Assembly: GCA_016929255.1 (NCBI GenBank)
Contig: JAFGJH010000029.1
Coordinates: 375 to 64,374 of the forward strand
Reading direction: 5' to 3'
Origin: Candidatus Woesearchaeota archaeon
GTDB taxonomy: Archaea > Nanobdellota > Nanobdellia > Woesearchaeales > UBA11576
Length of the DNA: 64,000 nt
Part shown: one piece after another, positions 1 to 64,000 of the stretch
How the letters are laid out: each line of letters starts with the position of its first letter
Position numbering within the stretch: position 1 is the stretch's first letter
The notes under the pieces: generated by a model
The model's database searches: none
Seen by the model: only the letters and a program-made list of their open reading frames with translations
What the model was told of the DNA's origin: nothing
Program-made: the position numbers and the translations under genes

Positions 1-910
1 CACCGACCTCAAACTCTGTGCCTGCTGAAGTGACTTCAGCAGTAAGGTCAGGCCTCCTGACCTCAGTGCCAGGCTTGTAGAGCAGGACGGTGGTGGATGC
101 CACGTTATTGTCCTCGTTCCACTCAGGGACATTGTCCCCGTAATCCGCGACAATCGTGGGCCTTACTGAAGTCGGCAGTATCGATCCTGGAAGATGCAGC
201 AAGGATAATGCAGGGTATGTAAAGCTGATTGTGCCAACAAACGTCTCTCCTGCATCAAGCGCAACAGTGTCGGATATCATCGGCTTGATCTTTGAGACCG
301 AACCAGCAGGGAGGCGGAAAGGCAGCAAAGTCCTGTTAGCATAGTCCGGATAGAATGCATAAGTGAACTTAGCAGGCTTTGTCCCGACATTCTTTATACC
401 AAACTTGAAATTGACAGTCTCGCCTAAAGCGACCTTCTTCCTGTCAGGCTCGATTGAGAGAACTGTCAGGTCAGCCATCCTGAGCACAGGTATCCTTGGC
501 TCAATATGGATGTCAGGTCTAAGGTCCAGGGAAGGCAGGCTTGAATCATCGTCTTCTGTATCGTCTATGCTGGGCAATGCGCAGTCATCACTTCCATCAC
601 TTCCGTCATCTACAGGCAGTGCAGGGATAGGAATCCCGGGCGCCAGAGGCACCTTAGGAATGTCTGTCTGAGGTATTGCAGGCTCTATAGGAACCTTGGG
701 AGTCTCATAGATGGGCTTTATTGTCTTTGTTATTGTCTTTATTGAAACAGCCGGCTCTGTCTTAACAAGCATCTTAGACGTCGCATTGGCTGTGTAGTCT
801 TTGTCTACAGGCTTAAATGCCACCATCTGCAAAGAAAACACGTTGGACGCCAAAATAATCACTAAAAATAGCGCTATAACGGAAATAACCGTTGATTTGC
901 GTTCTTTCAT
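1..910 (-). CDS. secreted CARDB-domain protein (N-terminal part; gene continues beyond window start)
   Basis: Absent from the ORF track because it runs off the window. Reverse-strand ATG at 908-910 sits behind a GGAGGT Shine-Dalgarno (agggaggttttaagATG). Translation starts MKERKSTVISVIALFLVIILASNVF (signal/TM). It contains CARDB-like motifs (ADLTVLSIEPDRKKVALGETVNFKFGIKNVGT ... DNVPEWNEDNNVASTTV) and an acidic DGSDGSDD linker. Confidence 0.6.
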   Translation of the reverse strand, partial: MKERKSTVISVIALFLVIILASNVFSLQMVAFKPVDKDYTANATSKMLVKTEPAVSIKTITKTIKPIYETPKVPIEPAIPQTDIPKVPLAPGIPIPALPVDDGSDGSDDCALPSIDDTEDDDSSLPSLDLRPDIHIEPRIPVLRMADLTVLSIEPDRKKVALGETVNFKFGIKNVGTKPAKFTYAFYPDYANRTLLPFRLPAGSVSKIKPMISDTVALDAGETFVGTISFTYPALSLLHLPGSILPTSVRPTIVADYGDNVPEWNEDNNVASTTVLLYKPGTEVRRPDLTAEVTSAGTEFEVG

Positions 911-1103
911 CTTAAAACCTCCCTGTTGAAATCTTGAGCATAATAAATGATTAATTTAGTTATTTGGTAGTGGTGATTATTTTAGTATTTAAATCTTTCG
1001 GTGGTGTAGTTACTATTTAGTGACAAAAACATATAGAATGCCTTTAAAACGCAAAACACAGGAGAAAAAAATGAACAAAAAAACAATATGAAGAGAATAT
1101 CAG

Positions 1104-1319
<216 letters not shown>

Positions 1320-1417
1320 AATAGCACCCCCAGGATTGATATCATATGAAAACCACCCTTTTGCAGCGCAGGGGAAAACAAGTCATATTTAAAATTAATG
1401 TTTTTGTAACTGTTCAG

Positions 1418-1470
1418 ACACGAAAAGAAAAAGAAGAAAGAGAAGCAGAAAAACCAAAAAATAAAGGATT
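1418..1470 (-). terminator. oligo-T tract downstream of the giant surface-protein gene (archaeal-type terminator)
   Basis: The minus strand reads ttattttttggtttttctgcttctctttcttctttttctttt immediately after the stop at 1477. Confidence 0.4.
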
Positions 1471-1476
1471 AAGGGC

Positions 1477-4400
1477 TCAGAGCCCGTGGCCTGGCCTTTT
1501 CTTCTCAACAAAGTAGAGCGCAACCATCACCCCTGCTATGATGGCTATCAGCGTCCCGAAGAGGTACCAGTACCAGGCACCCTTCTGCTCATTGACAACA
1601 GTCTCCGCGGGCGCAGGAGGCGTTGCTGTAGGAGCTGCAGAGGTCTCCGGAGCAGCAGGCGCTGCAGCCTCGCCAACATCAGCAGGAGATTCCCCTTCAG
1701 CAGGAGCTGCAGAAGCAGTCCTCTTGGCAGGAGGAAGCAGGGCAATCTTGGATCCTCCGCTGACAAGTGAGGTCACCTTGACAAGAGCCTTGTTGTATAC
1801 TATGTCAATCAGCTTGACAGTGACATCATCCCTGGTATCACCGTCAAGATTTACATCCTTGCTCTGGCCGATGTAAAGTGTGAAAGACTGAGGCTCACTC
1901 AGCACCTCAAAATCCACAGAAGCCTCGCCCAGGCGGATGACCTTAACATAGTGGTCCTTGGCATCATGCGTGAAATGCATGCTGTCACCGCTCTTCAGCC
2001 CCATCTCTGTCTGGCCGCCGGTGAGGTCGCCCAGTTCAAGGATGGACGTCGTGGTGTAGGAACCGCCACCACCACCGCCACCACCGCCGGTGCTTGCCGC
2101 TGACGTGGTGAAGTTGAACGGCCCTCTTTCAGTGGTATCGACGTTACCCGCCTCATCCCGGCACCGTGTCACATTATAGTAATAAGTCGTCGAAGCGCTC
2201 AAACCGCTCAAAGTGACCGCGCCTGTTGCCGAAATGCTTCCTGCCACCACTGTTCCAAGCAGACTTTCATTAGTCCCATAATTCACGGTGCATATCACAT
2301 TTTCAGTGAACGAGCTTGAAGATACTGTCGCACCGCTTGAGCTTAATGAGGAAGCGGTGAAGTCGTTCGGGACGGCCTGGATCAGATTATCTGTGGTGTA
2401 ATTTGTAGTGACTGTGTTGTTGGCGTTGGTCAAAGTATCCAGTGCAGTAAACGTCAAAGTACATACACTGTTTGCAGCACAGCCGAAATTAGTGCCAGTG
2501 TCATTAACTTCATACAGTCCAGCACCCATCGCAGTCATCGCGACACCTTCAACACTTACAGAGGTCATTCCAGCAGGGCTGTCTGTCGCGGTGACCCTCA
2601 CCATCACATCATCACCTATCTTTGCTTTCGTGACGTTCACGCCAGGGTTGATTACAAGAGGACCGTCGTTGTCTATCTGCAGGTTGGTGGTCGCTGTTCC
2701 GATGTTTCCTGCTCCATCTGTCGCGGTAAATGTTATGAGACATGCGCTTGTGCTAATAGCGCAACCCAGACCTGCACCCCCGACAGCGACACCTGCTATT
2801 GACCATGTGTTGCTGGTGCCCTGCCTTGTCATGGCATGCCCGTTGGCAGTGACTGATGCGTTGGTGTTTATCTCATCCACCGTGACATTGAGCGTGACTG
2901 TGTCCGCGCTTCGCCGCAGACTTGAGCTGTTGTATGTGAACGCCACCACCGGTGCAGTATCATCCACCATCACCGTAGTTGTCTCCGTATTGTTGGCATT
3001 GCCTGCCATGTCTGTGGCTGTGAACCCAATTGTGCAGACTGCGTTCGCTGCGCAGCCCAGGGCTGAAGCATTAGTGGTCGCGTTCCAGCTGCTGCCAGTA
3101 TTAGTCAAAGCAACACTGTTGTTACTTACAACAGAAGTCACATTGCTGACATCAGAGACGACTGCTCCGATATACAGCGCGGATGCTGGCTTGACTTCAA
3201 AAGGACTTGCTGAAGGCGCAGTCACGGCAGGATTGGTGTCATCCACATAATAAGATGTGGTCTCAGTATCATTGTAGTTGCCGAGAGTGTCTGAAGCGTT
3301 TATCGTTATTGGGCACGTAGCGTCACCTGAGCATCCGAGGTCGGTCGCATTGAAATTTCCTGACCATGTTCCTGATGTTGTAGTGCCTGAAAGAAGAGAC
3401 ATAGACTGCCCGTTCGCACGGACATCAGCAACAGTTGCAGGATCGGCCACTGTCGCCTGGATGTTTACCACAGTTGAACTGCTTACATTCGTCGCATTGG
3501 TCACGCTGACTCCGCTGACTGAAGGCGGTCCGACATCAACAGTGAATGAAGTGACCACGCTAGTATTGGACTGGTTCCAATAATCTGTAGCGTTGAATGT
3601 TACGGTGCAGGTCCCTGATTCAGTGCATCCCAATGCAGCAGGGGTTGTCGTCAAGTTATAACCAGTCGCGCTGTGGTTGGTCATCGGGACCATTGTTGTG
3701 TAACCTGCTTCGACACTTGACACGTTTGTCGAGTCAGTCACTGTTACATTCAGCAATATCACTGTATTGCTGTTCACTATCCCAGTCACATTACTCTGGT
3801 TGTTAGTCACTGAAGGCGCTGAAGAGTCAGTGCTAAAGTTCCAGACAGTGTAGTTGCTGTTACCAGTATCATCACCATAATCATATGCTGTTATGTTCAA
3901 CACATGGGAACCGTCCCCTAATGGTGCGGTCAGATTGCAATTATAAAGCTCAGATCCAGGAGATGTTGCATTACACGTCACTTCATACCGACTGTCTCCC
4001 GGATTGTAGCTATAACCAGTACCATCAAGATAAACCTGCACCCAGCTTACTTGCGTTCCTGTACCATTGACTGTGAAATTAATCAAAGGCGCCGGACCCC
4101 GGACTGTCGTCATGTTCGGCGCGGGCGAGTTCACAGTTATGGTTGGCGCAACAGTATCTGAAGCGTTGTAGCCTGAGAATCCATTGACCATGAAAGTCAG
4201 GTTGCCGAAAGTACCATTGACTGTTGTGTAAGGCTCATATAGTGTAGTAAATGCTGTTTCATTAATCCCCGCAGCACCCGGATCAGCAACCAATGATGGC
4301 ATTGAGTCAAAAGGCAGACCGTAAAGTGTCAGTATTGCTGTCCTATTAAATGTAGCCACTGCAGACGAATTGAGATATATCCTGCTATTGCCAAATTGGC

Positions 4401-7400
4401 CGTCAGGAGTTATCGTGACATCAATGGAATCAAGGAAACTACCCAATTGCTGGAATGCCTCCTCTGAAGTCAGATTTATGTCAGTGAAGTTGAACTTGGC
4501 AGAACGATGCAACAAGTCATCTGCAACAAGAGCAGGAATTCCGCATGACGTAGAGTAGTTCAGGTCTATGAGCAGGTTCAGGTCTATGTGGTTCCAGTCA
4601 GTCTCTGTACTGAAATCAGTTGAGCCTGCTGCAATCTCACCGCATCCTGCAGGATCACCAGGCATGAGAGTCATGTTGTAGAGCACTACGGTCTCAAAGA
4701 CAATATCAAGACCTCCTTCTTGGGGATTGCCTGCAAAATCATACGCAATAAGAGTTATGTTCTTCGGCTCAAAGTCATAGGAGCTGGTGTCTGATACGCT
4801 CGCATCCACCACCCAAAGCCCAGAATCAGGGGTCATGTTCACTATGGAAACATTAGCGGAAGGTATCTCTGTAAAATTCGCGGTCACGTATGCCACACCA
4901 GTACCTGCATCAGTGTAATTGGCCTCTATCGAAATGACATTATTAGGCGCGAAACCGCTTACCATAATATCAGGCTCATCAAGCGCAGTGTAATCGACTA
5001 CCGGTCCGACAACATCATAAGTGACCGTCCTTGTCGCTGAGCTGCCCGCGTTGCCGTTGATAGTATCTAAGACATTGGAACCCGCCTTATCATAACATGT
5101 GACATTCCATGTGTAGATGCCAGGCGCTGCGAATGACAAAGTCAATGTTGTGGCAGTATCATTAATCGTAGTGTCGTTACCAATCGTCGAGACAGGGGTT
5201 CCTGAAGCGTTGTAGAGTGTCGCGTTGCAGGTAGCGTTGGTCGCAAGATCGTCAGTCACAATGAATACCGCATCAAAAGACCCGACGCTCGTGTTGAAAC
5301 TATCAGCAGGAGATGAAGGCATCACAGAAGGTGCTGTGTTATCCACTATGATGTCAAAAGCCTCTGTATCATTGTACATATATCCGTTCGTTGCGTTTAC
5401 TACGAGGTCGCTCGTCGGACCATCAATGAAACCTGAAAGATAAACAACAGCCCACCATATCGCATTGGTAGGGTCCGCGCCCGACATCACCATCGGCTGA
5501 GCAGCTGTCCCGTTCCATACTGCGACAGCGGTCACGGGCTGCACATCAGTCACGTTCACAGAGAAGTTGAACATGCTGAACATCCTGACATCCGGGTACA
5601 TAGGCATATCTAAAAGAACGCCAGGCATTGAGCAGACCGGAGGAGCGCCGTAAGTGGTCCAGCCGTTCGAGGCGTTATACGGATAACTGTCCACTACATT
5701 GGCCGCGTTCGAGTCCACACCGGCCGTGAATAAAGAACCGCAGGTCGAATGACCCCAATAGTTGCCCTGATTATTATAATACAGGTCTATAGAGATAAGA
5801 GCATAAACACCGTACTCTGAATTGCTGTATATGTTGTTGTGCCACAGCCGGGTCGTGTTGCTGTCCAGCGAAACTCCGCGTCCAGTGTTGCTCGAGACAT
5901 TGTTCCTAGTGATATTATGATTCGTGCCTGCTATGCTCATCCCGCCAATAAAGCAAGAAGTAATAGTATTGTCCTCTATATTATTAGCAGAAGGCGTTCC
6001 CTGGACAGTTATTCCGGTGCTGTTCACATCATACAGGACGTTGGAAGATATGTTCATGCTGTTTATATTGGAAGTATAAACACCACCGATAAGGTTACTG
6101 CTGGCACCAGTCAAGTCATGTAGCGTGTTACCATAAATCAGCCCGTTGCTAGCAGAACCTCCCGTCACCGCAATCCCTGCCTCATTAGCGACACCTAATG
6201 ATGTAGTGTCGTGAACTATATTACTCATGATCTTGAAACCTGTAGCGGCGCCACTGACAAGTATGCCCTGGAATTTGCTCCCGTACACATTGTTGCCAGT
6301 AATGTTCGAACCTGATCCCCCTTCGACCCAAGCACCATAGTAATTATTATAAAGCGTGTTGTTCAGGAGAAGCACGTTGCTGCTGCCCGTAGCATAGATT
6401 CCTGCCTCGACACCGCTGGTGGTGTTGTAGCCATATATTGTGCAGTTCTTTACAGTAACTCCATTGGCAGTTATGTAAACTCCATACTCGTTGCCGCTGC
6501 TCACATAGTCGCCCTGGATGTGATGACCGTTGCAGTCGAGAGTCACGCCTGCAGTAGCTATGTTCAGACCATTGCCCGTGCAGCCAGCCAAGTCAGCAGG
6601 CAGTGTAGTGTCGCTAGTTATTGTGTCGCCGCACTGCAGATTGAGCGCAGCATACACAGTCTTTGTAGACTCTGTATTGTTTACATTGTCAGTAGAATAG
6701 TACTCAAGAGTATTATTGCCCAAAGCATCGATTGTCACTTCAATCGGTCCTGGCCCGCCAGTCACCCATCCTCCTGAGTTGTAATTGTAGCTTATGTTCC
6801 TACATCCCGAGCTACCGTCGCTGCAGGTGAGATTTACAATATACGGCGCACTATGCCAGCCGCCAGTCTCATTCGTCGTAGTCGACGGAGCAGTGCAGTC
6901 AGTCCATCCTGGGAATATGGTTGCAGTAGCAAGGTTGCCTGCAAGGTCCCACACGCGGAGGTTCAGGTTGTAGTCCTGCTCAGCAGTTGAGGTGCTTGTA
7001 GTCGCGATGCAGTATCCGTGAGTGCTATTGCCACTCCAAGAGGTGCTGGTGTTGTGCCATTGGGCTGGCCCGCTCCTGTCCTTCCATTCGCATGAAGATG
7101 TATTGATTCCTGAACCAGTGTCACTGAAATTGGCAGTGATATTGATATCATTCCTATTGCATGCAAGCCAAGTGCCGTAGACATAAGTGAAATTCACCGC
7201 CGTAGTTGCGCCTGCTGTCGGCGGATTGGAATCAAATAGGAAACTGCGGGTTTCAGAAACATTCGTATCGGTCGTATTTGAGCAGGTTATGTTCCAGAAA
7301 TTCGCATCTTCAATGAAAGCTTCGCTGGAATATATTGCGGCCAGAATATCGACCACAACAGATGCCTGTGAACCAACAACCACGCCGTTTAGCGTGAGAT

Positions 7401-7644
7401 TACAGTCGACAGTCCCTGTGAGCTCATTCGTATAATTGAAGGTGAAAGCTAAAGTATCATTGTCTGTGTTCAGGATAGCACTATCCGGCGGAGAAACAAG
7501 ATTCACGATGGCAAGCACATAGCTCACGTTAAGCAGCAAGACCAGGATTGCGAAGACAAGAAGCAATGACTTAGAAGACGCTGAGGCCAATCTGCCTGAA
7601 AAATAATTTAGCACATTTCTTGTCTTTTTCCCCAAGTTCGCCAC
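1477..7644 (-). CDS. giant (2055 aa) cell-surface glycoprotein: N-terminal signal, right-handed beta-helix (pectate-lyase-like PbH1) repeats, multiple Ig-like repeats, Pro/Ala/Thr-rich stalk and C-terminal TM anchor
   Basis: GTG start at 7644; hydrophobic N-terminus LLLVFAILVLLLNVSYVLAIV. Very many N-x-S/T sequons. Repeated beta-helix blocks (NNTLYNNYYGAWVEGGSGSNITGNNVYGS, ITRNNVSSNTGRGVSLDSN, etc.). Repeated about 90-aa Thr/Ser/Asn-rich Ig-like modules ending in CxxxxxCT. A G9 run, then PPAKRTASAAPAEG...TPPAPAETV stalk and WYWYLFGTLIAIIAGVMVALYFVEKKRP C-terminal helix. Confidence 0.85.
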   Translation of the reverse strand: MANLGKKTRNVLNYFSGRLASASSKSLLLVFAILVLLLNVSYVLAIVNLVSPPDSAILNTDNDTLAFTFNYTNELTGTVDCNLTLNGVVVGSQASVVVDILAAIYSSEAFIEDANFWNITCSNTTDTNVSETRSFLFDSNPPTAGATTAVNFTYVYGTWLACNRNDINITANFSDTGSGINTSSCEWKDRSGPAQWHNTSTSWSGNSTHGYCIATTSTSTAEQDYNLNLRVWDLAGNLATATIFPGWTDCTAPSTTTNETGGWHSAPYIVNLTCSDGSSGCRNISYNYNSGGWVTGGPGPIEVTIDALGNNTLEYYSTDNVNNTESTKTVYAALNLQCGDTITSDTTLPADLAGCTGNGLNIATAGVTLDCNGHHIQGDYVSSGNEYGVYITANGVTVKNCTIYGYNTTSGVEAGIYATGSSNVLLLNNTLYNNYYGAWVEGGSGSNITGNNVYGSKFQGILVSGAATGFKIMSNIVHDTTSLGVANEAGIAVTGGSASNGLIYGNTLHDLTGASSNLIGGVYTSNINSMNISSNVLYDVNSTGITVQGTPSANNIEDNTITSCFIGGMSIAGTNHNITRNNVSSNTGRGVSLDSNTTRLWHNNIYSNSEYGVYALISIDLYYNNQGNYWGHSTCGSLFTAGVDSNAANVVDSYPYNASNGWTTYGAPPVCSMPGVLLDMPMYPDVRMFSMFNFSVNVTDVQPVTAVAVWNGTAAQPMVMSGADPTNAIWWAVVYLSGFIDGPTSDLVVNATNGYMYNDTEAFDIIVDNTAPSVMPSSPADSFNTSVGSFDAVFIVTDDLATNATCNATLYNASGTPVSTIGNDTTINDTATTLTLSFAAPGIYTWNVTCYDKAGSNVLDTINGNAGSSATRTVTYDVVGPVVDYTALDEPDIMVSGFAPNNVISIEANYTDAGTGVAYVTANFTEIPSANVSIVNMTPDSGLWVVDASVSDTSSYDFEPKNITLIAYDFAGNPQEGGLDIVFETVVLYNMTLMPGDPAGCGEIAAGSTDFSTETDWNHIDLNLLIDLNYSTSCGIPALVADDLLHRSAKFNFTDINLTSEEAFQQLGSFLDSIDVTITPDGQFGNSRIYLNSSAVATFNRTAILTLYGLPFDSMPSLVADPGAAGINETAFTTLYEPYTTVNGTFGNLTFMVNGFSGYNASDTVAPTITVNSPAPNMTTVRGPAPLINFTVNGTGTQVSWVQVYLDGTGYSYNPGDSRYEVTCNATSPGSELYNCNLTAPLGDGSHVLNITAYDYGDDTGNSNYTVWNFSTDSSAPSVTNNQSNVTGIVNSNTVILLNVTVTDSTNVSSVEAGYTTMVPMTNHSATGYNLTTTPAALGCTESGTCTVTFNATDYWNQSNTSVVTSFTVDVGPPSVSGVSVTNATNVSSSTVVNIQATVADPATVADVRANGQSMSLLSGTTTSGTWSGNFNATDLGCSGDATCPITINASDTLGNYNDTETTSYYVDDTNPAVTAPSASPFEVKPASALYIGAVVSDVSNVTSVVSNNSVALTNTGSSWNATTNASALGCAANAVCTIGFTATDMAGNANNTETTTVMVDDTAPVVAFTYNSSSLRRSADTVTLNVTVDEINTNASVTANGHAMTRQGTSNTWSIAGVAVGGAGLGCAISTSACLITFTATDGAGNIGTATTNLQIDNDGPLVINPGVNVTKAKIGDDVMVRVTATDSPAGMTSVSVEGVAMTAMGAGLYEVNDTGTNFGCAANSVCTLTFTALDTLTNANNTVTTNYTTDNLIQAVPNDFTASSLSSSGATVSSSSFTENVICTVNYGTNESLLGTVVAGSISATGAVTLSGLSASTTYYYNVTRCRDEAGNVDTTERGPFNFTTSAASTGGGGGGGGGSYTTTSILELGDLTGGQTEMGLKSGDSMHFTHDAKDHYVKVIRLGEASVDFEVLSEPQSFTLYIGQSKDVNLDGDTRDDVTVKLIDIVYNKALVKVTSLVSGGSKIALLPPAKRTASAAPAEGESPADVGEAAAPAAPETSAAPTATPPAPAETVVNEQKGAWYWYLFGTLIAIIAGVMVALYFVEKKRPGHGL

Positions 7645-7710
7645 CTCTTTAACAATGACAGGTCAGAAGACTGACTCTTCAAACCCCCATCAAAGACCAA
7701 AAGAACATTC

Positions 7711-7719
7711 ATTTATAAA
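7711..7719 (-). promoter_or_regulatory. TATA-box-like element upstream of the giant surface-protein gene
   Basis: atttataaa lies 67 nt upstream of the GTG start at 7644, in a 115-nt intergenic gap. Confidence 0.3.
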
Positions 7720-7759
7720 CATTTCGGTAATAAAGGAATAAACGGAAACAATCCAAAAA

Positions 7760-10700
7760 TCATGCCTCCGGCTCCTCCCCTATCTCTTCCACAGCCTTCA
7801 AGACAGCCAATCTCAGGTCTCGTGGCCAGGTCTTCTCTATCTCTTTGCTGTAGGTGTGCAGCGCCTTCAGCACATCAGGCCGTATGCCTGTGCGCTCGCC
7901 CTCAAGCATCCTGACAATCTCCTTCTTCGCGAACATGGGCACGCGCTTGAGGTTCCAGGCCTGCTTGATCAGCCGCTGCTTCGTGGACTCGTGTCCGGTA
8001 TCAACCTCGATGCCTTTCCACAGGTCCTCATACACCTTCTTGGTGTCCTCGTCAAAGCTGTCCTTCCTTCCCTGCTCAAGGGATATCTTCGCAAGCACGA
8101 GCTTGTGCATGCGCTTCAGGAACTCTATCCTGTCCTCCATGCGTATCATGTCCATGTGGCCCTGCAGCACAAGGTTGAAAGCGAAAGGGCTCGGGATTGC
8201 AGTATCAATGCCCTTCACGGAGATGCTGTGGTTCTCTATCATGCGGATCACACGTGTGGCATTCTCGATGTCCATAAGGTCCTCGAGCACCTCACGCCTT
8301 GCCTCCTTCAGCACAGGGAAGTCCTTTGATATCCTCTTCACAGCAGACATGAGTATCATTGAGGAGACCTGCTGCCTGCCGACTTTCTTCTGGTGCCCCT
8401 TATAGCTCCTTAGTATCATGAGCGCACGGCCTGCGCAGTGGCGGAACCTCCTGCTCAGCACCTGCGTCCTGTCTATCGCCATGTTGAGCAGCTCATCGAG
8501 CCTCCTGGACTCGAGCAGGGAGAGAGCACGCGCAGCAGGCAGGTTCTTCTTAGCGGCAAGGTAGAAACCGTTGTCAGTCACGCCGATCTCCACATCCTTC
8601 TTCTGGGTCTTGGATATCACGAAAGCGACTGCCCTCGAGAGGCAGTCATTCACCCTCCTGCCGAACATTGTGTGGAACACAGCATATTTCTTATCCTCAT
8701 CGAAATAATGCTCGATCACTATCTCCTTGTCTGTAGGTATCAGCGCGAAGTCATACTGCTCACGCATGTACTCATAGATGGCGTTCGCTGCGTTGTCGTC
8801 TACATAAAGATGCGAATTTATGAACGCAAGAATGTCCTTCCTGGACATCTTGGCCTCGAACTTCTCGCGCATCAGGCGCCTGAACCTGCCGACCTCCTGC
8901 GCAAGGTCAAAGCTGAGGGGCAGCATCTCAGAGAACCACGACGGAACAGTCGGCTTCTTTCCCACAGCAGCCCTGACCTGGGCGACAGTGCCGCGGGAGA
9001 AAAGGAACTCATATGTTGAGCCGCCGAGAATGAACACGTCCCCGCGCTTCAGGCGCTCAAGGAACGCCTCGTCTATCATACCTATGACCTCTGCACCTAC
9101 CTTCACAGTCACGCCAGTCTCGTCAGGTATCGTGCCGATGTTAGTCATGTAAAGAACCCTGGCGAGCTTGCCCTTCCTGCCGACCATGCCTGTCTCAAGG
9201 TCATACCATATCTTCGCATAAACATGCCTGTCCTCGAGAGAGACATGCTCACCTGAAAGATAGCGTATGACTGAGTAAAAATCCTCGCTTTCAAGGCTTC
9301 GATAGCAATAACTCTTCTTGATGAGAGCAAGAAGCTCAGAGACGTGCATCTTCTCACTGATGCAGATGCCGTATATCTGCTGCGCTAGCACATCGAGGCA
9401 GTTGCTCGGGATGTGTATCCTGTCTATCTTTTTCTCCACAGCACTCTTGAGAAGGACAGAGCACTCGACGAGATCATCGCGGTCGAGCACTATGATGCGG
9501 CCCTTTGTTGTCGCATGCAGCTGGTGGCCTGAGCGGCCGACGCGCTGGAGCGCGCGGGCTACTGACTTGGGGGAGCCGAGGAGTATCACAAGGTCTATGT
9601 AACCGATGTCAATGCCTAGCTCAAGTGATGTGGAGCAGACGACGCACTTGATCTTTCCCTGGCGCAGGCCTTCCTCTATCCTATGACGATGGGTCTTCGA
9701 CAGCGATCCGTGGTGCGCTCCGATGGCGGTGACCTTCTTGTACTCTTTCTCGTCCAGGATGTTCGGTATTTCCTCCTGCTCAGCAGGCGATGCCGCAACC
9801 GCCACTTTGCGAGCCGAAACGGAATCAGTCTTTGCGCCCGTCGCGGGGGACGTCTCCGACCGAAGGGAGCGAGATGCCAAAGCCGCAGCTTTGAGCACCC
9901 CATCCGGGGAGGCAGGGCCTGCGAAACCTCCATCAAAAGGCGAGCCTGGCGTTGCGGCATTGCCATCACCATCACCATTCTCAAGCACAACATTGCCTTC
10001 GCTATTCGTTTTCAGCTTTGCCTTGAAGTCATCTTCATCAGCATTAGTAATCACGTCAGTGTAGTTCTTCGGGAAGCGCTCCTTGAGGTAATGGACAATC
10101 CTCTCTGTCGCCGAGCGGGTGTTTGTGAAGATGAGTGTGGTCTTGTGCTGCTGGATCAGGCCGTTGATCAGATCGTACATCCTGTTGTGCATGCCTTCAT
10201 GCGTCGTGTCTATAAGGTCAGGCACCGGAGACAGCACCTTCATGTCTAGCTGCTTTATGAACTGCACATCAACTATCCTGCAGCTGCGCGCTGTGCCAAC
10301 GAGGAACTTAGCCACATCCTCCAACGGCGCTATCGTCGCAGAAAGCCCGACACGGCACATGCCAGGCGAGATGCGCTGCAGCATCTCCATACTCAGGCTC
10401 AGATGCACACCCCTCTTGTTCTCAGCAAGAGCGTGTATCTCGTCGATGATGCCCCACTCGACACTGCTCAGGTGCCTGCGGAAGTTCACAGACTGCAACA
10501 GGATTGCCAGGGATTCAGGTGTCGTGATGAGGATGTGAGGCGGGATCTTCATCATCTTTGCACGCTCTTTGGGTGATGTGTCCCCTGTGCGGACCCCGAC
10601 TCGTATGCCCAGGCGCTTCCCCGCAAGCTTCTCTATCTCCTTCAGGGGATTCCGGAGGTTGTGCTGGATATCATAGTTCAGCGCCTTCAGCGGGGAGATG

Positions 10701-10972
10701 TACACTGCGTAGACCTTGTCCTCCAGCTGCTTCTTCTCAGCAAGGTCCACAAGCTCATTCAATATGGAGAGAAAACCTGTGAGTGTCTTAGTGGCGCCAG
10801 TCGGGGCGGACACGAGAATGTTCTGCCTGCAGTGGATGTCATACACACCGAAGAGCTGCGGCAAAGAGAACTCCTTGAATCGCGAGAAGAACCAGTCCTT
10901 GACAGTGGGTGACAATATCTTGAGCAGTTTGTCTGCTGTTTCAGGCTTTTCCTTGAATTTTATGTCTTGCAT
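7760..10972 (-). CDS. lhr: Lhr-type (large helicase-related) superfamily-2 DEAD/DEAH-box helicase
   Basis: Motif I APTGATKT, motif II DEIH (GIIDEIHAL), motif III SAT (GLSATIAPL), motifs V/[40 protein letters not shown] ... QRVGRSGH, and a long Lhr-like C-terminal domain. About 110 aa of low-complexity sequence ([26 protein letters not shown]...) is inserted between motifs IV and V. Confidence 0.8.
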   Translation of the reverse strand: [1070 protein letters not shown]

Positions 10973-11158
10973 CTCTGTTCCGAATCTGAATCACCTCTCC
11001 AGAACCGTGTTTAAATAGTTTGTCAGGACATGTCCAGTGGAGCCGTGTCCAGTGTGATGCAAGCATAAAAAACAACACCCATTTATAAATCTTTTAGTTA
11101 CCGCCAGGTGATTACAGAAAGAAAAACTATATAAATAGGGCATCAGCGACCAGAAAAC

Positions 11159-12265
11159 ATGCAAGGAGAAATATCAGAAGCAGATATACTGCAAGACTGC
11201 TCTTATGAACGCATATTGAAGCATTTCTTTGGCGAAAAAGCGTTCGATAAAAGCAGAAAGGCACGAGAGAAGAGGCTGAAGCAGATAAAGAAAGGGCTTG
11301 TGGTGCCCGGTGAAGTGATGGGCGAATACCTCATCCACCGCATGAACCCTGGCTGCATAGAGAGGGCAAGGAAGAGCGGCAAGACAATCCCCTGCTTCAA
11401 CATCCTGGATGTCACCCACCTTCCCACAGAGGAGGACCGCGTACTCAAGACACCAAACCCAGCACTCATGATAGACAGACCTGACCTTGAGTTCTACCTG
11501 CAGAATGAGTGGAGGGTCCTGTCCAGGCTCAACCACAGGAACATAATCAAGGCATACAGGCCAATACAAAAGAGGAAGGTGCCATACCTTCCGCTCGAAT
11601 ACCTGCCATACCAGCTGCATGAGATAATAGGAAAAAGACCCGCCCTTGAGGGAATTGTATTCTTCGCCCTCGAGGCAGCTACAGCAATGCAGTGCCTGGA
11701 GCAGGAGGGGGTCGTCCACGGAGACATAAAACCGCAGCAGTTCATGGCAGGACATGACCCTGAGGACTTCAGGTACAGCGTCGTGAAACTACTTGACTTC
11801 GGCGCGGCAAGGCATCCGGACATCCCTCCCGTCGGCGTGATATACACCCCAGCATACCTTGCGCCAGAAACAAAGAGGGCAGTCGAGACAGCAGGCCTCA
11901 GCGACGAGGAGAAGGTAGCTGCCTTCACGCACAAGTCAGACATTTTCGCACTCGGTCTCAGCTATGCAAGGGTCGCGCTCTCATCAGAGATGGCCAGTGC
12001 AGAAGTAAGCATCCTGTTCGCAGAGCCGGGCAAGGCTGCAAAGATGACCGTCGAAGCGATGTACGACCACCACCTGCCATACCTGTTCAACAGGATAATC
12101 GAGATGATGATTGCAGAAGATCCTGACGAGAGGATAGATGCAGATGAGGTCGTGAGGAGGTTCCAGGATTTCATGCTCACCTTCAACCTGGGCCCGAAGA
12201 CAGTCATAAGCAAAAACCTCTATTCAGGGAAGGTCTTAAACAGGAGCACAGACCGGCCTTATTAA
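11159..12265 (+). CDS. eukaryotic-like Ser/Thr protein kinase (variant catalytic loop HGDIKPQQ)
   Basis: VVHGDIKPQQF catalytic loop, LLDFGAAR (DFG), YTPAYLAPE (APE), and IFALGL subdomain IX. Divergent twin TATA elements lie in the upstream gap shared with the helicase. Confidence 0.7.
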   Translation: MQGEISEADILQDCSYERILKHFFGEKAFDKSRKAREKRLKQIKKGLVVPGEVMGEYLIHRMNPGCIERARKSGKTIPCFNILDVTHLPTEEDRVLKTPNPALMIDRPDLEFYLQNEWRVLSRLNHRNIIKAYRPIQKRKVPYLPLEYLPYQLHEIIGKRPALEGIVFFALEAATAMQCLEQEGVVHGDIKPQQFMAGHDPEDFRYSVVKLLDFGAARHPDIPPVGVIYTPAYLAPETKRAVETAGLSDEEKVAAFTHKSDIFALGLSYARVALSSEMASAEVSILFAEPGKAAKMTVEAMYDHHLPYLFNRIIEMMIAEDPDERIDADEVVRRFQDFMLTFNLGPKTVISKNLYSGKVLNRSTDRPY

Positions 12266-12378
12266 AGCCCGCAACCTTTATAAACCACCTCTTTCTCCAA
12301 CAAAGATATGCCCTGAATAAGGGATCTGGCAACCAAGTTGCCGACGTGGCCTGCAAAGGCGATATCAGGTGAAAAATA

Positions 12379-12924
12379 ATGCCAACAATGTTTGATGTTC
12401 CAGTAAATGACCTCATAGAAGAGGTAGCCAAAGACCTCCAGAAGGCCAGTGAAATAAAGCCGCCCGCGTGGTCTGTATTTGTCAAGACAGGAGTGCACAA
12501 GCAGAGGCCTCCGAAAAGAGCAGACTGGTGGTATGTCCGCTGCGCATCAGTCCTGCGGAGCGTGAGGCTGCTAGGCCCGGTCGGCGTGCAGAAGCTCAGG
12601 ACAAAATACGGCGGCAGGAAGCAGAGAGGCCACAAGCCAGAACACTTCTACAAAGGATCAGGTAACATCCTGAGGAAAGCGCTTCAGCAGCTGGAAGCAG
12701 CAGGGCTCATCAAGTACGAGAAAGAAGGCGTACGAAAAGGAAGAATCATAACCCCTAAAGGGATATCGCTCATTGACAAGGCAGCTGTAAGGCTGTACAA
12801 GACCAAGAAAGCATTGACGCCAAAAACAGCATCTGCGGAGAAACCTGCACCCGCGCCAAAACCAGAAGCAGCCCAGGCAGCACCAGCAAAGGAAGTGCCG
12901 AAAGCTCCTGGTAATGAATCATAA
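12379..12924 (+). CDS. rps19e: ribosomal protein S19e with C-terminal Ala/Pro/Lys-rich extension
   Basis: [19 protein letters not shown] ... [31 protein letters not shown] is a strong match to S19e. AGGTGA Shine-Dalgarno sits 7 nt before the ATG and a TATA element at 12276-12284. The C-terminal tail is [35 protein letters not shown]. Confidence 0.9.
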
Positions 12925-12939
12925 TAATATAACTACAAA

Positions 12940-13113
12940 ATGGCAAGATACATACACAAGTCAAGGAAGCTGAGACTCGCAAAGCTCGGCAGACAGACAA
13001 AATGGGCACCATTCTGGACAGTCCCGAAGATATACGGCACAGGAAGAAGGGTGCACCCTGGAAGGCACACAGCAGTCAAGCGCACCTGGAGAAGGCACAA
13101 GACGAAAGCTTGA
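12940..13113 (+). CDS. rpl39e: ribosomal protein L39e (57 aa; below the ORF-track size cutoff)
   Basis: Translation MARYIHKSRKLRLAKLGRQTKWAPFWTVPKIYGTGRRVHPGRHTAVKRTWRRHKTKA fits the L39e pattern (KKLRLAK...R.P.W......R...P.RRHWRR.K). It sits between S19e and L31e, as in archaeal ribosomal clusters. Confidence 0.8.
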   Translation: MARYIHKSRKLRLAKLGRQTKWAPFWTVPKIYGTGRRVHPGRHTAVKRTWRRHKTKA

Positions 13114-13149
13114 ATAGACCGGAAAAAAGATAAAAAAATACTGATCAGC

Positions 13150-13644
13150 ATGGCCACGACCGAAAGGACATACACAATCCCGCTGCGGAAGGAATATATG
13201 AAGGCCCCTATGTACAGGAGGGCCAAGAAAGCGGTCAACGCAGTGAGGACATTCATGAAGAAGCACATGAAGTGCGAGACCATACTCATAGGCCCGAAGC
13301 TCAACCTAAAGATATGGGAGCACGGCATCAAGAACCCGCCCCACCGCGTCAAGGTCACAGCAGTCAAGGACGACAAGGAAGACACAGCAAGGGTAGAGCT
13401 CTTCGGATTCGAGTTCAAGCCGAAGGAGAAGAAAGAGAAGAAGGAGAAGAAGCCTGCCGGAATCGCGGGCAAGATACAGGAGAAGCTCGCACCGAAACAT
13501 GAAGAGGCACCGAAAGCGGAAGTGACGACAAAGAAGGACATAAAAGAAGTGAAGAAGGGCGTCGAGAAGAAAGAAGAGAAGAAGGAAAAGAAAGTAGAGG
13601 CTGCACCCAACAAGGAAGCGAAACCGAAAGAAGAAAAGGCGTAA
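13150..13644 (+). CDS. rpl31e: ribosomal protein L31e with about 85-aa lysine/glutamate-rich C-terminal extension
   Basis: TYTIPLRKEYMKAPMYRRAKKAVNAVRTFMKKHMK...IGPKLNLKIWEHGIKNPPHRVKV matches the L31e core. The tail is KPKEKKEKKEKKPAGIAGKIQEKLAPKHEEAPKAEVTTKKDIKEVKKGVEKKEEKKEKKVEAAPNKEAKPKEEKA. Confidence 0.85.
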   Translation: MATTERTYTIPLRKEYMKAPMYRRAKKAVNAVRTFMKKHMKCETILIGPKLNLKIWEHGIKNPPHRVKVTAVKDDKEDTARVELFGFEFKPKEKKEKKEKKPAGIAGKIQEKLAPKHEEAPKAEVTTKKDIKEVKKGVEKKEEKKEKKVEAAPNKEAKPKEEKA

Positions 13645-13686
13645 TCATATTTCTTTAAAATATTTTCATCCTGAGGCAGGAGAAGA

Positions 13687-14688
13687 ATGACCCAAGAACT
13701 GCCGTTCGAAAAGACCAAAAGAAAGATTCTAGTCAAGAAACAGTCAGAGACATCTGACAAGTACGGCTGCAGCCCTGAAGCGCGCAGCACAGAGCAGCTG
13801 CTCCAGCTCGGGATAATAAACATAGACAAACCTAAAGGCCCGACATCACACCAGGTATCAGCCTACGTGCAGAAGATACTCGGAGCCAAGAAAGGAGGGC
13901 ACAGCGGCACACTCGACCCAAAAGTAACTGGAGTCCTGCCCACAGCCATAGAGAAGGCTACAAGGATCGTCCAAGCGCTGCTGGTCGCAGGAAAGGAATA
14001 CATCTGCCTGATGCACCTGCACAAGGAAGTTCCTGAAGAGCAGATAATGAAGGTGATGAAGGAATTCACGGGCAAAATAACCCAGCTTCCCCCTCTTAAG
14101 TCAGCGGTGAAGAGGCAATGGAGGGAAAGAAGGGTCTATTACATAGAGATACTTGACATCGTCGGACAGGATGTGCTTTTTGTAATAGGCTGCCAGGCAG
14201 GCACGTACATAAGGAAAATATGCCATGACATAGGAAAGTCTCTCGGCACAGGGGCGCACATGGCAGAGCTCCGCAGGACAAAGGCAGGGCCTTTCAACGA
14301 GAGCACGCTCGCTACACTCCACGACCTGACCGACGCATACTGGTACTACAAGAACGAGGGCAACGACAGGCTGCTCAGGCATATTGTGCAGCCGGTGGAA
14401 AATGCTGTGAGCCACCTGCCGAAGGTGTGGGTGATGGACACGACAGTGGACACACTGTGCCATGGCGCAGACCTTGCAGTGCCTGGCATCGCCAAGCTGG
14501 AGAGCGGCATAGAGCCTGACCAGACAGTCGCTGTGATGACACTCAAGCAGGAACTGGCTGCACTGGGAACTGCAAAGATAAACTCCAATGACATGATGCG
14601 CAGGGACAGGGGAATAGCAGTCAAGACAAAGAAGGTATTCATGGATCCAGGCACGTACCCCAAGGTGCAGAAGAAAGAGCCCCAGTAA
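13687..14688 (+). CDS. cbf5: H/ACA RNP pseudouridine synthase Cbf5 (TruB family with PUA domain)
   Basis: GIINIDKPKGPTSHQVSAYVQKILGAKKGGHSGTLDPKVTGVLP (TruB motifs I/II with the catalytic Asp), a C-terminal PUA-like region, and GGAG Shine-Dalgarno upstream. Confidence 0.9.
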   Translation: MTQELPFEKTKRKILVKKQSETSDKYGCSPEARSTEQLLQLGIINIDKPKGPTSHQVSAYVQKILGAKKGGHSGTLDPKVTGVLPTAIEKATRIVQALLVAGKEYICLMHLHKEVPEEQIMKVMKEFTGKITQLPPLKSAVKRQWRERRVYYIEILDIVGQDVLFVIGCQAGTYIRKICHDIGKSLGTGAHMAELRRTKAGPFNESTLATLHDLTDAYWYYKNEGNDRLLRHIVQPVENAVSHLPKVWVMDTTVDTLCHGADLAVPGIAKLESGIEPDQTVAVMTLKQELAALGTAKINSNDMMRRDRGIAVKTKKVFMDPGTYPKVQKKEPQ

Positions 14689-14770
14689 ACCACCAACCAC
14701 ATTTTCATCATTTCTCAGTGGTTAAAAAACGAAAAATTTATAAATGACTGGTTTTCTTTTCCGGGATAAA

Positions 14771-15280
14771 ATGGGCCGAAGAATCAACAGATATCTGAGC
14801 GAGAAAGAAAAGAGAGAAAGAGAAAACAATGACTCCCTGCTAGACAGACAACCAGACAGACAACCCGGCGCGACCCTCCAAGGCATCGCTAAGGTATTGA
14901 CCTACACCGGCGCGGCGCTGCTGGTCGCAGGAGCAATAGCTGCAGAGTTGCTGACAGCATATGACACCCAAAACCCCCTTGACAGGTACACTCCCTGCAC
15001 ATACACGATCCAGAAAGGGGACACGCTGACAAGCATCTGCAGGAGCGAGGGATTCACAGGCAATGACCTCCAGCACTGCATCGACCAGCTCTGCAGGGAC
15101 AACAGGCACAACCAAATGCCGGACAGGGTCACGCCCGTATTCGACCCTCTAGCAGGTGAATGCAGTTCTATGAAAGCAGGCGGAAATATAATCTTCGTAG
15201 ACAGAAATGGTGACGGCAAAGTCAACGGGCAGGAATGCAGCAGGGATTACGCTTCAGAAGTCCTAAGGGTCACACAATAA
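14771..15280 (+). CDS. membrane-anchored LysM-domain protein with C-terminal DxNGDGKV calcium-binding-like loop
   Basis: One TM helix (VLTYTGAALLVAGAIAAELL); LysM signature YTIQKGDTLTSICRSEGF; DRNGDGKVNGQE EF-hand/dockerin-like loop. The ORF-track ATG at 14744 abuts a TATA box (tttataaATG), so the ATG at 14771 is the more likely start (leaderless). Confidence 0.5.
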   Translation: MGRRINRYLSEKEKRERENNDSLLDRQPDRQPGATLQGIAKVLTYTGAALLVAGAIAAELLTAYDTQNPLDRYTPCTYTIQKGDTLTSICRSEGFTGNDLQHCIDQLCRDNRHNQMPDRVTPVFDPLAGECSSMKAGGNIIFVDRNGDGKVNGQECSRDYASEVLRVTQ

Positions 15281-15922
15281 TCAGTCAAGCTTTATCCCTT
15301 TTATGAAATCATAAGTCCGCGGCGCATCCTCACGCTTCAGCGTCTTCTTCAGGTGCTTGAGCTCTTCGACAGTGTCGACATCAGGCAGCTCGTCAAGGAG
15401 GACGAAAGTCATCCCCTTATCCTTGACTGCCCTCACCTGCTCGTCAAGAAGACGCTCTGTCCCGAAATGAAGCTCCTTGAAGAGGTCATGCGCCTTCTTC
15501 ATTCCGATAAGGTAATAGCCGCCATCCTCTGCAGGTCCGAGCACAACATCATAAGAAGACAGGGCATTGAATGCCTTGATTATCATCGCAGAAGGAAGGT
15601 CAGGGACATCACAGCCGATTATGACCACCTTCTCATAATCGTCAAGAAGGTCCTCGAAAGTACAGGACAGGTTCTCACCAAGGTTCATACCCCTCTGGAC
15701 GTAGAGGATAGCATGCGGAAACATGGTCCTGTACTGCTCCTTATGCTCATGGCCTATGAAGCTAAGATAAAGGTCATAGTCCCTGTCCTTGTTCTTATCG
15801 ATGATGTCTTTTATGAAAGACTCACAAAGCCTTGCAGAATTCTCCATGCCTATGACTCTGCCGATCTTCTTCTTGACTGTTCCCGCCTCCGGGAACTTGG
15901 CAAACAAGACAAGCGCATTCAT
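15281..15922 (-). CDS. DUF2064 (TIGR04282-like) nucleotidyltransferase/glycosyltransferase-fold protein
   Basis: N-terminal LVLFAKFPEAGTVKKKIG (AKxPxxGxVKTRL-like) and VVLGPAEDGGYYLIGMK (GPAxDGGYYLxG), both signatures of the DUF2064 family. Confidence 0.65.
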   Translation of the reverse strand: MNALVLFAKFPEAGTVKKKIGRVIGMENSARLCESFIKDIIDKNKDRDYDLYLSFIGHEHKEQYRTMFPHAILYVQRGMNLGENLSCTFEDLLDDYEKVVIIGCDVPDLPSAMIIKAFNALSSYDVVLGPAEDGGYYLIGMKKAHDLFKELHFGTERLLDEQVRAVKDKGMTFVLLDELPDVDTVEELKHLKKTLKREDAPRTYDFIKGIKLD

Positions 15923-16044
15923 TCTAGACCATAGGATGGATAATCAATAAATAAGCGATATAATATCAATATAACAAATATATAATGCATATGTTCATCT
16001 TGTTTTTAAAGCTTTTCACTGTATTTAAAATAAATACGCAAGAA

Positions 16045-16668
16045 CTAAACATCCACACCCGAATTTCTCAGCTTTTGCCTCAGAAGCTCCGCATCCTTGA
16101 ACAATATCCCATTCATGCCTGCAGCCTCAGCCCCCTGCACATTCTTCTCCTTGTTGTCGATGAAGATGCAGTCTATCGGCCTCAGGCCGAGACGCTCTGC
16201 AGCGATAATATAGATATCCTTATCCGGCTTCTTGACATGCACATCGCAGGAGATGACCCATGCGTCAAAATAGCGGTCAAGGCCAAGGTCATCCCCCACA
16301 TAATCAGACCATTCAGAGGAATTGTTCGAGATGACTCCAACACCATACCTGCCAAGAGCCCTTATGTCCTTCACGACATCCAGCACATCCTCACTGACCT
16401 TGATAAAAGAGCATGACTTTGCGAGAATCTCCTCAGCATTCAGGCCGACACCAAGGTCGGACAACTGCCTCTGGAAGAACTCGACGCCACTCATCCTGCC
16501 AAGCTCATAATCAAGCCAGTACTGATTCCTGACCTCCTTCACTTTAGGATAAGGAACACCAGTAAGGCCCGAGATATAGCTCTCCATCAGAGGGAATAGG
16601 TCTGTGACCAGAACCCCTCCCAAATCAAAGAATATCGCCTTAATCACATCATCCACCACACAACACAC
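16045..16668 (-). CDS. HAD-superfamily hydrolase (subfamily IA-like)
   Basis: Motif I FFDLGGVLV, motif II GVISNNS, motif III/IV K...IFIDNKEKNVQGAEAAGMNGILF. Its start lies 2 nt after the PEPC stop, so the two are probably co-transcribed. Confidence 0.75.
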   Translation of the reverse strand: MCCVVDDVIKAIFFDLGGVLVTDLFPLMESYISGLTGVPYPKVKEVRNQYWLDYELGRMSGVEFFQRQLSDLGVGLNAEEILAKSCSFIKVSEDVLDVVKDIRALGRYGVGVISNNSSEWSDYVGDDLGLDRYFDAWVISCDVHVKKPDKDIYIIAAERLGLRPIDCIFIDNKEKNVQGAEAAGMNGILFKDAELLRQKLRNSGVDV

Positions 16669-16670
16669 CC

Positions 16671-18146
16671 TCAGCCGAGACAGCGCCGCAGCCTGGCAGC
16701 AGCGAGCAGGTCCTTGGAGAAGTCTTTTTTAGTCGACCAGAGATGGAACACATTAGATGTGTGGTTCCTGTGCAGAAAATCATCTGTAGAGGCAGGCCCA
16801 AGCGAACCGTCAGTGTAATCCTCCACAAGCTTCACATCATTAAGTATGGTCTCCCAGACCCTGCCTGTCTTCGCAAGGAAGCGCAGGTTCTCCTTGTTGA
16901 GCAAACGGCATGAAGTGACAAGATCCTGCTTTATGCCAGGATACATCCTTTCAAGATCCTTGACAAGACCCTCCTTTATGCACTCGACAATCGCCCTCCC
17001 TGCGCCGATGATTTCAGGAGGGATGCCGAGAGAGTAGAGCGAGAACGAGCGGTGTATCCTCTTGTCGATCACCTTGTTCAGGGAGCTCATCGCAGCAGGC
17101 ATCTCAGAAAAGCCAGGAAGGCTTTTCATAGTCTCCCTGAAATGCCTGGAGAATATTTTTTCCACCCTCGTCAGCATCTCAGACTCTTCCCTCGTATAAG
17201 ATAAGGCCTTGTTCCTGGGAAGCAACCTGTTGAGGGCAGAAACCGCCTCCTTCACCTCATCAATCTCGTAATCATACCTGAAAGCAGGGGTTATGGTCAC
17301 TGTCCGCGCGCCAGGATAAGTATCAACAAAATCCCTGAACGAACCTGGATTCAGACCACCCCTGAACATGAGGGGCCCAGCCTCTACAATCGGGTGAGAG
17401 ACCGTGCCTGTGATGCTCGAGAAAGAGGAATAGCTTGAAAGAACCCTCTTGGTCATCAGCACAGCAGCGACAAAACCCACCTTGTCAGCCACTTCTGAAC
17501 GGGGTATGAGCGGCCTGAAATAGTCCAACTTGCACCTGAAAGAAGACTGGAACCCTGAAAAATAGCTGTTCAGGAGGGAGTACCAGTTCTGCGAGCTGAA
17601 ATCATGCGTCGGGATTATAGAAATAAACTTCGGCCCGCAATCATGCCTGAGCTTCTCTGTCGCAATACCTACTGACTCATTGTAAATCCTTGCAAAACGC
17701 AGCAGGCCATCAGAAGAGGCTGAGGAGTGCACGACTTCAAAGATAGGCGGAGAGAACATCCTCTGCCCTGCAGCGAAATCATTGGAGCTGATTATGGACA
17801 TCGACATCCTGCCCATATCCTCCAGCCCATGCTCTCCTTCCACCCTAAAAGTCACAAAACAGCTCTTGCCTATAGGGTTATCCCTGAAGAATGCCTTGTA
17901 TATGTTGACAAGCTTCTTGATGAGCAGCTCATCCACCTTCCTGCCCTGCCAGTCCCAGAAGTATTCATGGCAGTCCAGCTCCTTGAAAGCGACATAGCAG
18001 TCAAAGAAATCATCTGAAGTCGATGTGTTCTCCTTGAAAGACCAGAATGGCCTCCTTGTATTATCAGGAAACTGGGTGGCAGTAGTTGAAGGCAGCTTCC
18101 TGCCGCCAGATACACCAACACCTTCTTTTGGCTCCTTGAGGGGCAT
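16671..18146 (-). CDS. ppcA: archaeal-type phosphoenolpyruvate carboxylase
   Basis: TATQFPDN (compare MSTQHPDN), FRYDYEIDEVKEAVSAL (compare FKYDYDYDKVKSAI), LYSLGIPPEIIGAGRAI (compare LYSIGIPPELIG), C-terminal AARLRRCLG (compare ALIRRSLG). The 491-aa length fits archaeal PEPC. Confidence 0.8.
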   Translation of the reverse strand: MPLKEPKEGVGVSGGRKLPSTTATQFPDNTRRPFWSFKENTSTSDDFFDCYVAFKELDCHEYFWDWQGRKVDELLIKKLVNIYKAFFRDNPIGKSCFVTFRVEGEHGLEDMGRMSMSIISSNDFAAGQRMFSPPIFEVVHSSASSDGLLRFARIYNESVGIATEKLRHDCGPKFISIIPTHDFSSQNWYSLLNSYFSGFQSSFRCKLDYFRPLIPRSEVADKVGFVAAVLMTKRVLSSYSSFSSITGTVSHPIVEAGPLMFRGGLNPGSFRDFVDTYPGARTVTITPAFRYDYEIDEVKEAVSALNRLLPRNKALSYTREESEMLTRVEKIFSRHFRETMKSLPGFSEMPAAMSSLNKVIDKRIHRSFSLYSLGIPPEIIGAGRAIVECIKEGLVKDLERMYPGIKQDLVTSCRLLNKENLRFLAKTGRVWETILNDVKLVEDYTDGSLGPASTDDFLHRNHTSNVFHLWSTKKDFSKDLLAAARLRRCLG

Positions 18147-18249
18147 GCCTGCACAAAGGCCTGGAGTGGTTTATATATTTTGTGAGAAATCCTGCAACAT
18201 AAAAAACAGCCGAACCGATTAACAGGCACACACCAGCAGGATGGCCTGC

Positions 18250-19416
18250 CTACATATCATCAAGAAAACGGTCTATCTGACTTTCCTGCCTTACCACCTC
18301 CCTCTTTGAGGGATCATACCCTTTCTTAAGAAGAGAATACTCTGCCTCTGCAACCTCTCCTATGAAGTGCAAGTTCAGCTGAGTGTTCGAGTTCCGGCGC
18401 CCAATCCGCAAGTGGTCAGGATTCACGGAGGCAGGCACCATCCCCTTGGCCTGCACCACATAACAGTTGAATATCCTCTGGATGAAACCCTGTTCATGCA
18501 CATACAAATATACTGACCCTGATTCAGGAAATATCCTCTCAACAAGCCGGATCACAGCATCATCATGCTCATACACCGACATCCGTCCAGCATAATCTCT
18601 ATAAAATTCATCGCATCTTGCAAAACGCCCCCCATTGCTTTCAGCAACGTCGCCTGCTATCCCCTCAAGCACAGAATGGTCGCCGCAGTCAACCAACAGG
18701 AACCTCTCGAGGATATACAGCTTGTCATACCAGATGTGGCTCACGCTGCTATACAAATCCTTCATCGTCCGCAATATGAGATTCTTGAGGTCATCTGACC
18801 TGTAGTGCCTGCCTTCAGCGTCATAACGCTTATCTATACCCCTCAGGTTCACCCTGCGCCTTACGCCAGGAACTCCAGAGAAATTCTCTACAGGAAGCGA
18901 AACAATCCCTTTCTTGACGAGCTGAGCACGGGTCTGTGCCAGCGATGCATCAAGATACTGCTGCATCATCACAGAAATGAATGATTCTCTGGGAGTTCTG
19001 ACAGCCTCATCCAATAGAGGATCTTCGCTGGTGGCGATGAAACCTCCATCCTCATGAACCAGGTAAGAATTTTTCAGCGGATTGAACAGGGGTGCGCTCT
19101 GACCACCTATCAGAACCACCTCATCGACCCGGGTTATGGTCTCTTTCCTTAAAGGGTCTACCCTGCTTTCTGAAAGCTCCCTGATATATGTCAACTCAAC
19201 TCCGAGAGGCTCGACAAAAATATGGATGCACTGCTCATCCCCCAACTCAGACGGTTCTTCCACAAGCTGGATGACCTGGTCAGGACTGCCTCCCCGCATC
19301 GAGTGGCACCGCCTCAGCACCCCTTCAAAATGCTTGACTGCCCTCAGAAGATCTGAGTCATAATGGATCCATGACCTGTCCACTTTCCCAGGGCGCGTAA
19401 TTTCAGACATGACCAT
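18250..19416 (-). CDS. hypothetical protein (about 388 aa)
   Basis: Long ORF with protein-like composition. A TATA element (aaatttatatatc) lies just upstream of the internal ATG at 19416 (MVMSEITRPGK), which suggests a leaderless start there rather than at 19476. No confident family assignment. Confidence 0.5.
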   Translation of the reverse strand: MVMSEITRPGKVDRSWIHYDSDLLRAVKHFEGVLRRCHSMRGGSPDQVIQLVEEPSELGDEQCIHIFVEPLGVELTYIRELSESRVDPLRKETITRVDEVVLIGGQSAPLFNPLKNSYLVHEDGGFIATSEDPLLDEAVRTPRESFISVMMQQYLDASLAQTRAQLVKKGIVSLPVENFSGVPGVRRRVNLRGIDKRYDAEGRHYRSDDLKNLILRTMKDLYSSVSHIWYDKLYILERFLLVDCGDHSVLEGIAGDVAESNGGRFARCDEFYRDYAGRMSVYEHDDAVIRLVERIFPESGSVYLYVHEQGFIQRIFNCYVVQAKGMVPASVNPDHLRIGRRNSNTQLNLHFIGEVAEAEYSLLKKGYDPSKREVVRQESQIDRFLDDM

Positions 19417-19671
19417 AAAATAGCTGCATAGAGATATATAAATTTTCTGTATTTTACATTTTAACAGTAGTAACACATTAAAAAGAGCAGTGCAGGCTCT
19501 GAAAAGAGGTGTTGAAAAAAAATAGTCATCAATATTTCGTTAAACAAGAAAAAAGTAATAAATATCCATATTTAGTAAAAAAATAAAACAAAAGATTTTT
19601 CAATTTGAAGCACATCATAATCCTGGATATGTTAAGAGTATAATCACCAAGTGTGTTGGGAGGTCAACAAA

Positions 19672-19959
19672 ATGACAAACAAATGCGAGACATACATCCT
19701 GAACAGGTCAGGCAAGTGGATACGTGAAGATGACTGGTTCTGGCCGACAGTTTCCGAAGACGAGAGACTTGACGAGGAAGATAATCTTGAAGGGGAGCTT
19801 TCTCTCGATGAAAGGAGAGCGATAGCAAATCCACTCTCAGGTGCTGCCCAGGGCATAGGCAACATAGCCGCAGAAATGTACCGGAGCGCAAGAGATTATG
19901 TGACCTGCGCAGACATCGTCGAGGAGGGCAACAGGCTCACCGACGGTTACAGCAGATAA
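19672..19959 (+). CDS. hypothetical small protein (95 aa)
   Basis: GGAGGT Shine-Dalgarno 6 nt upstream of the ATG at 19672 (MTNKCETYILNRSG...); a T-rich terminator follows. Confidence 0.5.
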   Translation: MTNKCETYILNRSGKWIREDDWFWPTVSEDERLDEEDNLEGELSLDERRAIANPLSGAAQGIGNIAAEMYRSARDYVTCADIVEEGNRLTDGYSR

Positions 19960-19978
19960 GATAATCACTATTCAATAC

Positions 19979-20006
19979 TTCTTTTATTTCTTTTTTTGTT
20001 TTTGTT
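19979..20006 (+). terminator. oligo-T terminator
   Basis: cttttatttctttttttgtttttgtt lies directly after the stop at 19959. Confidence 0.45.
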
Positions 20007-20043
20007 CAGCTAAACTCAGGCAGCACCTTATAATAACAAGAAG

Positions 20044-20367
20044 TCAAACGCCCAACAGCTTTCTCTCAAAGACCTCGCATCCCAGGAAGAACACGAGGAC
20101 ATAAAGGAAGCTGAACGACCAGAACTGGATGCTGTCGTTCGCGAGCACTGCACCGCCGAAGATGCCTGCGACTATGACAATCACAATAGACAGGAATGAG
20201 TACCTTCTCTCCAGCCTGAACATAGAAGAAAGGAATGCCAACAGGATCACGAGTATCACCCTAAAAAGGACTGTAAGACGCTCTGCTGTCATGAAAACCC
20301 CTAACAGGAGCATAAGCACGAAGAAAGTCACCCAATAAACAACCCGCTTGACGCTCTCCATCTCCAT
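20044..20367 (-). CDS. small integral membrane protein (3 predicted TM helices)
   Basis: Hydrophobic segments VVYWVTFFVLMLLLGVFM, VILVILLAFLSSMF, IVIVIVAGIFGGAVLA. Confidence 0.45.
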   Translation of the reverse strand: MEMESVKRVVYWVTFFVLMLLLGVFMTAERLTVLFRVILVILLAFLSSMFRLERRYSFLSIVIVIVAGIFGGAVLANDSIQFWSFSFLYVLVFFLGCEVFERKLLGV

Positions 20368-20805
20368 ACAGGAAATATTGATAATATCAAATAAAAACTT
20401 TTTTATCCCGTAAAAAACATCACAAAAAAAGACATTTGAGAAAAAATAACCAATTTAGTTTACAAAACACTTTCCACTCATAAAATAATCCTAATAATCG
20501 TAAAAAAATGCCGAACAAATTTTATTAATAAAGCGCGCGTAATATGCCTTATTGAAATGTGAGCCTGTATTGCACCATAGGTTCATGATGTTCAGGGACA
20601 CAATTGTCCCTGGCAAAAAATCCAGGCCTGGAAGCCCGCGTGCAACAATTTTCCTCCAAAGCTCCCCTTTGAATGGACAATTACAGGCGGCGGGTTTCCG
20701 GGCAAACTATGTTTACAGAATCACTGCAAAAGCATCCAGGTGTTGAAAAAGAGGAAGCATAACTAAAAAACAAAATTACCGAGCCACAACCGGAGGAGAT
20801 GTCAA

Positions 20806-21411
20806 ATGAAACAAACAGAAAACAGTGAACTCGACCAGTGCCTTCAAGAGATACTCGAGATGAACAGAAAAGGCAATGCCACGCCACAAGACGAAGTTGA
20901 AGTGGAAATAGATGTGACCGACCTTGAATTCGTCGTCAAGAGAACCGCAAGCGCGCCCTTAAGGGCGAAAGCAGCCCCTGCTGAGGATTCTAACCCGTTC
21001 TCAACAACCAATGATGGGTATATAGAGCTGAGATTAAAATATGACGGAGGCGGAAGGAAGATACCCCACCTCACTGCATTCGTTGACTGGGAAAGCGGCA
21101 AAGGATACATGATGGGCGCAACGCCAGACCAGCTCGGCATGTATCTGGAGCAGCTTGCGAAATCAGGCCAGAAAATAGAAAGGGAGATCGGCGAAGCTAT
21201 CCTGCACCCCGAATACATGCAACAGGTAAAGATGGAGTACGGCGAACAGGGCGCAGAATACGTGACTGCGACAGTCAGGAAGCTGATGCAGGAACCTGCA
21301 AAAGTGGTCCCGATAACCTCAAAAAAGAGCAAGACTGCAGACGGGCCAAGAGTCCCGGATGCAGCATTCCAGTTATACACCCACACAAAACACGGAGAGA
21401 TGTCAAAATGA
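20806..21411 (+). CDS. hypothetical protein
   Basis: GGAGG Shine-Dalgarno (accggaggagatgtcaaATG). Its stop overlaps the start of the next gene (ATGA), implying an operon. Confidence 0.55.
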   Translation: MKQTENSELDQCLQEILEMNRKGNATPQDEVEVEIDVTDLEFVVKRTASAPLRAKAAPAEDSNPFSTTNDGYIELRLKYDGGGRKIPHLTAFVDWESGKGYMMGATPDQLGMYLEQLAKSGQKIEREIGEAILHPEYMQQVKMEYGEQGAEYVTATVRKLMQEPAKVVPITSKKSKTADGPRVPDAAFQLYTHTKHGEMSK

Positions 21412-21875
21412 AGCAGAACACAAACACCAAAGCAGGAATGTACCATCCCAAGAAGATCCTGATGGTCATGAGCGCAGAAGACAGCGAGACAGTCAATATG
21501 CTTGGTCTCGAACTTGTGCTTCAGGGCGCAGATACAGTCCATTCAGAGTCAGATGACCTGACTGCGGCAGTCCTACTGCAGCATAATCAATACGATGTAG
21601 TGATCACAGGAGTGGAGTTTCCGTATGTGGCAGAATACATCAAGAGCCGCAATGACAGCAACAGACCACTCACGGTCGCAGTCAGCACTAACGGCGTCAA
21701 AGCAGATGTCAAAGTGCCTGATGCAAAAGACCTTATTGGGTATGTGAGCCAAAGCCTCCTTGCAGAGCATTACTGCGACCACAGGACAGCGCAGGTACGC
21801 AGGGAAGAGTCAGAGTCTCCTCAGATGGCATATGCCAACCTTGAGATAGCGCTCATGAACGCCCAAGCAGTGTAG
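21408..21875 (+). CDS. hypothetical protein with degenerate CheY-like receiver-fold pattern
   Basis: KILMVMSAEDSE ... YDVVITGVEFPYV resembles a receiver domain that lacks the acidic pocket; translationally coupled to the upstream gene. Confidence 0.4.
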   Translation: MKQNTNTKAGMYHPKKILMVMSAEDSETVNMLGLELVLQGADTVHSESDDLTAAVLLQHNQYDVVITGVEFPYVAEYIKSRNDSNRPLTVAVSTNGVKADVKVPDAKDLIGYVSQSLLAEHYCDHRTAQVRREESESPQMAYANLEIALMNAQAV

Positions 21876-21909
21876 GCCAAGAAATATTTTCTTTTTTTAT
21901 ACCTGTTTC

Positions 21910-23121
21910 TTATATCTTTATAGTATATACAGGATCCAGCACAGCTGCAATTTCGCACATTCCAATGTCAAGGCAGCGCTGCATCACCTCCCTGCCACGA
22001 TACGTGAACTCCATCTCCCTCATGTTGGACAGTATCTTCTTCCCGACGCTGTTTGCCATCTCTATCTTGAAGTAACGCTTGTCCTTCATCTCAAACACCT
22101 TCTCGACGCTCAAGGCGTCAGGGAACGCGTAGCCGCCGCCATGCGGCAGGACATCTGCCCTGTTCAGCCTGTTGTAGACGCCGAGCTCATCAGCGCGCGA
22201 AGTGAATCCGAGAAGGTCCATCTGGTGCGGCGTGAAGTTATGAACCCCTCTCACAAGATATGAAGGCAGGTCAGCACGGATAGATACGGGAAGCAGCTGG
22301 TCCTTAGAATGAAACATCTGACAGCCAAGGGTTATCTCATTCATGTTCAGCAAACCCTGGTGGGTATGGTTGATCAGTATCTTGCCACCGTAGAATATTT
22401 CCCTGAACGCCAGCTCACGCCTCTTCTTGGCAAAATCCTCTGCAAACATATGGAAATCATGGTAGTCGACAGCGTCGTGACCCCTCAGGATGTACATGGG
22501 ACCGAACGGAGTCTTGACAATCTTGCACATCTCCTTGAGCTGGTTGCTTTCATGCCAGTAGAGGCCCATACCCTTCTCAGTCTCGCCCTTCAGTTCGGGG
22601 CAGCCGGCATGCATTATCACCGCATACTTGGGAAGCTTCAGCTTAGGCTCCTTGGTATCCACCCTGAACACGTCGATGAAATGATTGCCCTTGTAAAAAT
22701 CCCACTTCACACGGACGTCATTTATGTAGCTAGCCTTCTGCTCAAGGTCGAACACCCTCCCCAGGATCGACCTGGGCTTGGGAAGGTCATGCAGCCCGCC
22801 GACAAGCATTCCGCAGCAGTTGGGCATGACATCAAGTATCGTGAACTTCTCACGGCCATTACCCCATGACAATCTGCCTCCGTAAGATATCCCCTGCTCC
22901 CACCTCTGAGCATTCCGGCTTACAGTCTCATCCGGAGTGGTGATGAACGTAGCGTCTGGCGCAAATCCATACTTGTCCTGCACATAATGCATCTTTGCAA
23001 GACCATACTTCATGTTCGCATTGCAGAGATGGGAAGTGCCGTCATTCAGGCCCGTTGAGAAAATGTGCTTCTCAGCCCTGTTCAGAAGACCCTGCTTTGT
23101 GAGTGGGAGCATCTTTTTCAT
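21910..23121 (-). CDS. divergent RtcB-family (3'-phosphate RNA ligase-like) protein
   Basis: DVMPNCCGMLVGG (compare D..NCG.R), YKGNHFIDVF (compare GGNHFIE), LPHGGGYAF (compare HGAGR). AGGAGG Shine-Dalgarno 7 nt upstream of the ATG at 23121 (MKKMLPL), so the ORF-track start at 23241 is probably too long. Confidence 0.45.
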   Translation of the reverse strand: MKKMLPLTKQGLLNRAEKHIFSTGLNDGTSHLCNANMKYGLAKMHYVQDKYGFAPDATFITTPDETVSRNAQRWEQGISYGGRLSWGNGREKFTILDVMPNCCGMLVGGLHDLPKPRSILGRVFDLEQKASYINDVRVKWDFYKGNHFIDVFRVDTKEPKLKLPKYAVIMHAGCPELKGETEKGMGLYWHESNQLKEMCKIVKTPFGPMYILRGHDAVDYHDFHMFAEDFAKKRRELAFREIFYGGKILINHTHQGLLNMNEITLGCQMFHSKDQLLPVSIRADLPSYLVRGVHNFTPHQMDLLGFTSRADELGVYNRLNRADVLPHGGGYAFPDALSVEKVFEMKDKRYFKIEMANSVGKKILSNMREMEFTYRGREVMQRCLDIGMCEIAAVLDPVYTIKI

Positions 23122-23343
23122 GTTCATTCCTCCTTGATTCTCGCGACACTCATACCTGCATGGTAAAGCTTGCATATAACCGAAACAGACTCTGTGGCCG
23201 GGCCTATTGTGCAGACAATCTTTGTCTTGAACATGATTCACCTCTTTATACTGCTGAATAAGGAGCTTTTGTTTAAAAAGGTTTCGAGAGATTGGCGAGC
23301 CAATTCAGAAAATTATAAATAATCAGCATGCCAAGATAAGTGC

Positions 23344-23652
23344 ATGGTAGAAGTCCATCCTATCGCGAAGATGCTCGCAGAAAAAGGCATCGAAAGCGTA
23401 GACCTCTCCATGTTTTCTGAAGAGCAGAGGAAGATGATATACTCGCAGGCAGCAGACATACTCATGAGGCTCAACAAGCACGAGTCAGCATTCATAGCGA
23501 TGGAACTCGCAGGCAGGCCGCTACCTGTAGAGCAGCTCAAGAGGATAGCGGAGAACAAGATACTCCTGGGCCAGCACCGCGAGGCATACGATCTTCTCCT
23601 GAAGACAGGGCATAAAGAGCTTGCTGAATTCGTGAAAGCAAACTTCCTATGA
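23344..23652 (+). CDS. hypothetical small protein
   Basis: 102-aa ORF with helical-protein-like composition; no family recognised. Confidence 0.35.
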   Translation: MVEVHPIAKMLAEKGIESVDLSMFSEEQRKMIYSQAADILMRLNKHESAFIAMELAGRPLPVEQLKRIAENKILLGQHREAYDLLLKTGHKELAEFVKANFL

Positions 23653-23688
23653 GCAAAGTTTATTAATGCTTGGACCATATTTCTATCG

Positions 23689-24147
23689 ATGATCAGGCTG
23701 ATATTTGTCGGGCGCACAAAGGAAGACTGGCTCAAGGAGCAGGTCCAAGAGTATGTCAAGAGGATAGGCAAGTTCTCAAGGATACAGGCGGATGAGCTAA
23801 AGGATGAGAAGGTCCTCGGCAAGGACTACGACAAGATAAAGAAGAATGAAGGGGAGAGGATACTGAACCTCATAACAGACGACTATGTCGTCGCGCTCGA
23901 CTCGAACGGGAAATCCCTTGAGTCAAATGAGTTCGCGAAGTCACTGGGCGAGGCAGTGAAGGAGAACAAGAGGATAACCTTCGTGGTTGGCGGTGCCTTG
24001 GGACTGTCAAACGAAGTGCTCAAAAGGGCTGACTTCAAGCTTTCCCTCTCAAAGATGACCCTGACCAACCAGATGGTCAGGCTAATGCTCGTGGAGCAGA
24101 TATACAGGGCATTCACGATAATGGCAGGAATGGAATACCACAAGTGA
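23689..24147 (+). CDS. rlmH: 23S rRNA (pseudouridine-N3)-methyltransferase RlmH (SPOUT, YbeA family)
   Basis: RITFVVGGALGLSNEVLKRADFKLSLSKMTLTNQMVRLMLVEQIYRAFTIMAGMEYHK matches the RlmH C-terminal signature; N-terminal MIRLIFVGRTKE. Confidence 0.8.
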   Translation: MIRLIFVGRTKEDWLKEQVQEYVKRIGKFSRIQADELKDEKVLGKDYDKIKKNEGERILNLITDDYVVALDSNGKSLESNEFAKSLGEAVKENKRITFVVGGALGLSNEVLKRADFKLSLSKMTLTNQMVRLMLVEQIYRAFTIMAGMEYHK

Positions 24148-24185
24148 GAAAAGTTTATTAAGAGACATAGGTTCTTTTTCTCATC

Positions 24186-24815
24186 ATGAAGATGCTTTTC
24201 ATAGAAGCAAAGTCATCTTTAGGCAAGGCAGAGTTCGACGCGTCAGGCCTGCCGAAACGGGTGGGGATAGTCACGACCATCCAGCACCTGGCTGAGATGA
24301 AGAAGGTCGTCGATTACCTGTGGAAGAAGGAGATAAAGGCTGTCGTGGCAGGACAGGTGCTGGGCTGTGATGCCAGCGCTGCCTTGAGGCACAAAGGGGA
24401 TGTGGACGCATTCCTCTATGTCGGAACAGGCGAGTTCCACCCGATCGGCGTGGCCCTGCAGACCGGCAAGCCTGTGTTCATCCTGCATCCGGAGACAATG
24501 CAGATACGCAAGCTTGATGACAGAGAGATAGAGAGGATACGCAAGAAAAAGAAAGGCATGCTTGCGAAGTTCCACAGCTCGGCAAACATCGGAGTGCTCA
24601 TGACTACAAAGGCAGGGCAGGGCACTGTCCAGGGCGGGCTCAAGAAGGTGCAGGAGCTCGATAAGAAGCACCCCTGCAAGAGATTCTATTATTTCATCTG
24701 CGACACGCTCAACTTCTCCGAGCTTGAGAACTTCCCGTTCATCGAGTGCTGGCTCAACACCATGTGCCCCAGAGTGATGGAGGATATCAGTGTCCTGAAT
24801 GTGGAGGACCTGTAA
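24186..24815 (+). CDS. dph2: Dph2-like diphthamide synthesis radical-SAM protein, N-terminally short (domains 2-3 only)
   Basis: RVGIVTTIQHL...AGQVLGCDASAA...VGTGEFHPIGVAL (Dph2 domain 2 with the conserved Cys) and FYYFICDTLNFSELENFPFIECWLNTMCPRV (domain 3, CPR motif). Only 209 aa against about 340 for archaeal Dph2; domain 1 with its Cys ligand is missing. Confidence 0.6.
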   Translation: MKMLFIEAKSSLGKAEFDASGLPKRVGIVTTIQHLAEMKKVVDYLWKKEIKAVVAGQVLGCDASAALRHKGDVDAFLYVGTGEFHPIGVALQTGKPVFILHPETMQIRKLDDREIERIRKKKKGMLAKFHSSANIGVLMTTKAGQGTVQGGLKKVQELDKKHPCKRFYYFICDTLNFSELENFPFIECWLNTMCPRVMEDISVLNVEDL

Positions 24816-24827
24816 GGGTGAACAAGG

Positions 24828-25604
24828 ATGTTCCTAAAATACCTCGACCTGCATAACAAGATACTTCGCGATGCAGCAGACCCTGACAAGGTCGCTGAAG
24901 AGCTGGTCCAAAACGGGTATTATGTCGTCGGAGTAAACTCACACAATGACGGCGCAGAAATCAAGAACAAAGAGCACTACTACAAATTCTTCGAGACCCA
25001 TTTCGAGATATTCGAGAAGAAAGGACTTCTCATACTCCCCGCAGTAGAGATAAAGATGAGGGATGACAATTATGAAACACTGCCCGGGCTGATAGATGAG
25101 TTCTCCAGAAAATACGTACCTGTAGGGCACAAAGGAGAGACCCACCACGTGCCTTTCCTGGTGTTCGTGCACGGAGGCGCAGCAGAGGCCAATACCATGA
25201 CCTGCAAAGACACGAAAGCAGACCTTCTGTGCCATCCTGAAAAAGAAGGGGGCGTTCTGACGCTCGAGAACGCACGCGATGCCGCAAAGAATGACGTAGG
25301 AATAGAAGTGAACTACAGGGAATACAAGTTCAGCGAAGAGAAAGAGGAGCACAGATCAAGAGTGATGGACACCCTGTCAAAAGTCAAGAAAGCTGGGGGA
25401 AAGCTATTCCTTTTCTCAGCCACCATAAAAGAAGGGGAGCTGGTGCACATAAAAGAACTGGTGGAATACGGCAAGGCACTTCACGAAGACCTCGTGCATG
25501 AAAGCATACAGAACGTGCACTCACTGCTCATGGCAAAGTATGGCAAACTTCTTGAGAAGACGCACTACAGCATTGATGCGATGAAAGAAAGTCACGGAGT
25601 CTGA
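24828..25604 (+). CDS. PHP-like TIM-barrel protein, possible RNase P protein subunit Rpp30/Rnp3
   Basis: N-terminal YLDLH. C-terminal KLFLFSATIKEGELVHIKELVEYG resembles the Rpp30 (F/I)(L/I)xSSxA region. Size and neighbourhood (translation/RNA-modification genes) fit. Confidence 0.3.
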   Translation: MFLKYLDLHNKILRDAADPDKVAEELVQNGYYVVGVNSHNDGAEIKNKEHYYKFFETHFEIFEKKGLLILPAVEIKMRDDNYETLPGLIDEFSRKYVPVGHKGETHHVPFLVFVHGGAAEANTMTCKDTKADLLCHPEKEGGVLTLENARDAAKNDVGIEVNYREYKFSEEKEEHRSRVMDTLSKVKKAGGKLFLFSATIKEGELVHIKELVEYGKALHEDLVHESIQNVHSLLMAKYGKLLEKTHYSIDAMKESHGV

Positions 25605-25607
25605 GCA

Positions 25608-26495
25608 TTACAGGTGCAGTGCCTTTAGCTCTCTGCGGACATACTCTATATTTTTCCTTACAATCCCTTCCTGGTGATCCCTTGTCTGCTCATGCAGGCC
25701 TTTAGTATGACCCTCTATAGATATTATACCTTTGTAACCCTTACCTATGAGATGACTAAAAACATTATCCAGATACGCGTGCGGGATGTCAGTCATGTGG
25801 AACGGAACGTGCACCTTGTCTTTTGAATGCCCGCTCACATGGACGTGGATGATATCCTCTTCCATCCAGTCCAAGAACTCCAGCGGCTTGTCTTCACCGT
25901 TCGTGAATGCATGTATGAGATCAAAAGTGATGCCGAGGTTCTCCGAGCCTATCTTGTGCAGTATCTTCTGGACATGTTCCGGCTCAATGATGAACTCTTT
26001 CGGCCGTTTCTCCATCGGTTCAAGGCCTATAAACACCCCCAATTCTTCACCGCGTTTAGTGAGCTGCCTGAACGCATCGATCTGCAGTCGCCAATACTCG
26101 TCATCAGCTGTCTCATCCTCCTTGTCAGTATGACCTGGGTGGACAGTTATGATATTTAAGCCCAATTCGTTAGCCAGTTCCACTGCCTTGAGGACCATCT
26201 TCAGCGACTTTTCCCTGAACATCTTGTCTTTTGAACTGATATTGTACTTCCTGGCAGGGTCATTGAGGTCCCTTAGAGGGCAATGGATGACTCCAACCAT
26301 ATCATTCTCTTTCAGGGCAGCTTTGACTTTTTCGACAGAAGTCAATCCCTTCCCGACCTGTTGGTCAAGGAACTCAGGCCACAGCTCTATCGCCTCGTAA
26401 CCCGCGCGGGCCATGATTGCTACAGCTTCGTGAATAGGGTAAAGAGAAAGCAGCTTGTTGCTGGTCGCAATCCTGTTCTTCAGCTTTACCGGCAT
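25608..26495 (-). CDS. sugar phosphate isomerase/epimerase (xylose isomerase-like TIM barrel)
   Basis: AIMARAGYEAIELW, ELGLNIITVHPGH, GITFDLIHA, IIHVHVSGH, GIISIEGH are typical of this fold. Leaderless start MPVKLKNRI at 26495, directly behind a TATA box. Confidence 0.7.
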   Translation of the reverse strand: MPVKLKNRIATSNKLLSLYPIHEAVAIMARAGYEAIELWPEFLDQQVGKGLTSVEKVKAALKENDMVGVIHCPLRDLNDPARKYNISSKDKMFREKSLKMVLKAVELANELGLNIITVHPGHTDKEDETADDEYWRLQIDAFRQLTKRGEELGVFIGLEPMEKRPKEFIIEPEHVQKILHKIGSENLGITFDLIHAFTNGEDKPLEFLDWMEEDIIHVHVSGHSKDKVHVPFHMTDIPHAYLDNVFSHLIGKGYKGIISIEGHTKGLHEQTRDHQEGIVRKNIEYVRRELKALHL

Positions 26496-26510
26496 CGTAT
26501 GGTGAAAAGA

Positions 26511-26532
26511 TTTAAATACATATTTAAATATT
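26511..26532. promoter_or_regulatory. bidirectional promoter with two TATA-like boxes between divergent genes
   Basis: tttaaatacatatttaaatatt lies between the minus-strand start at 26495 and the plus-strand start at 26550 (GGGGTG Shine-Dalgarno). Confidence 0.4.
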
Positions 26533-26549
26533 GTTGTTATAAGGGGTGA

Positions 26550-27656
26550 ATGATGAGACTTATCTCGCATAAGATATTCTTGAAGCATGACATGCATGCG
26601 CATCCTGAAAGGGCTGAGAGGATCAGGAAAGCCATGAAACTCTTTCCATATGAGAAAGCGAAAGACGGCGAGCAATACCTGACCAAGGTGCACACGCAGA
26701 GGTACATACAGAAGGTCAAAGAGAATTCCGCGCTTGCAGAAGGCCATGTAAGATACATGGATGCAGGCGAGACATACGTATGCAAAGATACGTACAAAGC
26801 AGCATGCTATGCTGCCGGCGCGGCAGTGCAGGCAGCAGAATACGCCATCAATAAACAGCAGGCATTCGCGCTGGTCAGGCCGCCAGGACACCACGCGCAC
26901 CCTGACTGGACAAACGGATTCTGCATATTCAACAACATGGCTGTCGCGGCAGTGCATCTCGCAGAGAAGAAAGAGCGGGTGCTTATCATCGACATTGACC
27001 TGCACAGGGGGGACGGGACAGCAGACTGCGTGAACCTGCACAACCCAAAGCTCGGCGACAGGCTGTTCTACTTCTCGATAAACCAGTACGGAGTGTTTCC
27101 AGGCATGGCGATAGACGAAGGCAGCATAAAGAACGTCTATGTGGAAGCAGGGCTGAAAGAGGAGGAGTACATCACGATACTGAAGCGAGAGCTGCCGCCG
27201 CTGATCCGCAGGTTCAAGCCCACAGTGATAGGCATATCCGCAGGGTTCGACTCTTTCGCGACAGACAAGGAGACATACTCCTCACAACTCGGCTGCGGCC
27301 TCCCTTTGACAAGGAAGGGGATAACAGAACTGAAAGGTATCATCAAAGGGCTGCCTTATTTCGCGGTGCTCGAGGGAGGATACAACCCTGAAAGCGTGGT
27401 CGAGGGAGTTGCCGCTTTCCTGGGAGTCGCGGTGAAAGAGGAGAAGAAGCCCGCCGAGAAAAAGATGCCTGCAAAAAGACCTGAAGCCAGAAAATCACCA
27501 AAAAAAACAATAAAAAATAAGCCTGCTGCAAAAAAGATACGCAAGTCAGTTTTGGCGACCAAGGCAAAGGGGAAAGCTGCTAGAGCAAAGAAGGCAACCA
27601 GGGTTAAGAAGCCAGCAAGACCAAAGAAAGCAGTGAAGAAATCCAAGAAAAGATAG
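26550..27656 (+). CDS. histone deacetylase/acetoin-utilisation (AcuC/HDAC) superfamily enzyme fused to a histone-H1-like lysine-rich C-terminal tail
   Basis: RPPGHHA, GFCIFNN, IIDIDLHRGDG, SAGFD, LEGGY are HDAC signatures. The tail is KEEKKPAEKKMPAKRPEARKSPKKTIKNKPAAKKIRKSVLATKAKGKAARAKKATRVKKPARPKKAVKKSKKR. Confidence 0.8.
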   Translation: MMRLISHKIFLKHDMHAHPERAERIRKAMKLFPYEKAKDGEQYLTKVHTQRYIQKVKENSALAEGHVRYMDAGETYVCKDTYKAACYAAGAAVQAAEYAINKQQAFALVRPPGHHAHPDWTNGFCIFNNMAVAAVHLAEKKERVLIIDIDLHRGDGTADCVNLHNPKLGDRLFYFSINQYGVFPGMAIDEGSIKNVYVEAGLKEEEYITILKRELPPLIRRFKPTVIGISAGFDSFATDKETYSSQLGCGLPLTRKGITELKGIIKGLPYFAVLEGGYNPESVVEGVAAFLGVAVKEEKKPAEKKMPAKRPEARKSPKKTIKNKPAAKKIRKSVLATKAKGKAARAKKATRVKKPARPKKAVKKSKKR

Positions 27657-28223
27657 CTACCACTTCATGATCTCCTCATTCATCTTCTCTATCCTATCCC
27701 AGTTCCTCTTCATTTTGACATTAGACCTCTGTATGAGAAGTCTGAGATAGTCATCATCAACAAGGAGCCTCCCTTCCCGGGATATTATGGTATCTATATG
27801 CTCGGTTCCTATAATCTCAACCACCTTCCTGCTGCCGAGAGATATTATGCCTGACCGCTTGATGCCCAGGTCCTGGGCTAACCTGAGGAGACGGCAGGCA
27901 TCATCCACTGTCCTGCAGGCGACATGGAGTATGAAAGGCTCGAACCTGAACCACACCTCCTCTTCAGGGAGAGTGCTGAGCTCATTCTTCATGTTGTAGA
28001 ATCCAGCCTCATCATGCGAGACAAAAAGCCATTCTGCCTCATCCTTCCTGCCGCCCGGAGGCACCTTTATCAGCACGATGCGGCCAGAGCAGGAAGAGGT
28101 TGTGTAATAGTCCTGATTGGAGTTTATCAGGTCACAGAGGCATTTTATGTGGCTGTCTATGCTGCCCTTCACAGACTTGTCTTCCTTTTCAAGAAATGTG
28201 CGTTTCTCAGCCTCAAACACCAT
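27657..28223 (-). CDS. taw3: tRNA wybutosine/wyosine-derivative synthesis methyltransferase TYW3/Taw3
   Basis: NSNQDYYTTSSCSGRIVL carries the TYW3 SSCSGRI signature; about 190 aa. Confidence 0.8.
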   Translation of the reverse strand: MVFEAEKRTFLEKEDKSVKGSIDSHIKCLCDLINSNQDYYTTSSCSGRIVLIKVPPGGRKDEAEWLFVSHDEAGFYNMKNELSTLPEEEVWFRFEPFILHVACRTVDDACRLLRLAQDLGIKRSGIISLGSRKVVEIIGTEHIDTIISREGRLLVDDDYLRLLIQRSNVKMKRNWDRIEKMNEEIMKW

Positions 28224-28390
28224 CCAGAAAATAATGCAGCAGAAGTTTATATGTTTTTATGTTTTATCCGAAAAAGACCAACAGATTTACAATATTTAAA
28301 TTTTTCGTTTCGTAGTCACTGAATGGTGGTTATAAATTCGATATGTTTAAATAAAAGATGATGCCTCCTGAGAGCATATAAGGGGGAACC

Positions 28391-28930
28391 ATGGCATTTT
28401 TTTTCAGCGACAATCCTATAGCATTGTTCTTGGCACTGGTGCTGATAGTCATAGTCCTCAAAGCAGCCCTGTCCAAGCATAAGTGGTTCCAGGGAGGAAA
28501 AACAGCCTACGTGACACTCATAGTGATCATCGCCATCATATTCCTAATAGCATACTCTCCCCTGCTTAAGGTCGTGAGCATAGGAGTGCCTTACTTCATC
28601 ATGGTCGTGATGTTCCTTGTCGCATTGGCAGGCATATACCTTGTCATGGGCGCGCATAAAGAAAAAATATGGCCTATGATGAAAGACGTCGGCCTGCTCA
28701 AGGTCTCTGTGCAGATATTCATCATCTGCTGCATAGCATTCGCAGCAAGCCAGGTCTACGGAGAGAAGCTGCTCAAGGAGCCGAAAGTCTCTTTCGCAGA
28801 CCCGATGATACCTGACAAAGAGCCTGCCCAGATAGACTTTGCCCCCCTGTTCACAAAGCAGGCGCTCGGCATGACATTACTGATCATAGTGCTTGCGCTG
28901 GCATTCTTCTTCGTGAACATGGCAAGATAG
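28391..28930 (+). CDS. integral membrane protein (4-5 TM helices)
   Basis: Hydrophobic helices throughout (IALFLALVLIVIVL, VTLIVIIAIIFLIAYS, IMVVMFLVALAGIYLV, IFIICCIAFAAS, MTLLIIVLALAFFFV). Confidence 0.5.
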   Translation: MAFFFSDNPIALFLALVLIVIVLKAALSKHKWFQGGKTAYVTLIVIIAIIFLIAYSPLLKVVSIGVPYFIMVVMFLVALAGIYLVMGAHKEKIWPMMKDVGLLKVSVQIFIICCIAFAASQVYGEKLLKEPKVSFADPMIPDKEPAQIDFAPLFTKQALGMTLLIIVLALAFFFVNMAR

Positions 28931-28945
28931 CAAGACAGAAAATAA

Positions 28946-30469
28946 TCATATCCTGAAGCACATGTCGAACATGGCCTTTCTCGCGCGCCTGAAGTCGGTG
29001 GTGTATGCTCTGTCGTAGCCGACATCAGAGATATTCATCATGTTCAGCCACTCGCGCTCACCGCGGTTGGCGGTCTTCACATCACCATCCTCTTTCCTCA
29101 AGACCAATACCTGGCCCTGCACCTTCTGCTCAAAATCTATCTGGTCATGCAGCGGGAAGACAAAAGGGTTGAGGACCCTGCTGCCCTCATCCAGCTCATG
29201 CTTCATGTAATCGCAGGCGAGCGCCACGACATGCATGTCCGCGTATGATGCCTTGTACTGGCTCCTCCGGTGCATCACAGCCATGTAGCGCGAATCATCG
29301 CACCCGCAATGGCAGTCGAGGTCAGGCCACATAGAATAAGCCTTCGCAGGCATGCTCCTGTAAGAAGGTATGCCGCTGACCCAGGGATCATGGTTCGTCC
29401 TCGAGCCTGACTTGGACATCACAGCGCCGGTCGCTGCATGGGCGCGGCTGTCCCTGAGGCCAGTCACCTCCCGTTTCTTCACGTCAAAACCGTGGCTCTC
29501 AAGATACCCCAAGAACGCAGAGTAGAGATGGATGCGCATCCCCATCGAGTCGTTCGTCGTCAGCAATACCTTGGGGTGATGGACGTCGAATCCCCTGAAA
29601 GTGATTGTAAAGTAATCCTTGCAGTCTGAAAGAGCATCAAAAGCCCTTTTGTAGAACTGTTCGGGCGTGAGCCTGTTCTCCTCGAACTCCACCCGGGTCT
29701 TGCTCCGCGGAATGAGATAGACCCTCTCGAAAGAAGGCAGGCTGTCGACTATCCTCTCGGCGAGCGACTGCAGATTGCGGTCCTGCATCATCCGGACAGC
29801 CTTTCTCCTCGCACCAGCATACTTTTTTTCCCCGCTCTTCAACAGCCGGTCAAGCTTAAGGCCAAACCTCTTCTCAATCTCCTTACTGACATTGTACCTT
29901 ATGAAAGCGTCGACAGACTCTTCACGCGAAGGCTTCACGTCCTTGATGAGCCTCTGCGAGAAAGGGGCGGGCAGCTCAAACCTGCTGTCAAGCAGCACGA
30001 CCTGGTAATCCGCGGCGTTGCGGATGGCTCCTGCTGCATCTTTCCTGCCATTGACATCCACCACAACGCCTGCGTCCCTCAACCTCTGGATGAGATTCTG
30101 ATAATTGCTGACCTTGCCAAGTTCCGGCAATGGCGCGAGAGCCTGCTCCAGCGGGATCCCCGCATCAACATTCCTAAGGATGTTCTCCAGAAGCCTCTTT
30201 GTAGACCTACGGTTCTTCAAGGCCTGCCTCGCAGCGAGGTTCGCCGGGTTGACCCCAAGATCGTGCACTTCCTGCTTTATCTCTGCCTCAAGCCTGCTGA
30301 TGCCATTTCCGATAGTCCCGCGCTCATTGCCTTCATAAAGCCTAAGCCTTCCTACCACCTTGTCAAGGCGCTCATTGTAGCGCCTGATTGCATTAAGAAC
30401 TATGTCCTGCCTTTCAGGCATTTCCAGCACCCTCCGGCGGACTTTGTCTGGATCTATCGCCCCAACCAT
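28946..30469 (-). CDS. hypothetical protein (507 aa) with C-terminal Cys/His cluster
   Basis: Long ORF; C-terminal HDPW...DLDCHCGCDD...H looks like a metal-binding motif. No family recognised by eye. Confidence 0.5.
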   Translation of the reverse strand: MVGAIDPDKVRRRVLEMPERQDIVLNAIRRYNERLDKVVGRLRLYEGNERGTIGNGISRLEAEIKQEVHDLGVNPANLAARQALKNRRSTKRLLENILRNVDAGIPLEQALAPLPELGKVSNYQNLIQRLRDAGVVVDVNGRKDAAGAIRNAADYQVVLLDSRFELPAPFSQRLIKDVKPSREESVDAFIRYNVSKEIEKRFGLKLDRLLKSGEKKYAGARRKAVRMMQDRNLQSLAERIVDSLPSFERVYLIPRSKTRVEFEENRLTPEQFYKRAFDALSDCKDYFTITFRGFDVHHPKVLLTTNDSMGMRIHLYSAFLGYLESHGFDVKKREVTGLRDSRAHAATGAVMSKSGSRTNHDPWVSGIPSYRSMPAKAYSMWPDLDCHCGCDDSRYMAVMHRRSQYKASYADMHVVALACDYMKHELDEGSRVLNPFVFPLHDQIDFEQKVQGQVLVLRKEDGDVKTANRGEREWLNMMNISDVGYDRAYTTDFRRARKAMFDMCFRI

Positions 30470-30506
30470 GCATCATTATAGGTGTGGAAAATATATTAAT
30501 TATTGT

Positions 30507-30522
30507 GGTGAACTTGTTCACC
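30507..30522. promoter_or_regulatory. inverted repeat (GGTGAAC-TT-GTTCACC) in a divergent promoter region
   Basis: 7-bp perfect inverted arms with a 2-nt spacer, between the minus-strand start at 30469 and the plus-strand start at 30536; candidate operator for the adjacent HTH regulator. Confidence 0.4.
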
Positions 30523-30535
30523 TCCAAAAAATGTC

Positions 30536-31216
30536 ATGTTTTTGGGAAGGTTTATAAATGCCTGCAGAAAAAGGCTCTGCATGCCAGAGGAGACCAAGAA
30601 GAAAAGCGTAGAACACATTGTGGACGACGCAATAAAGCCCGTACTAGGGGTAAGCATAGACGATCTCAACAGGGACATCTCAGAGAAACTGTCAAAAAGC
30701 CCGTTACTGTCCTTTGACATAGACACCAAGCTCAGCTTCAAGAAAGCGAAGAAAAAGTTCAAGCAGCAGTTCCTCTCGCGGCTGCTCAAGGTGACATACG
30801 GAAACATATCAGAAGTGGCAAAACGCGCCCGTGTTGACAGGCGCAGCATACACCGGATAGTCAAGGACGCAGGCATCGATGTCGCGAAGATACGCGAAGA
30901 GATGATTAAGCCTTACCAGATAAGGCAGAAAGCTGTCGGCAGCGTTATAGAAGATGTGCTTGAGCACTACAAGACAATCATACACCCTGAAAGGATGGCA
31001 GAGGTGTACAAGAGCGTAGACACAGTATCCAAGGAGATACTCGACGAGCTTCCAGAGAAACCAATATCCCTGAAAGAGGCGGAAGAGGAGTTTGAGAAGG
31101 AATACCTCAGGAAGGTGCTGGCAGAAGAGTCCGGCAATGTGACAAAGACGGCGCGCAAGATAGGCCTCAGGTACGAGACATTGCTGCGCAAGCTGAAGGC
31201 TCTGGGATTGAGATGA
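30536..31216 (+). CDS. DNA-binding protein with two tandem Fis-type helix-turn-helix domains
   Basis: KFKQQFLSRLLKVTYGNISEVAKRARVDRRSIHRIVKDAGI and FEKEYLRKVLAEESGNVTKTARKIGLRYETLLRKLKALGL are both classic Fis/NtrC-C-terminal HTH signatures. An alternative in-frame start lies at 30581. Confidence 0.65.
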   Translation: MFLGRFINACRKRLCMPEETKKKSVEHIVDDAIKPVLGVSIDDLNRDISEKLSKSPLLSFDIDTKLSFKKAKKKFKQQFLSRLLKVTYGNISEVAKRARVDRRSIHRIVKDAGIDVAKIREEMIKPYQIRQKAVGSVIEDVLEHYKTIIHPERMAEVYKSVDTVSKEILDELPEKPISLKEAEEEFEKEYLRKVLAEESGNVTKTARKIGLRYETLLRKLKALGLR

Positions 31217-31428
31217 AAAGGACCAGACACACACTCATAACAGCAGAGATCCTCGGCTTCTTCATGATAATCATAGGAGTGCTGGGGTTAATGACCGGCA
31301 GGAGGGTGTTCACCATCGCAGCAATCATGCTTTTTTGCCTGATACTTGCAGTGGCGGCGATGTTCGCGGTTTTTGCAGCCACATCAGTCAAAGAGCATAA
31401 GGCGAACAAAACCCATAAGAAGAAGTGA
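31213..31428 (+). CDS. small 2-TM membrane protein
   Basis: ILGFFMIIIGVLGLMTG and IAAIMLFCLILAVAAMFAVFAA, with a KKK tail; ATGA overlap with the upstream gene. Confidence 0.4.
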   Translation: MKRTRHTLITAEILGFFMIIIGVLGLMTGRRVFTIAAIMLFCLILAVAAMFAVFAATSVKEHKANKTHKKK

Positions 31429-31467
31429 TTAAATTTATATACTGAACAGAAAATTTTTGACTGATAG

Positions 31468-31489
31468 GGGCTCGTAGCTCAGCCTGGTA
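31468..31489 (+). other. 22-nt exact duplicate of the 5' end of the downstream tRNA-Ala gene (tRNA fragment, possible att-site remnant or split-tRNA 5' piece)
   Basis: gggctcgtagctcagcctggta at 31468-31489 is identical to 31602-31623. Downstream of the first copy there is no D-stem partner, anticodon arm or acceptor 3' strand; instead GC-rich hairpins follow (31490-31600). Confidence 0.5.
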
Positions 31490-31601
31490 ACGCGGCACGG
31501 CATCGCTCCGTGCACACGCGAACCCGGTCCCATCTCGCGAAGCTCGATGGGACGCTGCAGCAAATAACCCGCGAAATCATTTAACAAAATCATTTCAACA
31601 T

Positions 31602-31705
31602 GGGCTCGTAGCTCAGCCTGGTAGAGCGTCCCGTTCGCAACGGGGAGGCCTCGGGTTCAAAAGACAGCAATGCGGATTGCTGAACTGAAAGTCCCGACGA
31701 GTCCA
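31602..31705 (+). tRNA. tRNA-Ala (anticodon CGC) with about 30-nt intron in the T-loop
   Basis: Acceptor GGGCUCG/CGAGUCC with the G3:U70 Ala identity pair; D-arm GCUC-AGCCUGGUA-GAGC; anticodon arm UCCCG-UUCGCAA-CGGGG; variable AGGCC; T-stem UCGGG/CCCGA. The T-loop is UUCAAA + AGACAGCAAUGCGGAUUGCUGAACUGAAAG + U, i.e. a non-canonical intron near position 59/60. Confidence 0.8.
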
Positions 31706-31709
31706 CTTT

Positions 31710-31809
31710 GGGGCATTAGTGTAGCTTGGACGGCAAGCGTTGCTCTGCCGGAGCAATATCACTGGCGGTTCGGGGCCGCCCGACCGGGGTTCAAATCCTC
31801 GATGCCCCA
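31710..31809 (+). tRNA. tRNA-Gly (anticodon GCC) with atypical D-arm and about 23-nt insertion (probable intron) in the variable region
   Basis: Acceptor GGGGCAU/AUGCCCC; anticodon arm UUGCU-CUGCCGG-AGCAA; canonical T-arm CGGGG-UUCAAAU-CCUCG. A 28-nt segment UAUCACUGGCGGUUCGGGGCCGCCCGAC sits between the anticodon stem and the T-stem and forms a hairpin. Only 4 nt separate it from tRNA-Ala. Confidence 0.7.
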
Positions 31810-32148
31810 TTTTTATTCCTTTTCGACACCAGAATGAATAATGAACTTATAGGCTTTCTATTGGTTGATATCCTTGGTTTTCTTGTTCTGGGATTTGTTG
31901 CTCATCTCCGGGCAAAACTTGATTTTTGTCCCAAATTGGCGGAATCAGTGCCAATAAGGACTTTCGATACCCGAATATCATGGATATAGCCCCTGAGAAT
32001 ATAAATGTTGTCCGGGAAAGGAGGATTTTCGATGCCTGGATGGTCTTGTTTATTATTATGACACTTAGAAATGACTAAAGTAGAACGCAGACTCCTACGA
32101 AACGTTTTTATATAGACTTGCTCTAAAAGCCCCAAAAGAGGTGTTAAA

Positions 32149-35100
32149 TTGGTTGTTGATGGTCAGAAGGCTGAAGCATACATAAAACAGGTTTTAGAAA
32201 AACTGAATCGTAAATATTCAGAGAAGACGTTTAGAACTCCTTTTGAAAACTTTATCAATTCATTGAGTCCAGATTATTCGCTTCAACAAGAGATAACGGA
32301 TGAAGGAATTGGAACACCAGACTTCAAAGCATTCTATAAAAATCACAAAGTGGGTTATATTGAAACTAAGGATTTTAATGCCACTCTTAAATTAGACACT
32401 GAGCAAATAAAACGGTATGTTGACTATGAGAATAACCTCTTGCTTACCAATTATGTTAAGTTTGTACTAATACGAAAAGGAAGAACAATACAGACTGCAA
32501 CGCTATTCTATCCCGAGATTAATTCTAAGAACAAAAGCCAAAAATTAAATCGGAAACACTTAGATGATGTTTTGACCCTCATTTCAGAATTCTTCGGATT
32601 TCCAATAACTCCAATCCAGTCAGCAAAAGAGTTGGCAGTCGAACTCGCAAAAAAAGCTAAATGGCTAAACTTGTTGTCTCAAGAGCAACTCGAGCTCGAA
32701 AGAACTCTCCCCAGAGATAAACGAGGTAGTATTTCTGAGTTCGAGATAGGACTTAAAGAGCTAATCGGAGATTACGAACAAGATATCAACTTTGGAGAAG
32801 CGTATGCAGAAACAATTACGTACGGACTCTTTTTAGCCAAGCTAGAATTAGGAAATAATAAAACACTGGATAAAAACACCGCGTATCAATTCATCCCTCC
32901 ACAAATAAAAGTCATCAAAAGAATTTTTAGGAACATAACCGACCCAGGAGAGCTTCCGCAGTCTCTCTCATGGGTGGTTGATGATATAATAGATATTCTC
33001 AATCTTACTGACTTAAATAAGTTCATTGCAGAGTTCCATGTGGATGGAGAAATATTCAGAGATCCATTTTTCCATTTTTATGAGGATTTTTTATCTGAGT
33101 TTAATCCAGTAAGAAGAAAGAAGATGGGGGTCTACTATACCCCCATCCCTATAGTTAAATTTATTGTCCGCTCAACAAATAGCATATTAAAGAAAGAGTT
33201 TCATCAAAAACTAGGATTTGCAACTGAAAACGTTCATACGCTGGATCCGTGTGTAGGAACTGGAACTTTCTGCGTATTGGCGATAATGGAAGGAATAAGT
33301 GAGTTGAAAAAACACAAATTGATGGGTTTGAAAAAAAGTAAAATAAAGAACCACTTCCTAAAGAGATTTTTTGGTTTTGAGATTTTAGTGTCGCCTTACA
33401 TAATTGCTCATATGAAGATTGGAGAATTACTTGAACAAGATAAATATGAGTTAGGTGTGGATGAACGAATACCTGTTTATTTAACAAACACACTGGAACT
33501 GCATCCTGAAGAAGGTCACGAACTATCTCCGTTTCTTACTGTAATTAAGAATGAAGTTCATACTGCAAATGAGATTAAGACCAAGAAACCGCTTCTTGTA
33601 GTAATGGGTAATCCGCCTTATTCAAGCAGTAGCTTTAATGATAAAAAATGGATTAAGAAGAAAATTGAGGATTATAAAGAAGGATTAAATGAAAGAAAAC
33701 TCGGAGATCTTGATGACGATTACGTTAAGTTCATACGGTTTGCTCAGTGGGAGATTGAAAGACAAGGCAAAGGTGTTGTTGCTTTTATAACTAGCAACGG
33801 GTATCTTGAAGGAATAACTTTTCGAAAAATGCGTGAAAATCTGTGCAAGACATTTGATAAAATATATATCTTAAACTTACATGGAAACTCTAGAATAGGT
33901 GAGCATTCTCCTGACGGCTCAAAAGATGAAAATCCATTTAACATCCAGACGGGTGTTGCAATTGGTTTGTTTGTGAGAAATTCTGAAAAACCAAAGAAAA
34001 TTGCAGATGTCTACTACTTTAATGAGTATGGGCTCCGCGATCTAAAACTTAAGTTCTTGAATAAGAATATGGTTGACACAGTTAAATGGAAAAAACTTGA
34101 TATGTTTGATGAGAATTTCTGGTTTGTTCCTAAGGATCATTCAACTTACAAAAAATATGCTGAGTTTTTCGAGGTTAGACATATTTTCAAAGAGTATAGT
34201 AGTGGTGTAGAAACTAAACGAGATAATTTTGTTATAGACTTTGAAAAAAAAGAACTGATTGATAGACTTACTAAATTTGCTAATACTGACGAACGTGTTG
34301 ATGTTACGAGACGTATTTTCGGGCTTTCTTCAAAAAGTGATTTGGATGTGGTTGGTGCTCAGAAGTTCTTGAAGAGCAATAAATATAAGTTATCAGATTT
34401 TGTTATAAAATATAACTACAGACCCTTTGATGAACGGTTATTATTTTATAAAGAATCTCTTGTTAGTAGAACAAGATTGCCATTTATGAACAGTTTATTA
34501 TTGCCAAATATTGCTCTGAATTTATGTAGACAAGTCAGACCGTCTCACCCATTTAATCATGTTTTTGTCACTAACAACGTTACTGATAGGATTTTGTTAT
34601 CAAATACAACCTCTGAGTGTAGCTTTGTTTTCCCTCTGTATATCTATGAAAAAGAAACGCAGTTGAAACTAGGCTCACAGAAATCAAAAACAGGAAAGAA
34701 ACAAATTAATTTTACAGAGGAGTTCAAAACGTTCTTAAAAAATGAATACAAAAAAGATGTCGCACCAGAAACTGTAATGGGTTACATATATGCCATACTA
34801 AATTCCTGCAAATATAAGACAGAGTTTCAAGAAGCATTACGAACTGACTTTCCGAGGGTTTACTTTGTCAAGAGTTTGAAGAAATTTATAAAGATTGCCG
34901 AATTAGGTTCTGAGCTAGTTGATCTTCACCTTTTGAAAAAGAAGAAACTGAACAGGGTCGGAACTTTTGAAGGAAAAGGAAACAACTCTGTTGAAAAGAT
35001 AATATATAAAGATGATAAAATATTCATAAACAAAAATCAATACTTTGGCAAAATCAGTAAGGACTTATGGGAGTTCAAGATTGGAATATATCCTGTATTA

Positions 35101-35241
35101 AATAAATGGCTCTATTACCGAAAAGGTAGAACGTTATCAAATAATGATGTCGAGACGTTTATTGATATAGTCAGCAATATCTCTGAAACAATCAAGATAT
35201 TAACAGAAATAGACAAAATAGACATTTTTAAAGGAGAATAA
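32149..35241 (+). CDS. single-polypeptide type IIG/IIL restriction-modification enzyme (MmeI-like: N-terminal PD-ExK nuclease + gamma-class N6-adenine methyltransferase + C-terminal target-recognition region)
   Basis: TTG start with AAGAGGTG Shine-Dalgarno and an upstream TATA. N-terminal GTPDFKAFYKNHKVGYIETKD (D...E.K nuclease motif). Methyltransferase motifs VYYTPIPIV (motif X), LDPCVGTGTF (motif I), VVMGNPPYS (motif IV NPPY). About 400-aa C-terminal region; 1030 aa. Confidence 0.65.
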   Translation: MVVDGQKAEAYIKQVLEKLNRKYSEKTFRTPFENFINSLSPDYSLQQEITDEGIGTPDFKAFYKNHKVGYIETKDFNATLKLDTEQIKRYVDYENNLLLTNYVKFVLIRKGRTIQTATLFYPEINSKNKSQKLNRKHLDDVLTLISEFFGFPITPIQSAKELAVELAKKAKWLNLLSQEQLELERTLPRDKRGSISEFEIGLKELIGDYEQDINFGEAYAETITYGLFLAKLELGNNKTLDKNTAYQFIPPQIKVIKRIFRNITDPGELPQSLSWVVDDIIDILNLTDLNKFIAEFHVDGEIFRDPFFHFYEDFLSEFNPVRRKKMGVYYTPIPIVKFIVRSTNSILKKEFHQKLGFATENVHTLDPCVGTGTFCVLAIMEGISELKKHKLMGLKKSKIKNHFLKRFFGFEILVSPYIIAHMKIGELLEQDKYELGVDERIPVYLTNTLELHPEEGHELSPFLTVIKNEVHTANEIKTKKPLLVVMGNPPYSSSSFNDKKWIKKKIEDYKEGLNERKLGDLDDDYVKFIRFAQWEIERQGKGVVAFITSNGYLEGITFRKMRENLCKTFDKIYILNLHGNSRIGEHSPDGSKDENPFNIQTGVAIGLFVRNSEKPKKIADVYYFNEYGLRDLKLKFLNKNMVDTVKWKKLDMFDENFWFVPKDHSTYKKYAEFFEVRHIFKEYSSGVETKRDNFVIDFEKKELIDRLTKFANTDERVDVTRRIFGLSSKSDLDVVGAQKFLKSNKYKLSDFVIKYNYRPFDERLLFYKESLVSRTRLPFMNSLLLPNIALNLCRQVRPSHPFNHVFVTNNVTDRILLSNTTSECSFVFPLYIYEKETQLKLGSQKSKTGKKQINFTEEFKTFLKNEYKKDVAPETVMGYIYAILNSCKYKTEFQEALRTDFPRVYFVKSLKKFIKIAELGSELVDLHLLKKKKLNRVGTFEGKGNNSVEKIIYKDDKIFINKNQYFGKISKDLWEFKIGIYPVLNKWLYYRKGRTLSNNDVETFIDIVSNISETIKILTEIDKIDIFKGE

Positions 35242-35258
35242 ATACCCGAGGTTGAATC

Positions 35259-36356
35259 TTGTCTGAATTCACATCCGAATCTGTAACGGAAGGCCACCCA
35301 GATAAAATCTGTGATCAAATCAGCGATGCTGTTCTTGATGCATGCTTAAAACAGGACAGAAAGTCTCGAGTGGCATGTGAAGTTTTTGCAACTGGCAACC
35401 ACCTAATCCTGGGTGGAGAAATCACTTCTAAGGCTAAGATAAATCCTGAAGCCATTGCTAGACGAATAATTAAGAGAATAGGTTACACATCACAGGATAT
35501 GGGCTATTCTTATGACTCAGTAAATATCCAGAACTTAATACAGAAACAGTCTCCAGAAATCTCAATAGGGGTTGATAAAGGGGGTGCAGGAGATTCTGGT
35601 CTAATGTTCGGGTATGCTACAAACGAGACCAAAGAGTTAATGCCTTTACCAATTCTCCTTGCTCATAAACTAGCTAAACAATTAGCAGATATGCGCCGTT
35701 CGAAGTTGAGATATCTAAGACCTGATGGTAAGGTTCAGGTGACTGTTGATTACGAAAATAAGACTCCTAAATCTGTTAGTGCAATAGTTGTATCTGCACA
35801 ACACACCTCAGAAATTTCTCTCAAGAAACTCAGAGATGACTTAGAGAAACATGTTATTAAACCAGTTTGTTCCAAGTACATGACAAAAAAAACTGAGTTG
35901 ATGATAAATCCAGCAGGGAAATTTACTATTGGAGGACCCGTTGCGGATACTGGACTTACCGGAAGAAAACCTGGAGTTGACACCTATGGAGGTATAGCTG
36001 CGCATGGTGGAGGTGGCTTTTCTGGAAAAGATCCTACCAAAGTGGATAGATCTGGAGCATATATGGCCCGATATGTTGCCAAAAGTATCGTTTCCTCAAG
36101 ATTGGCTGATAAGTGTGAGATTCAATTGGCTTATGCAATAGGTAAAGCACAACCAGTCTCTTTACTAATTGATACACAAGGAACGAATAAGATTCCTGTT
36201 CAGGAGATATATGGGATAGTCAAACGTAAATTTGACTTCACACCTAACGAGATAATAAGAAAGTTGAATCTACTTAACCCGATATATGAAAAAACTGCTG
36301 CGTATGGGCATTTTGGAAGACCTAGTTTCTCTTGGGAACAATGTTGTAAACTCTAG
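35259..36356 (+). CDS. metK: S-adenosylmethionine synthetase, bacterial/eukaryotic MetK type
   Basis: [57 protein letters not shown] are canonical MAT motifs. TTG start 18 nt after the upstream stop. Archaea normally use a distinct archaeal-type MAT. Confidence 0.85.
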
Positions 36357-36555
36357 TCTTTTGAGTACCATCCGCAGTACCAACAATCACCTTATACATC
36401 TCATCAAACCTCTTCTCGAAGACGAAGTCCTTGTCCAGGGCTGTGTATCTGAGATAGCTCGCTAATGACTTGTGCCCCTTGGCCTGGGCGTTGTTCTGGA
36501 TTCTCTCGTATTGGGATTGAGTTACCCTGAACAATATCATCCGTGTTTTGGCCAT
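36322..36555 (-). CDS. MobC-like ribbon-helix-helix protein (plasmid mobilisation accessory protein family)
   Basis: [36 protein letters not shown] matches the MobC/RHH pattern (R...VRxTxxExxxIxxxAxxxGxSxSxYxR). Its 3' end overlaps the metK end by about 35 nt. Confidence 0.5.
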
Positions 36556-36655
36556 TGTTGGTTCCCAATAAATGCCTATTTAACCGGAGCAGTGAAACCG
36601 CTGAAAGCCCTGAATTCCGGCTTTCTGGGCGGTTTCGCCATTGATTTAATGGCGC

Positions 36656-37990
36656 TCAATGGTAATAGCATATTTCCTCCACCATTTTCTTCGCCTTTTT
36701 GGGCGTCAGAGCAAAGCTTTTCTTTCCGTCAACAAACTGCGAGTATCTTGGAAGCAGGTCTTTCTTGCAGACGTAAATCCAGCAGTCAAAGTTCTCATTC
36801 AGCCAGGCAGTCTTCTCAGCAAGGTCATCCAACTTGTTGGTTCCGGTCTCAATCTCAATAGCTACCTTGTAATCTTCAATGTTGAGATAGACATCAACCC
36901 GCCTGTCCTTGACCTCTTTCTCAATCTGCATGTTCTCATGCAGCTCTGCAAACAAATGCTTCATGTAGAAGTGATACGGAGTCTCCTGAGAGTCACCTCT
37001 CTGGATGTAGAAGCCTCCGCTCAAATGGCTGTCAAGCTCTTTACCTCTTATGAACTCAAAGCCCTGCTTCTGAGCGCGTATCTTCTGCTCCTTGGTCAAA
37101 TCCCGCGCTCTGTAGAAGACTTTTTCCAGTCTCTGGCCATTATACTCTAATCCTGCCTTCTTATCTACACAGAGGGCGCCAGATTTGATTTCAGACCTGA
37201 CCTGAAGAAAGACCTCAACCTCCTTCGGATCTTTCAACTGAGGCACTGAATCAATGTCATACCGAGAATAGTAATCAGTCGCTTCCTCACGTTTCCACTT
37301 CAGCCAATCCTGCTCCTCAAAATACTGCCTGGCCCTGAAGCTTGCCTCTTGCAGGACATGCTCGGAATAATCACTATTTGCAGGGATGGACTTAGGATTA
37401 CGCACCTTGATTTTGTACTGGACAAGCTCCTCAACAACATTCTCAAAACGCCTAAGTTTTTCTTCTTCTCTGCGTTTCTCCAATGCTATCCTTCTGCGCT
37501 CCTCGGCCTCTGCTTCGAGTTTTCTTTGTCTGGCCAGTTCTTCTTCAATCTGCTTCTGTTTTACAATCAATGGAGCTCTTTTACAGAGATCATCAAGAAG
37601 CTGCTGGAATTGGGCGACCTCTTCCTTCGGGTATTTCAGGAGTTTCTTTTTTATGACATCCAGCCTTGACATGACCTGAGAGGAATTAAACTGACTGAAA
37701 TCCTCGCGGGCATAGCTCTTTATCTCGTTAAGGCGCTGCAAACGCTGCTTTTCTTCTTCCTGCTTGTCTTCCTTTCTTTGATTCAACCATCTTCGTAAAT
37801 TCCACGTTATGAGGAACAAGAAGATTGATGATAAAAGTATGATTCCTATCGCAAGCCAGGGCAATGCGAGAAAAGAATTGACATCTCGCATTACTTCAAG
37901 CCCGTGTTTCTTCCAAAACACCAGGCCCGCAGCCCCTATAGCTACAGCTACAACTATGAAGACTTCTACGTTAGAATCCATATTTTTCAC
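36656..37990 (-). CDS. membrane-anchored coiled-coil protein with C-terminal PD-(D/E)xK nuclease-like domain
   Basis: Two N-terminal TM helices (VEVFIVVAVAIGAAGLVFW, WLAIGIILLSSIFLFLITW), a long E/K/R-rich coiled coil, and C-terminal HFYMKHLFAELHEN...RRVDVYLNIEDYKVAIEIETGTNK (D...E.E.K-like). Confidence 0.5.
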   Translation of the reverse strand: MKNMDSNVEVFIVVAVAIGAAGLVFWKKHGLEVMRDVNSFLALPWLAIGIILLSSIFLFLITWNLRRWLNQRKEDKQEEEKQRLQRLNEIKSYAREDFSQFNSSQVMSRLDVIKKKLLKYPKEEVAQFQQLLDDLCKRAPLIVKQKQIEEELARQRKLEAEAEERRRIALEKRREEEKLRRFENVVEELVQYKIKVRNPKSIPANSDYSEHVLQEASFRARQYFEEQDWLKWKREEATDYYSRYDIDSVPQLKDPKEVEVFLQVRSEIKSGALCVDKKAGLEYNGQRLEKVFYRARDLTKEQKIRAQKQGFEFIRGKELDSHLSGGFYIQRGDSQETPYHFYMKHLFAELHENMQIEKEVKDRRVDVYLNIEDYKVAIEIETGTNKLDDLAEKTAWLNENFDCWIYVCKKDLLPRYSQFVDGKKSFALTPKKAKKMVEEICYYH

Positions 37991-38417
37991 ATCCTACTTA
38001 CTGATTTCTAAGTATAAAAATTTTGTAATGAATTTGTAATACAATATCCGCAATCATGATTTATAAATTTTGTAATGCAAAGCGATATACAAAATCGCCT
38101 TTAAATAATTTGTAGCCCATTTGCGGGCCACATTCATAATAAGTCCTGTGAACATATTAACCTCCTTAACAAAAACTACGGCATACATACGGAATATGCC
38201 GCAGCCGATATTTGAATGTCCTTAACAACAGACATATAACGGATATATAACATAAAAAGGTCTTTAACAAAAACCATACAACAACACTACAACAACTATT
38301 ATGTCGGGAGGATATAAGAATATTAGCGGACTTTCGTGCCCACAAATCAATTAGAAACAAGCAGGTATAAAAAGAGTCGAGTCAAAAAATGCGTACAGAT
38401 TCCTGTACAGAAACACC

Positions 38418-39026
38418 TTATTTTTGTTCCTTTTCCTTTTGATGGTTCTTGAATGCTGTTTCTATGCTGTTTATGACAGGTCTACCCATAAATTCAAGAA
38501 GAAGATGATTTGATTTTAAATTGTTAATGCCTTCTTGGCGTAATTTTTTATCTTCAAAATCAAGAGAATATTTTGCAATACCTTCAGCCATTTTACAGGA
38601 TAGGAATTTTGACTCGCTTGAAAGCTGATTGACAAGATCCAATACCAATATTTCTCCAGTAATTCCTTCTTTGTGCTCTTCTAACTCATCCAATGCAGTT
38701 TTGATTTTATAGATGAAACCTTTCACCGCTCTGTCGTATTCTTCTGAATCTGCAAGATCTATCCTTATCCTTATTGTTCCTATCTCTTCTGTTATGAACT
38801 TAAATTGTATATGCGGGAAGTCGTGTGGCTGGTCTGGATGGTGTTCAATAGCGTAATTCCTGTGTTTGGGCACATCCCTTTCTGATCTAGTCTTTACCCT
38901 GAGTGAAAATCCTTCTTCGATTATGTTGATATTTCCTCCTTCTGCCACCTCCACGCGGATTCCCGACTTAGAATCATCATACGTTGTCTGGTGAAAATAC
39001 TTATTTGAATATTTGACCCATTCCAT
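38418..39026 (-). CDS. hypothetical protein (island gene)
   Basis: 202-aa A/T-rich ORF, same strand as its neighbours; no family recognised. Confidence 0.45.
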   Translation of the reverse strand: MEWVKYSNKYFHQTTYDDSKSGIRVEVAEGGNINIIEEGFSLRVKTRSERDVPKHRNYAIEHHPDQPHDFPHIQFKFITEEIGTIRIRIDLADSEEYDRAVKGFIYKIKTALDELEEHKEGITGEILVLDLVNQLSSESKFLSCKMAEGIAKYSLDFEDKKLRQEGINNLKSNHLLLEFMGRPVINSIETAFKNHQKEKEQK

Positions 39027-39029
39027 ACA

Positions 39030-39902
39030 TTATCTCCTCGTGATATTAAACTGTTTCATGAGCTTATCTTCATAAGATAAACTATTCCACTCCGAACTCA
39101 TCTTGTTTGCTAGAGATGATGCGATGCTGCGTTTCCATTCATCTGTAACTTTCTCTTCCTCACTTAATCTCAGCGGGTCTTCCACATCAGAATTAAACGA
39201 ATCTTCACTAAGACCATGTTCGTAGTACAGTTTTCTCCATAGAACCAGATTCTCATAGTCAAGTCTAAGCGCATTCTCCTTGAAGGATATCCTAAATTCT
39301 TTGCGCAGAGCAACGCTTATTGATTTTAAGTATAATGTCAGATAATCCTTGGAGTAATGTTTATGGGTATTGTCAACTCCGAAGAATTCAGTTGGCGAGA
39401 GTGTCCTTTTTCCAATGAAAACTTTTTTAATCTGAATATCAAGTGTAAAATCTTTTTTTACACCTTTGATAACATTATGTTCAAATTCGCAGCCCACCTG
39501 TTGACCTGCAAAAGTCGTTGTAAAAAAAGCTCTTTTACGTTTATACTTAATGGCTAGAAGATTCTGGTTACCTTTTGTTTTAGTTGTTGTCCCTAGTATT
39601 TTAGCTATAACATCATTGAATGTTTCATCACCTTCTTTAAGAGCATTCAATGTTTCCCACACATCAACATCAACTTTGATATTCTTTGATCTTTTTGGTA
39701 AAGCAGTGATATTGTGTGATAGAGAATTCTGTAATGCACTTAGTTCAGCAGTAGATATTTTTTGTATATCTGAGTTAAAGTTTTTAAAAAATAGTTCAAG
39801 CTCTTTCTTTCTCGAATCATCCATGTTTTCAATCAATCTCTCATAAAACTCTATATTTCTTTTTCTAGTTGCGCTGTCGGAATTTGTTTTTTTTAGGCCC
39901 AT
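39030..39902 (-). CDS. hypothetical protein (island gene)
   Basis: 290-aa A/T-rich ORF, 4 nt from the downstream gene (operon); no family recognised. Confidence 0.45.
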   Translation of the reverse strand: MGLKKTNSDSATRKRNIEFYERLIENMDDSRKKELELFFKNFNSDIQKISTAELSALQNSLSHNITALPKRSKNIKVDVDVWETLNALKEGDETFNDVIAKILGTTTKTKGNQNLLAIKYKRKRAFFTTTFAGQQVGCEFEHNVIKGVKKDFTLDIQIKKVFIGKRTLSPTEFFGVDNTHKHYSKDYLTLYLKSISVALRKEFRISFKENALRLDYENLVLWRKLYYEHGLSEDSFNSDVEDPLRLSEEEKVTDEWKRSIASSLANKMSSEWNSLSYEDKLMKQFNITRR

Positions 39903-40000
39903 TTAGTTCACCTTGACTACTAAGTATACTTAGTATAAAGGTATACTATTATTTAAATATTCCTATTTATTTATAAATAAATGTTGAAAATTCTTCGGTT

Positions 40001-40783
40001 TTAACTGCTACTTCGTAACATACTACATATTCTTTCAAACTCCTTCGGCGTTATCTCCCCATACGCCAGCCTTCTCTTGGCAATATCCAGCGGGTCCTCG
40101 GGCTGCTGCGGTGCGGCTGTTATTGACGCTGCCTGGCTCTGCGGTTTGTCATCTACATCCACATCCTCTACCATCTTGTTGAGTTCTGTGTCAAGGATCC
40201 ATGTGTAGGTCAGAGTGGTGTCTATCTCATCATGCCTCATGAAATGCTGCACTTTTTCGATTGGCACGCCATTATTCAATAAATGTGTACACCTGGAATG
40301 CCTCAGCGTATGAAATTTATACTGGTGCTGGACTCTGCCGCAGCCGTCCTCATGGATTGGCTTGAACATCCCTGCCCGTTCCATTGCCTTCTTGTAGTCC
40401 TTGTAGATTCCACTCTTTGTGTAATGGGGCATGCCGTAGATGTCTGAAGGCAGAAAGTATTCCTCATCAGGGTTCATCAGCTTCCACTTCTGCAATACAG
40501 GAATACATACCGAACTTATAGGCACGAAGCCATCCTTGTAGTTCTTGCCCTCAACAACCTTCAAGCGCTTGTTGTCCAGATCAATGTCAGTCCACCTTAA
40601 CTTAGCCACCTCTGAAATACGCAGGGCACAGAAGAAAGCCATAAACGTGGCCATCATGGTCTTGGGTGTGTTGATATGGTCGAACAGCTTAACCATTTCA
40701 TTCTTGAAGAAGACATTCGGATACTTCCGACGTTTCTTCTTGGTTTCCTGTGTCTTGCTTAAAGGTTTTCTTGGCCGCGCCAT
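40001..40783 (-). CDS. tyrosine recombinase/integrase (XerC/D-phage integrase family)
   Basis: Catalytic-domain motifs ALRISEV (Arg I), HTLRHSRCTHLLNNGVPIEKVQHFMRHDEIDTTLTYTW (H-x-x-R ... Y nucleophile region). Confidence 0.8.
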   Translation of the reverse strand: MARPRKPLSKTQETKKKRRKYPNVFFKNEMVKLFDHINTPKTMMATFMAFFCALRISEVAKLRWTDIDLDNKRLKVVEGKNYKDGFVPISSVCIPVLQKWKLMNPDEEYFLPSDIYGMPHYTKSGIYKDYKKAMERAGMFKPIHEDGCGRVQHQYKFHTLRHSRCTHLLNNGVPIEKVQHFMRHDEIDTTLTYTWILDTELNKMVEDVDVDDKPQSQAASITAAPQQPEDPLDIAKRRLAYGEITPKEFERICSMLRSSS

Positions 40784-41181
40784 TTTAGACCTCCAATCAC
40801 AGCCATCATCTCAGCCATGATATCCTTGCCTGCCTTTGTGTTCATCATCCTGCGCCATTCATAGCTCATAGTCATGCCATCCTTGATAGAGACCTTTCTA
40901 GCTTTGAGCTTTTCCTTGACATGAGACGGTGCGCGTTCCAGAAGCAGCCAGCAATAGACCGTCTTTGGGCTCAGCTCGTGCTTCATCAGTAGGTCGTAGA
41001 TTGCCCTTTGTGTCTCATTCAATTCCTTGTGCTTGCCTTCCCGAAAGCTCTGCACCTGCAACACCAATCCAACCAGCTCCTTGTCCGGTGTGTCCTTTGT
41101 GACCGGCTTCAAAATCTGTCGGATGGCTTCTATCCGCTCAAACACATTCATCTTTTTCCATTTCCTGTTCATGGGTTTCAT
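40759..41181 (-). CDS. hypothetical protein upstream of and overlapping the integrase start (possible regulator/excisionase-like)
   Basis: 140-aa ORF; repeated motif actttgtataacaaagcgatatc just upstream (41211-41236). Confidence 0.4.
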   Translation of the reverse strand: MKPMNRKWKKMNVFERIEAIRQILKPVTKDTPDKELVGLVLQVQSFREGKHKELNETQRAIYDLLMKHELSPKTVYCWLLLERAPSHVKEKLKARKVSIKDGMTMSYEWRRMMNTKAGKDIMAEMMAVIGGLKWRGQENL

Positions 41182-41941
41182 ACCTCATGTATAATCCCAG
41201 AACACGAATAAAAACTTTGTATAACAAAGCGATATCAATAAATAGAAACAGCCACATCATCTGGTAAAACAGGGGAAACACCCCCATAAAAACAATCCCG
41301 ACTGCATCGGGATTGTTGAACGGGTAAAAAGGAATGAGTGCCGACTGCATCGGCATCATTCCTTTCTTCCCCATTTTATTTCACTGCGATGCCGGGAGGT
41401 GAGACCAGCGAACCTGAGGTTCGCGCTGACTCGCAGCCCTATTTTTATCCATCCGTGACAGAAAATCGGTTTTTGTGATCTACAATCACTTCTCGAACGC
41501 TTTCAAGCCGCCCTTCTTGAAAAGAGAATATGCGCGAAGGAAACTGAGTATCATATCAGAAGAGTCAAGGCCAGAATACTTCTGAAGAACATGAAAACCT
41601 GACTTGGTATTATTGTCATGCGTCTTGTAGAATATCGAGAAATAGCAATAGAAAAGGCATCGTCCGACGAGCTCGCTGTCAGAAGCGGCCAGCCCCGTGC
41701 CTGAAAACTCATTCATCTTATTCATGAGCGGCCTGAACCTCTCAGCGTTTAGCTTTATCGTGATCTGCTTTGTGATTCAATCACCTCTAAAGCGCATGAT
41801 ATCTTCAGGCAACACATAAAATAGGCTATTATTTAATTGTTTTGAAAATCGCCAGGACTGCAGCCCATGCCAAAAATGTCACACTTTCGTCTGTTTCTTC
41901 CCAATTTTGTTTATAAATCTGTTTAACATACATATCACATC

Positions 41942-42199
41942 ATGACATATTCGTCTTGCTGTGAAAATGAGAATTATTGCGCGAGCCAGGGCAGTGCAGG
42001 GAGCGGTACGGGCAGAGACAACCCTATAAGGGACGCGTACGGAAGCAGCATCCTGCAGACCAGCAATTCTGAACACAGCTGGTACCAGAACGGAAACAGC
42101 AATCCGGGCTATGATGCAGGCATAAACAAGGTAGCTGGAGCGTACACGAGCACACCTGTTTGCGGCAGATTCGAGGCTGCGAACAACCTCCTGCTGTGA
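41942..42199 (+). CDS. small Gly/Ser/Asn/Cys-rich ORF (possibly N-terminal part of the next gene if a frameshift is present)
   Basis: 85-aa ORF ending 2 nt before the ATG at 42202 of the HExxH protein, in a different frame. Confidence 0.2.
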   Translation: MTYSSCCENENYCASQGSAGSGTGRDNPIRDAYGSSILQTSNSEHSWYQNGNSNPGYDAGINKVAGAYTSTPVCGRFEAANNLLL

Positions 42200-42201
42200 A
42201 G

Positions 42202-43146
42202 ATGGGCTACGCACCATGCAACAGCTGCTACAGCGCGGCATCAGCCATGCGCCTTGAGCAGGCAGTCAACAAGTTCTACATAAACGGAGATGTGCACATA
42301 AACAACGGCAGCATAAACCAAGGTATACAGCACACGATAGCCGCGCAGAGGACGGGCGACGTGCATGTCTACAGCCAAAGCATAGACAACAGGGTCGGAG
42401 TGCAGCAGGTAAATTATGTGCTGAACATGGATAACAGGAAGGTCGAGTTCGTCTCTCCCTATATTGGCGGAGAAGGACGGCATGAATCGGGTTACGACAC
42501 CAGAAACAGCAGGTATCTCCTCTCCAGCCCTCCGGACAGCCATGACAATAGCCAGGCATCCTCTTATCAGCAGACAATAACTTCAGGCCTGCTCAAGCCA
42601 AAGCGCCCCCTCACACAGTTCGTTGAGAGCGCAGAGGAGATAGAAGGCATCGTCCGCGAGACATTCGAGAAGCTGACGGGACAGGAATTCCCCGACGACA
42701 TAGTCGTGCGGGTGCTGGCAGAGGAAGAGATGAAGAGAGCGCACAAGGCGAACGGCGGGAAGTGGAGCCCCGGGATAATGGGATTCGCGCTGAACAGGGC
42801 GCCGTACCCGAGCGCGATCTTCGTGCGGAAGAACCACCTCGACGCACTGATGTTGACGGTCGGCCACGAGCTGGGCCACGTGCTCAGCGAAAGGCTTCCC
42901 AATGAGCTGGATGAAGAAGCTAAAGCATTCGCATTCGAGCTCGCCTGGACAAAGTGCATAATCAAGAACGACATCGGCGGGCTCGCGGCGAACTTCAATG
43001 CAGACTTCATGCCCGCAGCAAACGGACTTCATGACAGGGCATTCGCGTTCGTGCAGAGCCTGGTCAGGAAAGGCAAGGAAGCGCTGAAAGTATTCTGGGA
43101 GATAGCCAAAGGTGCTGCCCGTTTCGATGAAAAAGCATTTATATGA
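42202..43146 (+). CDS. HExxH zinc-metallopeptidase-like protein
   Basis: LTVGHELGHVLSERLP (HExxH) with a downstream Glu-rich segment AFAFELAW. The longer ORF-track start at 42160 gives an odd Cys-rich N-terminus; starts at 42202 or 42247 are more plausible. Confidence 0.5.
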   Translation: MGYAPCNSCYSAASAMRLEQAVNKFYINGDVHINNGSINQGIQHTIAAQRTGDVHVYSQSIDNRVGVQQVNYVLNMDNRKVEFVSPYIGGEGRHESGYDTRNSRYLLSSPPDSHDNSQASSYQQTITSGLLKPKRPLTQFVESAEEIEGIVRETFEKLTGQEFPDDIVVRVLAEEEMKRAHKANGGKWSPGIMGFALNRAPYPSAIFVRKNHLDALMLTVGHELGHVLSERLPNELDEEAKAFAFELAWTKCIIKNDIGGLAANFNADFMPAANGLHDRAFAFVQSLVRKGKEALKVFWEIAKGAARFDEKAFI

Positions 43147-43598
43147 CGACACATAATCCTCCCCTCATGGAAACAAAGCAGGAGGTCACTAACAAGTTCA
43201 TCGTTGGACTTACCCTGATCATAGCGTCACTGGTTATAGGAAAACTGGTCCTAATACCCATCATACTGTTCACTCAGAACCTTAAGTGGGAATCAGCAAT
43301 GATCATCACATACATATTCTCATGGGTGATACTGTTCACAGGCATCGGCTTTGCAGGATGGGAAGGGTACAGGCTGGTGACGCACAAGTACAGGGAATAC
43401 CAAAGAAGGACAATAGAGCAGGTCAAGCACCACAGCAGGAAAGCTGCAGAGCACACCAAGAACGCAGCATACAAGACAAAGGAGATGGCGAATAAGACAA
43501 GGTGTGTGACCCTGCAGGGTGTGGACAGGCTCAAGAAAAATCTCCGTGCATCCGAAAAAGAGCTCATGAAAGGGATACGCAGGAAACGCGGGCTGTGA
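43143..43598 (+). CDS. membrane protein (2 TM) with basic C-terminal tail
   Basis: FIVGLTLIIASLVIGKLVLIPIILF and MIITYIFSWVILFTGIGFAGW; ATGA overlap with the upstream gene. Confidence 0.45.
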   Translation: MTTHNPPLMETKQEVTNKFIVGLTLIIASLVIGKLVLIPIILFTQNLKWESAMIITYIFSWVILFTGIGFAGWEGYRLVTHKYREYQRRTIEQVKHHSRKAAEHTKNAAYKTKEMANKTRCVTLQGVDRLKKNLRASEKELMKGIRRKRGL

Positions 43599-43712
43599 CT
43601 TTTTAGTCCCAGAAACACCTATTCTTCTTCAAAAGTATTTATAAAGGAAGATGTCTTTATACCCTGCATCAGAATATTTTGTCATTAGTAATGGTAGAAC
43701 GGAGGGCATAAA

Positions 43713-44003
43713 ATGGCAATCAAGGAAGTCAAGACCGGAACGAAACCGGCAGCAAAACCGATGGCGGGAGGCGCAAGCAAGGACGAGCAGGTAGGATTCC
43801 ACAAAGGAGCGCTTTCCACACTGGCAAAAGAGAGGGAAGAGATGCTCAAGATACTGAGCATAGTGGAGCAGCTCATGCAGATGCATGTCGCAGCGCTCAA
43901 AGAGCTCGGAGTGGATCTGGAGAGGATGGCCAAGCAGGCGCAGGCAGCGCAGGCGACAGCAAAGGCAGGCAAGCCCGCACCGCTTGAGAAGAAGCTCAGG
44001 TAA
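43713..44003 (+). CDS. hypothetical small protein
   Basis: GGAGGG Shine-Dalgarno 8 nt upstream (aacggagggcataaaATG). Preferred over the overlapping minus-strand ORF 43629-44087, whose product is Cys/Arg-rich. Confidence 0.45.
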   Translation: MAIKEVKTGTKPAAKPMAGGASKDEQVGFHKGALSTLAKEREEMLKILSIVEQLMQMHVAALKELGVDLERMAKQAQAAQATAKAGKPAPLEKKLR

Positions 44004-44252
44004 AATATTTTTCATTTTTCCATCAGCCCTTTCATCACAGGCTCGCATGTCGGCTGCGGCGGTGTTAACTGCGCTTATGCATACCACAAAGAGGCGTTTT
44101 TCTCCAAAGGCAGCAGCACAATCCTGGTCACGGATGTCACACTATCCTGCAGTCCAGCCCAACAGTGCTTAAAAGCGAACAGCCCATAATCATCCCCGGG
44201 TGGTATGGGATGTCACAAAGTCACAGCCACACTAAAGATATGAGGGATTGGG

Positions 44253-44912
44253 ATGCAGGAACAAGCACAGGCAAGCACGCCCGCAAAGGACATTTACTCT
44301 GACGGAATAAAAGAGGCAGGCAAGCTGGACACCCAGAGCGGCAGGAAAGCCAACATGATCCAGAGGGCATACGAGGCAGCAGTATCAGACCTCGGATACT
44401 CCGACAAGGAGCTGATGGACCCTTCGAAAGCAAAGAAGGTCGCCAAGCTGATGTTCAGCGACAGGTACCTCGGCAACGCCGGGTTCAACCCGCTCGTCGG
44501 CAAAGACTTCACGAAGCTGGACGCGATAGAACAGCAGAGGGAATACGAGCACTCGCTCGGCATGAACCTTGACTCATTCGTCCGCAACGGAGGGGTCATC
44601 GACAGGTACGGAGGACTGAGGAGAGGCTCAATAACCGACGCTGTAGAGAGGCACTTCACAGCACAGACAGCACAGCATCTCGCAGGGCTCGCGTGGCAGA
44701 AGGCATACGACCCTGACAGATCACTGTCAGAGAACATGGCAAGCTACGCCAGGGTGCTCAGCGAAGACCCAATACTGGCGCACACAGGAGCGAAGCTTGA
44801 CCCTGGGAAGTTCGACAGCGTCGACGACATAGCACAGGCGCTAACCACATCCTGGGCAGGAAGGTCTTCAAGGGAAGGGTACCAGTACAAGCACTGTGTC
44901 GATTTCAACTGA
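44253..44912 (+). CDS. hypothetical protein
   Basis: GAGGGA Shine-Dalgarno upstream of the ATG; protein-like composition. Confidence 0.5.
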   Translation: MQEQAQASTPAKDIYSDGIKEAGKLDTQSGRKANMIQRAYEAAVSDLGYSDKELMDPSKAKKVAKLMFSDRYLGNAGFNPLVGKDFTKLDAIEQQREYEHSLGMNLDSFVRNGGVIDRYGGLRRGSITDAVERHFTAQTAQHLAGLAWQKAYDPDRSLSENMASYARVLSEDPILAHTGAKLDPGKFDSVDDIAQALTTSWAGRSSREGYQYKHCVDFN

Positions 44913-44952
44913 TGCCTGAAATGTTTTTTCATTTTTATTTTAATATCTGACC

Positions 44953-46008
44953 ATGGAAGCGAACACAGCATACAGGATATCGCAGTATCCGGCACGTGAA
45001 GGTTCAGATAGTTCCACCTCTTACTTCTGCAGAGCTGACAGCGACCATGAAAGGAAGAAAAAAGAGCTCACATACATGATCAGGAAGGAGATTGACGCAG
45101 AGATACATCCCCATTTAAGGGAAATATCCCACCGGTTCGCGCAAGGGATAACGGACCTGCTCTACACATCCGGCAGGGAAGAACCTTTTCCGACGAGAAG
45201 GCAGACCCTCGACTACTTCGACAGGTCATTCATGCAGAGAGAGCTGAGGAGGGTCAAGGGAAACATAACCCAGTACGCAAGGGACGCGCTCGGCGCAGTG
45301 GACGAGGGCGAAGTGAACAACCTGCGCAGGAACGTCTACAGGCAGATAGAGAAGTACGGACTTGGCGGCCTCGTGGACGCGGCAAGGCCGTGGAAGCAGA
45401 CACCTCTCGAAGACACCATAAACCTGAACTATGTCAAGCCTGACAAGGTAGAGACCACGCTCACCGGCGTGCTCTCAGGATACAAGAATGTCATAAACCC
45501 GGGGCTCTACGACGACATAAGCGCAAGGATAAAGGAAAAGGCACCAGTCATAGCAGAGAGGATATCCCCTTATGCTCCTACACCTGAGAACAGGCTGAAA
45601 GACATCATGGGCACCACTGAAGGGGTGAGAAGCTACACAGGAGCCAGACAGACATTCGAGAGGCAGGTGGTCTATGACGCGCTGTCAGCAGCAGGATTCG
45701 ACAAGAGCAAAGCAGCAAAGTACCTCGGAGACTCGCTCAGGACGCTCAACAGGAGGATAGCAGAGCTAGGCATGGAAGAGCAGGCAAGGAAAGGAGAGCA
45801 GACAAATGAGATGCCGCGTGACAATGTCGTGCGCATAGACGAGTTCGTGCAGAAGAAGCTTGAGCCAGACATGCCGCCCCGGGCAGTCGGCGAGATAGAG
45901 AGGTTCCAGCAGCTGGTCAGGGAATACAATGCGAGGAGGGAATCAGCAAGAGAGAAGAAAGGACAGAAGAATAAACAGCAGAAGGTCAAGATAATGATTG
46001 CTGATTAG
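44953..46008 (+). CDS. hypothetical protein with C-terminal Fis-type HTH
   Basis: VVYDALSAAGFDKSKAAKYLGDSLRTLNRRIAELGM resembles the Fis-family HTH; the rest is unassigned. Confidence 0.45.
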   Translation: MEANTAYRISQYPAREGSDSSTSYFCRADSDHERKKKELTYMIRKEIDAEIHPHLREISHRFAQGITDLLYTSGREEPFPTRRQTLDYFDRSFMQRELRRVKGNITQYARDALGAVDEGEVNNLRRNVYRQIEKYGLGGLVDAARPWKQTPLEDTINLNYVKPDKVETTLTGVLSGYKNVINPGLYDDISARIKEKAPVIAERISPYAPTPENRLKDIMGTTEGVRSYTGARQTFERQVVYDALSAAGFDKSKAAKYLGDSLRTLNRRIAELGMEEQARKGEQTNEMPRDNVVRIDEFVQKKLEPDMPPRAVGEIERFQQLVREYNARRESAREKKGQKNKQQKVKIMIAD

Positions 46009-46071
46009 GTATCCTGCAAAACATTTAAATATGCTCCTTCTTTGAAAGCCATATAAAGAGGTATCTGCATC

Positions 46072-46635
46072 ATGACCCTGATAAAAAAAGCGGTGAATGA
46101 AGGCAAATCAGCCGATCCAAAAGATGACCTTCTCAGGTACATGAGTCTTGCGGTGGACACAGAGAAGCGAGGAATAGAATTCTACACCGAGGCCAAGAAG
46201 AAGGTCAACGACTACAACATGACACGGCTCATGGACGTCCTGCTGGAGCAGGAATGCATACACCTCAAGTTCTTCACAGACATCTACAACGCAGAGAAGA
46301 AGAAAGGGCTTGAAGAGGCGGCAGACAAGGCTGCAGCATACAAAGGACAGCCCGCGTTGAAGAGCCCCCTGTTCAGCACGCAGCACCTGCACGAGGCGGT
46401 CAAGAAGAAGACCACCATATACCACCTCTTCAACCAGGCAGCGGAATTCGAGCAGAAAGGCCACGACCTGTACATGGACCTCGCAAAGAGGATAAAGAAC
46501 AGGAAGATAAGCGACTTCCTGAAGATGGTCGCGGCAGAGGAGCTCAGGCACAGGGACTTCATACTCATGCACCAGGAAGCCATATACGACACAGGCCACT
46601 GGCTGGGCCTGGAGCACGTAAGGCTGGAGATGTGA
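46072..46635 (+). CDS. ferritin-like/rubrerythrin-like diiron-carboxylate protein
   Basis: Two E...H pairs (EQECIHLKFF, EELRHRDF) and E-rich helices typical of the ferritin-like four-helix bundle. Confidence 0.55.
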   Translation: MTLIKKAVNEGKSADPKDDLLRYMSLAVDTEKRGIEFYTEAKKKVNDYNMTRLMDVLLEQECIHLKFFTDIYNAEKKKGLEEAADKAAAYKGQPALKSPLFSTQHLHEAVKKKTTIYHLFNQAAEFEQKGHDLYMDLAKRIKNRKISDFLKMVAAEELRHRDFILMHQEAIYDTGHWLGLEHVRLEM

Positions 46636-46653
46636 TTTCCATTATTTCTATGG

Positions 46654-46709
46654 CAGCATCAAAGCATGCTAAAAGCATGCTAGACCTGCTGCGCCGGATT
46701 TGATGCTGC
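46654..46709 (+). repeat. stem-loop: 11-bp perfect inverted repeat (gcagcatcaaa / tttgatgctgc) enclosing tandem GCATGC palindromes
   Basis: Lies 19 nt after the ferritin-like gene stop; the loop contains aagcatgctaaaagcatgctag. Confidence 0.45.
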
Positions 46710-46824
46710 AGCGGACATATTTGTCACGCATTCTTACATTCCCGTTGATAAAACACTATAAACCATGCCCGCATATATACTGCCGGGCAGTCCTGGAACT
46801 GCACTAATGTCACAGGTGATATGT

Positions 46825-47391
46825 ATGCAGAAAGAAACCGACAACGCAAGCATGAGGGCCCCGATATATTTGGGAGACAACCTGTCAAAAGAGGATGGAA
46901 AAAAGAAGGGCAGCAAGGAAAAGAGGCAGTATGATGAGGCACTGAAAAGGTTCCTTAAGGAGCTTGGCATAGACCCTATCGAAGATGAGGATGACCTGCT
47001 GATGGTGCCCGGCAGGCTGGCATATCTTGGAGGCGGCGAGAAGGGGATGACCGGAATGATGTCCTCAATACCTTACAGCACACCGCCGTCGATGATGGGC
47101 AGAGGAGGATACGGGCCGATGGCAGTCCAGCCAGGCATGAGGTCGCCGCAGATGCCCTATCTTGGAGACAGCAACACATCAATGATCAGCATAAGCTACA
47201 CATCACCTGACGGCACGCTGTACCACATGGGCGTGACCGCGCCGCAAGAGTACAGAGGAAAGGCGCTCTACAATGTCCTGTGCGGACTCTACGGGCTGAT
47301 GATGGCTGAAGGAGACAAGTCAGGGAAGTACAGCGGAGGTAAAGGAATAAAAGGATATGCAGGCAGCAGCTATGCTAGTGGAGGGAAGTAG
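46825..47391 (+). CDS. Gly/Ser/Met/Tyr-rich low-complexity protein
   Basis: AGGTGA Shine-Dalgarno 5 nt before the ATG at 46825 (MQKETDN...); the ORF-track start at 46765 is less likely. Repetitive GG(Y/M)G segments. Confidence 0.4.
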   Translation: MQKETDNASMRAPIYLGDNLSKEDGKKKGSKEKRQYDEALKRFLKELGIDPIEDEDDLLMVPGRLAYLGGGEKGMTGMMSSIPYSTPPSMMGRGGYGPMAVQPGMRSPQMPYLGDSNTSMISISYTSPDGTLYHMGVTAPQEYRGKALYNVLCGLYGLMMAEGDKSGKYSGGKGIKGYAGSSYASGGK

Positions 47392-47418
47392 ACATCTCTG
47401 TTAGGATGTACTCCAACT

Positions 47419-47545
47419 AGCAGCGCCGCCGTGATTTCGCGAGGCTTGGCGGTTGATTACGCAAGAGCGTTACGGGGGTTGCCCCATCCGGGGAAGTAGT
47501 TCCCTTAGCGATGTTACCAGAAGCCGAGCCTCACGCGGCGCTGCT
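47419..47545. ncRNA. candidate structured non-coding RNA (about 125 nt, 14-bp terminal helix)
   Basis: 5' AGCAGCGCCGCCGUG pairs with 3' CACGCGGCGCUGCU (14 bp, one bulge). A second helix GAGGCU/AGCCUC is stacked on it, and internal hairpins are present (GGGAAGUAGUUCCC; CCCC-AUCC-GGGG). The 200-nt gap has no ORF. Strand and identity are undetermined. Confidence 0.35.
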
Positions 47546-47592
47546 CCATCATTTGAAAACATTTAAAAAAAGAAGGTGATTCCATCCCCTCC

Positions 47593-48111
47593 ATGATCGA
47601 GCTTGAGAAGACATACCTGGCAAAGTCAGTCCCAAAAGGCCTTGCTGAGTGCAGGTCAAAGGAGATAATAGACATATACATACCAAGATCACACCTGCAT
47701 CCCAAACTGAGGATACGAAAGAACGGCGACAGGTACGAGATGACAAAGAAAGAGCCTGTCGCTGACGACGCATCAGAGCAGGAAGAGCAGACCATCATCC
47801 TGACAGAAGAAGAGTTCAACGCACTCAACAAGCTTGACGGGAAGAAGACCCGCAAAATCCGCTATCACTACCCGCACGACGGCAGGATGGCAGAGATAGA
47901 TGTCTTTGAGGGAGCGCTCAAAGGTCTCATAGTCATTGATTTTGAGTTCGACACAGAAGAGGATAAGGAAACTTTCGCCATGCCTGAATTCTGCCTTGCT
48001 GAAGTCACGCAGGAGGAGTTCATAGCAGGCGGGATGGTCTGCGGCAGGAAGTACGAAGACCTTAAGAAAGACCTTAGAAGGTACAATTATAAGAAACTAT
48101 TTCTTGACTGA
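47593..48111 (+). CDS. CYTH-domain triphosphate tunnel metalloenzyme (CyaB/thiamine-triphosphatase-like)
   Basis: N-terminal MIELEKTY (the EIEhK CYTH signature) and paired acidic residues (EIDVFE, DFEFD); about 170 aa. Confidence 0.6.
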   Translation: MIELEKTYLAKSVPKGLAECRSKEIIDIYIPRSHLHPKLRIRKNGDRYEMTKKEPVADDASEQEEQTIILTEEEFNALNKLDGKKTRKIRYHYPHDGRMAEIDVFEGALKGLIVIDFEFDTEEDKETFAMPEFCLAEVTQEEFIAGGMVCGRKYEDLKKDLRRYNYKKLFLD

Positions 48112-48627
48112 AAGTCCATATATGCTGAATGATGCCCCTTTCACAGACAGCTGCCTTTCAGGATTCAGCGTCAGGGGCCTGAATATGTTGTCAGCGATGA
48201 TGAGCGTGCCCTTGAACTGATCGACGATGTTCTTCTCGAGCCTGTAGAAATAGTTGTCCGGGTTGATGAAGATGACATCATATGCTGACAGGTCCTCCTC
48301 AAGATAGTCAGCATTCTTCAGCAAGTAATCAAGGCAGAGCCTGCCCCTCATCTCAAGAGCGGCCTTATGGAGCCCGTCATCCGCCTCGATGCCTGCAGCG
48401 CGGGTGAAGAGCGAGGCGACTGCGACGACAATGCCGTCACCAGAACCAAGATCGGCAAAGCCCTTGTATCTCTCCAGGCCGAGCTGCCTGAAAAGCTCAA
48501 ACAAGTGCGCAGGGTTTGAAGAGGCCCAGTAGCCGACCTTTGTCGGTCGCTGGGCATTGTGCGACATTATCAGCCTTCTGCGCCGTCTCGAGTATTCCCT
48601 GTTTATCATATCAAACTTTTCCTGCAT
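48097..48627 (-). CDS. class I SAM-dependent methyltransferase
   Basis: FADLGSGDGIVVAVAS (motif I) and VIFINPD (motif IV-like). Confidence 0.6.
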   Translation of the reverse strand: MQEKFDMINREYSRRRRRLIMSHNAQRPTKVGYWASSNPAHLFELFRQLGLERYKGFADLGSGDGIVVAVASLFTRAAGIEADDGLHKAALEMRGRLCLDYLLKNADYLEEDLSAYDVIFINPDNYFYRLEKNIVDQFKGTLIIADNIFRPLTLNPERQLSVKGASFSIYGLSVKK

Positions 48628-48884
48628 GATAATCGCTGAGAGAAAAAGCCTTTTATTAATATTGCCATTTGCTTAAAAAACCGGGCGGGTGCTACTCTGC
48701 CATGTTGCTGGAGGCTGCAGCCACGCCGCTATTCTGTACTCGGTTGCTATTTGATCATCTCACTGTTGGTTGCTGCGCAAACACTGCTGCATCAATAGGA
48801 AGTGCAACCCATTCCGCTTCAATTACCTGACTGCACGCAAGAGGCGGTGGCTGCCGCCAAATAAAGACAGATATAAAGAAGAAC

Positions 48885-49742
48885 TCATTTGCTGGCAATA
48901 ATCTCCTTGACCGCGTGGACAAAACCCTCTGCCTCTTTCCTGTACCTGTCGTAATGGTCTCCGGAGACCCGGCTGACCTCGCCCGACATGATCATGCGGC
49001 CGACATTCATGAACTCGCCGACAACAGACAAGTGACGCTTCTGCATCACCCCCTTCACCACAAGGTGGTGCTTCATGAGAGGTATGATATGCTCAGGAGT
49101 GTCGGGGACAATTCCATAGTGCAGGAGCGCGGCATGCGCTGCATCGACAACGCCCCAGTAAAGGTCAAGCACCGCCTGCTTCATGTTCCAGTGGGCGTTC
49201 GATATAGACATAGGCCCCCTTCCGAGGTATATCCACACTATCTCCTTGCCGGGAAGTATCTTCCCTGAGCTCAGCATCCTCTTGGCCATCCCGAAACATC
49301 CTGTATCAAATAAGGCGGTGCCGTCACGCAGCATGTTAATCAGTATCGGGTCCCCTTTCACGGAGTAATCCCAGAACTTGGTGAGAGGCATGGTCGTTAT
49401 GTGGAGCCTTTTGGAAACCTTTGCAGCGGTCTTCTCTGTCACAACCCTATACGCAGTGATGACCTCAGGGGTGAGAACATTAATCATGTCGTCGAAGACT
49501 ATCATAACATCTATGTCGCTGCCGAAAAGAGCCTCGTCGCGGAGGTCCTTCTTGCCATGCACGAACCCTCCCCTGACAGCTGAGCCGAACCACACCACAG
49601 ACTTCACCAGAGTGCCCAGCTCTTTCCTCATCCCATCAGAGAATCTCCTGACTATGCCCTCTATCTCGCCTGGTTTCGCGACATATTCTGAATGTGCTGT
49701 CCTGATGTTCATTCCAAAGGCACCCCACTCCAAAATACCCAA
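48885..49742 (-). CDS. Pol-beta-superfamily nucleotidyltransferase fused to HEPN-like helical domain
   Basis: VVWFGSAVRGGFVHGKKDLRDEALFGSDIDVMIVF (GS...DxD NTase motif); C-terminal AVLDLYWGVVDAAHAALLHYGIVPDTPEHI (HEPN-like). Confidence 0.6.
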   Translation of the reverse strand: MGILEWGAFGMNIRTAHSEYVAKPGEIEGIVRRFSDGMRKELGTLVKSVVWFGSAVRGGFVHGKKDLRDEALFGSDIDVMIVFDDMINVLTPEVITAYRVVTEKTAAKVSKRLHITTMPLTKFWDYSVKGDPILINMLRDGTALFDTGCFGMAKRMLSSGKILPGKEIVWIYLGRGPMSISNAHWNMKQAVLDLYWGVVDAAHAALLHYGIVPDTPEHIIPLMKHHLVVKGVMQKRHLSVVGEFMNVGRMIMSGEVSRVSGDHYDRYRKEAEGFVHAVKEIIASK

Positions 49743-51766
49743 TCATCCGTGGGCCTGTACTCTCCGACGACGTACGGCGGCGGGTTCACGTGGCCGAAAT
49801 AGCTCTCCGCAACATCGCTCCAGCGCGCGCCACCGGGAGTCGCTGCAAAGTAGCTGTCAGCAATATCAGCGCCGAAAGCCCTCCAGGTCTGCAGCAGTAT
49901 CCTTCCCCTCCCGAACTGCTCCTCCTCATGGCCCTCTGACACCACAAATCCTGTGAAGCCGTGCGACTTCAGGTAATCGACAGCCTCGACAACCGGAAAT
50001 ATCCCCTGGCCGGGAGGCAGGTGGCCGTGGGCAGCGGTCGCCGAGTCGACAGCCTGCACGCTGCCGATGACACCCTCCTTCTGCATCTTCTCCACCATCT
50101 CCATGTACCAGCCCTTGAACCGCGCAAGACGCTGCTCCTCTGACTCCTGGGGATGCGCCTTCTTGAAATGCTGCAGCCACATGCCGAGATGTGACGTGTC
50201 AAAGCATCCCTTGAGATGCCTGTCAGCGAAACTATTAGCATCATCCTTTGAAAGGCCCCTCTCCTTTACGAGGCGTTCAGCCATCTCCTTCCTGGACTCC
50301 TTTATCAGCTCGATAAACTCATCAGGATGGCCGCCGTAACCGGTAGGCCATCCGATCTCAGGCCCAACATGGATGGGCCGCTCGACCCTCCTGTTGTTCC
50401 TGGTCTCGTCGAACGCAGCAAGCCCTGCCTCAGCATAAGACTCCACCGCCTTTTCCTTTGCATACTTCTTCAGGGACACAACCTCATCCATGGTCCTCCT
50501 CACCTCATCCGCCTGCGCGTCCGAGGCTGCAGATGCCTCATGCACGTGCTTGAGGCGGTGCTGTATCTGGTCAAGGTTCTGCCTGATTATCTCAGTGGGC
50601 TTCCTGTACTCGGGAGGTATGAACATGCCGTGCATGGCAGGGTCCTCGCGAAGCATCTTCCACTGCTCTTCGGGAGGTATGGCTTTCTCCACCTTCTCGT
50701 AATATTCCAGGGCTTTCTTCAGCGACTCCCTCCTCTTGATTTCCTCCTCATACTGGGTAGTATAGAAAAGCGAATGGCCCCTCGCCTGCATCCACTTGTT
50801 CTCAAGATTAAGCCTGAAAGCGTACTCGGCAGGGTCCAACGGCTCCATAGCCACACCCCTCTCCTTGGCCAGCGCATTGAAATCCTTTGTCCTCTCGACT
50901 ATCCTTTCCCAAGGCACCCTTTCTGACTTGAACTTCTTGTTAGTAGGATCCCACTCGGGGACGCGGTAGAGCAGCTCCTCATTGTTGAAAGGGTCTATCC
51001 ACTTACCGTCGACATCGACCCAATCGCCAGCCTTTATCAGGATCTTGTTGCCCTTCCTGTCCTCGCCCCACCTTTCCTTGTCAGACTTCTTGAACACCGG
51101 CTCGAATATGTCTGTCGAGTGCCTCATCTCCTGCATGACATGACCAGTCCTCTTGTCGACAAGATATTCTGTCGCGAACTTGTCCTCTGTCTCGTAGGCC
51201 TCGAACTGGCCAGCCCACTTGCCCTTCTGGTTCCAGGGCGCGTCGACGATGTTCCTCGTGAACTCCTGGGACCACACGTCAACCCCGCCGCCTCCGGAGA
51301 CATCCGCGAGGAACTTGATGGCATCCTTGACCTCCTGCAGGTCCTTATGCCTCTTCTCGTCGGAGATATTGAAACGCTGGGGATCAAAACCTGAAAGGTT
51401 AGTTATAGACGACGTGGGCATCTCAACACCCTCTATCATGACATTGTTGGCCCTTGAAAGCTCCCTCAAGCCCTCGCGCACCTCCTTGCCGTAGGCCTTA
51501 GGCCTGCCGCCTATCGCGTTATAGGATGGCTGGTTGAAGACCAGCTGTATCTTGCTGGTGCCCTGCCTTATCGCAGCGTCGACATTCTGTATTATGTTGC
51601 CGCCAGTCACAGGGTCCTTCTCAACGACGGTCACGCCAAGCTCATTGATGGGGATTATGGGCTTCTCCAGCCTAGGTGCCTCCCTCTGAGGCTGGCTGTA
51701 TTCCCTGTCCATCGGCGTGTAGCTCGGCCCTGTACTGAACTGCATAGTATCAACCCTTGACTCCAT
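49709..51766 (-). CDS. large hypothetical protein with C-terminal xylose-isomerase-like TIM-barrel domain
   Basis: C-terminal GHLPPGQGIFPVVEAVDYLKSHGFTGFVVSEGHEEE is typical of sugar-phosphate isomerase/AP-endonuclease-2 folds; the roughly 420-aa N-terminal part is unassigned. AAGGAG Shine-Dalgarno; overlaps both flanking genes. Confidence 0.55.
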   Translation of the reverse strand: MESRVDTMQFSTGPSYTPMDREYSQPQREAPRLEKPIIPINELGVTVVEKDPVTGGNIIQNVDAAIRQGTSKIQLVFNQPSYNAIGGRPKAYGKEVREGLRELSRANNVMIEGVEMPTSSITNLSGFDPQRFNISDEKRHKDLQEVKDAIKFLADVSGGGGVDVWSQEFTRNIVDAPWNQKGKWAGQFEAYETEDKFATEYLVDKRTGHVMQEMRHSTDIFEPVFKKSDKERWGEDRKGNKILIKAGDWVDVDGKWIDPFNNEELLYRVPEWDPTNKKFKSERVPWERIVERTKDFNALAKERGVAMEPLDPAEYAFRLNLENKWMQARGHSLFYTTQYEEEIKRRESLKKALEYYEKVEKAIPPEEQWKMLREDPAMHGMFIPPEYRKPTEIIRQNLDQIQHRLKHVHEASAASDAQADEVRRTMDEVVSLKKYAKEKAVESYAEAGLAAFDETRNNRRVERPIHVGPEIGWPTGYGGHPDEFIELIKESRKEMAERLVKERGLSKDDANSFADRHLKGCFDTSHLGMWLQHFKKAHPQESEEQRLARFKGWYMEMVEKMQKEGVIGSVQAVDSATAAHGHLPPGQGIFPVVEAVDYLKSHGFTGFVVSEGHEEEQFGRGRILLQTWRAFGADIADSYFAATPGGARWSDVAESYFGHVNPPPYVVGEYRPTDDWVFWSGVPLE

Positions 51767-52577
51767 CCTTGACGTGCTCCTTCACGAACTCGTCGATCTC
51801 CTTGATGAAAAAATCAGCATCGGCAAGATAAGAATCGAAATCCCTGCCCGAAACCTCAAACACCTCCCTGTGCATCACCTTCTTTGCAGCATCATAAACC
51901 CTGTCTATTATCTCGCCGCACCTCCTGTGCACAAGGTTGCGCGCGACCAGCTCCCTCTTGACTGTCTCTGCAAGATGGCTCGGAGAGGGTGGGACAATGC
52001 CTGCGACCATGACCGCTGCGTGTGCCGCATCAGTGACCGCCCAATAAAGATCCACAACCGCCCTCGCGACATGGTGGTTGGCATCCTTGACAGAATGCTC
52101 TGCCTTGACGAAGTAAACGTTCACGCTCTCCTTGGAAGGCCGTATCTTGCCTGTCACCAGCAGGTCCTGGATAGGGAGGAAAAACCCGTTGTCGTGCACG
52201 GCAAGCGACTCCCTCAGCAGATGCATGGTGCCCTCGTCACGGGCATTGAATCCTGCCCAGAACTCAGACGCGAGCAGGGTCCCGCACTTGAGCGGCAATG
52301 TGCTGGTGTATGCCATCTCTGAGATGTCCAGCTTCAGGCCCTCGACCTGCTGGTCAAAGACAACATTGTTGAGGTCATCTATCAGGAAAATAAGCTCTAC
52401 AGACTCTGACGCTGAAGAAGGTCTCTTGATGACTGATGATGATATGAGCGCCTTATACCTGGAACGCACCTTTTCCGAGAATGACTCTATATCCCTGTAC
52501 CTATGGTCAGCAATCTTCCCGCTGTTTTGCAACTGCCTGGGTTTCAGCGTCTCTTCCATAATGATACACCAATGCAC
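51750..52577 (-). CDS. paralog of the 48885-49742 gene with degenerate nucleotidyltransferase motif and HEPN-like domain
   Basis: VVDLYWAVTDAAHAAVMVAGIVPPSPSHL parallels VLDLYWGVVDAAHAALLHYGIVPDTPEHI. The N-terminal region ELIFLIDDLN replaces the GS...DID motif. Confidence 0.5.
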   Translation of the reverse strand: MHWCIIMEETLKPRQLQNSGKIADHRYRDIESFSEKVRSRYKALISSSVIKRPSSASESVELIFLIDDLNNVVFDQQVEGLKLDISEMAYTSTLPLKCGTLLASEFWAGFNARDEGTMHLLRESLAVHDNGFFLPIQDLLVTGKIRPSKESVNVYFVKAEHSVKDANHHVARAVVDLYWAVTDAAHAAVMVAGIVPPSPSHLAETVKRELVARNLVHRRCGEIIDRVYDAAKKVMHREVFEVSGRDFDSYLADADFFIKEIDEFVKEHVKDGVKG

Positions 52578-52650
52578 AAATAATCTTCAAACATGATTTA
52601 AAATTTATTTACCATTCAAGGATGGTGCGGGAAATGATGCCATCAGGATC

Positions 52651-53259
52651 TCATCCTCCGCCTGGCCCGAACCAGTTCATCTTGTAGCCCATGGACCTCA
52701 ACAGCCTCATGGACTGGACAACATCCTCGACGAGCTCCTCCGAAGGCGTCGAGTAGAGCTCCCGGTCGGGCGGCTTCTGCATGCTCTGACGGAGCACATC
52801 ATATGCCTCTCTCGCGTGCTCATACACCTGGAGGAACTCATCCCTTGTCGGCGGGACATTGTCCTGCGAATACCACTGCTGGATCTCCTGGAGGGTGTTC
52901 TGCGGCAGGAGCTCCTGTATCCTCCTCGCGTAGTCTGCTCCTCCTCCGCTCCCAGCCAAGGCCTTGTCTGCAGCAACTTCCTCTTCTATGCCCTTTGACT
53001 TCCCGAACAGCCTGTTTATATCGATCTCTTCCTGCTTCGGGACCTCGATCTCCTGAAGCATCTCGTCGAGCTTGATCTCCTTCAGCGACTCCTCGACTAT
53101 GCGCCTGGCCTCATCCTCCTGCTTCTTCCTCCTTGTCTCAAGCTCCTTGAGCCTCATCAGGCGCTCCTTGGGCGGAAGCTTCCTTATCTCCTCAAGCTCT
53201 TTCTCATCAGCCATCTTGGTCAATTCCGTGCGAGGACAAGCACCGGCTCGGCCCGCCAA
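52651..53259 (-). CDS. hypothetical coiled-coil protein
   Basis: TTG start 4 nt after the upstream stop, with GGTGAGG just before it; charged helical sequence with a C-terminal Gly-rich end. Confidence 0.45.
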   Translation of the reverse strand: MAGRAGACPRTELTKMADEKELEEIRKLPPKERLMRLKELETRRKKQEDEARRIVEESLKEIKLDEMLQEIEVPKQEEIDINRLFGKSKGIEEEVAADKALAGSGGGADYARRIQELLPQNTLQEIQQWYSQDNVPPTRDEFLQVYEHAREAYDVLRQSMQKPPDRELYSTPSEELVEDVVQSMRLLRSMGYKMNWFGPGGG

Positions 53260-53265
53260 CAGACC

Positions 53266-54738
53266 TCACCAGGTAATCATCCTGTGAGCCTTCTTGAAGT
53301 TCTTGTAAGTGTTCCATATAGCAGCCTTCATCGGTCCGGCAGCCTTTTTCCTTTCGCCGCCGAGCTCCCATGCTGTCGGCTTCCCCTTATCCTTCCTCTT
53401 GACCGTGGGCAACAGCGCGCCGAACACCTCCTTGAAGCCTCCGAACAATGCAGTGAACGGCTCCACCGCGCCTTTCATCTGCTCAAGCCGCTTCTTCTCG
53501 GCGGCCTTCTGCTCATCTTCCTTCTTGGCTTCCTCAGGGAACTTCTCTCCAGCCTCCTTCAGGTAGTTGCGCAGGTCATCCCCGAGTGCCTCGATAGACT
53601 CTTTCAGCGAAGTGTCGACATCACCGAGCAGGTCAAGGGTCTCCTGTTCCCGCATCCTGAAATAATTGGCCATCTCATCATCAGTCCAGACATAGCCGCG
53701 CATCGTGAACTCACTCCTTCCGACATGCACCGGCCCCTTGTGCTGGTAGCCATCCTGGTGGAAATCCATATGGGGCTGGGTCCTGAACAGTATGTCCAGC
53801 ACGACGACCGAATGACAGTGCTTCGACGACTTCCTGCTGCAGACCACCTCTATCTCGGTGACGCTGCCCTCGAAAGCGCCGATGATGTCCTCGCTCATCG
53901 TGCGGGTGAAGTTCTGCTCCAGCCTCCTCACGTTCCTGAGGTAAGGCTTCACCCAGTTGATGTACATCTGTATCGCGTTGTAGTGCTGGCGCAGGAACTT
54001 GAGAGTGAACTTCCTCCTGTTGCTTATCTCGCTGTAAGTGAAATCCTTCCAGACAAGATATGCCTTCAGCTTCTTCCTGAGCACATCCTTGACCTTCACA
54101 TTGAACTTCAGGCTGTCGACGTAGCTGTCCACCTCCTCTTTCCTCATCGGCGGGGCCGCGAAGAAAAGGTCCGGAAGGGCGGTGTAGCCGAGCGTGCTCG
54201 CAAGCCCGTAGACAGAACCAGGAGACTTCACGCCGCCGTCCTTCAGGTCGACCCAGTAGCTCCTCAGCACTATCTCTGCCGACTGGCTCATCCTCCTGTC
54301 GAAGACACTGGACCTGGACGCCACAGCCTTGTTGCTCTCGTCATAGAGGGCAAGCCTCTCGTCAAGTATCCTCATCTCGCGGACTATCTGGAACAGCTCC
54401 TTGGTCAGCTTGCCAATCGTCGCCAGATAGTTCGAGACCTGGCCCTGCTGGATGGTCAGCCGCTGCTGAGCCTGGCCCCAGAACGCAGACTGCTCAGAGG
54501 CGGTGAATATGTCGGTGATCTTCTTCACGTCGTGCAGGCCGAAATCCTCCCTCAGGCTTGCGAGGAGCCAGAAATAGACCTCCTCTATCGACTGGTTGAA
54601 GGACTGGTAGACAAGCCTCATCTTATGGACAGGCCTGGGAAAGTTCTTTACCGGGACAAGCTCTTCAGGCAGGTTCGAGCCTCTAGCTCTCTCATCCCAA
54701 TCATAGTCCTTGAAACCAAAATCCTTGCATTCAACCAT
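53266..54738 (-). CDS. hypothetical protein (490 aa), first gene of a 5-gene minus-strand operon
   Basis: Long ORF, protein-like composition, no family recognised; K/E-rich C-terminus. Confidence 0.5.
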   Translation of the reverse strand: MVECKDFGFKDYDWDERARGSNLPEELVPVKNFPRPVHKMRLVYQSFNQSIEEVYFWLLASLREDFGLHDVKKITDIFTASEQSAFWGQAQQRLTIQQGQVSNYLATIGKLTKELFQIVREMRILDERLALYDESNKAVASRSSVFDRRMSQSAEIVLRSYWVDLKDGGVKSPGSVYGLASTLGYTALPDLFFAAPPMRKEEVDSYVDSLKFNVKVKDVLRKKLKAYLVWKDFTYSEISNRRKFTLKFLRQHYNAIQMYINWVKPYLRNVRRLEQNFTRTMSEDIIGAFEGSVTEIEVVCSRKSSKHCHSVVVLDILFRTQPHMDFHQDGYQHKGPVHVGRSEFTMRGYVWTDDEMANYFRMREQETLDLLGDVDTSLKESIEALGDDLRNYLKEAGEKFPEEAKKEDEQKAAEKKRLEQMKGAVEPFTALFGGFKEVFGALLPTVKRKDKGKPTAWELGGERKKAAGPMKAAIWNTYKNFKKAHRMITW

Positions 54739-54864
54739 CCTGTTGTCATGCCTCTTTTTTGCTTTGCCTTACCAACCAGCTGAACAATCATTGTTGAGCT
54801 GTGTTTATAAACATTATGGTGGTCTTACTGACGACAGCGTGACATTGCTGCGCATGGCCCGCAC

Positions 54865-55188
54865 TCACCTCTTGTAGAGCACGGCGACGAAACCCACCTG
54901 GTCGACAAGCTCTGACCGGGTCATCTCAGCAAGATCCCTCGCAGCCTCTTTCCTGTCGTTCGTATCGACAAAAGCCCTCAAAAACTTCACCTTGACCAGA
55001 TTCCTCTTCACCAGGAGCTTCCTCACCTGGAGCACCGCAGATTCGGTCAGGCCATTCTTGCCTATCCTAACCAGCGGCTCCAAAAGCCGCGCCTTGCTCC
55101 TCAATGCCTTGATGGTCTCAGGGGCCATCTTAGTCCTCTTGGCCATCCTGGCCATCCCGTCCATATCAGTCTTCAGCTCCATCAACAT
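54865..55188 (-). CDS. CRS1/YhbY (CRM-domain) RNA-binding protein
   Basis: ETIKALRSKARLLEPLVRIGKNGLTESAVLQVRKLLVKRNLVKVKF matches the YhbY/CRM signature (L...A..L.P.v.iGK.GlT..v........ELVKVK). Confidence 0.7.
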   Translation of the reverse strand: MLMELKTDMDGMARMAKRTKMAPETIKALRSKARLLEPLVRIGKNGLTESAVLQVRKLLVKRNLVKVKFLRAFVDTNDRKEAARDLAEMTRSELVDQVGFVAVLYKR

Positions 55189-55192
55189 CCAC

Positions 55193-56911
55193 CTATGATC
55201 CTATGTGCGTAGGGTGATCCTGGCCCACACCCTTCCTCTCAATGAGGTCATTGATGTGCCTGTATTTCAGCATCAGCATCCTGAGCTGGTTGGACTCAAA
55301 ATCAGGCAGCAGGCTGGCGACCATGTCGCCTCCGAGGAAATGCGGAAGAATCACATAATCAGCGCCCTTCCTGTAAAGCTCAAGAGCCTGGTCTATCTTG
55401 TGCGCAGTCACTATCGTCGGGACGTACTTGTTCGCAGCCTTCACCTTCTGCAGCAGCAGGAGATTGTCATCATACGAGTTTGCGGTCGATATCACGAGCT
55501 TTGTGTTCCTCATCTCGAGCCGGCCCATGACCTCAGGGTCGCAGATGTCACCATACAGGCAGGCCACGCCCACCTTCTTCAGCTTCTTGACGACATCAGG
55601 GTTGAAGTCGACAACAACCACGCTCTTTTCCTGTGCTTTCAGCGACTTCAGTATGCTGTACCCTATACGGTCATAGCCGCAGAGCACCACATCGTAGAGC
55701 ATCTTCTCACCGCTCTGCTTACGGTGGTGGGCAGCCTTGATGCCAATCCTCTTCAAAAGGTTCACAAACTGATGGTAGAAGCTGTTCTCATAGTCCATGA
55801 AATAAGACGTGAAAGTCATGGTAATTACAGCCAGCAGTATGGTCAGCGTCAGGATGCCCTGAGAGAGCACGCCAGCATTCACCCCCTGCAGCACTATTAT
55901 CAAGGAGAACTCGGATATCTGCGCAAGCGATGTCGCGGTGATGAAGGACGTCCTCGCCTGATTGCGCAGGAGCACCAAGGTGACATGCAGTATCGCTGTC
56001 TTGCCGACCACGACGAGCAGCAGGAGCACAAGCAGAGGCAGCATCAGGGATAATATCCCTTCCAGGGTCAGCTGCAGCCCCAGCGAGGTGAAGAACATGA
56101 TGGAAAAGAAGTCCCTCAACGGCTTCACCTTGCCGACTATCTCGATGTTGTAAGGCAGGTTCGCGAGAAGCACTCCTGCGAAGAACGCACCTATTGTTAT
56201 CGAAAGTCCTATTGCGCTGAATATCAGCGAGAACAGGAAGCAGACCCCCAATGATATGGTCAGCAGAAGCTCCCTGGACCTGGCGGCGAACTCGAAGACT
56301 GAAGGGAATATGAACTTGCTGGCAAGAATGCCGAAAATCAGCACCAAAGCAATCTTGGCGAAGAAAAGATAGCCTATCGCAGCGCTCGACACAGACGCGA
56401 GGTATGACAATGCAATGACCGCAAATATGTCCTGCACGACGAGTATTCCTATCGTCATCCTGCCGTGCAGGGTGTTCGTCTCAAGATTGTCAGACAGTAT
56501 CTTTATCACTATCATCGTGCTGCTGAACGCGATGACCAGCCCGAGATATACCGCCTCGACATTGGTGAAGCCGAGCAGCTTGGTTACCACATACCCCATC
56601 GCAAAGACAAATGCCATCTGCACACTGCCCGCCACAGAAGACACCAGCCCCAGGTCCTTGAGCTTCTTCAGCTCGAGCTCGAGGCCTACCATGAACAGGA
56701 GGAACGCTATGCCTATCTCGCTGAGGTTGGCTATCAGCTCATGGTTCGTGATGATGCCCAGGACATTGCCTATCACCACGCCTGAGATTATGTATGCTGG
56801 TATGAGCGGCTGCTTCGTCAGCTTCGCTATGTAAGTGCCGAGGCCGGCAAAGATCACGAGCATGCCTATCTCAAAGAATATGTCCATGTCATCCCACCTT
56901 TCGCCCGGCAA
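55193..56911 (-). CDS. Kef-type monovalent cation:proton antiporter (CPA2) with C-terminal RCK/TrkA-N domain
   Basis: 11-12 TM helices, then VVLCGYDRIGYSILKSLKAQEKSVVVVDFNPDVV (Rossmann GxGxxG-like RCK). The ATG 24 nt downstream of the annotated TTG (MDIFFEIG) has an AGGTGGG Shine-Dalgarno and may be the real start. Confidence 0.75.
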   Translation of the reverse strand: MPGERWDDMDIFFEIGMLVIFAGLGTYIAKLTKQPLIPAYIISGVVIGNVLGIITNHELIANLSEIGIAFLLFMVGLELELKKLKDLGLVSSVAGSVQMAFVFAMGYVVTKLLGFTNVEAVYLGLVIAFSSTMIVIKILSDNLETNTLHGRMTIGILVVQDIFAVIALSYLASVSSAAIGYLFFAKIALVLIFGILASKFIFPSVFEFAARSRELLLTISLGVCFLFSLIFSAIGLSITIGAFFAGVLLANLPYNIEIVGKVKPLRDFFSIMFFTSLGLQLTLEGILSLMLPLLVLLLLVVVGKTAILHVTLVLLRNQARTSFITATSLAQISEFSLIIVLQGVNAGVLSQGILTLTILLAVITMTFTSYFMDYENSFYHQFVNLLKRIGIKAAHHRKQSGEKMLYDVVLCGYDRIGYSILKSLKAQEKSVVVVDFNPDVVKKLKKVGVACLYGDICDPEVMGRLEMRNTKLVISTANSYDDNLLLLQKVKAANKYVPTIVTAHKIDQALELYRKGADYVILPHFLGGDMVASLLPDFESNQLRMLMLKYRHINDLIERKGVGQDHPTHIGS

Positions 56912-57800
56912 CGCCGAGCCTCTTTATCTCGCGGAGGAAGTCGCTGGCTATGAAGCCGAAACCGAAATTGGACCTCTTCAGGAGGAGGTCTCCAATCCTC
57001 TTGCAGTTGTGCGACGCAAGCCCCGCGGACGTGAACAGGTCTGCCGTCTGCGCCACGTATCCTGCGCAGATCCCTGCAAGGATGTCACCTGTCCCGCCGA
57101 CGGTCATACCCGCATTCCCGCCCCTGCTTATCAACGACCTGTCCTTTGATATGACCAGGTCATGCCTGCCCTTGAGCAGCAGGACATTCCCTGCGCTGAA
57201 AAGACCTGAGAGCTCTGCCTGTATCATGCAAATCCTCTCTCCGTCGGAGAGCCTGCTGTCCTTGAGCCCGCCGGCGAGCGCAGTCCTCCTGTTCACCCTG
57301 AGGAACATATCGAACTCGTCCGCGTGGGGTGTGATTATCGCGTTCTTGAGGCGCCTTATCTCTGCTACCTTCACGGCGTCAGCGTCGATTACCATAGGGA
57401 CCCCGATGCCAGAGAAGCCTTTCAGGAGCAGGTTCACCACCCTCGGGCCGACACCAGACATACCAGGGCCGATGAGCACAGCATCGGAGCGCCTGCCAAG
57501 GTCTACCAACGTCCTGACGTGCGGCTCTGATATGTAATCCCCTTTCAGCTTGACAGTGATCAGGTCCGGCGAGAGCGCGTTCATCGCCCAGGCAGCCTTC
57601 TCAGGCGCAGCTATCCTGACCATGTCGCAGCCAGCCCTCAAGGCAGCGAGGCCCGCGAGAGCCGGCGCGCCGACATAGTCTTTGCTCCCTCCTGCAACCA
57701 GGACAAGTCCATTCTGTCCTTTATGAGAATCAGGCTCCCGTCCCGGGAGTGCAAGTCTCGGTCCTCTTCCTTCCCGCGTCATATTATCATCTTTCAGCAA
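56889..57800 (-). CDS. nnrD: ADP-dependent NAD(P)H-hydrate dehydratase (YjeF C-terminal domain family)
   Basis: HKGQNGLVLVAGGSKDYVGAPALAGLAALRAGCDMVRI and GGTGDILAGI are YjeF-C signatures. Confidence 0.7.
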   Translation of the reverse strand: MLKDDNMTREGRGPRLALPGREPDSHKGQNGLVLVAGGSKDYVGAPALAGLAALRAGCDMVRIAAPEKAAWAMNALSPDLITVKLKGDYISEPHVRTLVDLGRRSDAVLIGPGMSGVGPRVVNLLLKGFSGIGVPMVIDADAVKVAEIRRLKNAIITPHADEFDMFLRVNRRTALAGGLKDSRLSDGERICMIQAELSGLFSAGNVLLLKGRHDLVISKDRSLISRGGNAGMTVGGTGDILAGICAGYVAQTADLFTSAGLASHNCKRIGDLLLKRSNFGFGFIASDFLREIKRLGVAGRKVG

Positions 57801-57933
57801 TCTTGAGAACTATATTCCCCTGCCCGTCGAGCTCTAACTTTATCCTAGAACCTTTCTTCCATCCTTTGGCGTCGACCAGTGCCTTTGGAAGGGTTATCTT
57901 GTACTGTTTGTTGTTGTCAAACTGCAGCTTCAC
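57787..57933 (-). CDS. small AbrB/SpoVT/MazE-like swapped-hairpin DNA-binding protein (unlisted ORF, non-ATG start)
   Basis: Translation (V)KLQFDNNKQYKITLPKALVDAKGWKKGSRIKLELDGQGNIVLKIAER matches the AbrB/SpoVT pattern (v.iPk.lr..lg.k.Gd.v.l..d.dG.ivl). GTG/TTG start; its stop overlaps the nnrD start. Confidence 0.35.
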   Translation of the reverse strand: MKLQFDNNKQYKITLPKALVDAKGWKKGSRIKLELDGQGNIVLKIAER

Positions 57934-58524
57934 CAATGCATATCACTTCATACCGCCTGTTCCCTGCAACCGTTCCCTCGAATGAAGGCATTGTTGGAAG
58001 CGGCGCATGTTCGATTGACGATCATCGTCACGGAGGTATCAGCGCATTCGATGTAACGGGGGGTGATAAGCAGCGCCGCTTCCACATGCCTAACCTCTTT
58101 TTCCCCTACAGTGTTCGGACCACGGCAAGGTGCCGCCAAAAATCAAGCATGAATAAATTATATGTATAATTTAATACGTATTTTTATATTTTTTTAAATG
58201 CATTTAATTATAGTTTTATTTATACATATCATCTATTTAAAGGTTTCGGTCAGATTTCCTGGTGGTTTTTTGTTACCACTTACAAATAACTAAAACATCA
58301 CAACATTTAAATAAAAGAAGAGCCAACCTGTAATGGAAACTGCCAATGCATAAAAATAAGCAAATAAACTTACTAAAATTATCCTATTTTAAAAATTAGT
58401 CAGAATTTACTAAAAAACTCACCAGATATGTTTATAATTGAAAGGGGCCTGATATATCCCATAATACTCAAAATACACTGATCAAGCAAAAAGAGCATTC
58501 TTTTGAGAGACCCATTGATCAAAC

Positions 58525-60498
58525 ATGGAAACTGCAGCCAGACTGGAAGGAGAAATGAAAGAAGAATACAGACCAAAAGACATCGGCGAAATAGTCCAAG
58601 ACGCATACGCAGGCCAGACAGCGGTCCATATAGCAGGCCAGGCCAGCAGCCACGCCGCCTATCAGGCTGAATGCCCTGCTGACAACCACACAATCCATCT
58701 TGATCTTTCTGACATCGAAGTAATAAAGGAAAGGCAGCGTCCAAAAGTGACGGGCAAGTGCGTCGGCAACTCATACACCGCCCAGGAGATATTCAGGGTC
58801 ATGGAAGAGTGGTGCCGTGTCAAGCACCACGTCGCAATAACAGAAGCCCTGACCGCAGACGACAAGCAGGGGGGCTGCAGCATAACATACAAGGGGGAAT
58901 GCAGCGTGTATACCGGGCCGGAACAAGCGCTCCGGAACGCGATGATTGCCGTCGACAGGAGCCTTGAGGGCGAGAAGGCCCTGGATGACCTGAAGTTCCA
59001 GATCAGCGAGGAAGCATGCGGAAGGTATGTGATTGAAGAGGCATATGCCAAGACAGAACATTTCCCGGACTCCTATTTCAGGGATGACATCCCGCGAAGC
59101 GAACTTGGACTGCCTGAGTACTGGCCTGTATTCGGAGAGGAAGCGAACTTCCTCGCACTTGAGGAGACTGAAACTGCGCCAGGAAGGAGTAAACCTGACG
59201 TGATAGTCAGGATGTTCAGCGCGCTTTCGAAGATAGCAAGGAACAGCAAGGACGGATACTTCCATCTCAACCCCTACACCACAGAGCCCGTGTTTGTCAA
59301 AGCGATAACAAAGGCGGACGCTGACATGATATACGAGGAGCTGCACACGCATGTCATGCTCGACGGGAGGCATTCTGTACCGCCGCTCGTAGCCATCGAC
59401 GTGATAAAACTGCCCAACAGGGACACACCTGATGCTGATCCTGAACAGAGGGAGCATACCCTGCCCCTGCTCATAACCAGGTACATCGAAGGGACCACGC
59501 TCAATGAGCACATAAAGCAGAAGGGCCTCTCAGAGAGGGACACGCTTTCCCTTTACGCGAAGGTGGCCCGCGCAGTAGCGGGAATACATGATGCAGGAAT
59601 CACACACAGGGACATAAAGCCCAGAAACATCCTGGTCACCCCTGAAGGCGATGTGTTCATAGTCGACTATGGCACAGCGACCGAGAGCTATGACACCCCT
59701 CTGGACGCAGGAAGGCTCAACATGACACCATATTACTGCTCGCCAGAGCATCTTGAATGCGTGGTCGACCCGAAGATGGACATATTCTCGCTCGGCGCGT
59801 CATTCTGCGATACTCTCCTCGGCGCGAGCCCGTTCCACGAACTCGCGAAAAAGATCGAGGACCTCATAAGGCAGGGCAAGCGGCAGAGCGAGGTAGAGGC
59901 GCTGGCGAAGAAGACACCTGTCGATGTGGCAAAAGATCTCCTGAAAAAGCTCTACACGACATTGAAGCAGGAGGCATACATCTCAAAGGGAGGCGACGGA
60001 GAGCAGAGACTGACAATGCTGTCAGACGACCCGAAGAAGCAGGAAGAGCTTGAGGCAAAGCTCCAGAGCACATCAGAGAAGACAAGGGATGTCATATTCA
60101 AGTGCCTCAGAGGCGACATGAAGGACAGGTACAAAGACTGCTATGAGATTGCGACGGCTCTAGACGAGGCTGTCGACTACATGGACCAGCAGCTTTATGA
60201 GATTGTCCTGTATGCACTTGACAAGGACCCCATCTTCGGCAGGAACGCGGAAAGAAAAAGAAAAAGCAACAGAAGACCTTCGATAAGCATCCGCTCCCCT
60301 GAGAAAGAAGATTATGATGAAAGGCTGGCCGAGCTGGTGGCAAGAACATTCGACCTTGCCAAAGACGCCCCTGACAACAGGACTGACACACCAGGCATCT
60401 CAGAAGATAATAGCGACAACAGAGGCGGAGGGAAAGGATACCGCCAAGTGTTCAAAAAAGCAGAATCCTCCAAAAAAAGAAACAGCCACAGAAAGTGA
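58525..60498 (+). CDS. eukaryotic-like Ser/Thr protein kinase with N-terminal Cys-containing domain and long charged C-terminal extension
   Basis: GITHRDIKPRNILV (HRDxKxxN), IVDYGTA (DFG variant DYG), YYCSPE (APE variant SPE), DIFSLGASF (subdomain IX). About 300 aa N-terminal of the kinase domain; C-terminal K/R/E-rich tail. Confidence 0.75.
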   Translation: METAARLEGEMKEEYRPKDIGEIVQDAYAGQTAVHIAGQASSHAAYQAECPADNHTIHLDLSDIEVIKERQRPKVTGKCVGNSYTAQEIFRVMEEWCRVKHHVAITEALTADDKQGGCSITYKGECSVYTGPEQALRNAMIAVDRSLEGEKALDDLKFQISEEACGRYVIEEAYAKTEHFPDSYFRDDIPRSELGLPEYWPVFGEEANFLALEETETAPGRSKPDVIVRMFSALSKIARNSKDGYFHLNPYTTEPVFVKAITKADADMIYEELHTHVMLDGRHSVPPLVAIDVIKLPNRDTPDADPEQREHTLPLLITRYIEGTTLNEHIKQKGLSERDTLSLYAKVARAVAGIHDAGITHRDIKPRNILVTPEGDVFIVDYGTATESYDTPLDAGRLNMTPYYCSPEHLECVVDPKMDIFSLGASFCDTLLGASPFHELAKKIEDLIRQGKRQSEVEALAKKTPVDVAKDLLKKLYTTLKQEAYISKGGDGEQRLTMLSDDPKKQEELEAKLQSTSEKTRDVIFKCLRGDMKDRYKDCYEIATALDEAVDYMDQQLYEIVLYALDKDPIFGRNAERKRKSNRRPSISIRSPEKEDYDERLAELVARTFDLAKDAPDNRTDTPGISEDNSDNRGGGKGYRQVFKKAESSKKRNSHRK

Positions 60499-60534
60499 TG
60501 GGTTACAGATTAATGGGTTACAGATGGATGACGG

Positions 60535-60726
60535 CTATCTTTTTCTGCCTTTGATTCGCGCAACCTTCTGTTGTACGAGCATCCAGATATCGCCCGCCTT
60601 GTCAGCCCTCAGGATCAGCATACCAAGGACAATCATCAGGACTCCCTGAAGAAGCGGAAGGAAAAGCCCTGCTATGCCGAGAAGGATAAGACCTGTGCCC
60701 AGCCCGTACTGCAACGCTTTCAGCAT
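60535..60726 (-). CDS. small 2-TM membrane protein
   Basis: GTGLILLGIAGLFLPLLQGVLMIVLGMLIL plus a basic tail. Confidence 0.35.
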   Translation of the reverse strand: MLKALQYGLGTGLILLGIAGLFLPLLQGVLMIVLGMLILRADKAGDIWMLVQQKVARIKGRKR

Positions 60727-61128
60727 TTTAAACCTCTTAAGGGCACATAATCAGGGGTCGTATTTAAAACTGAGCATAGGGACACAGGGACAGGCAGAGA
60801 GTGCGCAAAAACCCGCGTCAAGAGATTAAAATAGTCACTCGAGAGTGGTTACAAAACGAAAGGTTTAAATATGAGCAGCCCAACCAGACCGTATATATAA
60901 TGCTAAAAAAGGCGGGTGGACAGTTTTGAGCGCTTTAACTAAAAAACAGGGCAGAGCGCTTAAAAGATCCATGCACAAAATGTCCGGGCGACATTTTGGC
61001 ATCCTAAAATCCGCCTGCAAAAGGAAGTACCTGAGAAAGTGCCCGAACAAACCCCGCCTTTCAGTGCGGATCAGGGCAAATCCAGCGGATTTGATGATAT
61101 TCAATAAAGTTGATAGGATGGTGAGAGA

Positions 61129-63606
61129 ATGTCTTTGGAAAAAAAACTAACCCACAGAAAAACTGCTGATGAGAACGCAGGGCTGACTGAGATGGCACAG
61201 GACACATTGTTCACAGGCCTAAGCAGCTTCATGATCAATGAGCAAAGGATGATATCTGAGAAGACAAGGCCAAGGAAGATAAAGCAGGCAGTGGCCCAGC
61301 ACATACAGTCAGCGCTGCCGCAGGGATATTTCGCAAGATCACAGCAAACAGCCATAGAGAACGCAGGATTTGACATATGGCAGGAATATCTGGCGATGAG
61401 CGACGAAGAGAAAGCAACACTCTCCCAAATCCCGACACATTCCCTCAAGGACAGGGTCGCCACAGCAGTCCAGCAATACTTCGAAAGGGCGCAGGACGCA
61501 GAGCACCCCACCAGAGTATACTCAAGATTCATGGCAGAGATCAGCGGCAGAGAGACTTCCAGGCCATTCTGGCAGAAGATGACAAGCGCCGCGGCAGCAC
61601 TCGCGCTTTTCGCGACACTGGGCCTGGCGGGATGCGCACCGAAGGTCACGGACTACAACGACGGCGGAGCATACCCTGACCCTCTTCCGACCATGAACAT
61701 GCATGTAGACGCAGGAACAGTATATGGATTTCCAGACGCCGACGCAGACGAACCTTTGCCAGGAGGGATAAGCGGCGACGGAAGCGGTGCATCAGAGGAC
61801 CTGTCTCTGCCAGCAACAGCACCACCAGACGAGCCTGAGCACCCTGATGAAGACATTGCCGAAAGCGACACAGTAACAACCCCTGCAGAAGGGACATCAG
61901 CTTCAACCGCACCAACTGCAGCTCCTGCAAGCTGCCTGACGGAAACAGTCATACAATTTGGCTACAACACACCCGCACTTACGCCTGAATCAAGGGCGAA
62001 GGTAAGGGAATATGTAAGGGATGCGCATGCCAACGGATTCGACAAGATATACGTCACCACTTTCAGGAGCATCGAGAGCCTGGATGACGGAAGAAACCCG
62101 CAGCTCGACGATGATGATTACAATGTCCGGCTCGGATGGCAGACAGCAGACACTGTCGCGGAAGCCGCTTCTGAGGAGAATGAAGCGCTCGGCAGCAGCA
62201 TCAGCGTCCTAAAGACAACATACGGCGAAGGAGCATCGCAAGGCCCCGGTCTCGCTGAGAACAGGATAGCCGTGCTTTCAACAGCGCCTCTGCCTGACCT
62301 CGACGCGGATCCAGAAGCAGCGGCAAGGATAAGAGGATACGCACGCGGCGTAATATACAGCAACTGCGGATCCACATCTGCAGCCTCAGCTACCGCGCCG
62401 GAAGCGATGCCCGAAGCAGGAACACCTCCTGCTGACACAAGCGCACCAGCACCGGCAGCTCCGGCAGCGCCCGCAGCAACCGCACACGCGCCGGCAGCGC
62501 ATGCGCCTGCGGCAGCACATCCTGCTGCTCCGGCACACGCGCCGTCTCACCCGGCAGTCACACCCGCCACACATATGGGCCCTGCCAATCTCAGCACGGC
62601 TCCTGACGGACACCCTGTCATAACAGCACCGAACGGCGCGGTCATAGACTACGGCACATTCGGCGCTGACCACCCTGCAGGGCCCGCATACGTCCTGCCC
62701 GAGGGCGCAGAGAGCGCGCCTTCTGCACCAGCAGCTGAACCGTCGACACCGACGCCTTCAGCAGAGCCTGCTGCCCCTGCAACAGAACCTGAAGCTGCAT
62801 TGCCAGCTCCCGCAGCACCTGCCGCACCCGCAGAGGAAGAGCCGCTCGCCGGCGAGGAGATACCTGCCAGCATCGTGGCAAGGACAAGCGCGCTCGAGGA
62901 GTTTGTCGAGAGCATGAGCGGAGAGCTGCACAACCTCCACTCATTCATGGACAAGATAGAAGGAGAGTGCTCACCCGGAGGGACAGGCAACACCCTCTGC
63001 GCAGTCGCGGAGCATGACAGCTACATCAACAGGTGCGGAGCTGACGGCAGCCCCAGGACGCCTTCAGCGCCCGGAGAGCTCACCGTCTGCCACGAGGCAC
63101 TGGTCAACGCAAACGCGCAATACGAAAACATAGTCCTTGACATAAACCTTATCTCCACCAATTATCAGGGACTGCTCAGTGAGCTTGAGGCCGCAGGCAT
63201 GGCCCCCGCAGATGTCGAAGGGCTTGAAGAGCTGGGAAACGCAATACGCAGCCTCGAGGCAGCTGTCGAGAGCAGCAGCGGCTCTGACACATCCTCTTCA
63301 AATGCGTACACGCCGCCAGGCAGCATGTACGCGGCACTGCTCGCAGAATACACGAGCACGGCAAGCGGCAGGAGGACTGTCGCAGAGCTGAGGAGCGAGG
63401 GACTGGATGACGCGCTCGCGCTCGTCCCGGCGATGCGCGGAGCGAGATCCACGATTGACGCAGCCCGCAGAGAGGCAAGAAGGGCTGATGCGTATGCGAT
63501 GTATGCAGGCGGAGCATCTGTGCGCGACATAGCTGCAGAGCACGACGTGAGCACAAGCACGGTATACAGGGACCTGAAGGCGTACGCAGAGACAAGACCT
63601 GCTTAG
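61129..63606 (+). CDS. large modular protein: N-terminal soluble domain, TM/lipobox-like segment, OmpA-like domain, Pro/Ala-rich low-complexity region, coiled-coil region and C-terminal HTH
   Basis: AAAALALFATLGLAGCAP (signal peptide with an LAGC lipobox-like motif). VIQFGYNTPALTPESRAKVREY...YVTTFRSIESLDDGRNPQLDDDDYNVRLGWQTADTV resembles the OmpA/MotB C-terminal domain (F..ns..L......L...GhTD..G....N..LS..RA..V). Very GC-rich P/A/T repeats (PAAPAAPAATAHAPAAHAP). C-terminal GGASVRDIAAEHDVSTSTVYRDLKAY (HTH). Confidence 0.5.
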   Translation: MSLEKKLTHRKTADENAGLTEMAQDTLFTGLSSFMINEQRMISEKTRPRKIKQAVAQHIQSALPQGYFARSQQTAIENAGFDIWQEYLAMSDEEKATLSQIPTHSLKDRVATAVQQYFERAQDAEHPTRVYSRFMAEISGRETSRPFWQKMTSAAAALALFATLGLAGCAPKVTDYNDGGAYPDPLPTMNMHVDAGTVYGFPDADADEPLPGGISGDGSGASEDLSLPATAPPDEPEHPDEDIAESDTVTTPAEGTSASTAPTAAPASCLTETVIQFGYNTPALTPESRAKVREYVRDAHANGFDKIYVTTFRSIESLDDGRNPQLDDDDYNVRLGWQTADTVAEAASEENEALGSSISVLKTTYGEGASQGPGLAENRIAVLSTAPLPDLDADPEAAARIRGYARGVIYSNCGSTSAASATAPEAMPEAGTPPADTSAPAPAAPAAPAATAHAPAAHAPAAAHPAAPAHAPSHPAVTPATHMGPANLSTAPDGHPVITAPNGAVIDYGTFGADHPAGPAYVLPEGAESAPSAPAAEPSTPTPSAEPAAPATEPEAALPAPAAPAAPAEEEPLAGEEIPASIVARTSALEEFVESMSGELHNLHSFMDKIEGECSPGGTGNTLCAVAEHDSYINRCGADGSPRTPSAPGELTVCHEALVNANAQYENIVLDINLISTNYQGLLSELEAAGMAPADVEGLEELGNAIRSLEAAVESSSGSDTSSSNAYTPPGSMYAALLAEYTSTASGRRTVAELRSEGLDDALALVPAMRGARSTIDAARREARRADAYAMYAGGASVRDIAAEHDVSTSTVYRDLKAYAETRPA

Positions 63607-63636
63607 AAACAGGACAAACAAGAGGTGCAGAAACAC

Positions 63637-64000
63637 ATGCCAGACCCTTTGAAAGTCAGGCCGCACAGGGCCGCTGAACTCATCCTGGAGGACATACTCA
63701 GTGATGAGGACAAAACAGCCAGCGCCAGGCGGGCGGCAGAGATGACAGCAGCGCTGTCCTTGAAGGACAGCTCAGACCCTGAATACACAACAGGAAATGT
63801 CGTGCTCAACAGGGCATACGAGACACCGCTGGAGGGGATCAGCGGGATGCGGGCAGCATTCAAGACCAAGCTCTACGCACCGCTCGGATTCATCATGCAA
63901 GGCACGGAAACACCTGAAGAGCATGACTGGCTTGACGACTATGATATATTCTTTGTCCAGAGCATGCAGATGATACAGCAACTCGGCAGGCTTGCGAAAG
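63637..64000 (+). CDS. hypothetical protein (5' part; continues beyond window end)
   Basis: AGGTG Shine-Dalgarno about 9 nt upstream of the ATG at 63637 (MPDPLKVRPHRAAELILEDI...); open to the end of the window. Confidence 0.4.
   Translation, partial: MPDPLKVRPHRAAELILEDILSDEDKTASARRAAEMTAALSLKDSSDPEYTTGNVVLNRAYETPLEGISGMRAAFKTKLYAPLGFIMQGTETPEEHDWLDDYDIFFVQSMQMIQQLGRLAK

Follow-up and report, generated by a model that had tools for sequence, protein, structure and literature searches.

A duplicated tRNA-Ala 5′ fragment and a conserved two-hairpin module upstream of an intron-bearing tRNA-Ala/tRNA-Pro pair in a Woesearchaeota archaeon

A pair of tRNA genes, for alanine and proline, each with a single intron at an unusual place, is found in the stretch of DNA analysed here (64 kb of a contig of a Candidatus Woesearchaeota archaeon, henceforth the window). 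The pair is preceded by a fragment of the 5′ end of the tRNA-Ala gene and by a hairpin element. The fragment with its hairpins is a real and conserved variant of the known tRNA-fragment phenomenon. The reading that we prefer, with a probability of about 0.5, is that positions 31468-31601 are a non-functional relic unit, consisting of the displaced original 5′ end of the gene (22 nt), a junction module and an A-rich spacer, that arose at the DNA level. The features of the locus are as follows.

31429 to 31441, plus strand: archaeal BRE/TATA promoter TTAAATTTATATA, read from the sequence, with the TATA core TTTATATA at 31434-31441.
31468 to 31489, plus strand: pseudo-5′ exon (copy 1), repeating tRNA-Ala exactly from position 1 to about 21.
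31490 to 31562, plus strand: two-hairpin junction module, defined by its fold, alignment A3 and covariance model R1.
31563 to 31601, plus strand: A/U-rich spacer, read from the sequence, with neither an oligo-T terminator nor a properly placed TATA box.
31602 to 31705, plus strand: tRNA-Ala(CGC) gene (Rfam tRNA model, 31.2 bits), with the G3:U70 identity pair.
31710 to 31809, plus strand: tRNA-Pro(CGG) gene (Rfam tRNA model, 38.6 bits).
31810 to 31816, plus strand: T-run TTTTTAT, a likely operon terminator judging by sequence and composition profile; a low-GC island begins directly after it.

ARAGORN, proposed as a check in an earlier note made from the sequence alone, called no tRNA anywhere in the 64 kb in its default mode. 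Both genes were recovered with the Rfam tRNA model, which gave no third tRNA-like match in the window even at E-values up to 10. The match for tRNA-Ala covers 31602-31659 and beyond, and the earlier note was right in placing an intron of about 30 nt in the T-loop. It is a bulge-helix-bulge (BHB) intron of 30 nt (31662-31691) between positions 59 and 60, and when it is taken out ARAGORN returns tRNA-Ala(cgc) of 74 nt. The T-stem serves as the outer helix of this BHB, the central helix is UUCA:UGAA, and the bulges are AAA (AA/A) and AGU (AG/U); cloverleaf and 3-4-3 BHB together contain canonical pairs only and evaluate to -36.5 kcal/mol. The second gene, 4 nt downstream, had been taken for a tRNA-Gly(GCC) with a long D-region and a 23-nt hairpin in the variable region, which was wrong. 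Its Rfam alignment has one 33-nt insertion in the D-loop and an anticodon loop UUCGGGG, giving CGG. The supposed GCC anticodon hairpin sits within a 27-nt BHB intron in the D-loop (31730-31756; GG/.../UA), and the supposed variable-region hairpin is the real anticodon arm. Without 31730-31756, ARAGORN finds tRNA-Pro(cgg) of 73 nt. Here the central helix is GCUU:GAGC, the bulges are GGA (GG/A) and AAU (AA/U), the inner helix is CGGCA:UGCCG, and the cloverleaf with its 3-4-3 BHB again has canonical pairs only (-37.7 kcal/mol). The Gly(GCC) identity is ruled out by the Rfam alignment, by ARAGORN on the spliced form and by the intron-free gene of the closest relative (L002, see below).

Both BHBs have the right handedness and one outer or flanking helix is relaxed in each, so they are non-canonical introns of a known kind, ordinary for archaea with disrupted tRNA genes. 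The broader claim of non-canonical introns in this cluster is therefore borne out by the Rfam matches, by ARAGORN on the spliced sequences and by the BHB geometry. Such introns have been described in Thermoproteales and in DPANN archaea, of which multiple lineages combine a loop-bearing EndA with disrupted tRNA genes, a Woesearchaeota genome being among those surveyed (PMC5829648, PMC4090602). We see no essential difference from them: both introns lie outside the anticodon loop (59/60 and D-loop), with a 3-4-3 BHB and one relaxed outer helix. A broad-specificity splicing endonuclease is predicted to remove both; no EndA gene was found among the 20 window ORFs scanned against Pfam.

Related loci were fetched by means of the neighboring HTH_8 protein (30536-31216). 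Their records are labelled Woesearchaeota, Nanoarchaeota or “uncultured Methanosarcinales” (third-party TPA MAGs), i.e., the naming is inconsistent. In most of the close relatives the tRNA locus is syntenic with this HTH_8 (Fis-type) protein and a 71-aa membrane-protein-like ORF (hydrophobic, by eye), together at 30536-31428 in the window; a second HTH_8 protein is encoded 13 kb away (44953-46008). The closest relative is L002, with a neighboring protein 92% identical to that of the window and with both tRNA genes intron-free. The tRNA exons of the two genomes are identical, the 4-nt spacer and the promoter match fully or almost fully, and the introns of the window appear as clean insertions of 30 and 27 nt. 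The Pro D-loop intron is found at the same site in L004, L010 and L030, and the Ala 59/60 intron in L004 and L009, all farther relatives. The introns are thus being gained or lost between close genomes. Other arrangements were seen as well. In L032 (720-1010) and L006 (6870-7222) the tRNA-Ala/tRNA-Pro pair is inverted relative to the HTH_8 gene, and the tRNA-Ala of that species has a 36-nt D-loop intron at 20/21. The tRNA beside the relic of L029 (2287-2369) has an Ala-like body, and removal of its BHB intron gives the loop UUCGAAA, with the anticodon CGA, which reads a serine codon; the contig stops short of the 3′ acceptor strand.

The 22-nt sequence GGGCTCGTAGCTCAGCCTGGTA occurs exactly twice in the window, at 31468-31489 (copy 1) and at 31602-31623, the start of tRNA-Ala, with none expected from 100 shuffles. 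Copy 1 spans the acceptor 5′ strand, the D-stem 5′ strand and the D-loop. Similarity between the copies runs on weakly, to 32 nt at 88%, and 112 nt separate the repeats. An exact repeat of the tRNA-Ala start followed by structured non-tRNA sequence, as the earlier note had described it, is thus present, and it is not an error of one assembly: the Logan contig L001 (SRR13394437) contains copy 1 and 15 nt of its trailer, contiguous with the upstream genes, and the same architecture in related contigs indicates that the copy is not peculiar to one assembly. The end of copy 1 coincides with the site of the BHB intron 20/21 in the orthologous tRNA-Ala(CGC) of L032. The fragment is not kept intact in the relatives, given the changes in three of them. 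Those of L029 and L030 both have AAGCTTCAG, with A at position 8 and an extra T, that of L005 lacks G1, and D-stem mismatches are found among the three, so that as tRNA parts they are degenerate. In the window the 22 nt are still identical to the working gene, which requires that the event was recent or that gene conversion took place. That copy 1 is spliced in cis to the body of the tRNA, with 31490-31623 as a giant D-loop intron, was considered and rejected because no BHB is possible. It needs a self-complementary 4-mer in the repeat, the only ones are AGCU and CUGG, and the flanking helices fail for both (by hand). Likewise, splicing the L010 fragment to the 3′ part of its neighbor gives mismatched stems.

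The promoter lies before the fragment and not directly before the intact gene. The TATA core ends 26 nt upstream of copy 1, and in alignment A4 nine loci, whether they have a fragment or not, share one distance between the TTTAAATAT box and the first GGGC downstream of it. In the window, L002, L005, L010, L029 and L030 the conserved TATA box is upstream of the fragment rather than of the intact gene, and in the fragment-free loci L003, L007 and L032 the same box is at a similar distance from the real gene. By eye, no comparable TATA box precedes the intact tRNA-Ala at 31602, and 31490-31601 contains no run of four or more T. As the sole archaeal TATA box lies upstream of the fragment, fragment, hairpins and spacer probably form the 5′ leader of a tRNA-Ala/tRNA-Pro operon. 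The A-rich spacer has counterparts of 2-40 nt at this position in most relatives; that of L009 reaches about 65 nt. A single transcript would then comprise the leader (fragment, module and spacer), tRNA-Ala and tRNA-Pro, and terminate in the T-run that begins at 31810; cleavage by RNase P would fall at 31602 and 31710, the leader of ~137 nt would be discarded, and a splicing endonuclease and a ligase would remove the Ala T-loop and Pro D-loop introns at their BHBs. In the predicted fold of the primary transcript it is copy 1, not copy 2, that pairs with the 3′ acceptor strand; hence the relic could interfere with folding of the pre-tRNA, and the structure of the module could matter there.

The module itself is well defined. 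Hairpin 1 (31495-31513, GCACGG/CCGTGC) is joined by the linker ACACGCG to hairpin 2 (31527-31553, GTCCCATC/GATGGGAC), and both, already named in the earlier note, were recovered in the fold of the 134-nt unit (MFE -45.9 kcal/mol, z = -3.0). Members of this hairpin family are present at the same locus in nine related contigs. When the module of the window was aligned with those of five relatives (L005, L006/L032, L009, L029 and L004; alignment A3), pairing was found in 87% of the cells, against 26-37% with the partner slid, and 10 of the 14 pairs have both bases changed with the pairing kept. This compensatory change suggests selection on the module, or membership of a multi-copy or mobile family. 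The linker CACGYG and an ACG after hairpin 2 are conserved too. The covariance model R1, built from A3 (A-type modules), scores 80 bits on the module of the window and also matches copies outside the training set, two on the same strand (L004 and L030) and two antisense (L007 and L030), all of them at this tRNA locus, within the loci fetched via the HTH_8 protein. Rfam 15 at permissive thresholds contains no family matching 31490-31562; the only nearby non-tRNA match is SNORD47 on the minus strand of the spacer (31566-31606), which is sub-threshold (27 bits, the cut-off being 50). By eye, the module contains no C/D-box, H/ACA or BHB motif. The suggestion of a processing signal accordingly finds no evidence here, in the form of either a BHB or a known motif. 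Two scans of viral contigs gave nothing for one motif and, for the other, four chance matches in GC-rich coding DNA, and no meaningful match came from plasmids and phages by blastn. That the module is a degenerate anticodon arm plus T-arm can be ruled out, as the L005 and L010 units keep a remnant of the anticodon stem and loop upstream of hairpin 1. Elsewhere in the window, Rfam gave a sub-threshold match to the archaeal C/D-box sRNA sR14 inside an Lhr-type helicase ORF (8290-8345, minus strand; 25.4 bits against 38, E = 0.011).

Among the relatives the parts follow a simple rule. Read on the strand of the module, the order is a tRNA-end fragment, hairpin 1, hairpin 2, an A-rich spacer and an intact tRNA with the same first bases. 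This layout was found at the 5′ end of tRNA-Ala in the window, L002, L004 (twice), L005, L009, L010, L029 and L030, and in antisense at the 3′ end of tRNA-Pro in L006/L032 and L030, where the antisense module lies between tRNA-Pro and a 17-nt duplicate of its 3′ end. An exception is L007, in which an antisense module directly abuts the 5′ end of an intact tRNA-Pro, with no fragment or duplicate. The fragments measure 9, 11, 22, 27 or 33 nt for Ala and 17 nt for the 3′ end of Pro. The number of units varies as well: L032 has one copy of that made of the 17-nt Pro 3′ end, module and spacer, L006 has at least two (its assembly has an N gap there), and two different units are stacked in L004. Even between the window and L002, with identical exons, module types (A+Y and B+X, respectively) and fragment lengths are different.

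Directly after tRNA-Pro the window has an island of low GC content (about 35%; about 31810-41290). It encodes a type ISP-like N6-methylase/restriction protein (32149-35241), a bacterial-type S-adenosylmethionine synthetase (MetK)-like ORF (35259-36356, by eye), a VapB-like ORF and, on the minus strand, a tyrosine integrase (40001-40783). Sequence like that downstream of tRNA-Pro in L005 resumes at about 41290, and tRNA-Pro-like 3′ remnants are found at the far side of the island. There, 41368-41450 consists of CCCCA, a T-rich run, a hairpin (CAGCGAACC..GGTTCGCGCTG), a tRNA-Pro-like 3′ fragment CTCGCAGCCCTA and TTTTTAT, the same architecture as the antisense module and 17-nt Pro fragment of L030 and L032, and R1 gives no match to it. 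A second family of small hairpins, with the loop CGACT(G/T)CATCG or similar, flanks tRNA genes in several relatives (window 41290-41360, L005 7170-7260, L007 7030-7120).

We read the unit of the window as the scar of an older recombination event, independent of this island. An insertion or site-specific recombination at the end of the tRNA gene would have displaced the old promoter-proximal 5′ end and supplied a replacement that restored the gene, leaving the series tRNA-end fragment, module, spacer and intact tRNA. The occurrence of the layout in either tRNA orientation argues for an event at the DNA level, since an element acting at the RNA level would keep the orientation of the tRNA. Further support comes from the promoter before the fragment, the existence of a module family with conserved structure, the variable length of the fragments and number of units, the degeneration of fragments, and the differences between close relatives. 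The integrase island and the tRNA-Pro 3′ fragments on the opposite side of the operon show that recombination has a hot spot here. Several observations stand against a scar: only 112 nt, with neither an integrase nor an ORF, separate the repeats; the hairpins have been kept by compensatory change, which is unexpected of a decaying scar; the 22 nt of the window have not diverged from the working gene; and part of the modules would fit another origin, as exon 1 and intron of a former tRNA-Ala gene (see below).

The nearest precedent is the tRNA-Thr locus of Caldiarchaeum subterraneum, in which a fragment with positions 1-27 and the original upstream flank (tRNA-Thr-F) and a reconstituted tRNA-Thr-II flank an inserted, recombinase-encoding element of 1.8 kb, and for which site-specific integration at the tRNA 5′ end was proposed (PMC3293823, Sugahara et al. 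2012). As in that case, a 5′ fragment lies upstream of a complete copy of the same tRNA as a direct repeat, the original flank stays with the fragment, and introns are gained or lost between very close genomes. Unlike Caldiarchaeum, the space between the repeats is 112 nt, without an ORF and with a conserved two-hairpin module, and in relatives the units are stacked (L004 and L006) and found at both ends of the operon. The comparison with att duplications of the SSV/pNOB8 type comes out similarly. A direct repeat of a terminal tRNA segment lies beside a reconstituted gene, the fragment keeps its original flank (the conserved promoter), and there is an integrase island at the 3′ end of tRNA-Pro. 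In contrast with those systems, no element body lies between the repeats (no ORF of at least 70 aa within the 112 nt, the sole integrase being found beyond tRNA-Pro), and the junction is a conserved hairpin module, not arbitrary element DNA.

A tentative extension, which we hold possible but on the doubtful side, is that a small DNA element with the module as its conserved end, or a tRNA-carrying cassette with the module as its terminal inverted repeat, targets the ends of tRNA genes in this archaeal lineage and makes fragment duplications and, if it lands inside a gene and a BHB can form, new introns; or else that the units are real halves of trans-spliced Ala and Pro isoacceptors. The module is tied to the intron pool of the lineage, as B-type modules begin with AAUGGUUACGC, with which the canonical tRNA-Ala intron of L003, L007 and L030 natively starts, and a whole B+Y module, in the sense strand, is contained in the unusually long but intact canonical intron (92 nt) of the L003 tRNA-Ala(CGC) (6951-7116). 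It may perhaps be a small mobile or recombinogenic element that turns into an intron when it lands inside a gene.

That the module is instead a functional RNA element of the operon leader, acting in transcript stability, pre-tRNA folding or processing, with the fragment only incidental, seems to us unlikely. The compensatory changes speak for it, both hairpins being kept in relatives whose neighboring protein is 68-87% identical to that of the window, and so do the conserved linker and ACG, the constant position of the module within the transcribed leader at the Ala end, and the competition of the two copies for the 3′ acceptor strand in the predicted fold. However, the antisense copies of L030 and L032 lie behind the oligo-T run after tRNA-Pro, where transcription is unlikely, and of these that of L032 still has intact hairpins (hairpin 1 of L030 has decayed). 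L003 and L007 do without a leader module, module types are shuffled among close relatives, as between the window and L002, and neither an Rfam family nor C/D or H/ACA features correspond to it.

The link to introns could also mean that the unit is a truncated paralogue, i.e., what was left (exon 1 and the beginning of a long intron) when a former tandem tRNA-Ala gene lost its 3′ exon, so that the module would derive from an intron at the RNA level. We consider this unlikely. Besides the B-type start and the L003 intron, it would account for the Ala-like NGCAA anticodon-loop remnants before hairpin 1 in the relics of L005, L010 and L004, and for the match of R1, although built from A-type modules, to the B+Y unit of L004 (50.6 bits). 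It leaves unexplained the antisense copies at tRNA-Pro ends, always with hairpin 1 facing the fragment, and requires repeated loss of the 3′ exon.

The earlier note had raised the idea of a split tRNA, and a working 5′ half of a trans-spliced tRNA-Ala of another isoacceptor, the module pairing with the complementary leader of a 3′ half encoded elsewhere and a splicing endonuclease and ligase joining the two, is in our judgment quite improbable. What stands of it is a promoter of its own, correctly placed, and an end at 20-22, the site of the L032 BHB intron. The geometry is also the expected one, with 5′ fragments preceding the module and the Pro 3′ fragments of L030 and L032 following its reverse complement. 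The intact tRNA-Ala(CGC) directly downstream counts against a split half; Ala isoacceptors, for their part, usually share their 5′ sequence, which we counted in its favor. What did not stand is the partner. Direct and inverted 10-mer matches, blastn at word size 7, and regular expressions written for a 3′ half, an Ala 3′ end or a T-loop yielded chance matches only, and neither a complementary sequence nor a 3′ half was found in the 64-kb window or the fetched loci. Furthermore, the homologous fragments of L029, L030 and L005 break tRNA features, the tRNA-Pro 3′ fragment of L032 has no BHB-competent junction (by hand), and in L030 the left and right modules have diverged too far for mutual pairing. 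Resemblance to the split tRNAs of Nanoarchaeum equitans and Caldivirga maquilingensis, and to “recently split” tRNAs (PMC3218864), is partial: it extends to a promoter-driven 5′ piece ending at an intron position, followed by GC-rich structured non-tRNA sequence, and to reverse-complement modules before 3′ pieces in relatives, but here neither the window nor the fetched loci contain a partner, the fragment is directly followed by an intact gene that shares its 5′ sequence, and the homologous fragments are degenerate.

Finally, an attL/attR duplication left by the adjacent 9.5-kb island, also proposed in the earlier note, or an assembly artefact is very improbable: an integrase-bearing, low-GC island does abut the cluster, but it adjoins the 3′ end of tRNA-Pro, on the opposite side of the operon, with remnants of its own, whereas the fragment is a tRNA-Ala 5′ end located 112 nt upstream of its gene, and both relatives and a separate Logan assembly contain the unit.

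It has long been asked how ectopic introns arise in archaeal tRNA genes and how such genes come to be split, and we know of essentially one population-level example, that of Caldiarchaeum. At the locus described here, one pair of tRNA genes can be followed through related genomes, in some of which it has introns and in others none, even where the neighboring protein is 92% identical and the exons are the same. The genes are flanked by tRNA-end fragments of variable length joined, in either orientation, to a hairpin module of conserved structure. Such genes are missed or misidentified by standard tRNA finders; ARAGORN called none and the first reading took Pro for Gly. A module that is mobile, or that serves as a recombination site, would be a physical agent by which tRNA genes are disrupted, and if either the small-element or the split-half reading is true, the locus would provide a concrete route from intact to intron-containing and split tRNA genes.

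Follow-up and report, generated by a model that had tools for sequence, protein, structure and literature searches.

A block of about 9.5 kb in the genome of a tiny DPANN archaeon (Woesearchaeota), from ~31,810 to ~41,290 (41,385 at most) of the 64,000-nucleotide stretch analysed here (the window), is probably an integrated mobile element. On this reading it belongs to a DPANN family found in Woesearchaeota and Nanoarchaeota, was inserted at the 3' end of a tRNA-Pro(CGG) gene that has an intron, and carries as defence cargo a restriction-modification (RM) enzyme and an S-adenosylmethionine (SAM) synthetase, MetK. As defence islands go, it is fairly ordinary, apart from a few unusual details. 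The original prediction had placed an RM enzyme, MetK, a ribbon-helix-helix (RHH) protein, a membrane nuclease-like protein and an integrase here, and all five are found where it put them. Its element and its defence cargo are kept below, while the tRNA, the MmeI family, MobC, inter-domain transfer and uniform A/T richness are revised.

Integration site and composition

Two tRNA genes precede the block on the plus strand. The first, tRNA-Ala(CGC) (31602..31705), has an intron of ~30 nt in the T-arm region; Rfam matches it partially (31602-31659), and it was called by alignment to the intron-less tRNA-Ala(CGC) of the related genomes L185 and L187. A further Ala-like tRNA-like sequence begins at 31468. 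The second (31710..31809; Rfam tRNA, 38.6 bits) had been read as tRNA-Gly, but is a tRNA-Pro(CGG) with a 27-nt intron (31730-31756): the Rfam alignment gives the anticodon loop UUCGGGG, and the exons are identical to the intron-less, ARAGORN-called tRNA-Pro(cgg) of L185 and L187. The 3' end of this gene is the integration target, on the attL side.

Homology to related genomes ends at 31817/31818 and restarts at 42199. The expected presence/absence difference is seen in L189, which keeps the order p71, tRNA-Pro, p328, p151, p219, HTH, rubrerythrin and lacks the block; in L187 a different gene follows the tRNA. L192, from another sample, contains a sister element (integrase 80% identical), in which a tRNA-Pro(UGG) is followed by the same left arm, NikA, integrase (Int), p140 and right arm, with a Cu-ATPase as cargo instead of RM-MetK. 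The empty site and the sister element at a like site together support an integrated element with defence cargo beside a tRNA.

Both ends of the element are conserved. The non-coding left arm (31838..32040) is matched by blastn at 68% (31877-32035) to L192 14776-14933, likewise directly after a tRNA-Pro, and pairwise alignment lengthens the conserved stretch. It contains the left copy (31880-31895; inverted repeat I7) of a 16-nt inverted motif, TTCTTGTTCTGGGATT, that is kept in L192. The right copy (41193-41208) lies in the right arm (41182..41290; three-element alignment A4), together with an operator-like palindrome (41216-41235) and a terminal hairpin, GGGG-AAACA-CCCC (41272-41285), which shows compensatory changes in L193. 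Right-arm homology to L192 ends at 41287, and CCCCCAT (41284-41290), at the terminus of the arm, is a candidate attR core. An alternative candidate is CCCCATTTTATTT (41370..41382), an imperfect direct repeat of CCCCATTTTTATT (31805-31817; the tRNA 3' end plus flank), although as read from the sequence this repeat is short and not statistically compelling alone. The right edge is placed at ~41290-41385, rather than at the 41240 originally given. A search for att-like direct repeats at both boundaries had been suggested. No long repeat was found, the 23-nt tRNA 3' end occurring once only with three mismatches allowed; the ends have in common only CCCCAT(T), or the one 13-nt imperfect repeat.

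GC content falls from ~0.50 to 0.33-0.37 at 32-36 kb and 38-40 kb, and the strand-symmetrised tetranucleotide distance of 2-kb windows from the rest of the window peaks at z = 6.7-7.9. The proposed A/T-rich island is thus real as a compositional shift, but is not uniform: only the cargo is A/T-rich. GC3 is 0.30-0.35 for RM, MetK, p202 and p290. NikA, p444, Int and p140 have 0.54-0.64, nearer to the values of the host genes measured directly to the left (0.62-0.70) and at the right (up to 0.75). The composition drop is a mosaic, with two foreign cargo patches and a mobility backbone that is near-host-like and, because of this, may be long resident. The two patches, the RM-MetK operon and the p290-p202 pair, would have been slotted into a backbone comprising the operon of p140 and a short tyrosine recombinase at the right end, the terminal arms with their inverted motif, the NikA-like RHH protein and p444.

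A low-GC block beside a conserved tRNA could also be an artefact of assembly or binning, a chimera in which foreign sequence was attached to the archaeal contig there. Short-read contigs do break at tRNA-Pro exon 2 (31757) and inside NikA (36388-36417), and the RM, MetK and integrase proteins are recorded from Logan only, not from the NCBI MAG. However, both junctions recur, with 100% identity, in Logan contigs from the same run: L001 extends from tRNA exon 2 across RM and MetK into NikA, while L197 starts in NikA, crosses Int and continues for 9 kb among syntenic host genes, the two overlapping at 36388-36417 only. L192, from a different sample, also has the same arrangement of tRNA-Pro, left arm, NikA and Int, and we consider a chimera very improbable.

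It is also unlikely, in our judgement, that the block is a decayed, immobile remnant in a variable hotspot downstream of the tRNA-Pro, its integrase a fossil or recruited otherwise and its cargo acquired in separate events. Such a history would fit the missing long att repeats, the backbone GC3, the different content after the tRNA in each of three relatives, and the stretch 41385-42160, which is unaccounted for. The L193 homolog of p140 has an in-frame stop, so that decay does happen in the element family. In the window, by contrast, the integrase keeps its catalytic residues, the p140 frame is uninterrupted, and both arms, with inverted motif and hairpin, are 68-77% conserved with L192. Furthermore, the branch point of the Logan assembly graph coincides with the junction between cargo and backbone, a sign that cargo variants may co-exist in the sample.

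The mobility backbone and the second cargo patch

The p140-recombinase operon would serve integration and excision. The predicted tyrosine integrase is confirmed as a short recombinase of 260 aa (40001..40783, minus strand; Pfam Phage_integrase, 2e-25) with invariant catalytic R/K/HxxR/H/Y. It consists of a basic N-terminal tail, the catalytic domain and a SHOCT-like C-terminal tail, without the usual N-terminal core-binding domain, and the XerA model aligns from position 84 only. There are 96 homologs, and every source-named one is from Woesearchaeota or Nanoarchaeota. The gene for the all-helical p140 (40759..41181, minus; alignment A6) runs into the recombinase gene from upstream, an arrangement seen in 6/6 related loci (L192, L193, L195, L198, L199 and L026), and we infer that p140 is a DNA-binding partner of the recombinase.

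The RHH protein (36322..36555, minus) was originally called MobC-like. It is here annotated as NikA-like (Pfam, 31.2 bits vs a cut-off of 27), and MobC is rejected, being missing from the Pfam output. It is 78% identical to its L192 counterpart over residues 1-58 only; its last ~19 codons are antisense to the MetK 3' end, which puts the cargo/backbone junction at ~36382-36388.

The membrane nuclease-like protein, p444 (36656..37990, minus), is anchored in the membrane by one or more N-terminal TM helices, followed by a long coiled coil; its C-terminal domain is PD-(D/E)xK-like. Its description holds: the AF2 model (pLDDT 91) gives a C-terminal fold matching the nuclease folds of Can2, AF1548, BamHI, PspGI and EcoRII, and E336, D366, E379, E381 and K393 are invariant. 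The family comprises 94 cluster representatives. In L198, the protein that follows a VirB4/TraG-like ATPase is a homolog of the p444 C-domain (hhalign, 96.9%); in larger relatives this domain type sits within a type IV secretion-like gene cluster. p444 is a candidate DNA-processing protein.

Next to it is a conserved non-coding region (38069..38283; repeats D4, D5 and D14), with 72% identity to L193 13480-13609. Here the operator-like palindrome occurs a second time, as TTTGTAATGCAAAGCGATAT, together with a hairpin CGGCATA-N9-TATGCCG that is nearly invariant with respect to L193 and with three copies of a repeat, two of them complete (CCTTAACAA) and one a variant (CTTTAACAA). The region is a candidate operator or oriT-like site. 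The second cargo patch consists of p202 (38418..39026, minus; GC3 0.35), with no family match in Pfam, NCBIfam, PADLOC or PHROGs, and p290 (39030..39902, minus; GC3 0.31), whose residues 73-115 weakly resemble a VapB-antitoxin-like RHH (Pfam VAPB_antitox, 24.8 bits, under the 27.9 cut-off).

An integrase adjoining a tRNA might also mark a provirus or virus-derived satellite instead of a plasmid- or ICE-like element, and viral contigs often carry MetK homologs (399 stretches), which match phrog_1569. We give this explanation hardly any weight: capsid, portal, terminase and other viral hallmarks were not found in the block, its PHROGs matches are the integrase and MetK only, and IMG/VR contains no relatives of p444, Int or p290. 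Relatives of the integrase adjoin type IV secretion-like genes instead: in L195, L198 and L199, p140-Int lies beside some or all of the genes for TrbC pilin, PrgI and a VirB4/TraG-like ATPase.

The element resembles bacterial IMEs and ICEs at tRNA 3' ends, which likewise have a tyrosine recombinase at one end and the tRNA gene at the other, and swappable cargo (here RM-MetK, in L192 the Cu-ATPase). The RHH protein resembles a relaxosome accessory protein, and the relatives have pilin and VirB4/TraG-like ATPase genes. Unlike these systems, the present element is found in a DPANN archaeon and has neither a recognisable relaxase nor a long att duplication, and its recombinase has no N-terminal core-binding domain, a separate p140 accompanying it in every locus examined. 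Given the empty site in L189, the sister element in L192 and the distant integrases beside secretion genes, and given that the window copy has no type IV secretion-like transfer genes, the block is most likely a reduced member of a DPANN family of integrative, conjugative-like elements, possibly mobilisable in trans. The copy in the window contains no excisionase, relaxase or secretion genes, so that any present-day mobility is putative. Our literature search found no papers on such elements in DPANN.

The restriction-modification enzyme

The first cargo gene (32149..35241, plus) encodes an enzyme of 1030 aa (PADLOC REase_MTase_IIG, 5e-215; Pfam Type_ISP_C, 3e-70, N6_Mtase and Eco57I). It starts with TTG, preceded by a Shine-Dalgarno-like GAGGTG, and has a GC3 of 0.32. 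The single-chain PD-ExK plus NPPY organisation had been correctly foreseen: the PD-ExK nuclease is N-terminal, the methyltransferase is a gamma-class N6-adenine enzyme, the target recognition domain (TRD) is of Type-ISP type, and there is no helicase. Both PD...ExK (P57, D58, E72, K74) and NPPY (N488-Y491) are invariant in eight homologs.

It was also described as MmeI-like, which is apt for the architecture, since in that family too a single polypeptide with PD-ExK nuclease, NPPY N6A-methyltransferase and TRD combines restriction and modification. Membership of the family is rejected. Only the MmeI_Mtase model matches, and barely (29.0 bits vs a cut-off of 27); Pfam assigns the TRD to Type_ISP_C and detects none of the TRD, N-terminal or C-terminal domains specific to MmeI, and the PDB matches at E <= 1e-3 do not include MmeI. 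The closest solved structures are DrdV, LlaGI and LlaBIII. DrdV (PDB 7LO5/7LVV, type IIL) is the top match, at 1.3e-40 over residues 310-928, with the phmmer match limited to the MTase-TRD region. It is almost the same length (1029 aa) and has the same order of endonuclease, methyltransferase and TRD, neither enzyme having an ATPase motor; the present enzyme differs in having an archaeal host and an operon with MetK. The MTase and TRD of DrdV share an origin with Type ISP enzymes (bioRxiv 10.1101/2021.01.06.425610), whose MTase and Type_ISP_C specificity domain are homologous to those found here (PDB, 4e-37 and 6.5e-37). Type ISP enzymes are longer, at 1406-1578 aa, and the RecA-like translocase domain is missing here, so that their translocation-collision mechanism is unavailable. 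By sequence, therefore, this is a DrdV/Type-ISP-related type IIL enzyme. With SAM as methyl donor, it would modify a single strand of an asymmetric recognition site in the host's DNA, and would cut incoming unmodified DNA near that site. The target is not predictable, because no genomic relative exceeds 40% identity.

MetK and its association with the enzyme

MetK (35259..36356, plus; GC3 0.30) is, as proposed, of bacterial type (TIGR01034, 532 bits vs a cut-off of 309, 7e-160), with three MetK Pfam domains. The 17-nt spacer between the two genes carries a Shine-Dalgarno-like GAGGT and no terminator, and on this layout RM and MetK form one operon. We found no description of an RM-MetK operon in literature searches.

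Bacterial-type genes had been taken to suggest inter-domain transfer, which is a weak inference for this DPANN host. For MetK there is no support for a recent event: going by source names, MAGs of Nanoarchaeota, Nanoarchaeia and Nitrososphaeraceae also have a MetK of bacterial type, and the only close relative, P0002 (72% identity, residues 3-361), is on an archaeal contig. Only for the RM enzyme are all relatives bacterial, and these are distant (<=40% identity).

The 72% relative, too, lies beside a type IIG gene, although that gene and the one here belong to different families. At that locus, L023, the GC of MetK (0.41) is close to that of its flanks (0.42-0.47) and the RM gene is at 0.31, so that the adjacency could be a chance insertion beside a housekeeping gene. 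That MetK is simply the organism's housekeeping synthetase or a passenger, placed beside RM without functional meaning, is the less likely reading. It fits the L023 composition, the archaeal MAGs just mentioned and the abundance of bacteria-like genes in DPANN (PMC8204110). Moreover, MetK was absent from the flanks retrieved for 20 RM homolog loci (30-40% identity where most of the protein aligns; up to 10 kb each side). Against it, GC3 is far from the 0.62-0.75 of the measured host genes, the syntenic site in L189 has no MetK, only 17 nt separate the gene from the end of RM, with a Shine-Dalgarno-like sequence of its own and no terminator between them, and 2/2 members of the MetK clade abut type IIG genes. 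A tblastn search with the two RM enzymes against 160 other MetK loci, which detects only relatives of these two queries, found no such neighbour except one weak match.

MetK is also found on other mobile DNA. There are 188 plasmid records with MetK, and extra copies travel with SAM-consuming gene sets, for example on large Streptomyces and Clostridium plasmids; neither of the two plasmid contexts inspected had an RM neighbour.

The adjacency at two loci hints that MetK has a role in SAM supply. Defence by SAM-dependent RM and BREX is known to be vulnerable to a shortage of SAM: phage T3 SAMase, a counter-defence that acts as SAM lyase and MetK inhibitor, cleaves SAM and inhibits its synthesis (bioRxiv 10.1101/2023.02.27.530186). 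We know of no SAM-degrading virus of DPANN. A co-transcribed MetK would make SAM for both self-protective methylation and SAM-dependent restriction, and this supply would matter in a metabolically reduced host or during viral SAM depletion.

The adjoining tRNA and the delimitation of the element

The block analysed here starts at about 31,810, beside a tRNA gene, ends at about 41,290 (at most at 41,385) and is about 9.5 kb long. It is flanked by genes for TYW3, RNase P p30 and diphthamide synthase, all of them archaeal. The TYW3 protein is identical to one in a 'Candidatus Woesearchaeota archaeon' MAG, and all of its relatives with a source organism name are from Woesearchaeota or Nanoarchaeota. 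This makes the host a DPANN archaeon.

ARAGORN calls no tRNA within the window because of introns at unusual positions in these genes; Rfam calls two. The gene ending at 31809, previously read as tRNA-Gly, is tRNA-Pro(CGG) with a 27-nt intron (31730–31756). Its Rfam alignment gives the anticodon loop UUCGGGG, and in three related contigs the intron-less orthologs, called tRNA-Ala(cgc) and tRNA-Pro(cgg) by ARAGORN, align to the window genes. The same two lines of evidence mark as a miscall the tRNA-Gln that ARAGORN, run with intron search, proposes for this last tRNA. All the tRNA genes upstream of the block (31468–31809) have introns at non-canonical positions, in the D-loop or T-arm; the orthologous genes on related Woesearchaeota contigs have none. 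On L192, a contig carrying a sister element, the tRNA-Pro(UGG) at 14970–15104 has two introns, and ARAGORN misses or miscalls such genes.

The block is not conserved in synteny among related genomes. In the host relative L189 (TYW3 68% identical) the order is p179, p508, HTH_8, p71, tRNA-Pro, a radical-SAM gene, p328, p151, p219, HTH_8 and rubrerythrin homologs: the flanks are syntenic with the window, and the block is missing. In a second relative (L187) the tRNA is followed by another gene, a lipoprotein-like one, and the contig of the closest one (L185, 87%) stops right after the tRNA. DNA homology to the relatives ends at 31817/31818 and restarts at 42199.

The assembly evidence argues against a chimera. 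Two Logan short-read contigs from the window's own sequencing run are 100% identical to 31757–36417 (L001) and 36388–50783 (L197), and therefore both junctions are reproduced. The assembly graph branches exactly at a junction between cargo and backbone (36388–36417, inside the NikA-like gene) and at the first base of exon 2 of tRNA-Pro (31757), a hint that other elements, or strain or cargo variants, sharing the junction sequences co-exist in the sample. The block is a real, well-delimited integrated element with defence cargo, ordinary in principle; its absence between the syntenic flanks of L189 and the restriction-modification (RM) gene that it carries bear out the original prediction on this point.

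The GC content of the window is about 50%. It is 0.33–0.37 both at 32–36 kb and at 38–40 kb, intermediate (0.44–0.48) at 36–38 kb and 40–42 kb, and 0.56 beyond 42 kb. The strand-symmetrised tetranucleotide distance, taken in 2-kb windows against the rest of the window, shows the same clear break, with z = 6.7–7.9 at 32–36 kb and 6.8 at 38–40 kb and the flanks within one standard deviation; the composition is not uniform. GC3 is 0.32 for RM, 0.30 for MetK, 0.35 for p202 and 0.31 for p290 (the cargo), and 0.62 for the NikA-like protein, 0.54 for p444, 0.60 for the recombinase (Int) and 0.64 for p140 (the backbone); host genes on both sides of the block have 0.62–0.75. The block is therefore A/T-rich only in patches: two foreign-looking cargo patches are inserted in a host-resembling backbone. 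The turn to A/T-rich DNA first noted after the tRNA is thus found in the cargo patches, by both GC and tetranucleotide z, but not in the backbone, with its near-host GC3. Homology of the NikA-like protein to L192 ends at residue 58, and its remaining 19 codons are antisense to the 3' end of MetK, which places a cargo/backbone junction at about 36382–36388.

A further tetranucleotide outlier (z = 3.1) is found at 2001–4000, inside a 2055-aa ORF (1477–7644, minus strand) that is probably a repetitive large surface protein. About 0.8 kb of intermediate GC (0.44; 41385–42160) separates the right arm from the syntenic host genes and contains an uncalled 79-aa ORF (41486–41725) and an 85-aa ORF upstream of p328. 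Neither L189 nor the sister elements have a homolog of this stretch, and the radical-SAM gene occupies the position in L189.

Ends, mobility backbone and relatives of the element

The sister element on L192, from a different sample, has a recombinase 80% identical to that of the window, and the same order and orientation. Its intron-bearing tRNA-Pro(UGG) is followed by about 160 nt that are 68% identical to window 31877–32035. Next comes its cargo, which consists of a wHTH protein, small ORFs and a copper P-type ATPase. After the cargo lie a homolog of NikA (78%), the recombinase and p140, and then a right arm with 77% identity to window 40036–41287. The arms of both elements carry TTCnnGTTCTGGGRTT, inverted between the two arms. 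The right arm terminates in a 4-bp hairpin, with compensatory changes in L193, a locus with a related recombinase. Upstream of p140, the window, L192 and L193 share a palindrome, TTTGTATAACAAAGCGATAT, of which the window has a second copy upstream of p444.

Homology between elements ends at ...CCCCCAT in the window (41284–41290) and at ...CCCCATT in L192; the right-end CCCCAT agrees with the end of the tRNA (GCCCCA) followed by T. Another att candidate is a 13-nt imperfect repeat, CCCCATTTTATTT at 41370–41382 against CCCCATTTTTATT at 31805–31817. A repeat search and a search with the 3' 23-mer of the tRNA, which is unique, found nothing long, and at the right end an Rfam e-value scan detected no fragment of a tRNA. 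For the att repeats looked for at the boundaries there are thus two short candidates, CCCCAT(T) and the 13-nt imperfect repeat, and there is no long duplication.

The non-coding stretch between p444 and p202 (38069–38283) is conserved with L193 13480–13609. It contains a near-invariant hairpin CGGCATA-N9-TATGCCG, the second window copy of the operator-like palindrome, two full CCTTAACAA repeats and a variant copy, CTTTAACAA, and could serve as an operator or as an oriT-like site.

The integrase noticed in the block is indeed a tyrosine recombinase with a full R-K-HxxR-H-Y set (Int, 260 aa with a basic tail; 40001–40783, minus strand): R55, K80/K83, H158, R161, H184 and Y193 are invariant in 24 sequences. 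It has no N-terminal core-binding (SAM-like) domain, the XerA model aligning from position 84 onward, and this is a family-wide trait. There are 96 homologs of 250–290 aa, and every one with a source organism name is from Woesearchaeota or Nanoarchaeota. The all-helical p140 is encoded upstream, its gene overlapping that of Int by 25 nt, and a p140 homolog overlaps the recombinase start in 6/6 related loci examined. Translational coupling of the two genes is more likely than a programmed frameshift that fuses p140 to Int, since the overlap holds no slippery heptamer. In L193 the p140 homolog (9603–10037) has an in-frame stop, and is either a pseudogene or affected by a sequencing error. A role for Int as a XerA-like chromosome resolvase was rejected, as the gene is missing at the syntenic site of L189 and its homologs flank type IV secretion-like genes.

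The protein described as MobC-like (36322–36555, minus strand) does have an RHH domain, but its match is to PF21983 NikA-like (31.2 bits, cut-off 27); MobC is absent from the Pfam scan, and NCBIfam MobA and MbpA are far below their cut-offs. No island protein matches a relaxase family, and as partner relaxase and oriT there are only candidates, p444 and the hairpin at 38.1–38.3 kb. p444 (36656–37990, minus strand) belongs to a small family, with 94 cluster representatives among 1.8 billion proteins, in which E336, D366, E379, E381 and K393 are invariant. Its AF2 model (pLDDT 91) begins with helices, which are followed by a long coiled coil and, at the C terminus, by an alpha/beta domain that is a candidate member of the PD-(D/E)xK nuclease superfamily. 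The top Foldseek matches are nucleases, all weak (E at least 0.028). A p444 profile gave only coiled-coil and transmembrane noise against PDB and Pfam. There was no p444 match in PLSDB plasmids, and IMG/VR scans with p444, Int and p290 gave none. p202 and p290 belong to no recognised family, p290 having a sub-threshold VapB-like RHH segment.

Three loci with recombinases 55–61% identical to Int contain type IV secretion-like genes (L195 10909–13315, L198 12520–18569 and L199 14167–17340). The genes directly after p140-Int are all, or a subset, of those for a TrbC-type pilin, a PrgI-VirB4/TraG-type ATPase, a resolvase and a DNA methylase; L199 has the ATPase and resolvase only. From their gene content they look like ICE-like elements in DPANN, and our literature search found no description of DPANN loci of this type. 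The protein after the ATPase in L198 has a C-terminal domain of the p444 type (hhalign 96.9%, E 1.5e-10); p342 of L199 was also compared with p444 and found unrelated. ICEs have their own mating-pore genes, as do these three relatives, whereas the window copy has none (VirB4/TraG-type ATPase or pilin). It keeps the integration module, NikA and p444 without the secretion genes. Given the p140-Int kinship and the p444 domain in the L198 cluster, the window element is thus most likely a reduced member of an integrative, conjugation-like family.

The restriction-modification enzyme and its pairing with MetK

RM (1030 aa; 32149–35241, plus strand) is the only island protein that PADLOC matches to a defence family. 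The expected resemblance of this large ORF to RM enzymes is strong: PADLOC REase_MTase_IIG at 5e-215, a second IIG model covering residues 24–992, and Pfam matches to Type_ISP_C (3e-70), N6_Mtase and Eco57I. The single polypeptide has a PD-ExK nuclease at its N terminus, then a gamma-class N6A methyltransferase with an NPPY motif, and a TRD at its C terminus. When it is aligned with seven homologs from bacteria, the nuclease residues P57-D58...E72-x-K74, the SAM-binding motif and N488-P-P-Y491 prove invariant.

The original prediction called this enzyme MmeI-like. It does share the single-chain nuclease-MTase-TRD architecture of the MmeI family, but not its membership. MmeI_Mtase, the sole MmeI_* Pfam match, is at threshold (29.0 bits against 27); the models for the N-terminal, helical-spacer, TRD and C-terminal domains specific to MmeI do not match, the TRD matching Type_ISP_C, and MmeI is not among the PDB phmmer matches. 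The closest solved structures are DrdV, LlaGI and LlaBIII (7LO5 (DrdV) 1.3e-40, 5FFJ 3.9e-37, 4XQK 6.5e-37). There is no helicase or ATPase Pfam match and no RecA-like motor between nuclease and MTase, and the PDB matches start at LlaGI residue 684 and LlaBIII residue 848, past their motor domains. The MTase and TRD of DrdV have a common origin with Type ISP enzymes, and DrdV needs no translocation (10.1101/2021.01.06.425610). RM has MTase and TRD regions homologous to those of DrdV, and both enzymes lack a translocation motor. The missing ATPase domain and the kinship with DrdV and Type ISP together make RM a DrdV-like type IIL enzyme, Type-ISP-derived and motor-less. As an uncharacterised enzyme of this kind it probably has a new specificity.

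All RM relatives among GTDB species representatives (20/20) are bacterial, with 30–40% identity where most of the protein aligns; a bacterial origin is possible, though remote. No MetK is present in the fetched flanks (up to 10 kb each side) of RM homolog loci in GTDB genomes.

The MetK of the block (35259–36356, plus strand) is of bacterial type, as first read: TIGR01034 gives 532 bits (cut-off 309), all three MetK domains match (PF00438, PF02772, PF02773), and the translation shows the motif GGGGFSGKD. It starts 17 nt after the RM stop codon, preceded by GAGGT and with no terminator between, and the two genes, equal in composition, form one operon. Its nearest relative (P0002, 72% identical) is on a 426-kb contig, L023, with genes for an archaeal histone and a Ski2-like helicase. 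The remaining relatives, at most 60% identical, come from CPR bacteria, Omnitrophica, Acidobacteria, Nanoarchaeota and Nitrososphaeraceae. Many bacteria-like genes are known in DPANN genomes (PMC8204110). With the nearest MetK on an archaeal contig and bacteria-like genes numerous in DPANN, nothing indicates that MetK passed recently from a bacterium to an archaeon. Inter-domain transfer, proposed from the bacterial-type genes, thus gains nothing from MetK, and the RM relatives are bacterial yet distant (at most 40%).

P0002 directly adjoins, convergently, a 1065-aa Eco57I-type type IIG gene, which is unrelated to the window RM outside the methyltransferase core. The L023 MetK has flank-like GC and its RM neighbour is low in GC, and therefore the adjacency there could be coincidental. 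This type IIG gene lies in a low-GC (0.31) insert next to MetK (L023 11138–15957) and is followed by genes for a nucleotidyltransferase (NTP_transf_2) and for a partner of 166 aa, possibly a pair of the toxin-antitoxin kind. A tblastn search of 160 other MetK loci with both RM enzymes, which detects relatives of those two enzymes only, gave one weak match beside MetK and otherwise none. On L026 (6250–9170), a metagenome contig of 33% GC, a distant p140-recombinase pair (33% and 24% identity) is immediately upstream of a MetK 57% identical to that of the window; this may be coincidence or another MetK-element association. A metagenome scan with MetK gave no close relatives, housekeeping MetK genes dominating through the HPDKICDQ motif. 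MetK is found on mobile DNA, in 188 plasmid records and hundreds of viral contigs, and the two plasmid contexts inspected have no RM neighbour. A literature search found no paper on RM-MetK operons.

Proposed mechanism and implications

We propose that p140 and the recombinase would bind the arm motifs (TTCnnGTTCTGGGATT), with recombination at or beside the 3' end of tRNA-Pro. NikA and p444 would process the DNA for transfer, using the mating apparatus of a larger relative; the restriction-endonuclease-like MOBC relaxases are a precedent. The type IIL enzyme would methylate one strand of its site, dependent on SAM, and cut unmodified DNA, and MetK would supply it with SAM.

A wider reading links cargo and carrier, and we offer it as a tentative one that we think somewhat unlikely. 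RM-MetK would be a self-sufficient defence cassette, its self-methylation and restriction working in SAM-poor, metabolically reduced DPANN hosts or surviving viral SAM depletion. The carrier would be an undescribed DPANN integrative conjugative or mobilisable family, with a two-protein recombinase (p140 plus an Int without core-binding domain) and with a membrane-anchored PD-(D/E)xK protein and a NikA-like RHH protein replacing a classical relaxase.

The moderate interest of the locus rests on the DPANN element family, the split integration module and the RM-MetK operon; RM, as an uncharacterised DrdV-like type IIL enzyme, adds modest practical interest. That SAM supply is a weak point of SAM-dependent defence is known from T3 SAMase, which acts against type I RM and BREX (10.1101/2023.02.27.530186). 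The RM-MetK operon, if functional, would be a defence gene with its own cofactor supply, and bears on this SAM-centred arms race between phage T3 and type I RM/BREX. DPANN mobile elements and defence systems are poorly charted. Taken with its relatives, the locus defines a family of elements whose ends can be recognised, whose integration module is distinctively split and whose cargo can be swapped, with conjugation-like genes in the larger members; this family is a handle on gene flow in tiny symbiotic archaea.

Follow-up and report, generated by a model that had tools for sequence, protein, structure and literature searches.

A predicted membrane-anchored nuclease linked to tyrosine recombinases in DPANN archaea, and a separate gene pair beside it in a Woesearchaeota island

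In the 64,000-nucleotide stretch of DNA analyzed here (the window), a contig of chromosomal DNA from a Candidatus Woesearchaeota archaeon (DPANN), three adjacent genes that we call A, B, and C are two separate units: a gene pair, A-B, and a gene, C, whose product is predicted to be a membrane-anchored protein with a PD-(D/E)xK nuclease fold. Our best explanation for the region is that A-B stands apart and that C is a membrane nuclease belonging to the backbone of small integrative elements, where it would process DNA for transfer. Taken as a whole, we give this explanation somewhat less than an even chance, and the tentative statements below on the island, its cargo, the element frame, and the novelty of the two modules share in that joint estimate.

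A-B and C are separate units

The initial annotation treated A, B, and C as a three-gene cassette, possibly an abortive-infection or defense module, and the three co-directional reading frames hold, each with homologs in DPANN metagenome-assembled genomes (MAGs). The restriction-modification (RM) enzyme and the integrase named as neighbors are likewise present, as a Type ISP/IIG enzyme and a tyrosine recombinase (Int) (Table 1). The genes had also been called A/T rich, which is true of A and B (GC content, 0.33 to 0.36) and less so of C (0.44 to 0.45), against a background of ~0.50. The cassette itself dissolves on comparison with other loci (given L numbers here). A-B occurs as an adjacent pair in seven of them (L005 to L011), all without C; no A-B pair lies beside a C homolog in the ~20 distinct C loci examined; and co-occurrence of the trio was found nowhere outside the window in ~27 loci. 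In the syntenic relative L005, A-B stands beside the same tRNAs without C, the NikA-like gene, MetK, the RM enzyme, Int, or p140, and compared with this locus, the segment that the Int gene borders has the opposite orientation in the window. That A, B, and C are adjacent and co-directional within a low-GC island holding an RM enzyme would suit a single three-component defense or abortive-infection system; we nevertheless regard such a system as highly improbable, given the restriction of this adjacency to the window, the L005 pair without C, the GC mismatch between A-B and C, and a 427-nt gap between B and C that holds a promoter-like motif of C. A-B and C should accordingly be studied separately.

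The region may be a mosaic island of two unrelated modules adjoining a tRNA cluster. This cluster, with Rfam tRNA matches at 31602-31659 and 31710-31809 and a 5'-half repeat at 31468-31499, yielded no tRNA call from ARAGORN over 31468-31809, and GC falls to its right, from ~31810 onward. The segment with the RM enzyme and SAM synthetase (32149-36356, plus strand) has a GC content of 0.33 to 0.37, and we tentatively consider this operon to be cargo of a C-type element.

Table 1. Positions of the features discussed, in window coordinates
Feature	Position	Strand	Remarks
Intron-bearing or atypical tRNA gene cluster	31468-31809	+	Left border of low-GC island
Type ISP/IIG RM enzyme	32149-35241	+	Putative cargo; low GC
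Bacterial-type SAM synthetase (MetK)	35259-36356	+	Putative cargo; starts 17 nt after RM enzyme
NikA/MobA-like RHH protein, 77 aa	36322-36555	-	Relaxosome-accessory type; directly 3' of C
Structured spacer between C and NikA-like gene	36556-36655	-	Two strong hairpins
Gene C, 444 aa from GTG 37990	36656-37990	-	Membrane-anchored coiled-coil nuclease-like protein
C aa 285-444, beta-alpha-beta-beta subdomain (FYRA.DL..E.K....GF) and PD-(D/E)xK core	36659-37138	-	Predicted from AF2, Foldseek, conservation
C aa 65-280, charged helices, coiled-coil-like spacer	37151-37798	-	Predicted from AF2 and composition
C aa 8-61, two hydrophobic helices, TM hairpin	37808-37969	-	Predicted from hydropathy
Upstream control region of C	37991-38417	-	Holds 20-nt motif and further repeats
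Gene B, 202 aa	39026-38418	-	ORF; begins 3 nt past stop codon of A
Gene A, 290 aa	39902-39030	-	ORF; first of A-B pair, outside C module
Tyrosine recombinase (Int), 260 aa	40001-40783	-	Pfam Phage_integrase, E = 2e-25
140-aa protein (p140)	40759-41181	-	Overlaps Int gene start; homolog of 128-aa protein
Second 20-nt motif copy, TTTGTATAACAAAGCGATAT (+ strand)	41216-41235	-	35-54 nt 5' of p140/Int operon

The A-B pair

Protein A consists of a lineage-specific N-terminal extension, a VapB/CopG-like ribbon-helix-helix (RHH) segment at aa 73 to 115, and a conserved domain of ~175 aa with no assigned fold. Its match to Pfam VAPB_antitox (E = 3.8e-5, 24.8 bits) lies under the gathering score of 27.9; the same model is matched by 18 of 18 A-family members, with a best E value of 6.4e-7. 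Homologs of A (n = 18; best E value, 1e-133) come from other DPANN MAGs and always have a B homolog directly after them. B has 10 homologs in other DPANN MAGs (46 to 74% identity, E values down to 1e-94) and combines a beta-rich N-terminal half, which carries an invariant Glu/His cluster (AIEHH..H.FPH.QFKF), with a helical C-terminal half. The AF2 model of B (pLDDT, 76; pTM, 0.78) matched nothing in the PDB by fold, nor did the protein by sequence; searches of Pfam, NCBIfam, PADLOC, and PHROG gave no match and no known toxin family or fold, and 4 of the 10 B members weakly match CDC24_OB1.

The A-B copies of L005 to L011 sit in housekeeping contexts, as tandem duplicates in L009 to L011. A gap of 3 nt separates the two genes in the window; of the six other distinct pairs, four have genes that adjoin without a gap or overlap. 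The placing of an RHH gene directly 5' of its partner is the arrangement of RHH/VapB-type antitoxins. These features suggest, tentatively, a self-contained two-gene module confined to DPANN archaea, one that probably autoregulates its expression via the RHH domain of A, a putative DNA binder, and may be toxin-antitoxin-like.

Protein C has the architecture of a membrane-anchored nuclease

Gene C probably starts at the ATG at 37981, which would give 441 aa, because the NCBI product has this length; its homologs in other DPANN MAGs reach E values of 1e-111. Hydropathy rises to 2.4 at aa 8 to 26 and to 2.5 at aa 43 to 61, marking two putative transmembrane (TM) helices that are conserved in the family: both are kept in 11 of 13 close homologs, the other two being N-truncated, and a TM segment precedes the nuclease domain in 92 of 157 relatives. 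The second TM helix is followed by a basic stretch (RRWLNQRK), and by the positive-inside rule the bulk of the protein beyond it is therefore predicted to be cytoplasmic. A charged spacer of ~215 residues (48 K+R, 43 D+E) comes next; in the AF2 model, which has an overall pLDDT of 88, helices span aa 44 to 94, 129 to 196, and 210 to 243 at pLDDT of >90.

The C-terminal domain, mostly modeled at pLDDT of >90, contains an alpha-beta-beta-beta-alpha-beta core (H338-348, E354-360, E363-371, E374-380, H387-400, and E403-407, all >90). Foldseek ranked PD-(D/E)xK nucleases at the top, with Can2, OkrAI (second best), Card1, Bax1, Cas4, and HincII in the PDB (probability, 0.9 to 0.98; E = 0.02 to 0.1) and endonuclease-like, Vsr, CoiA-type, and restriction enzymes in BFVD (best E = 6e-4; probability up to 1.0 over the two databases), all of these matches being at superfamily level only. 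Together, the TM segments, the AF2 model, the Foldseek matches, and residue conservation bear out the initial description of C as a protein with two TM helices, a long charged coiled coil, and a PD-(D/E)xK-type domain.

Conservation was counted on the 149 to 153 sequences, out of 157 relatives, that could be aligned. D366 on beta2 (codon 36893-36895) is present in 153 of 153, E379 and E381 of the ExE motif on beta3 (36848-36856) in 153 and 151 of 153, and K393 on alpha2 (36812-36814) in 151 of 153; the acidic position E336, where alpha1 begins, is kept in 133 of 149, and H340 is likewise conserved. The D...E.E.K pattern proposed earlier survives in part: its peptides are present and its acidic residues conserved, but the lysine chosen, K386, varies and the invariant one is K393. 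The lysine expected two residues past the beta3 acidic residue is absent, its place being taken by E381 as in BamHI-type enzymes, and K393 may substitute for it. We thus predict, from sequence and model, that C is a PD-(D/E)xK-fold protein with a BamHI-like D...ExE site and nuclease activity.

In agreement with the view of C as an uncharacterized type, no model in Pfam (SduA_C included), NCBIfam, PADLOC, or PHROG matches it, and A, B, and C together hit zero PADLOC families at E ≤ 1. At E ≤ 1e-3 the family counts 339 cluster representatives, and no database yet has a model for it. C falls in no family described so far and may be the first member of one made up of membrane-anchored predicted nucleases.

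C as a putative backbone gene of two-recombinase elements

A tyrosine recombinase gene lies directly 5' of C in 12 of 18 informative loci, and 11 of these 12 recombinases are of a short type (169 to 203 aa), which retains all catalytic residues. The end of the short recombinase gene usually overlaps the start of C, an overlap of stop and start being counted in 11 loci. In L001, L002, L017, L019, L023, and L014/L038, 0.2 to 5.3 kb of unrelated cargo separates this pair from a convergent 245-aa recombinase, always preceded by a 128-aa protein, and both recombinases consist of the catalytic domain only. The frame that emerges, tentatively, is [short tyrosine recombinase -> C] -> variable cargo <- [245-aa recombinase <- 128-aa protein], in which C would belong to the backbone of small integrative elements of DPANN archaea and would not itself be cargo. 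Genes beside C include Type ISP/IIG RM (window and L012), Shedu SduA_C (L012), MazE/ParE (L001), PIN and SNase (L003), and SLFN_AlbA_2 ATPases (L017, L021, and L023); the toxin-antitoxin, Schlafen/AlbA_2-ATPase, and Shedu genes of these other loci are plausibly cargo in the same tentative scheme.

In the window, Int (catalytic domain, aa 27 to 195, with no N-terminal core-binding domain) is 30 to 34% identical to the long recombinases of L001, L002, L017, L019, and L023, which makes it the ortholog of the canonical long recombinase, and p140 is a putative regulator or directionality factor. The C module of the window is atypical in that all genes are co-directional, no short recombinase is present, and A-B lies between Int and C; a tblastn search detected no short-recombinase remnant in the control region of C. 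Intact C genes without a short recombinase also occur in L003, L016/L027, L024, and L037.

C and the Int operon share a 20-nt motif, TTTGTAATGCAAAGCGATAT, which lies at 38069-38088 (plus strand) 5' of C. It has two matches in the 64-kb window, with 0 expected, solely 5' of C and 5' of p140-Int and in the same orientation relative to the gene, and its core recurs 5' of the short recombinase in L013. The control region of C also holds a second TTTTGTAATG copy at 38015-38030 and two adjacent TCTGTAC copies at 38393-38411, a sequence whose count across the window is at chance level. Downstream of C, the spacer before the NikA-like gene is strongly structured (minimum free energy, -39 kcal/mol for 110 nt); its hairpin CCTCGAAAAC..TTTTCGAGG is kept in L002, L016, L019, L027, and L033, and similar hairpins follow the C stop codon in most homologous loci. 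Such a spacer could be a terminator or a recombination or processing site.

We infer mobility of the C module from its makeup and variable flanks, because neither the ends of an element nor att sites, empty sites, or circular forms came to light. Known plasmids, phages, and IMG/VR viral contigs yielded no C homologs, and a tblastn search of the C domain against 72,556 plasmids gave nothing at E ≤ 1.

A possible role in DNA transfer, and the alternatives

Two associations connect C with transfer functions. The NikA-like protein matches Pfam NikA-like (E = 2.5e-7; 31.2 bits) over the gathering score of 27, and NCBIfam MobA (E = 4e-4) under its cut-off; copies occur 3' of the C homolog in L012 (81% identical) and directly 5' in L021 (47% identical), so that NikA-like genes adjoin C in 3 of 18 informative loci, the window included. 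Moreover, in 15 of 157 family members the C-type domain forms the C terminus of a VirB4/TraG-type ATPase or of a fragment of such an ATPase. Two of these fusion genes belong to type IV secretion system (T4SS)-like clusters that also encode T4SS_pilin/TrbC and PrgI; the first is part of an archaeal chromosome fragment, and the second is carried by a contig with the look of a mobile element. T4SS-like genes are absent from the window and from the surroundings of every C module examined, as are a coupling protein and an oriT from the vicinity of C itself.

Three roles for C can be weighed against these data. As an accessory subunit of a minimal tyrosine recombinase, C would act in cargo integration, excision, or inversion: the recombinase lacks a core-binding domain, and C would supply DNA binding or second-strand or Holliday-junction cleavage. 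The gene overlaps, the catalytic-domain-only recombinases, the motif shared with the Int operon, the inversion relative to L005, and the palindromes 3' of C are all compatible with this role. However, it has no use for a membrane anchor or a long coiled coil and does not explain the VirB4 fusions, and intact C genes persist where the short recombinase is missing; we judge it improbable, at about one chance in five.

A somewhat better, still unlikely, case can be made for C as a defense or entry-exclusion effector, a membrane nuclease that cuts incoming viral or plasmid DNA and so protects the host or excludes rival elements. C is predicted to be membrane anchored, its active-site residues are conserved, its neighbors are of defense type, and exclusion genes often sit beside integrases in mobile elements. 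Yet C is constant where the defense genes vary, is translationally coupled to the recombinase in 11 loci, matches no defense family in PADLOC, Pfam, or PHROG, and has no apparent discriminator of self from non-self; fusion to a DNA-translocating VirB4-like ATPase is also hard to square with indiscriminate destruction of entering DNA. For these reasons, we do not favor the defense or abortive-infection function first proposed.

Our best guess remains that C is a membrane-proximal predicted nuclease that processes DNA for element transfer. It would tether a metal-dependent endonuclease at the inner membrane face and there nick or cleave the DNA of the element, so that this DNA could pass to another cell or be taken up from one. 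Its partners would be the neighboring recombinase and, in loci that have it, the NikA-like RHH protein, and C would be a functional analog of a relaxase plus coupling factor; the C-type domain fused to VirB4/TraG-like ATPases would do the same job inside T4SS-like machines. No relaxase can be recognized in archaeal conjugative plasmids or in the Ced/Ted systems (PMC9905601). A bolder extension, which we consider speculative and rather unlikely, is that the C-type domain is the missing relaxase equivalent of conjugation-like transfer in DPANN and possibly other archaea, both in its VirB4-fused form and in a free, membrane-tethered form that, with a minimal recombinase and a NikA-like RHH protein, mobilizes unrecognized small two-recombinase elements shuttling defense cargo between episymbiotic archaea.

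DNA movement between archaea is poorly understood, and to our knowledge almost nothing is known of DPANN mobile elements. Against this background stand a new protein family, a recurrent four-gene element frame that carries defense and toxin cargo, and a shared domain that ties C directly to VirB4-type transfer ATPases; together, they make C a concrete, testable candidate for an enzyme that processes DNA at the membrane of archaea. Were C an exclusion nuclease instead, it would still be a new type of membrane-tethered effector.

Comparison with known systems

A-B resembles type II toxin-antitoxin pairs with VapB/CopG RHH antitoxins in its 5' RHH gene, the partner within 3 nt, low GC, island location, and occasional tandem duplication. 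It differs in the additional conserved 175-aa domain of A, in a B protein that matches no toxin family or known fold, and in the many copies among housekeeping genes.

For C, the closest parallel in architecture is RmuC (YigN, PF02646), a protein implicated in DNA recombination that likewise begins with a membrane anchor, continues as a long coiled coil, and ends in a domain of restriction-endonuclease fold. Nevertheless, C does not match PF02646 at E ≤ 1 and departs from RmuC in its motif set (E..H / D / ExE / K), its restriction to DPANN archaea, and its linkage to tyrosine recombinases. The predicted active site is closest to that of BamHI (D94/E111/E113) and OkrAI, a PD-(D/E)xK core with Glu for Lys in the third motif (D...E-x-E), whereas C has no detectable sequence similarity to these enzymes, no methyltransferase partner of its own, a membrane anchor, and an extra invariant Lys on the next helix. 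Shedu SduA (DUF4263/SduA_C), too, is a PD-(D/E)xK effector of defense islands whose N-terminal region varies, and a Shedu gene is apparent cargo in L012; C, in contrast, matches neither SduA_C nor PADLOC and appears to be backbone.

Among transfer proteins, MOB_C relaxases (pAD1 TraX and CloDF13 MobC), compared here by description, are related to restriction endonucleases and process DNA for conjugative transfer (PMC6499999). C parallels them in its NikA/MobA-like RHH neighbor and the fusion of its domain to VirB4-like ATPases, a relaxase role being hypothetical, and differs in its membrane anchor and in lacking an adjacent oriT, coupling protein, or T4SS. The short recombinase whose gene is coupled to C (~170 to 200 aa) is comparable in size to the minimal invertases FimB/FimE and, with all catalytic residues, resembles these as well as TcpM and MobK. 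Tyrosine-recombinase-like relaxases do exist, MobK being one with the catalytic tyrosine Y179 (PMC8152469); the C module of the window differs from all of these systems in having no short recombinase.

The low-GC island and the A-B pair

The three open reading frames A (290 aa), B (202 aa), and C (444 aa), which the initial annotation had joined into one cassette, lie where it had placed them and are real genes, since all three have strong homologues. Their grouping did not survive comparison with homologous loci in other genomes and contigs (numbered L001 to L038 here): none of the A-B loci contains a C homologue, none of the C loci contains A-B, and the adjacency of the three is absent from all other C and A-B loci examined. 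The window comes from the chromosome of a Candidatus Woesearchaeota (DPANN) archaeon, and C encodes a product with 100% identity to NCBI protein JW898_02540, whose gene is on a 77.5-kb contig. Housekeeping genes (Lhr helicase, PEP carboxylase, Cbf5/TruB, and a Na/H exchanger) flank an island of foreign composition (~31.8 to 41.2 kb; GC of 0.33 to 0.48 versus ~0.50 elsewhere), which begins where a cluster of atypical tRNA genes ends. In L005, a syntenic relative whose flanking genes keep the window order and are 47 to 74% identical to their window counterparts, a low-GC A-B pair lies directly beside the same tRNA genes, and C, the NikA-like ribbon-helix-helix (RHH) gene, the SAM synthetase gene (MetK), the restriction-modification (RM) enzyme, the recombinase, and the 140-aa gene are all missing. 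Because A-B occurs there without C, recombinase, or other island genes, we conclude that the "three-gene cassette" is an accident of this island; that A, B, and C form the three-component system first proposed is contradicted by the neighborhood data and highly improbable. The window segment 30536-39993 is inverted relative to L005 (6071-8935), with the recombinase operon (40001-41181) exactly at the right-hand inversion junction; the inverted segment includes an HTH_8 gene, the tRNAs, the island, and A-B.

Coordinates of the features discussed (window positions unless a homologous locus is named)
Feature	Position	Strand	Remark
Type ISP/IIG RM enzyme	32149-35241	+	island gene
Bacterial-type SAM synthetase (MetK)	35259-36356	+	island gene
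NikA-like RHH gene	36555-36322	-	island gene
C	37990-36656	-	island gene
B	39026-38418	-	island gene
A	39902-39030	-	island gene
Tyrosine recombinase	40783-40001	-	island gene
140-aa gene	41181-40759	-	island gene
tRNA-like cluster	31468-31809		three consecutive genes
Repeat	31468-31499		repeats 5' half of second tRNA-like gene
tRNA-like gene	31602-31703		apparently a tRNA with T-loop insertion
tRNA-like gene	31710-31809		33-nt insertion in D-loop region
HTH_8 genes	30536-31216; 44953-46008		Fis-type, bacterial
Hairpins after C stop	36556-36655		window
Hairpins after C stop	L002 9066-9130; L019 8511-8575; L014 3483-3674		C loci
Tandem A-B copies	L009 1503-4229		also in L010 and L011
Reverse-transcriptase-like ORFs	L015 12035-13642; L022 3839-5656; L023 4892-6550		near C modules
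T4SS-like clusters	L025 6048-11676; L026 7029-12742		with VirB4/TraG-type ATPase-nuclease domain

Within the low-GC island, MetK follows the RM gene by 17 nt, so that the two (32149-36356) look like an operon in which MetK could secure the cofactor of the RM enzyme, for example, against SAM-degrading viral enzymes. MetK and the NikA-like gene converge, the 3' end of MetK reaching 35 nt into the latter. All three tRNA-like genes were missed by ARAGORN, and two are detected by Rfam. The Fis-type HTH_8 proteins have several paralogues in this archaeal chromosome and are also kept in L005.

Homologues of A and B are located on shared contigs, and the two genes are adjacent and co-directional in every locus fetched (L005 to L011), mostly abutting or overlapping, with housekeeping genes such as those for alanyl-tRNA synthetase, SepF, and DNA ligase as neighbors. 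Three loci (L009 to L011) hold the pair as two tandem copies, which are only ~43 to 53% identical to the window pair. A VapB-antitoxin RHH model is matched by 18/18 members of the A family (best E = 6.4e-7), and the remaining 175 residues of A have no match in Pfam, NCBIfam, PADLOC, or PHROGs. Neither does B belong to any family in these four collections; it has no PDB sequence match, its AF2 model (pLDDT 76) has no PDB fold match, and the sole hint is a weak OB-fold match in 4 of 10 members. By profile-profile comparison, A and B are unrelated.

C as a predicted membrane-anchored nuclease

The description of C as a protein with transmembrane (TM) segments, long helices, and a nuclease-like domain is confirmed and strengthened by hydropathy, structure modeling, and residue conservation, which together point to a predicted nuclease. 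Two TM segments (aa 8 to 26 and 43 to 61 by hydropathy) are kept across the family and are followed by a basic stretch, and therefore the remainder of the protein is predicted to be cytoplasmic. The AF2 model (pLDDT 88, from a 13-sequence alignment) has very long helices through aa 44 to 270 and a compact C-terminal alpha/beta domain. The top Foldseek matches of C in the PDB (Can2, OkrAI, Card1, Bax1, Cas4, and HincII; probability 0.9 to 0.98, E of 0.02 to 0.1) are all restriction-endonuclease-fold proteins, and those in BFVD comprise "endonuclease-like," Vsr-type, CoiA-type "competence protein," and restriction enzyme entries (best E = 6e-4). PDB sequence-profile searches with the A, B, and C families and with the nuclease domain alone returned noise only, and C has no family match in Pfam, NCBIfam, PADLOC, or PHROGs.

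A profile of the nuclease-like domain, searched against 1.8 billion representative proteins, retrieved 339 relatives (60 below 1e-30), of which 157 were aligned for counting residue conservation. The acidic pattern noted in the initial annotation holds, with D366 and E379 conserved in 153/153 and E381 in 151/153; the lysine chosen there, K386, is variable, and the near-invariant one is K393 (151/153). H340 (140/148) and E336 (133/149) are also widely kept. The active-site pattern of BamHI is D...E-x-E, and the predicted site of C would be of this PD-(D/E)xK kind, Glu standing where Lys is usual and the near-invariant lysine lying on the next helix. By modeled fold and acidic motifs, C is thus assigned to the PD-(D/E)xK superfamily.

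A two-recombinase frame around C

Comparison of about 20 distinct loci with C homologues, all archaeal (mostly Woesearchaeota or Nanoarchaeia, one binned as Methanosarcinales), revealed a recurrent setting. A tyrosine recombinase gene lies immediately upstream of C in 12 of the 18 loci with enough upstream sequence. Eleven of these 12 recombinases are short (169 to 203 aa), highly conserved (63 to 84% identical), and composed of the catalytic domain alone with all catalytic residues present, and in most of these loci the recombinase stop codon overlaps the start of C; the twelfth, in L015, is instead a 406-aa integrase adjoining tRNA-Glu. Downstream of C come 0.2 to 5.3 kb of unrelated cargo (MazE/ParE, SLFN_AlbA_2-HATPase proteins, glycosyltransferase, Na/Ca exchanger, LemA, and RNA ligase), and beyond it a convergent pair, a long recombinase of ~245 aa preceded by a 128-aa protein (L001, L002, L017, L019, and L023); the same arrangement, with cargo nearly absent, is found in L014/L038. 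C is therefore one of four frame genes that enclose a slot of variable cargo, and RM and toxin genes are that cargo. The recombinase and the 140-aa protein of the window are homologues of the long recombinase/128-aa pair. The window module is atypical: it is without the short recombinase, of which no degraded remnant was found upstream of C, every gene of the module is transcribed in the same direction, and A-B is placed between recombinase and C.

One Woesearchaeota MAG (PCXZ01; L016 and L018) has two C-family genes, of which one belongs to a complete two-recombinase module and one has no recombinase next to it. Reverse-transcriptase-like ORFs (535 to 605 aa, YVDD motif, 50 to 55% mutual identity) lie within a few kilobases of C modules in three loci. 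An integron-like platform was considered but is not favored: the recombinases (170 to 260 aa) are catalytic-domain-only and not IntI-like, with no attC-like repeats between cargo genes.

At the DNA level, C and the recombinase operon of the window remain connected by the 20-nt motif TTTGTANNNCAAAGCGATAT, which has just two copies in 64 kb (none expected): one at 38069-38088, upstream of C, and one, oriented alike, ahead of the 140-aa/recombinase operon. Its palindromic core is also present in L013, ahead of the short recombinase. Most C loci have strong hairpins or palindromes directly after the C stop codon, with the stem CCTCGAAAAC..TTTTCGAGG kept in five loci; these could be terminators or recombination/processing sites. 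Apart from the 20-nt motif, direct and inverted repeat searches of the window island and L001/L002 yielded only short chance-level repeats as att site candidates and defined no element ends, empty sites, or circular forms. TCTGTAC "iterons" were discarded, their window-wide count being at chance level. One reading of the frame is that C assists a minimal recombinase by binding DNA, cleaving the second strand, or resolving junctions. Such a role would agree with the gene overlap, the upstream motif that C shares with the recombinase operon, the inverted segment seen against L005, and the palindromes that follow C, but it leaves the membrane anchor and the C copies without recombinase unexplained, and we consider it unlikely.

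Proposed role of C and comparison with known systems

Several associations suggest a link to DNA transfer. A NikA-like RHH gene that exceeds the gathering threshold of Pfam lies downstream of C both in the window and in L012, where the copy is 81% identical, and directly upstream of C in L021; these are the only three loci with such a neighbor. Of the 157 aligned relatives, 73 share the build of C (TM, long linker, and domain), 19 have TM segments with a short linker, and 15 are VirB4/TraG-type P-loop ATPases or their fragments with the domain at the C terminus. Two of these ATPase genes were examined with their neighbors. One is on L025, a piece of archaeal chromosome that also carries aCPSF1 and proteasome genes; here the PrgI-VirB4-nuclease fusion comes after a T4SS_pilin/TrbC gene and three small genes. 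The other is on L026, a mobile-element-like contig of many small genes, where the VirB4-nuclease fusion follows PrgI. No T4SS genes were found beside C itself in the ~20 C loci, window included. A provirus or known-plasmid origin is unsupported: tblastn of the nuclease domain found no relatives in PLSDB plasmids or INPHARED phages, nor were any found among the IMG/VR viral contigs scanned.

Relaxases of the MOB_C type are relatives of restriction endonucleases (PMC6499999), MobK shows that a small tyrosine-recombinase-like protein can serve as a relaxase (PMC8152469), and archaeal conjugative plasmids carry no recognizable relaxase (PMC9905601). On the strength of this literature, the NikA-like neighbors, the VirB4/TraG fusions, and the T4SS-like clusters, we prefer, by association, a model in which C would be a membrane-proximal DNA-processing endonuclease for transfer or uptake of element DNA, acting with the neighboring recombinase and RHH protein. 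It is rather unlikely that C is instead an exclusion or defense nuclease stationed at the membrane, a role in keeping with its neighborhood and conserved active site that accounts neither for the tight recombinase coupling nor for the VirB4 fusions, and C matches no PADLOC defense model. The wider proposition, that archaeal conjugation-like transfer has its missing DNA-processing enzyme in the C-type domain, goes beyond the transfer model for C and is unlikely.

In family, architecture, and genomic association alike, C is new; the literature searched describes neither the C family nor the two-recombinase frame nor VirB4 proteins fused to a nuclease in DPANN archaea, an absence that is in itself no proof. 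Shedu membership was rejected, as C fails the profile search. RmuC resembles C in architecture (TM, coiled coil, and nuclease domain), but C also fails the profile search for membership in that family. The predicted active site is like that of BamHI and OkrAI, and in its proposed role C would, by analogy, resemble the MOB_C relaxases.
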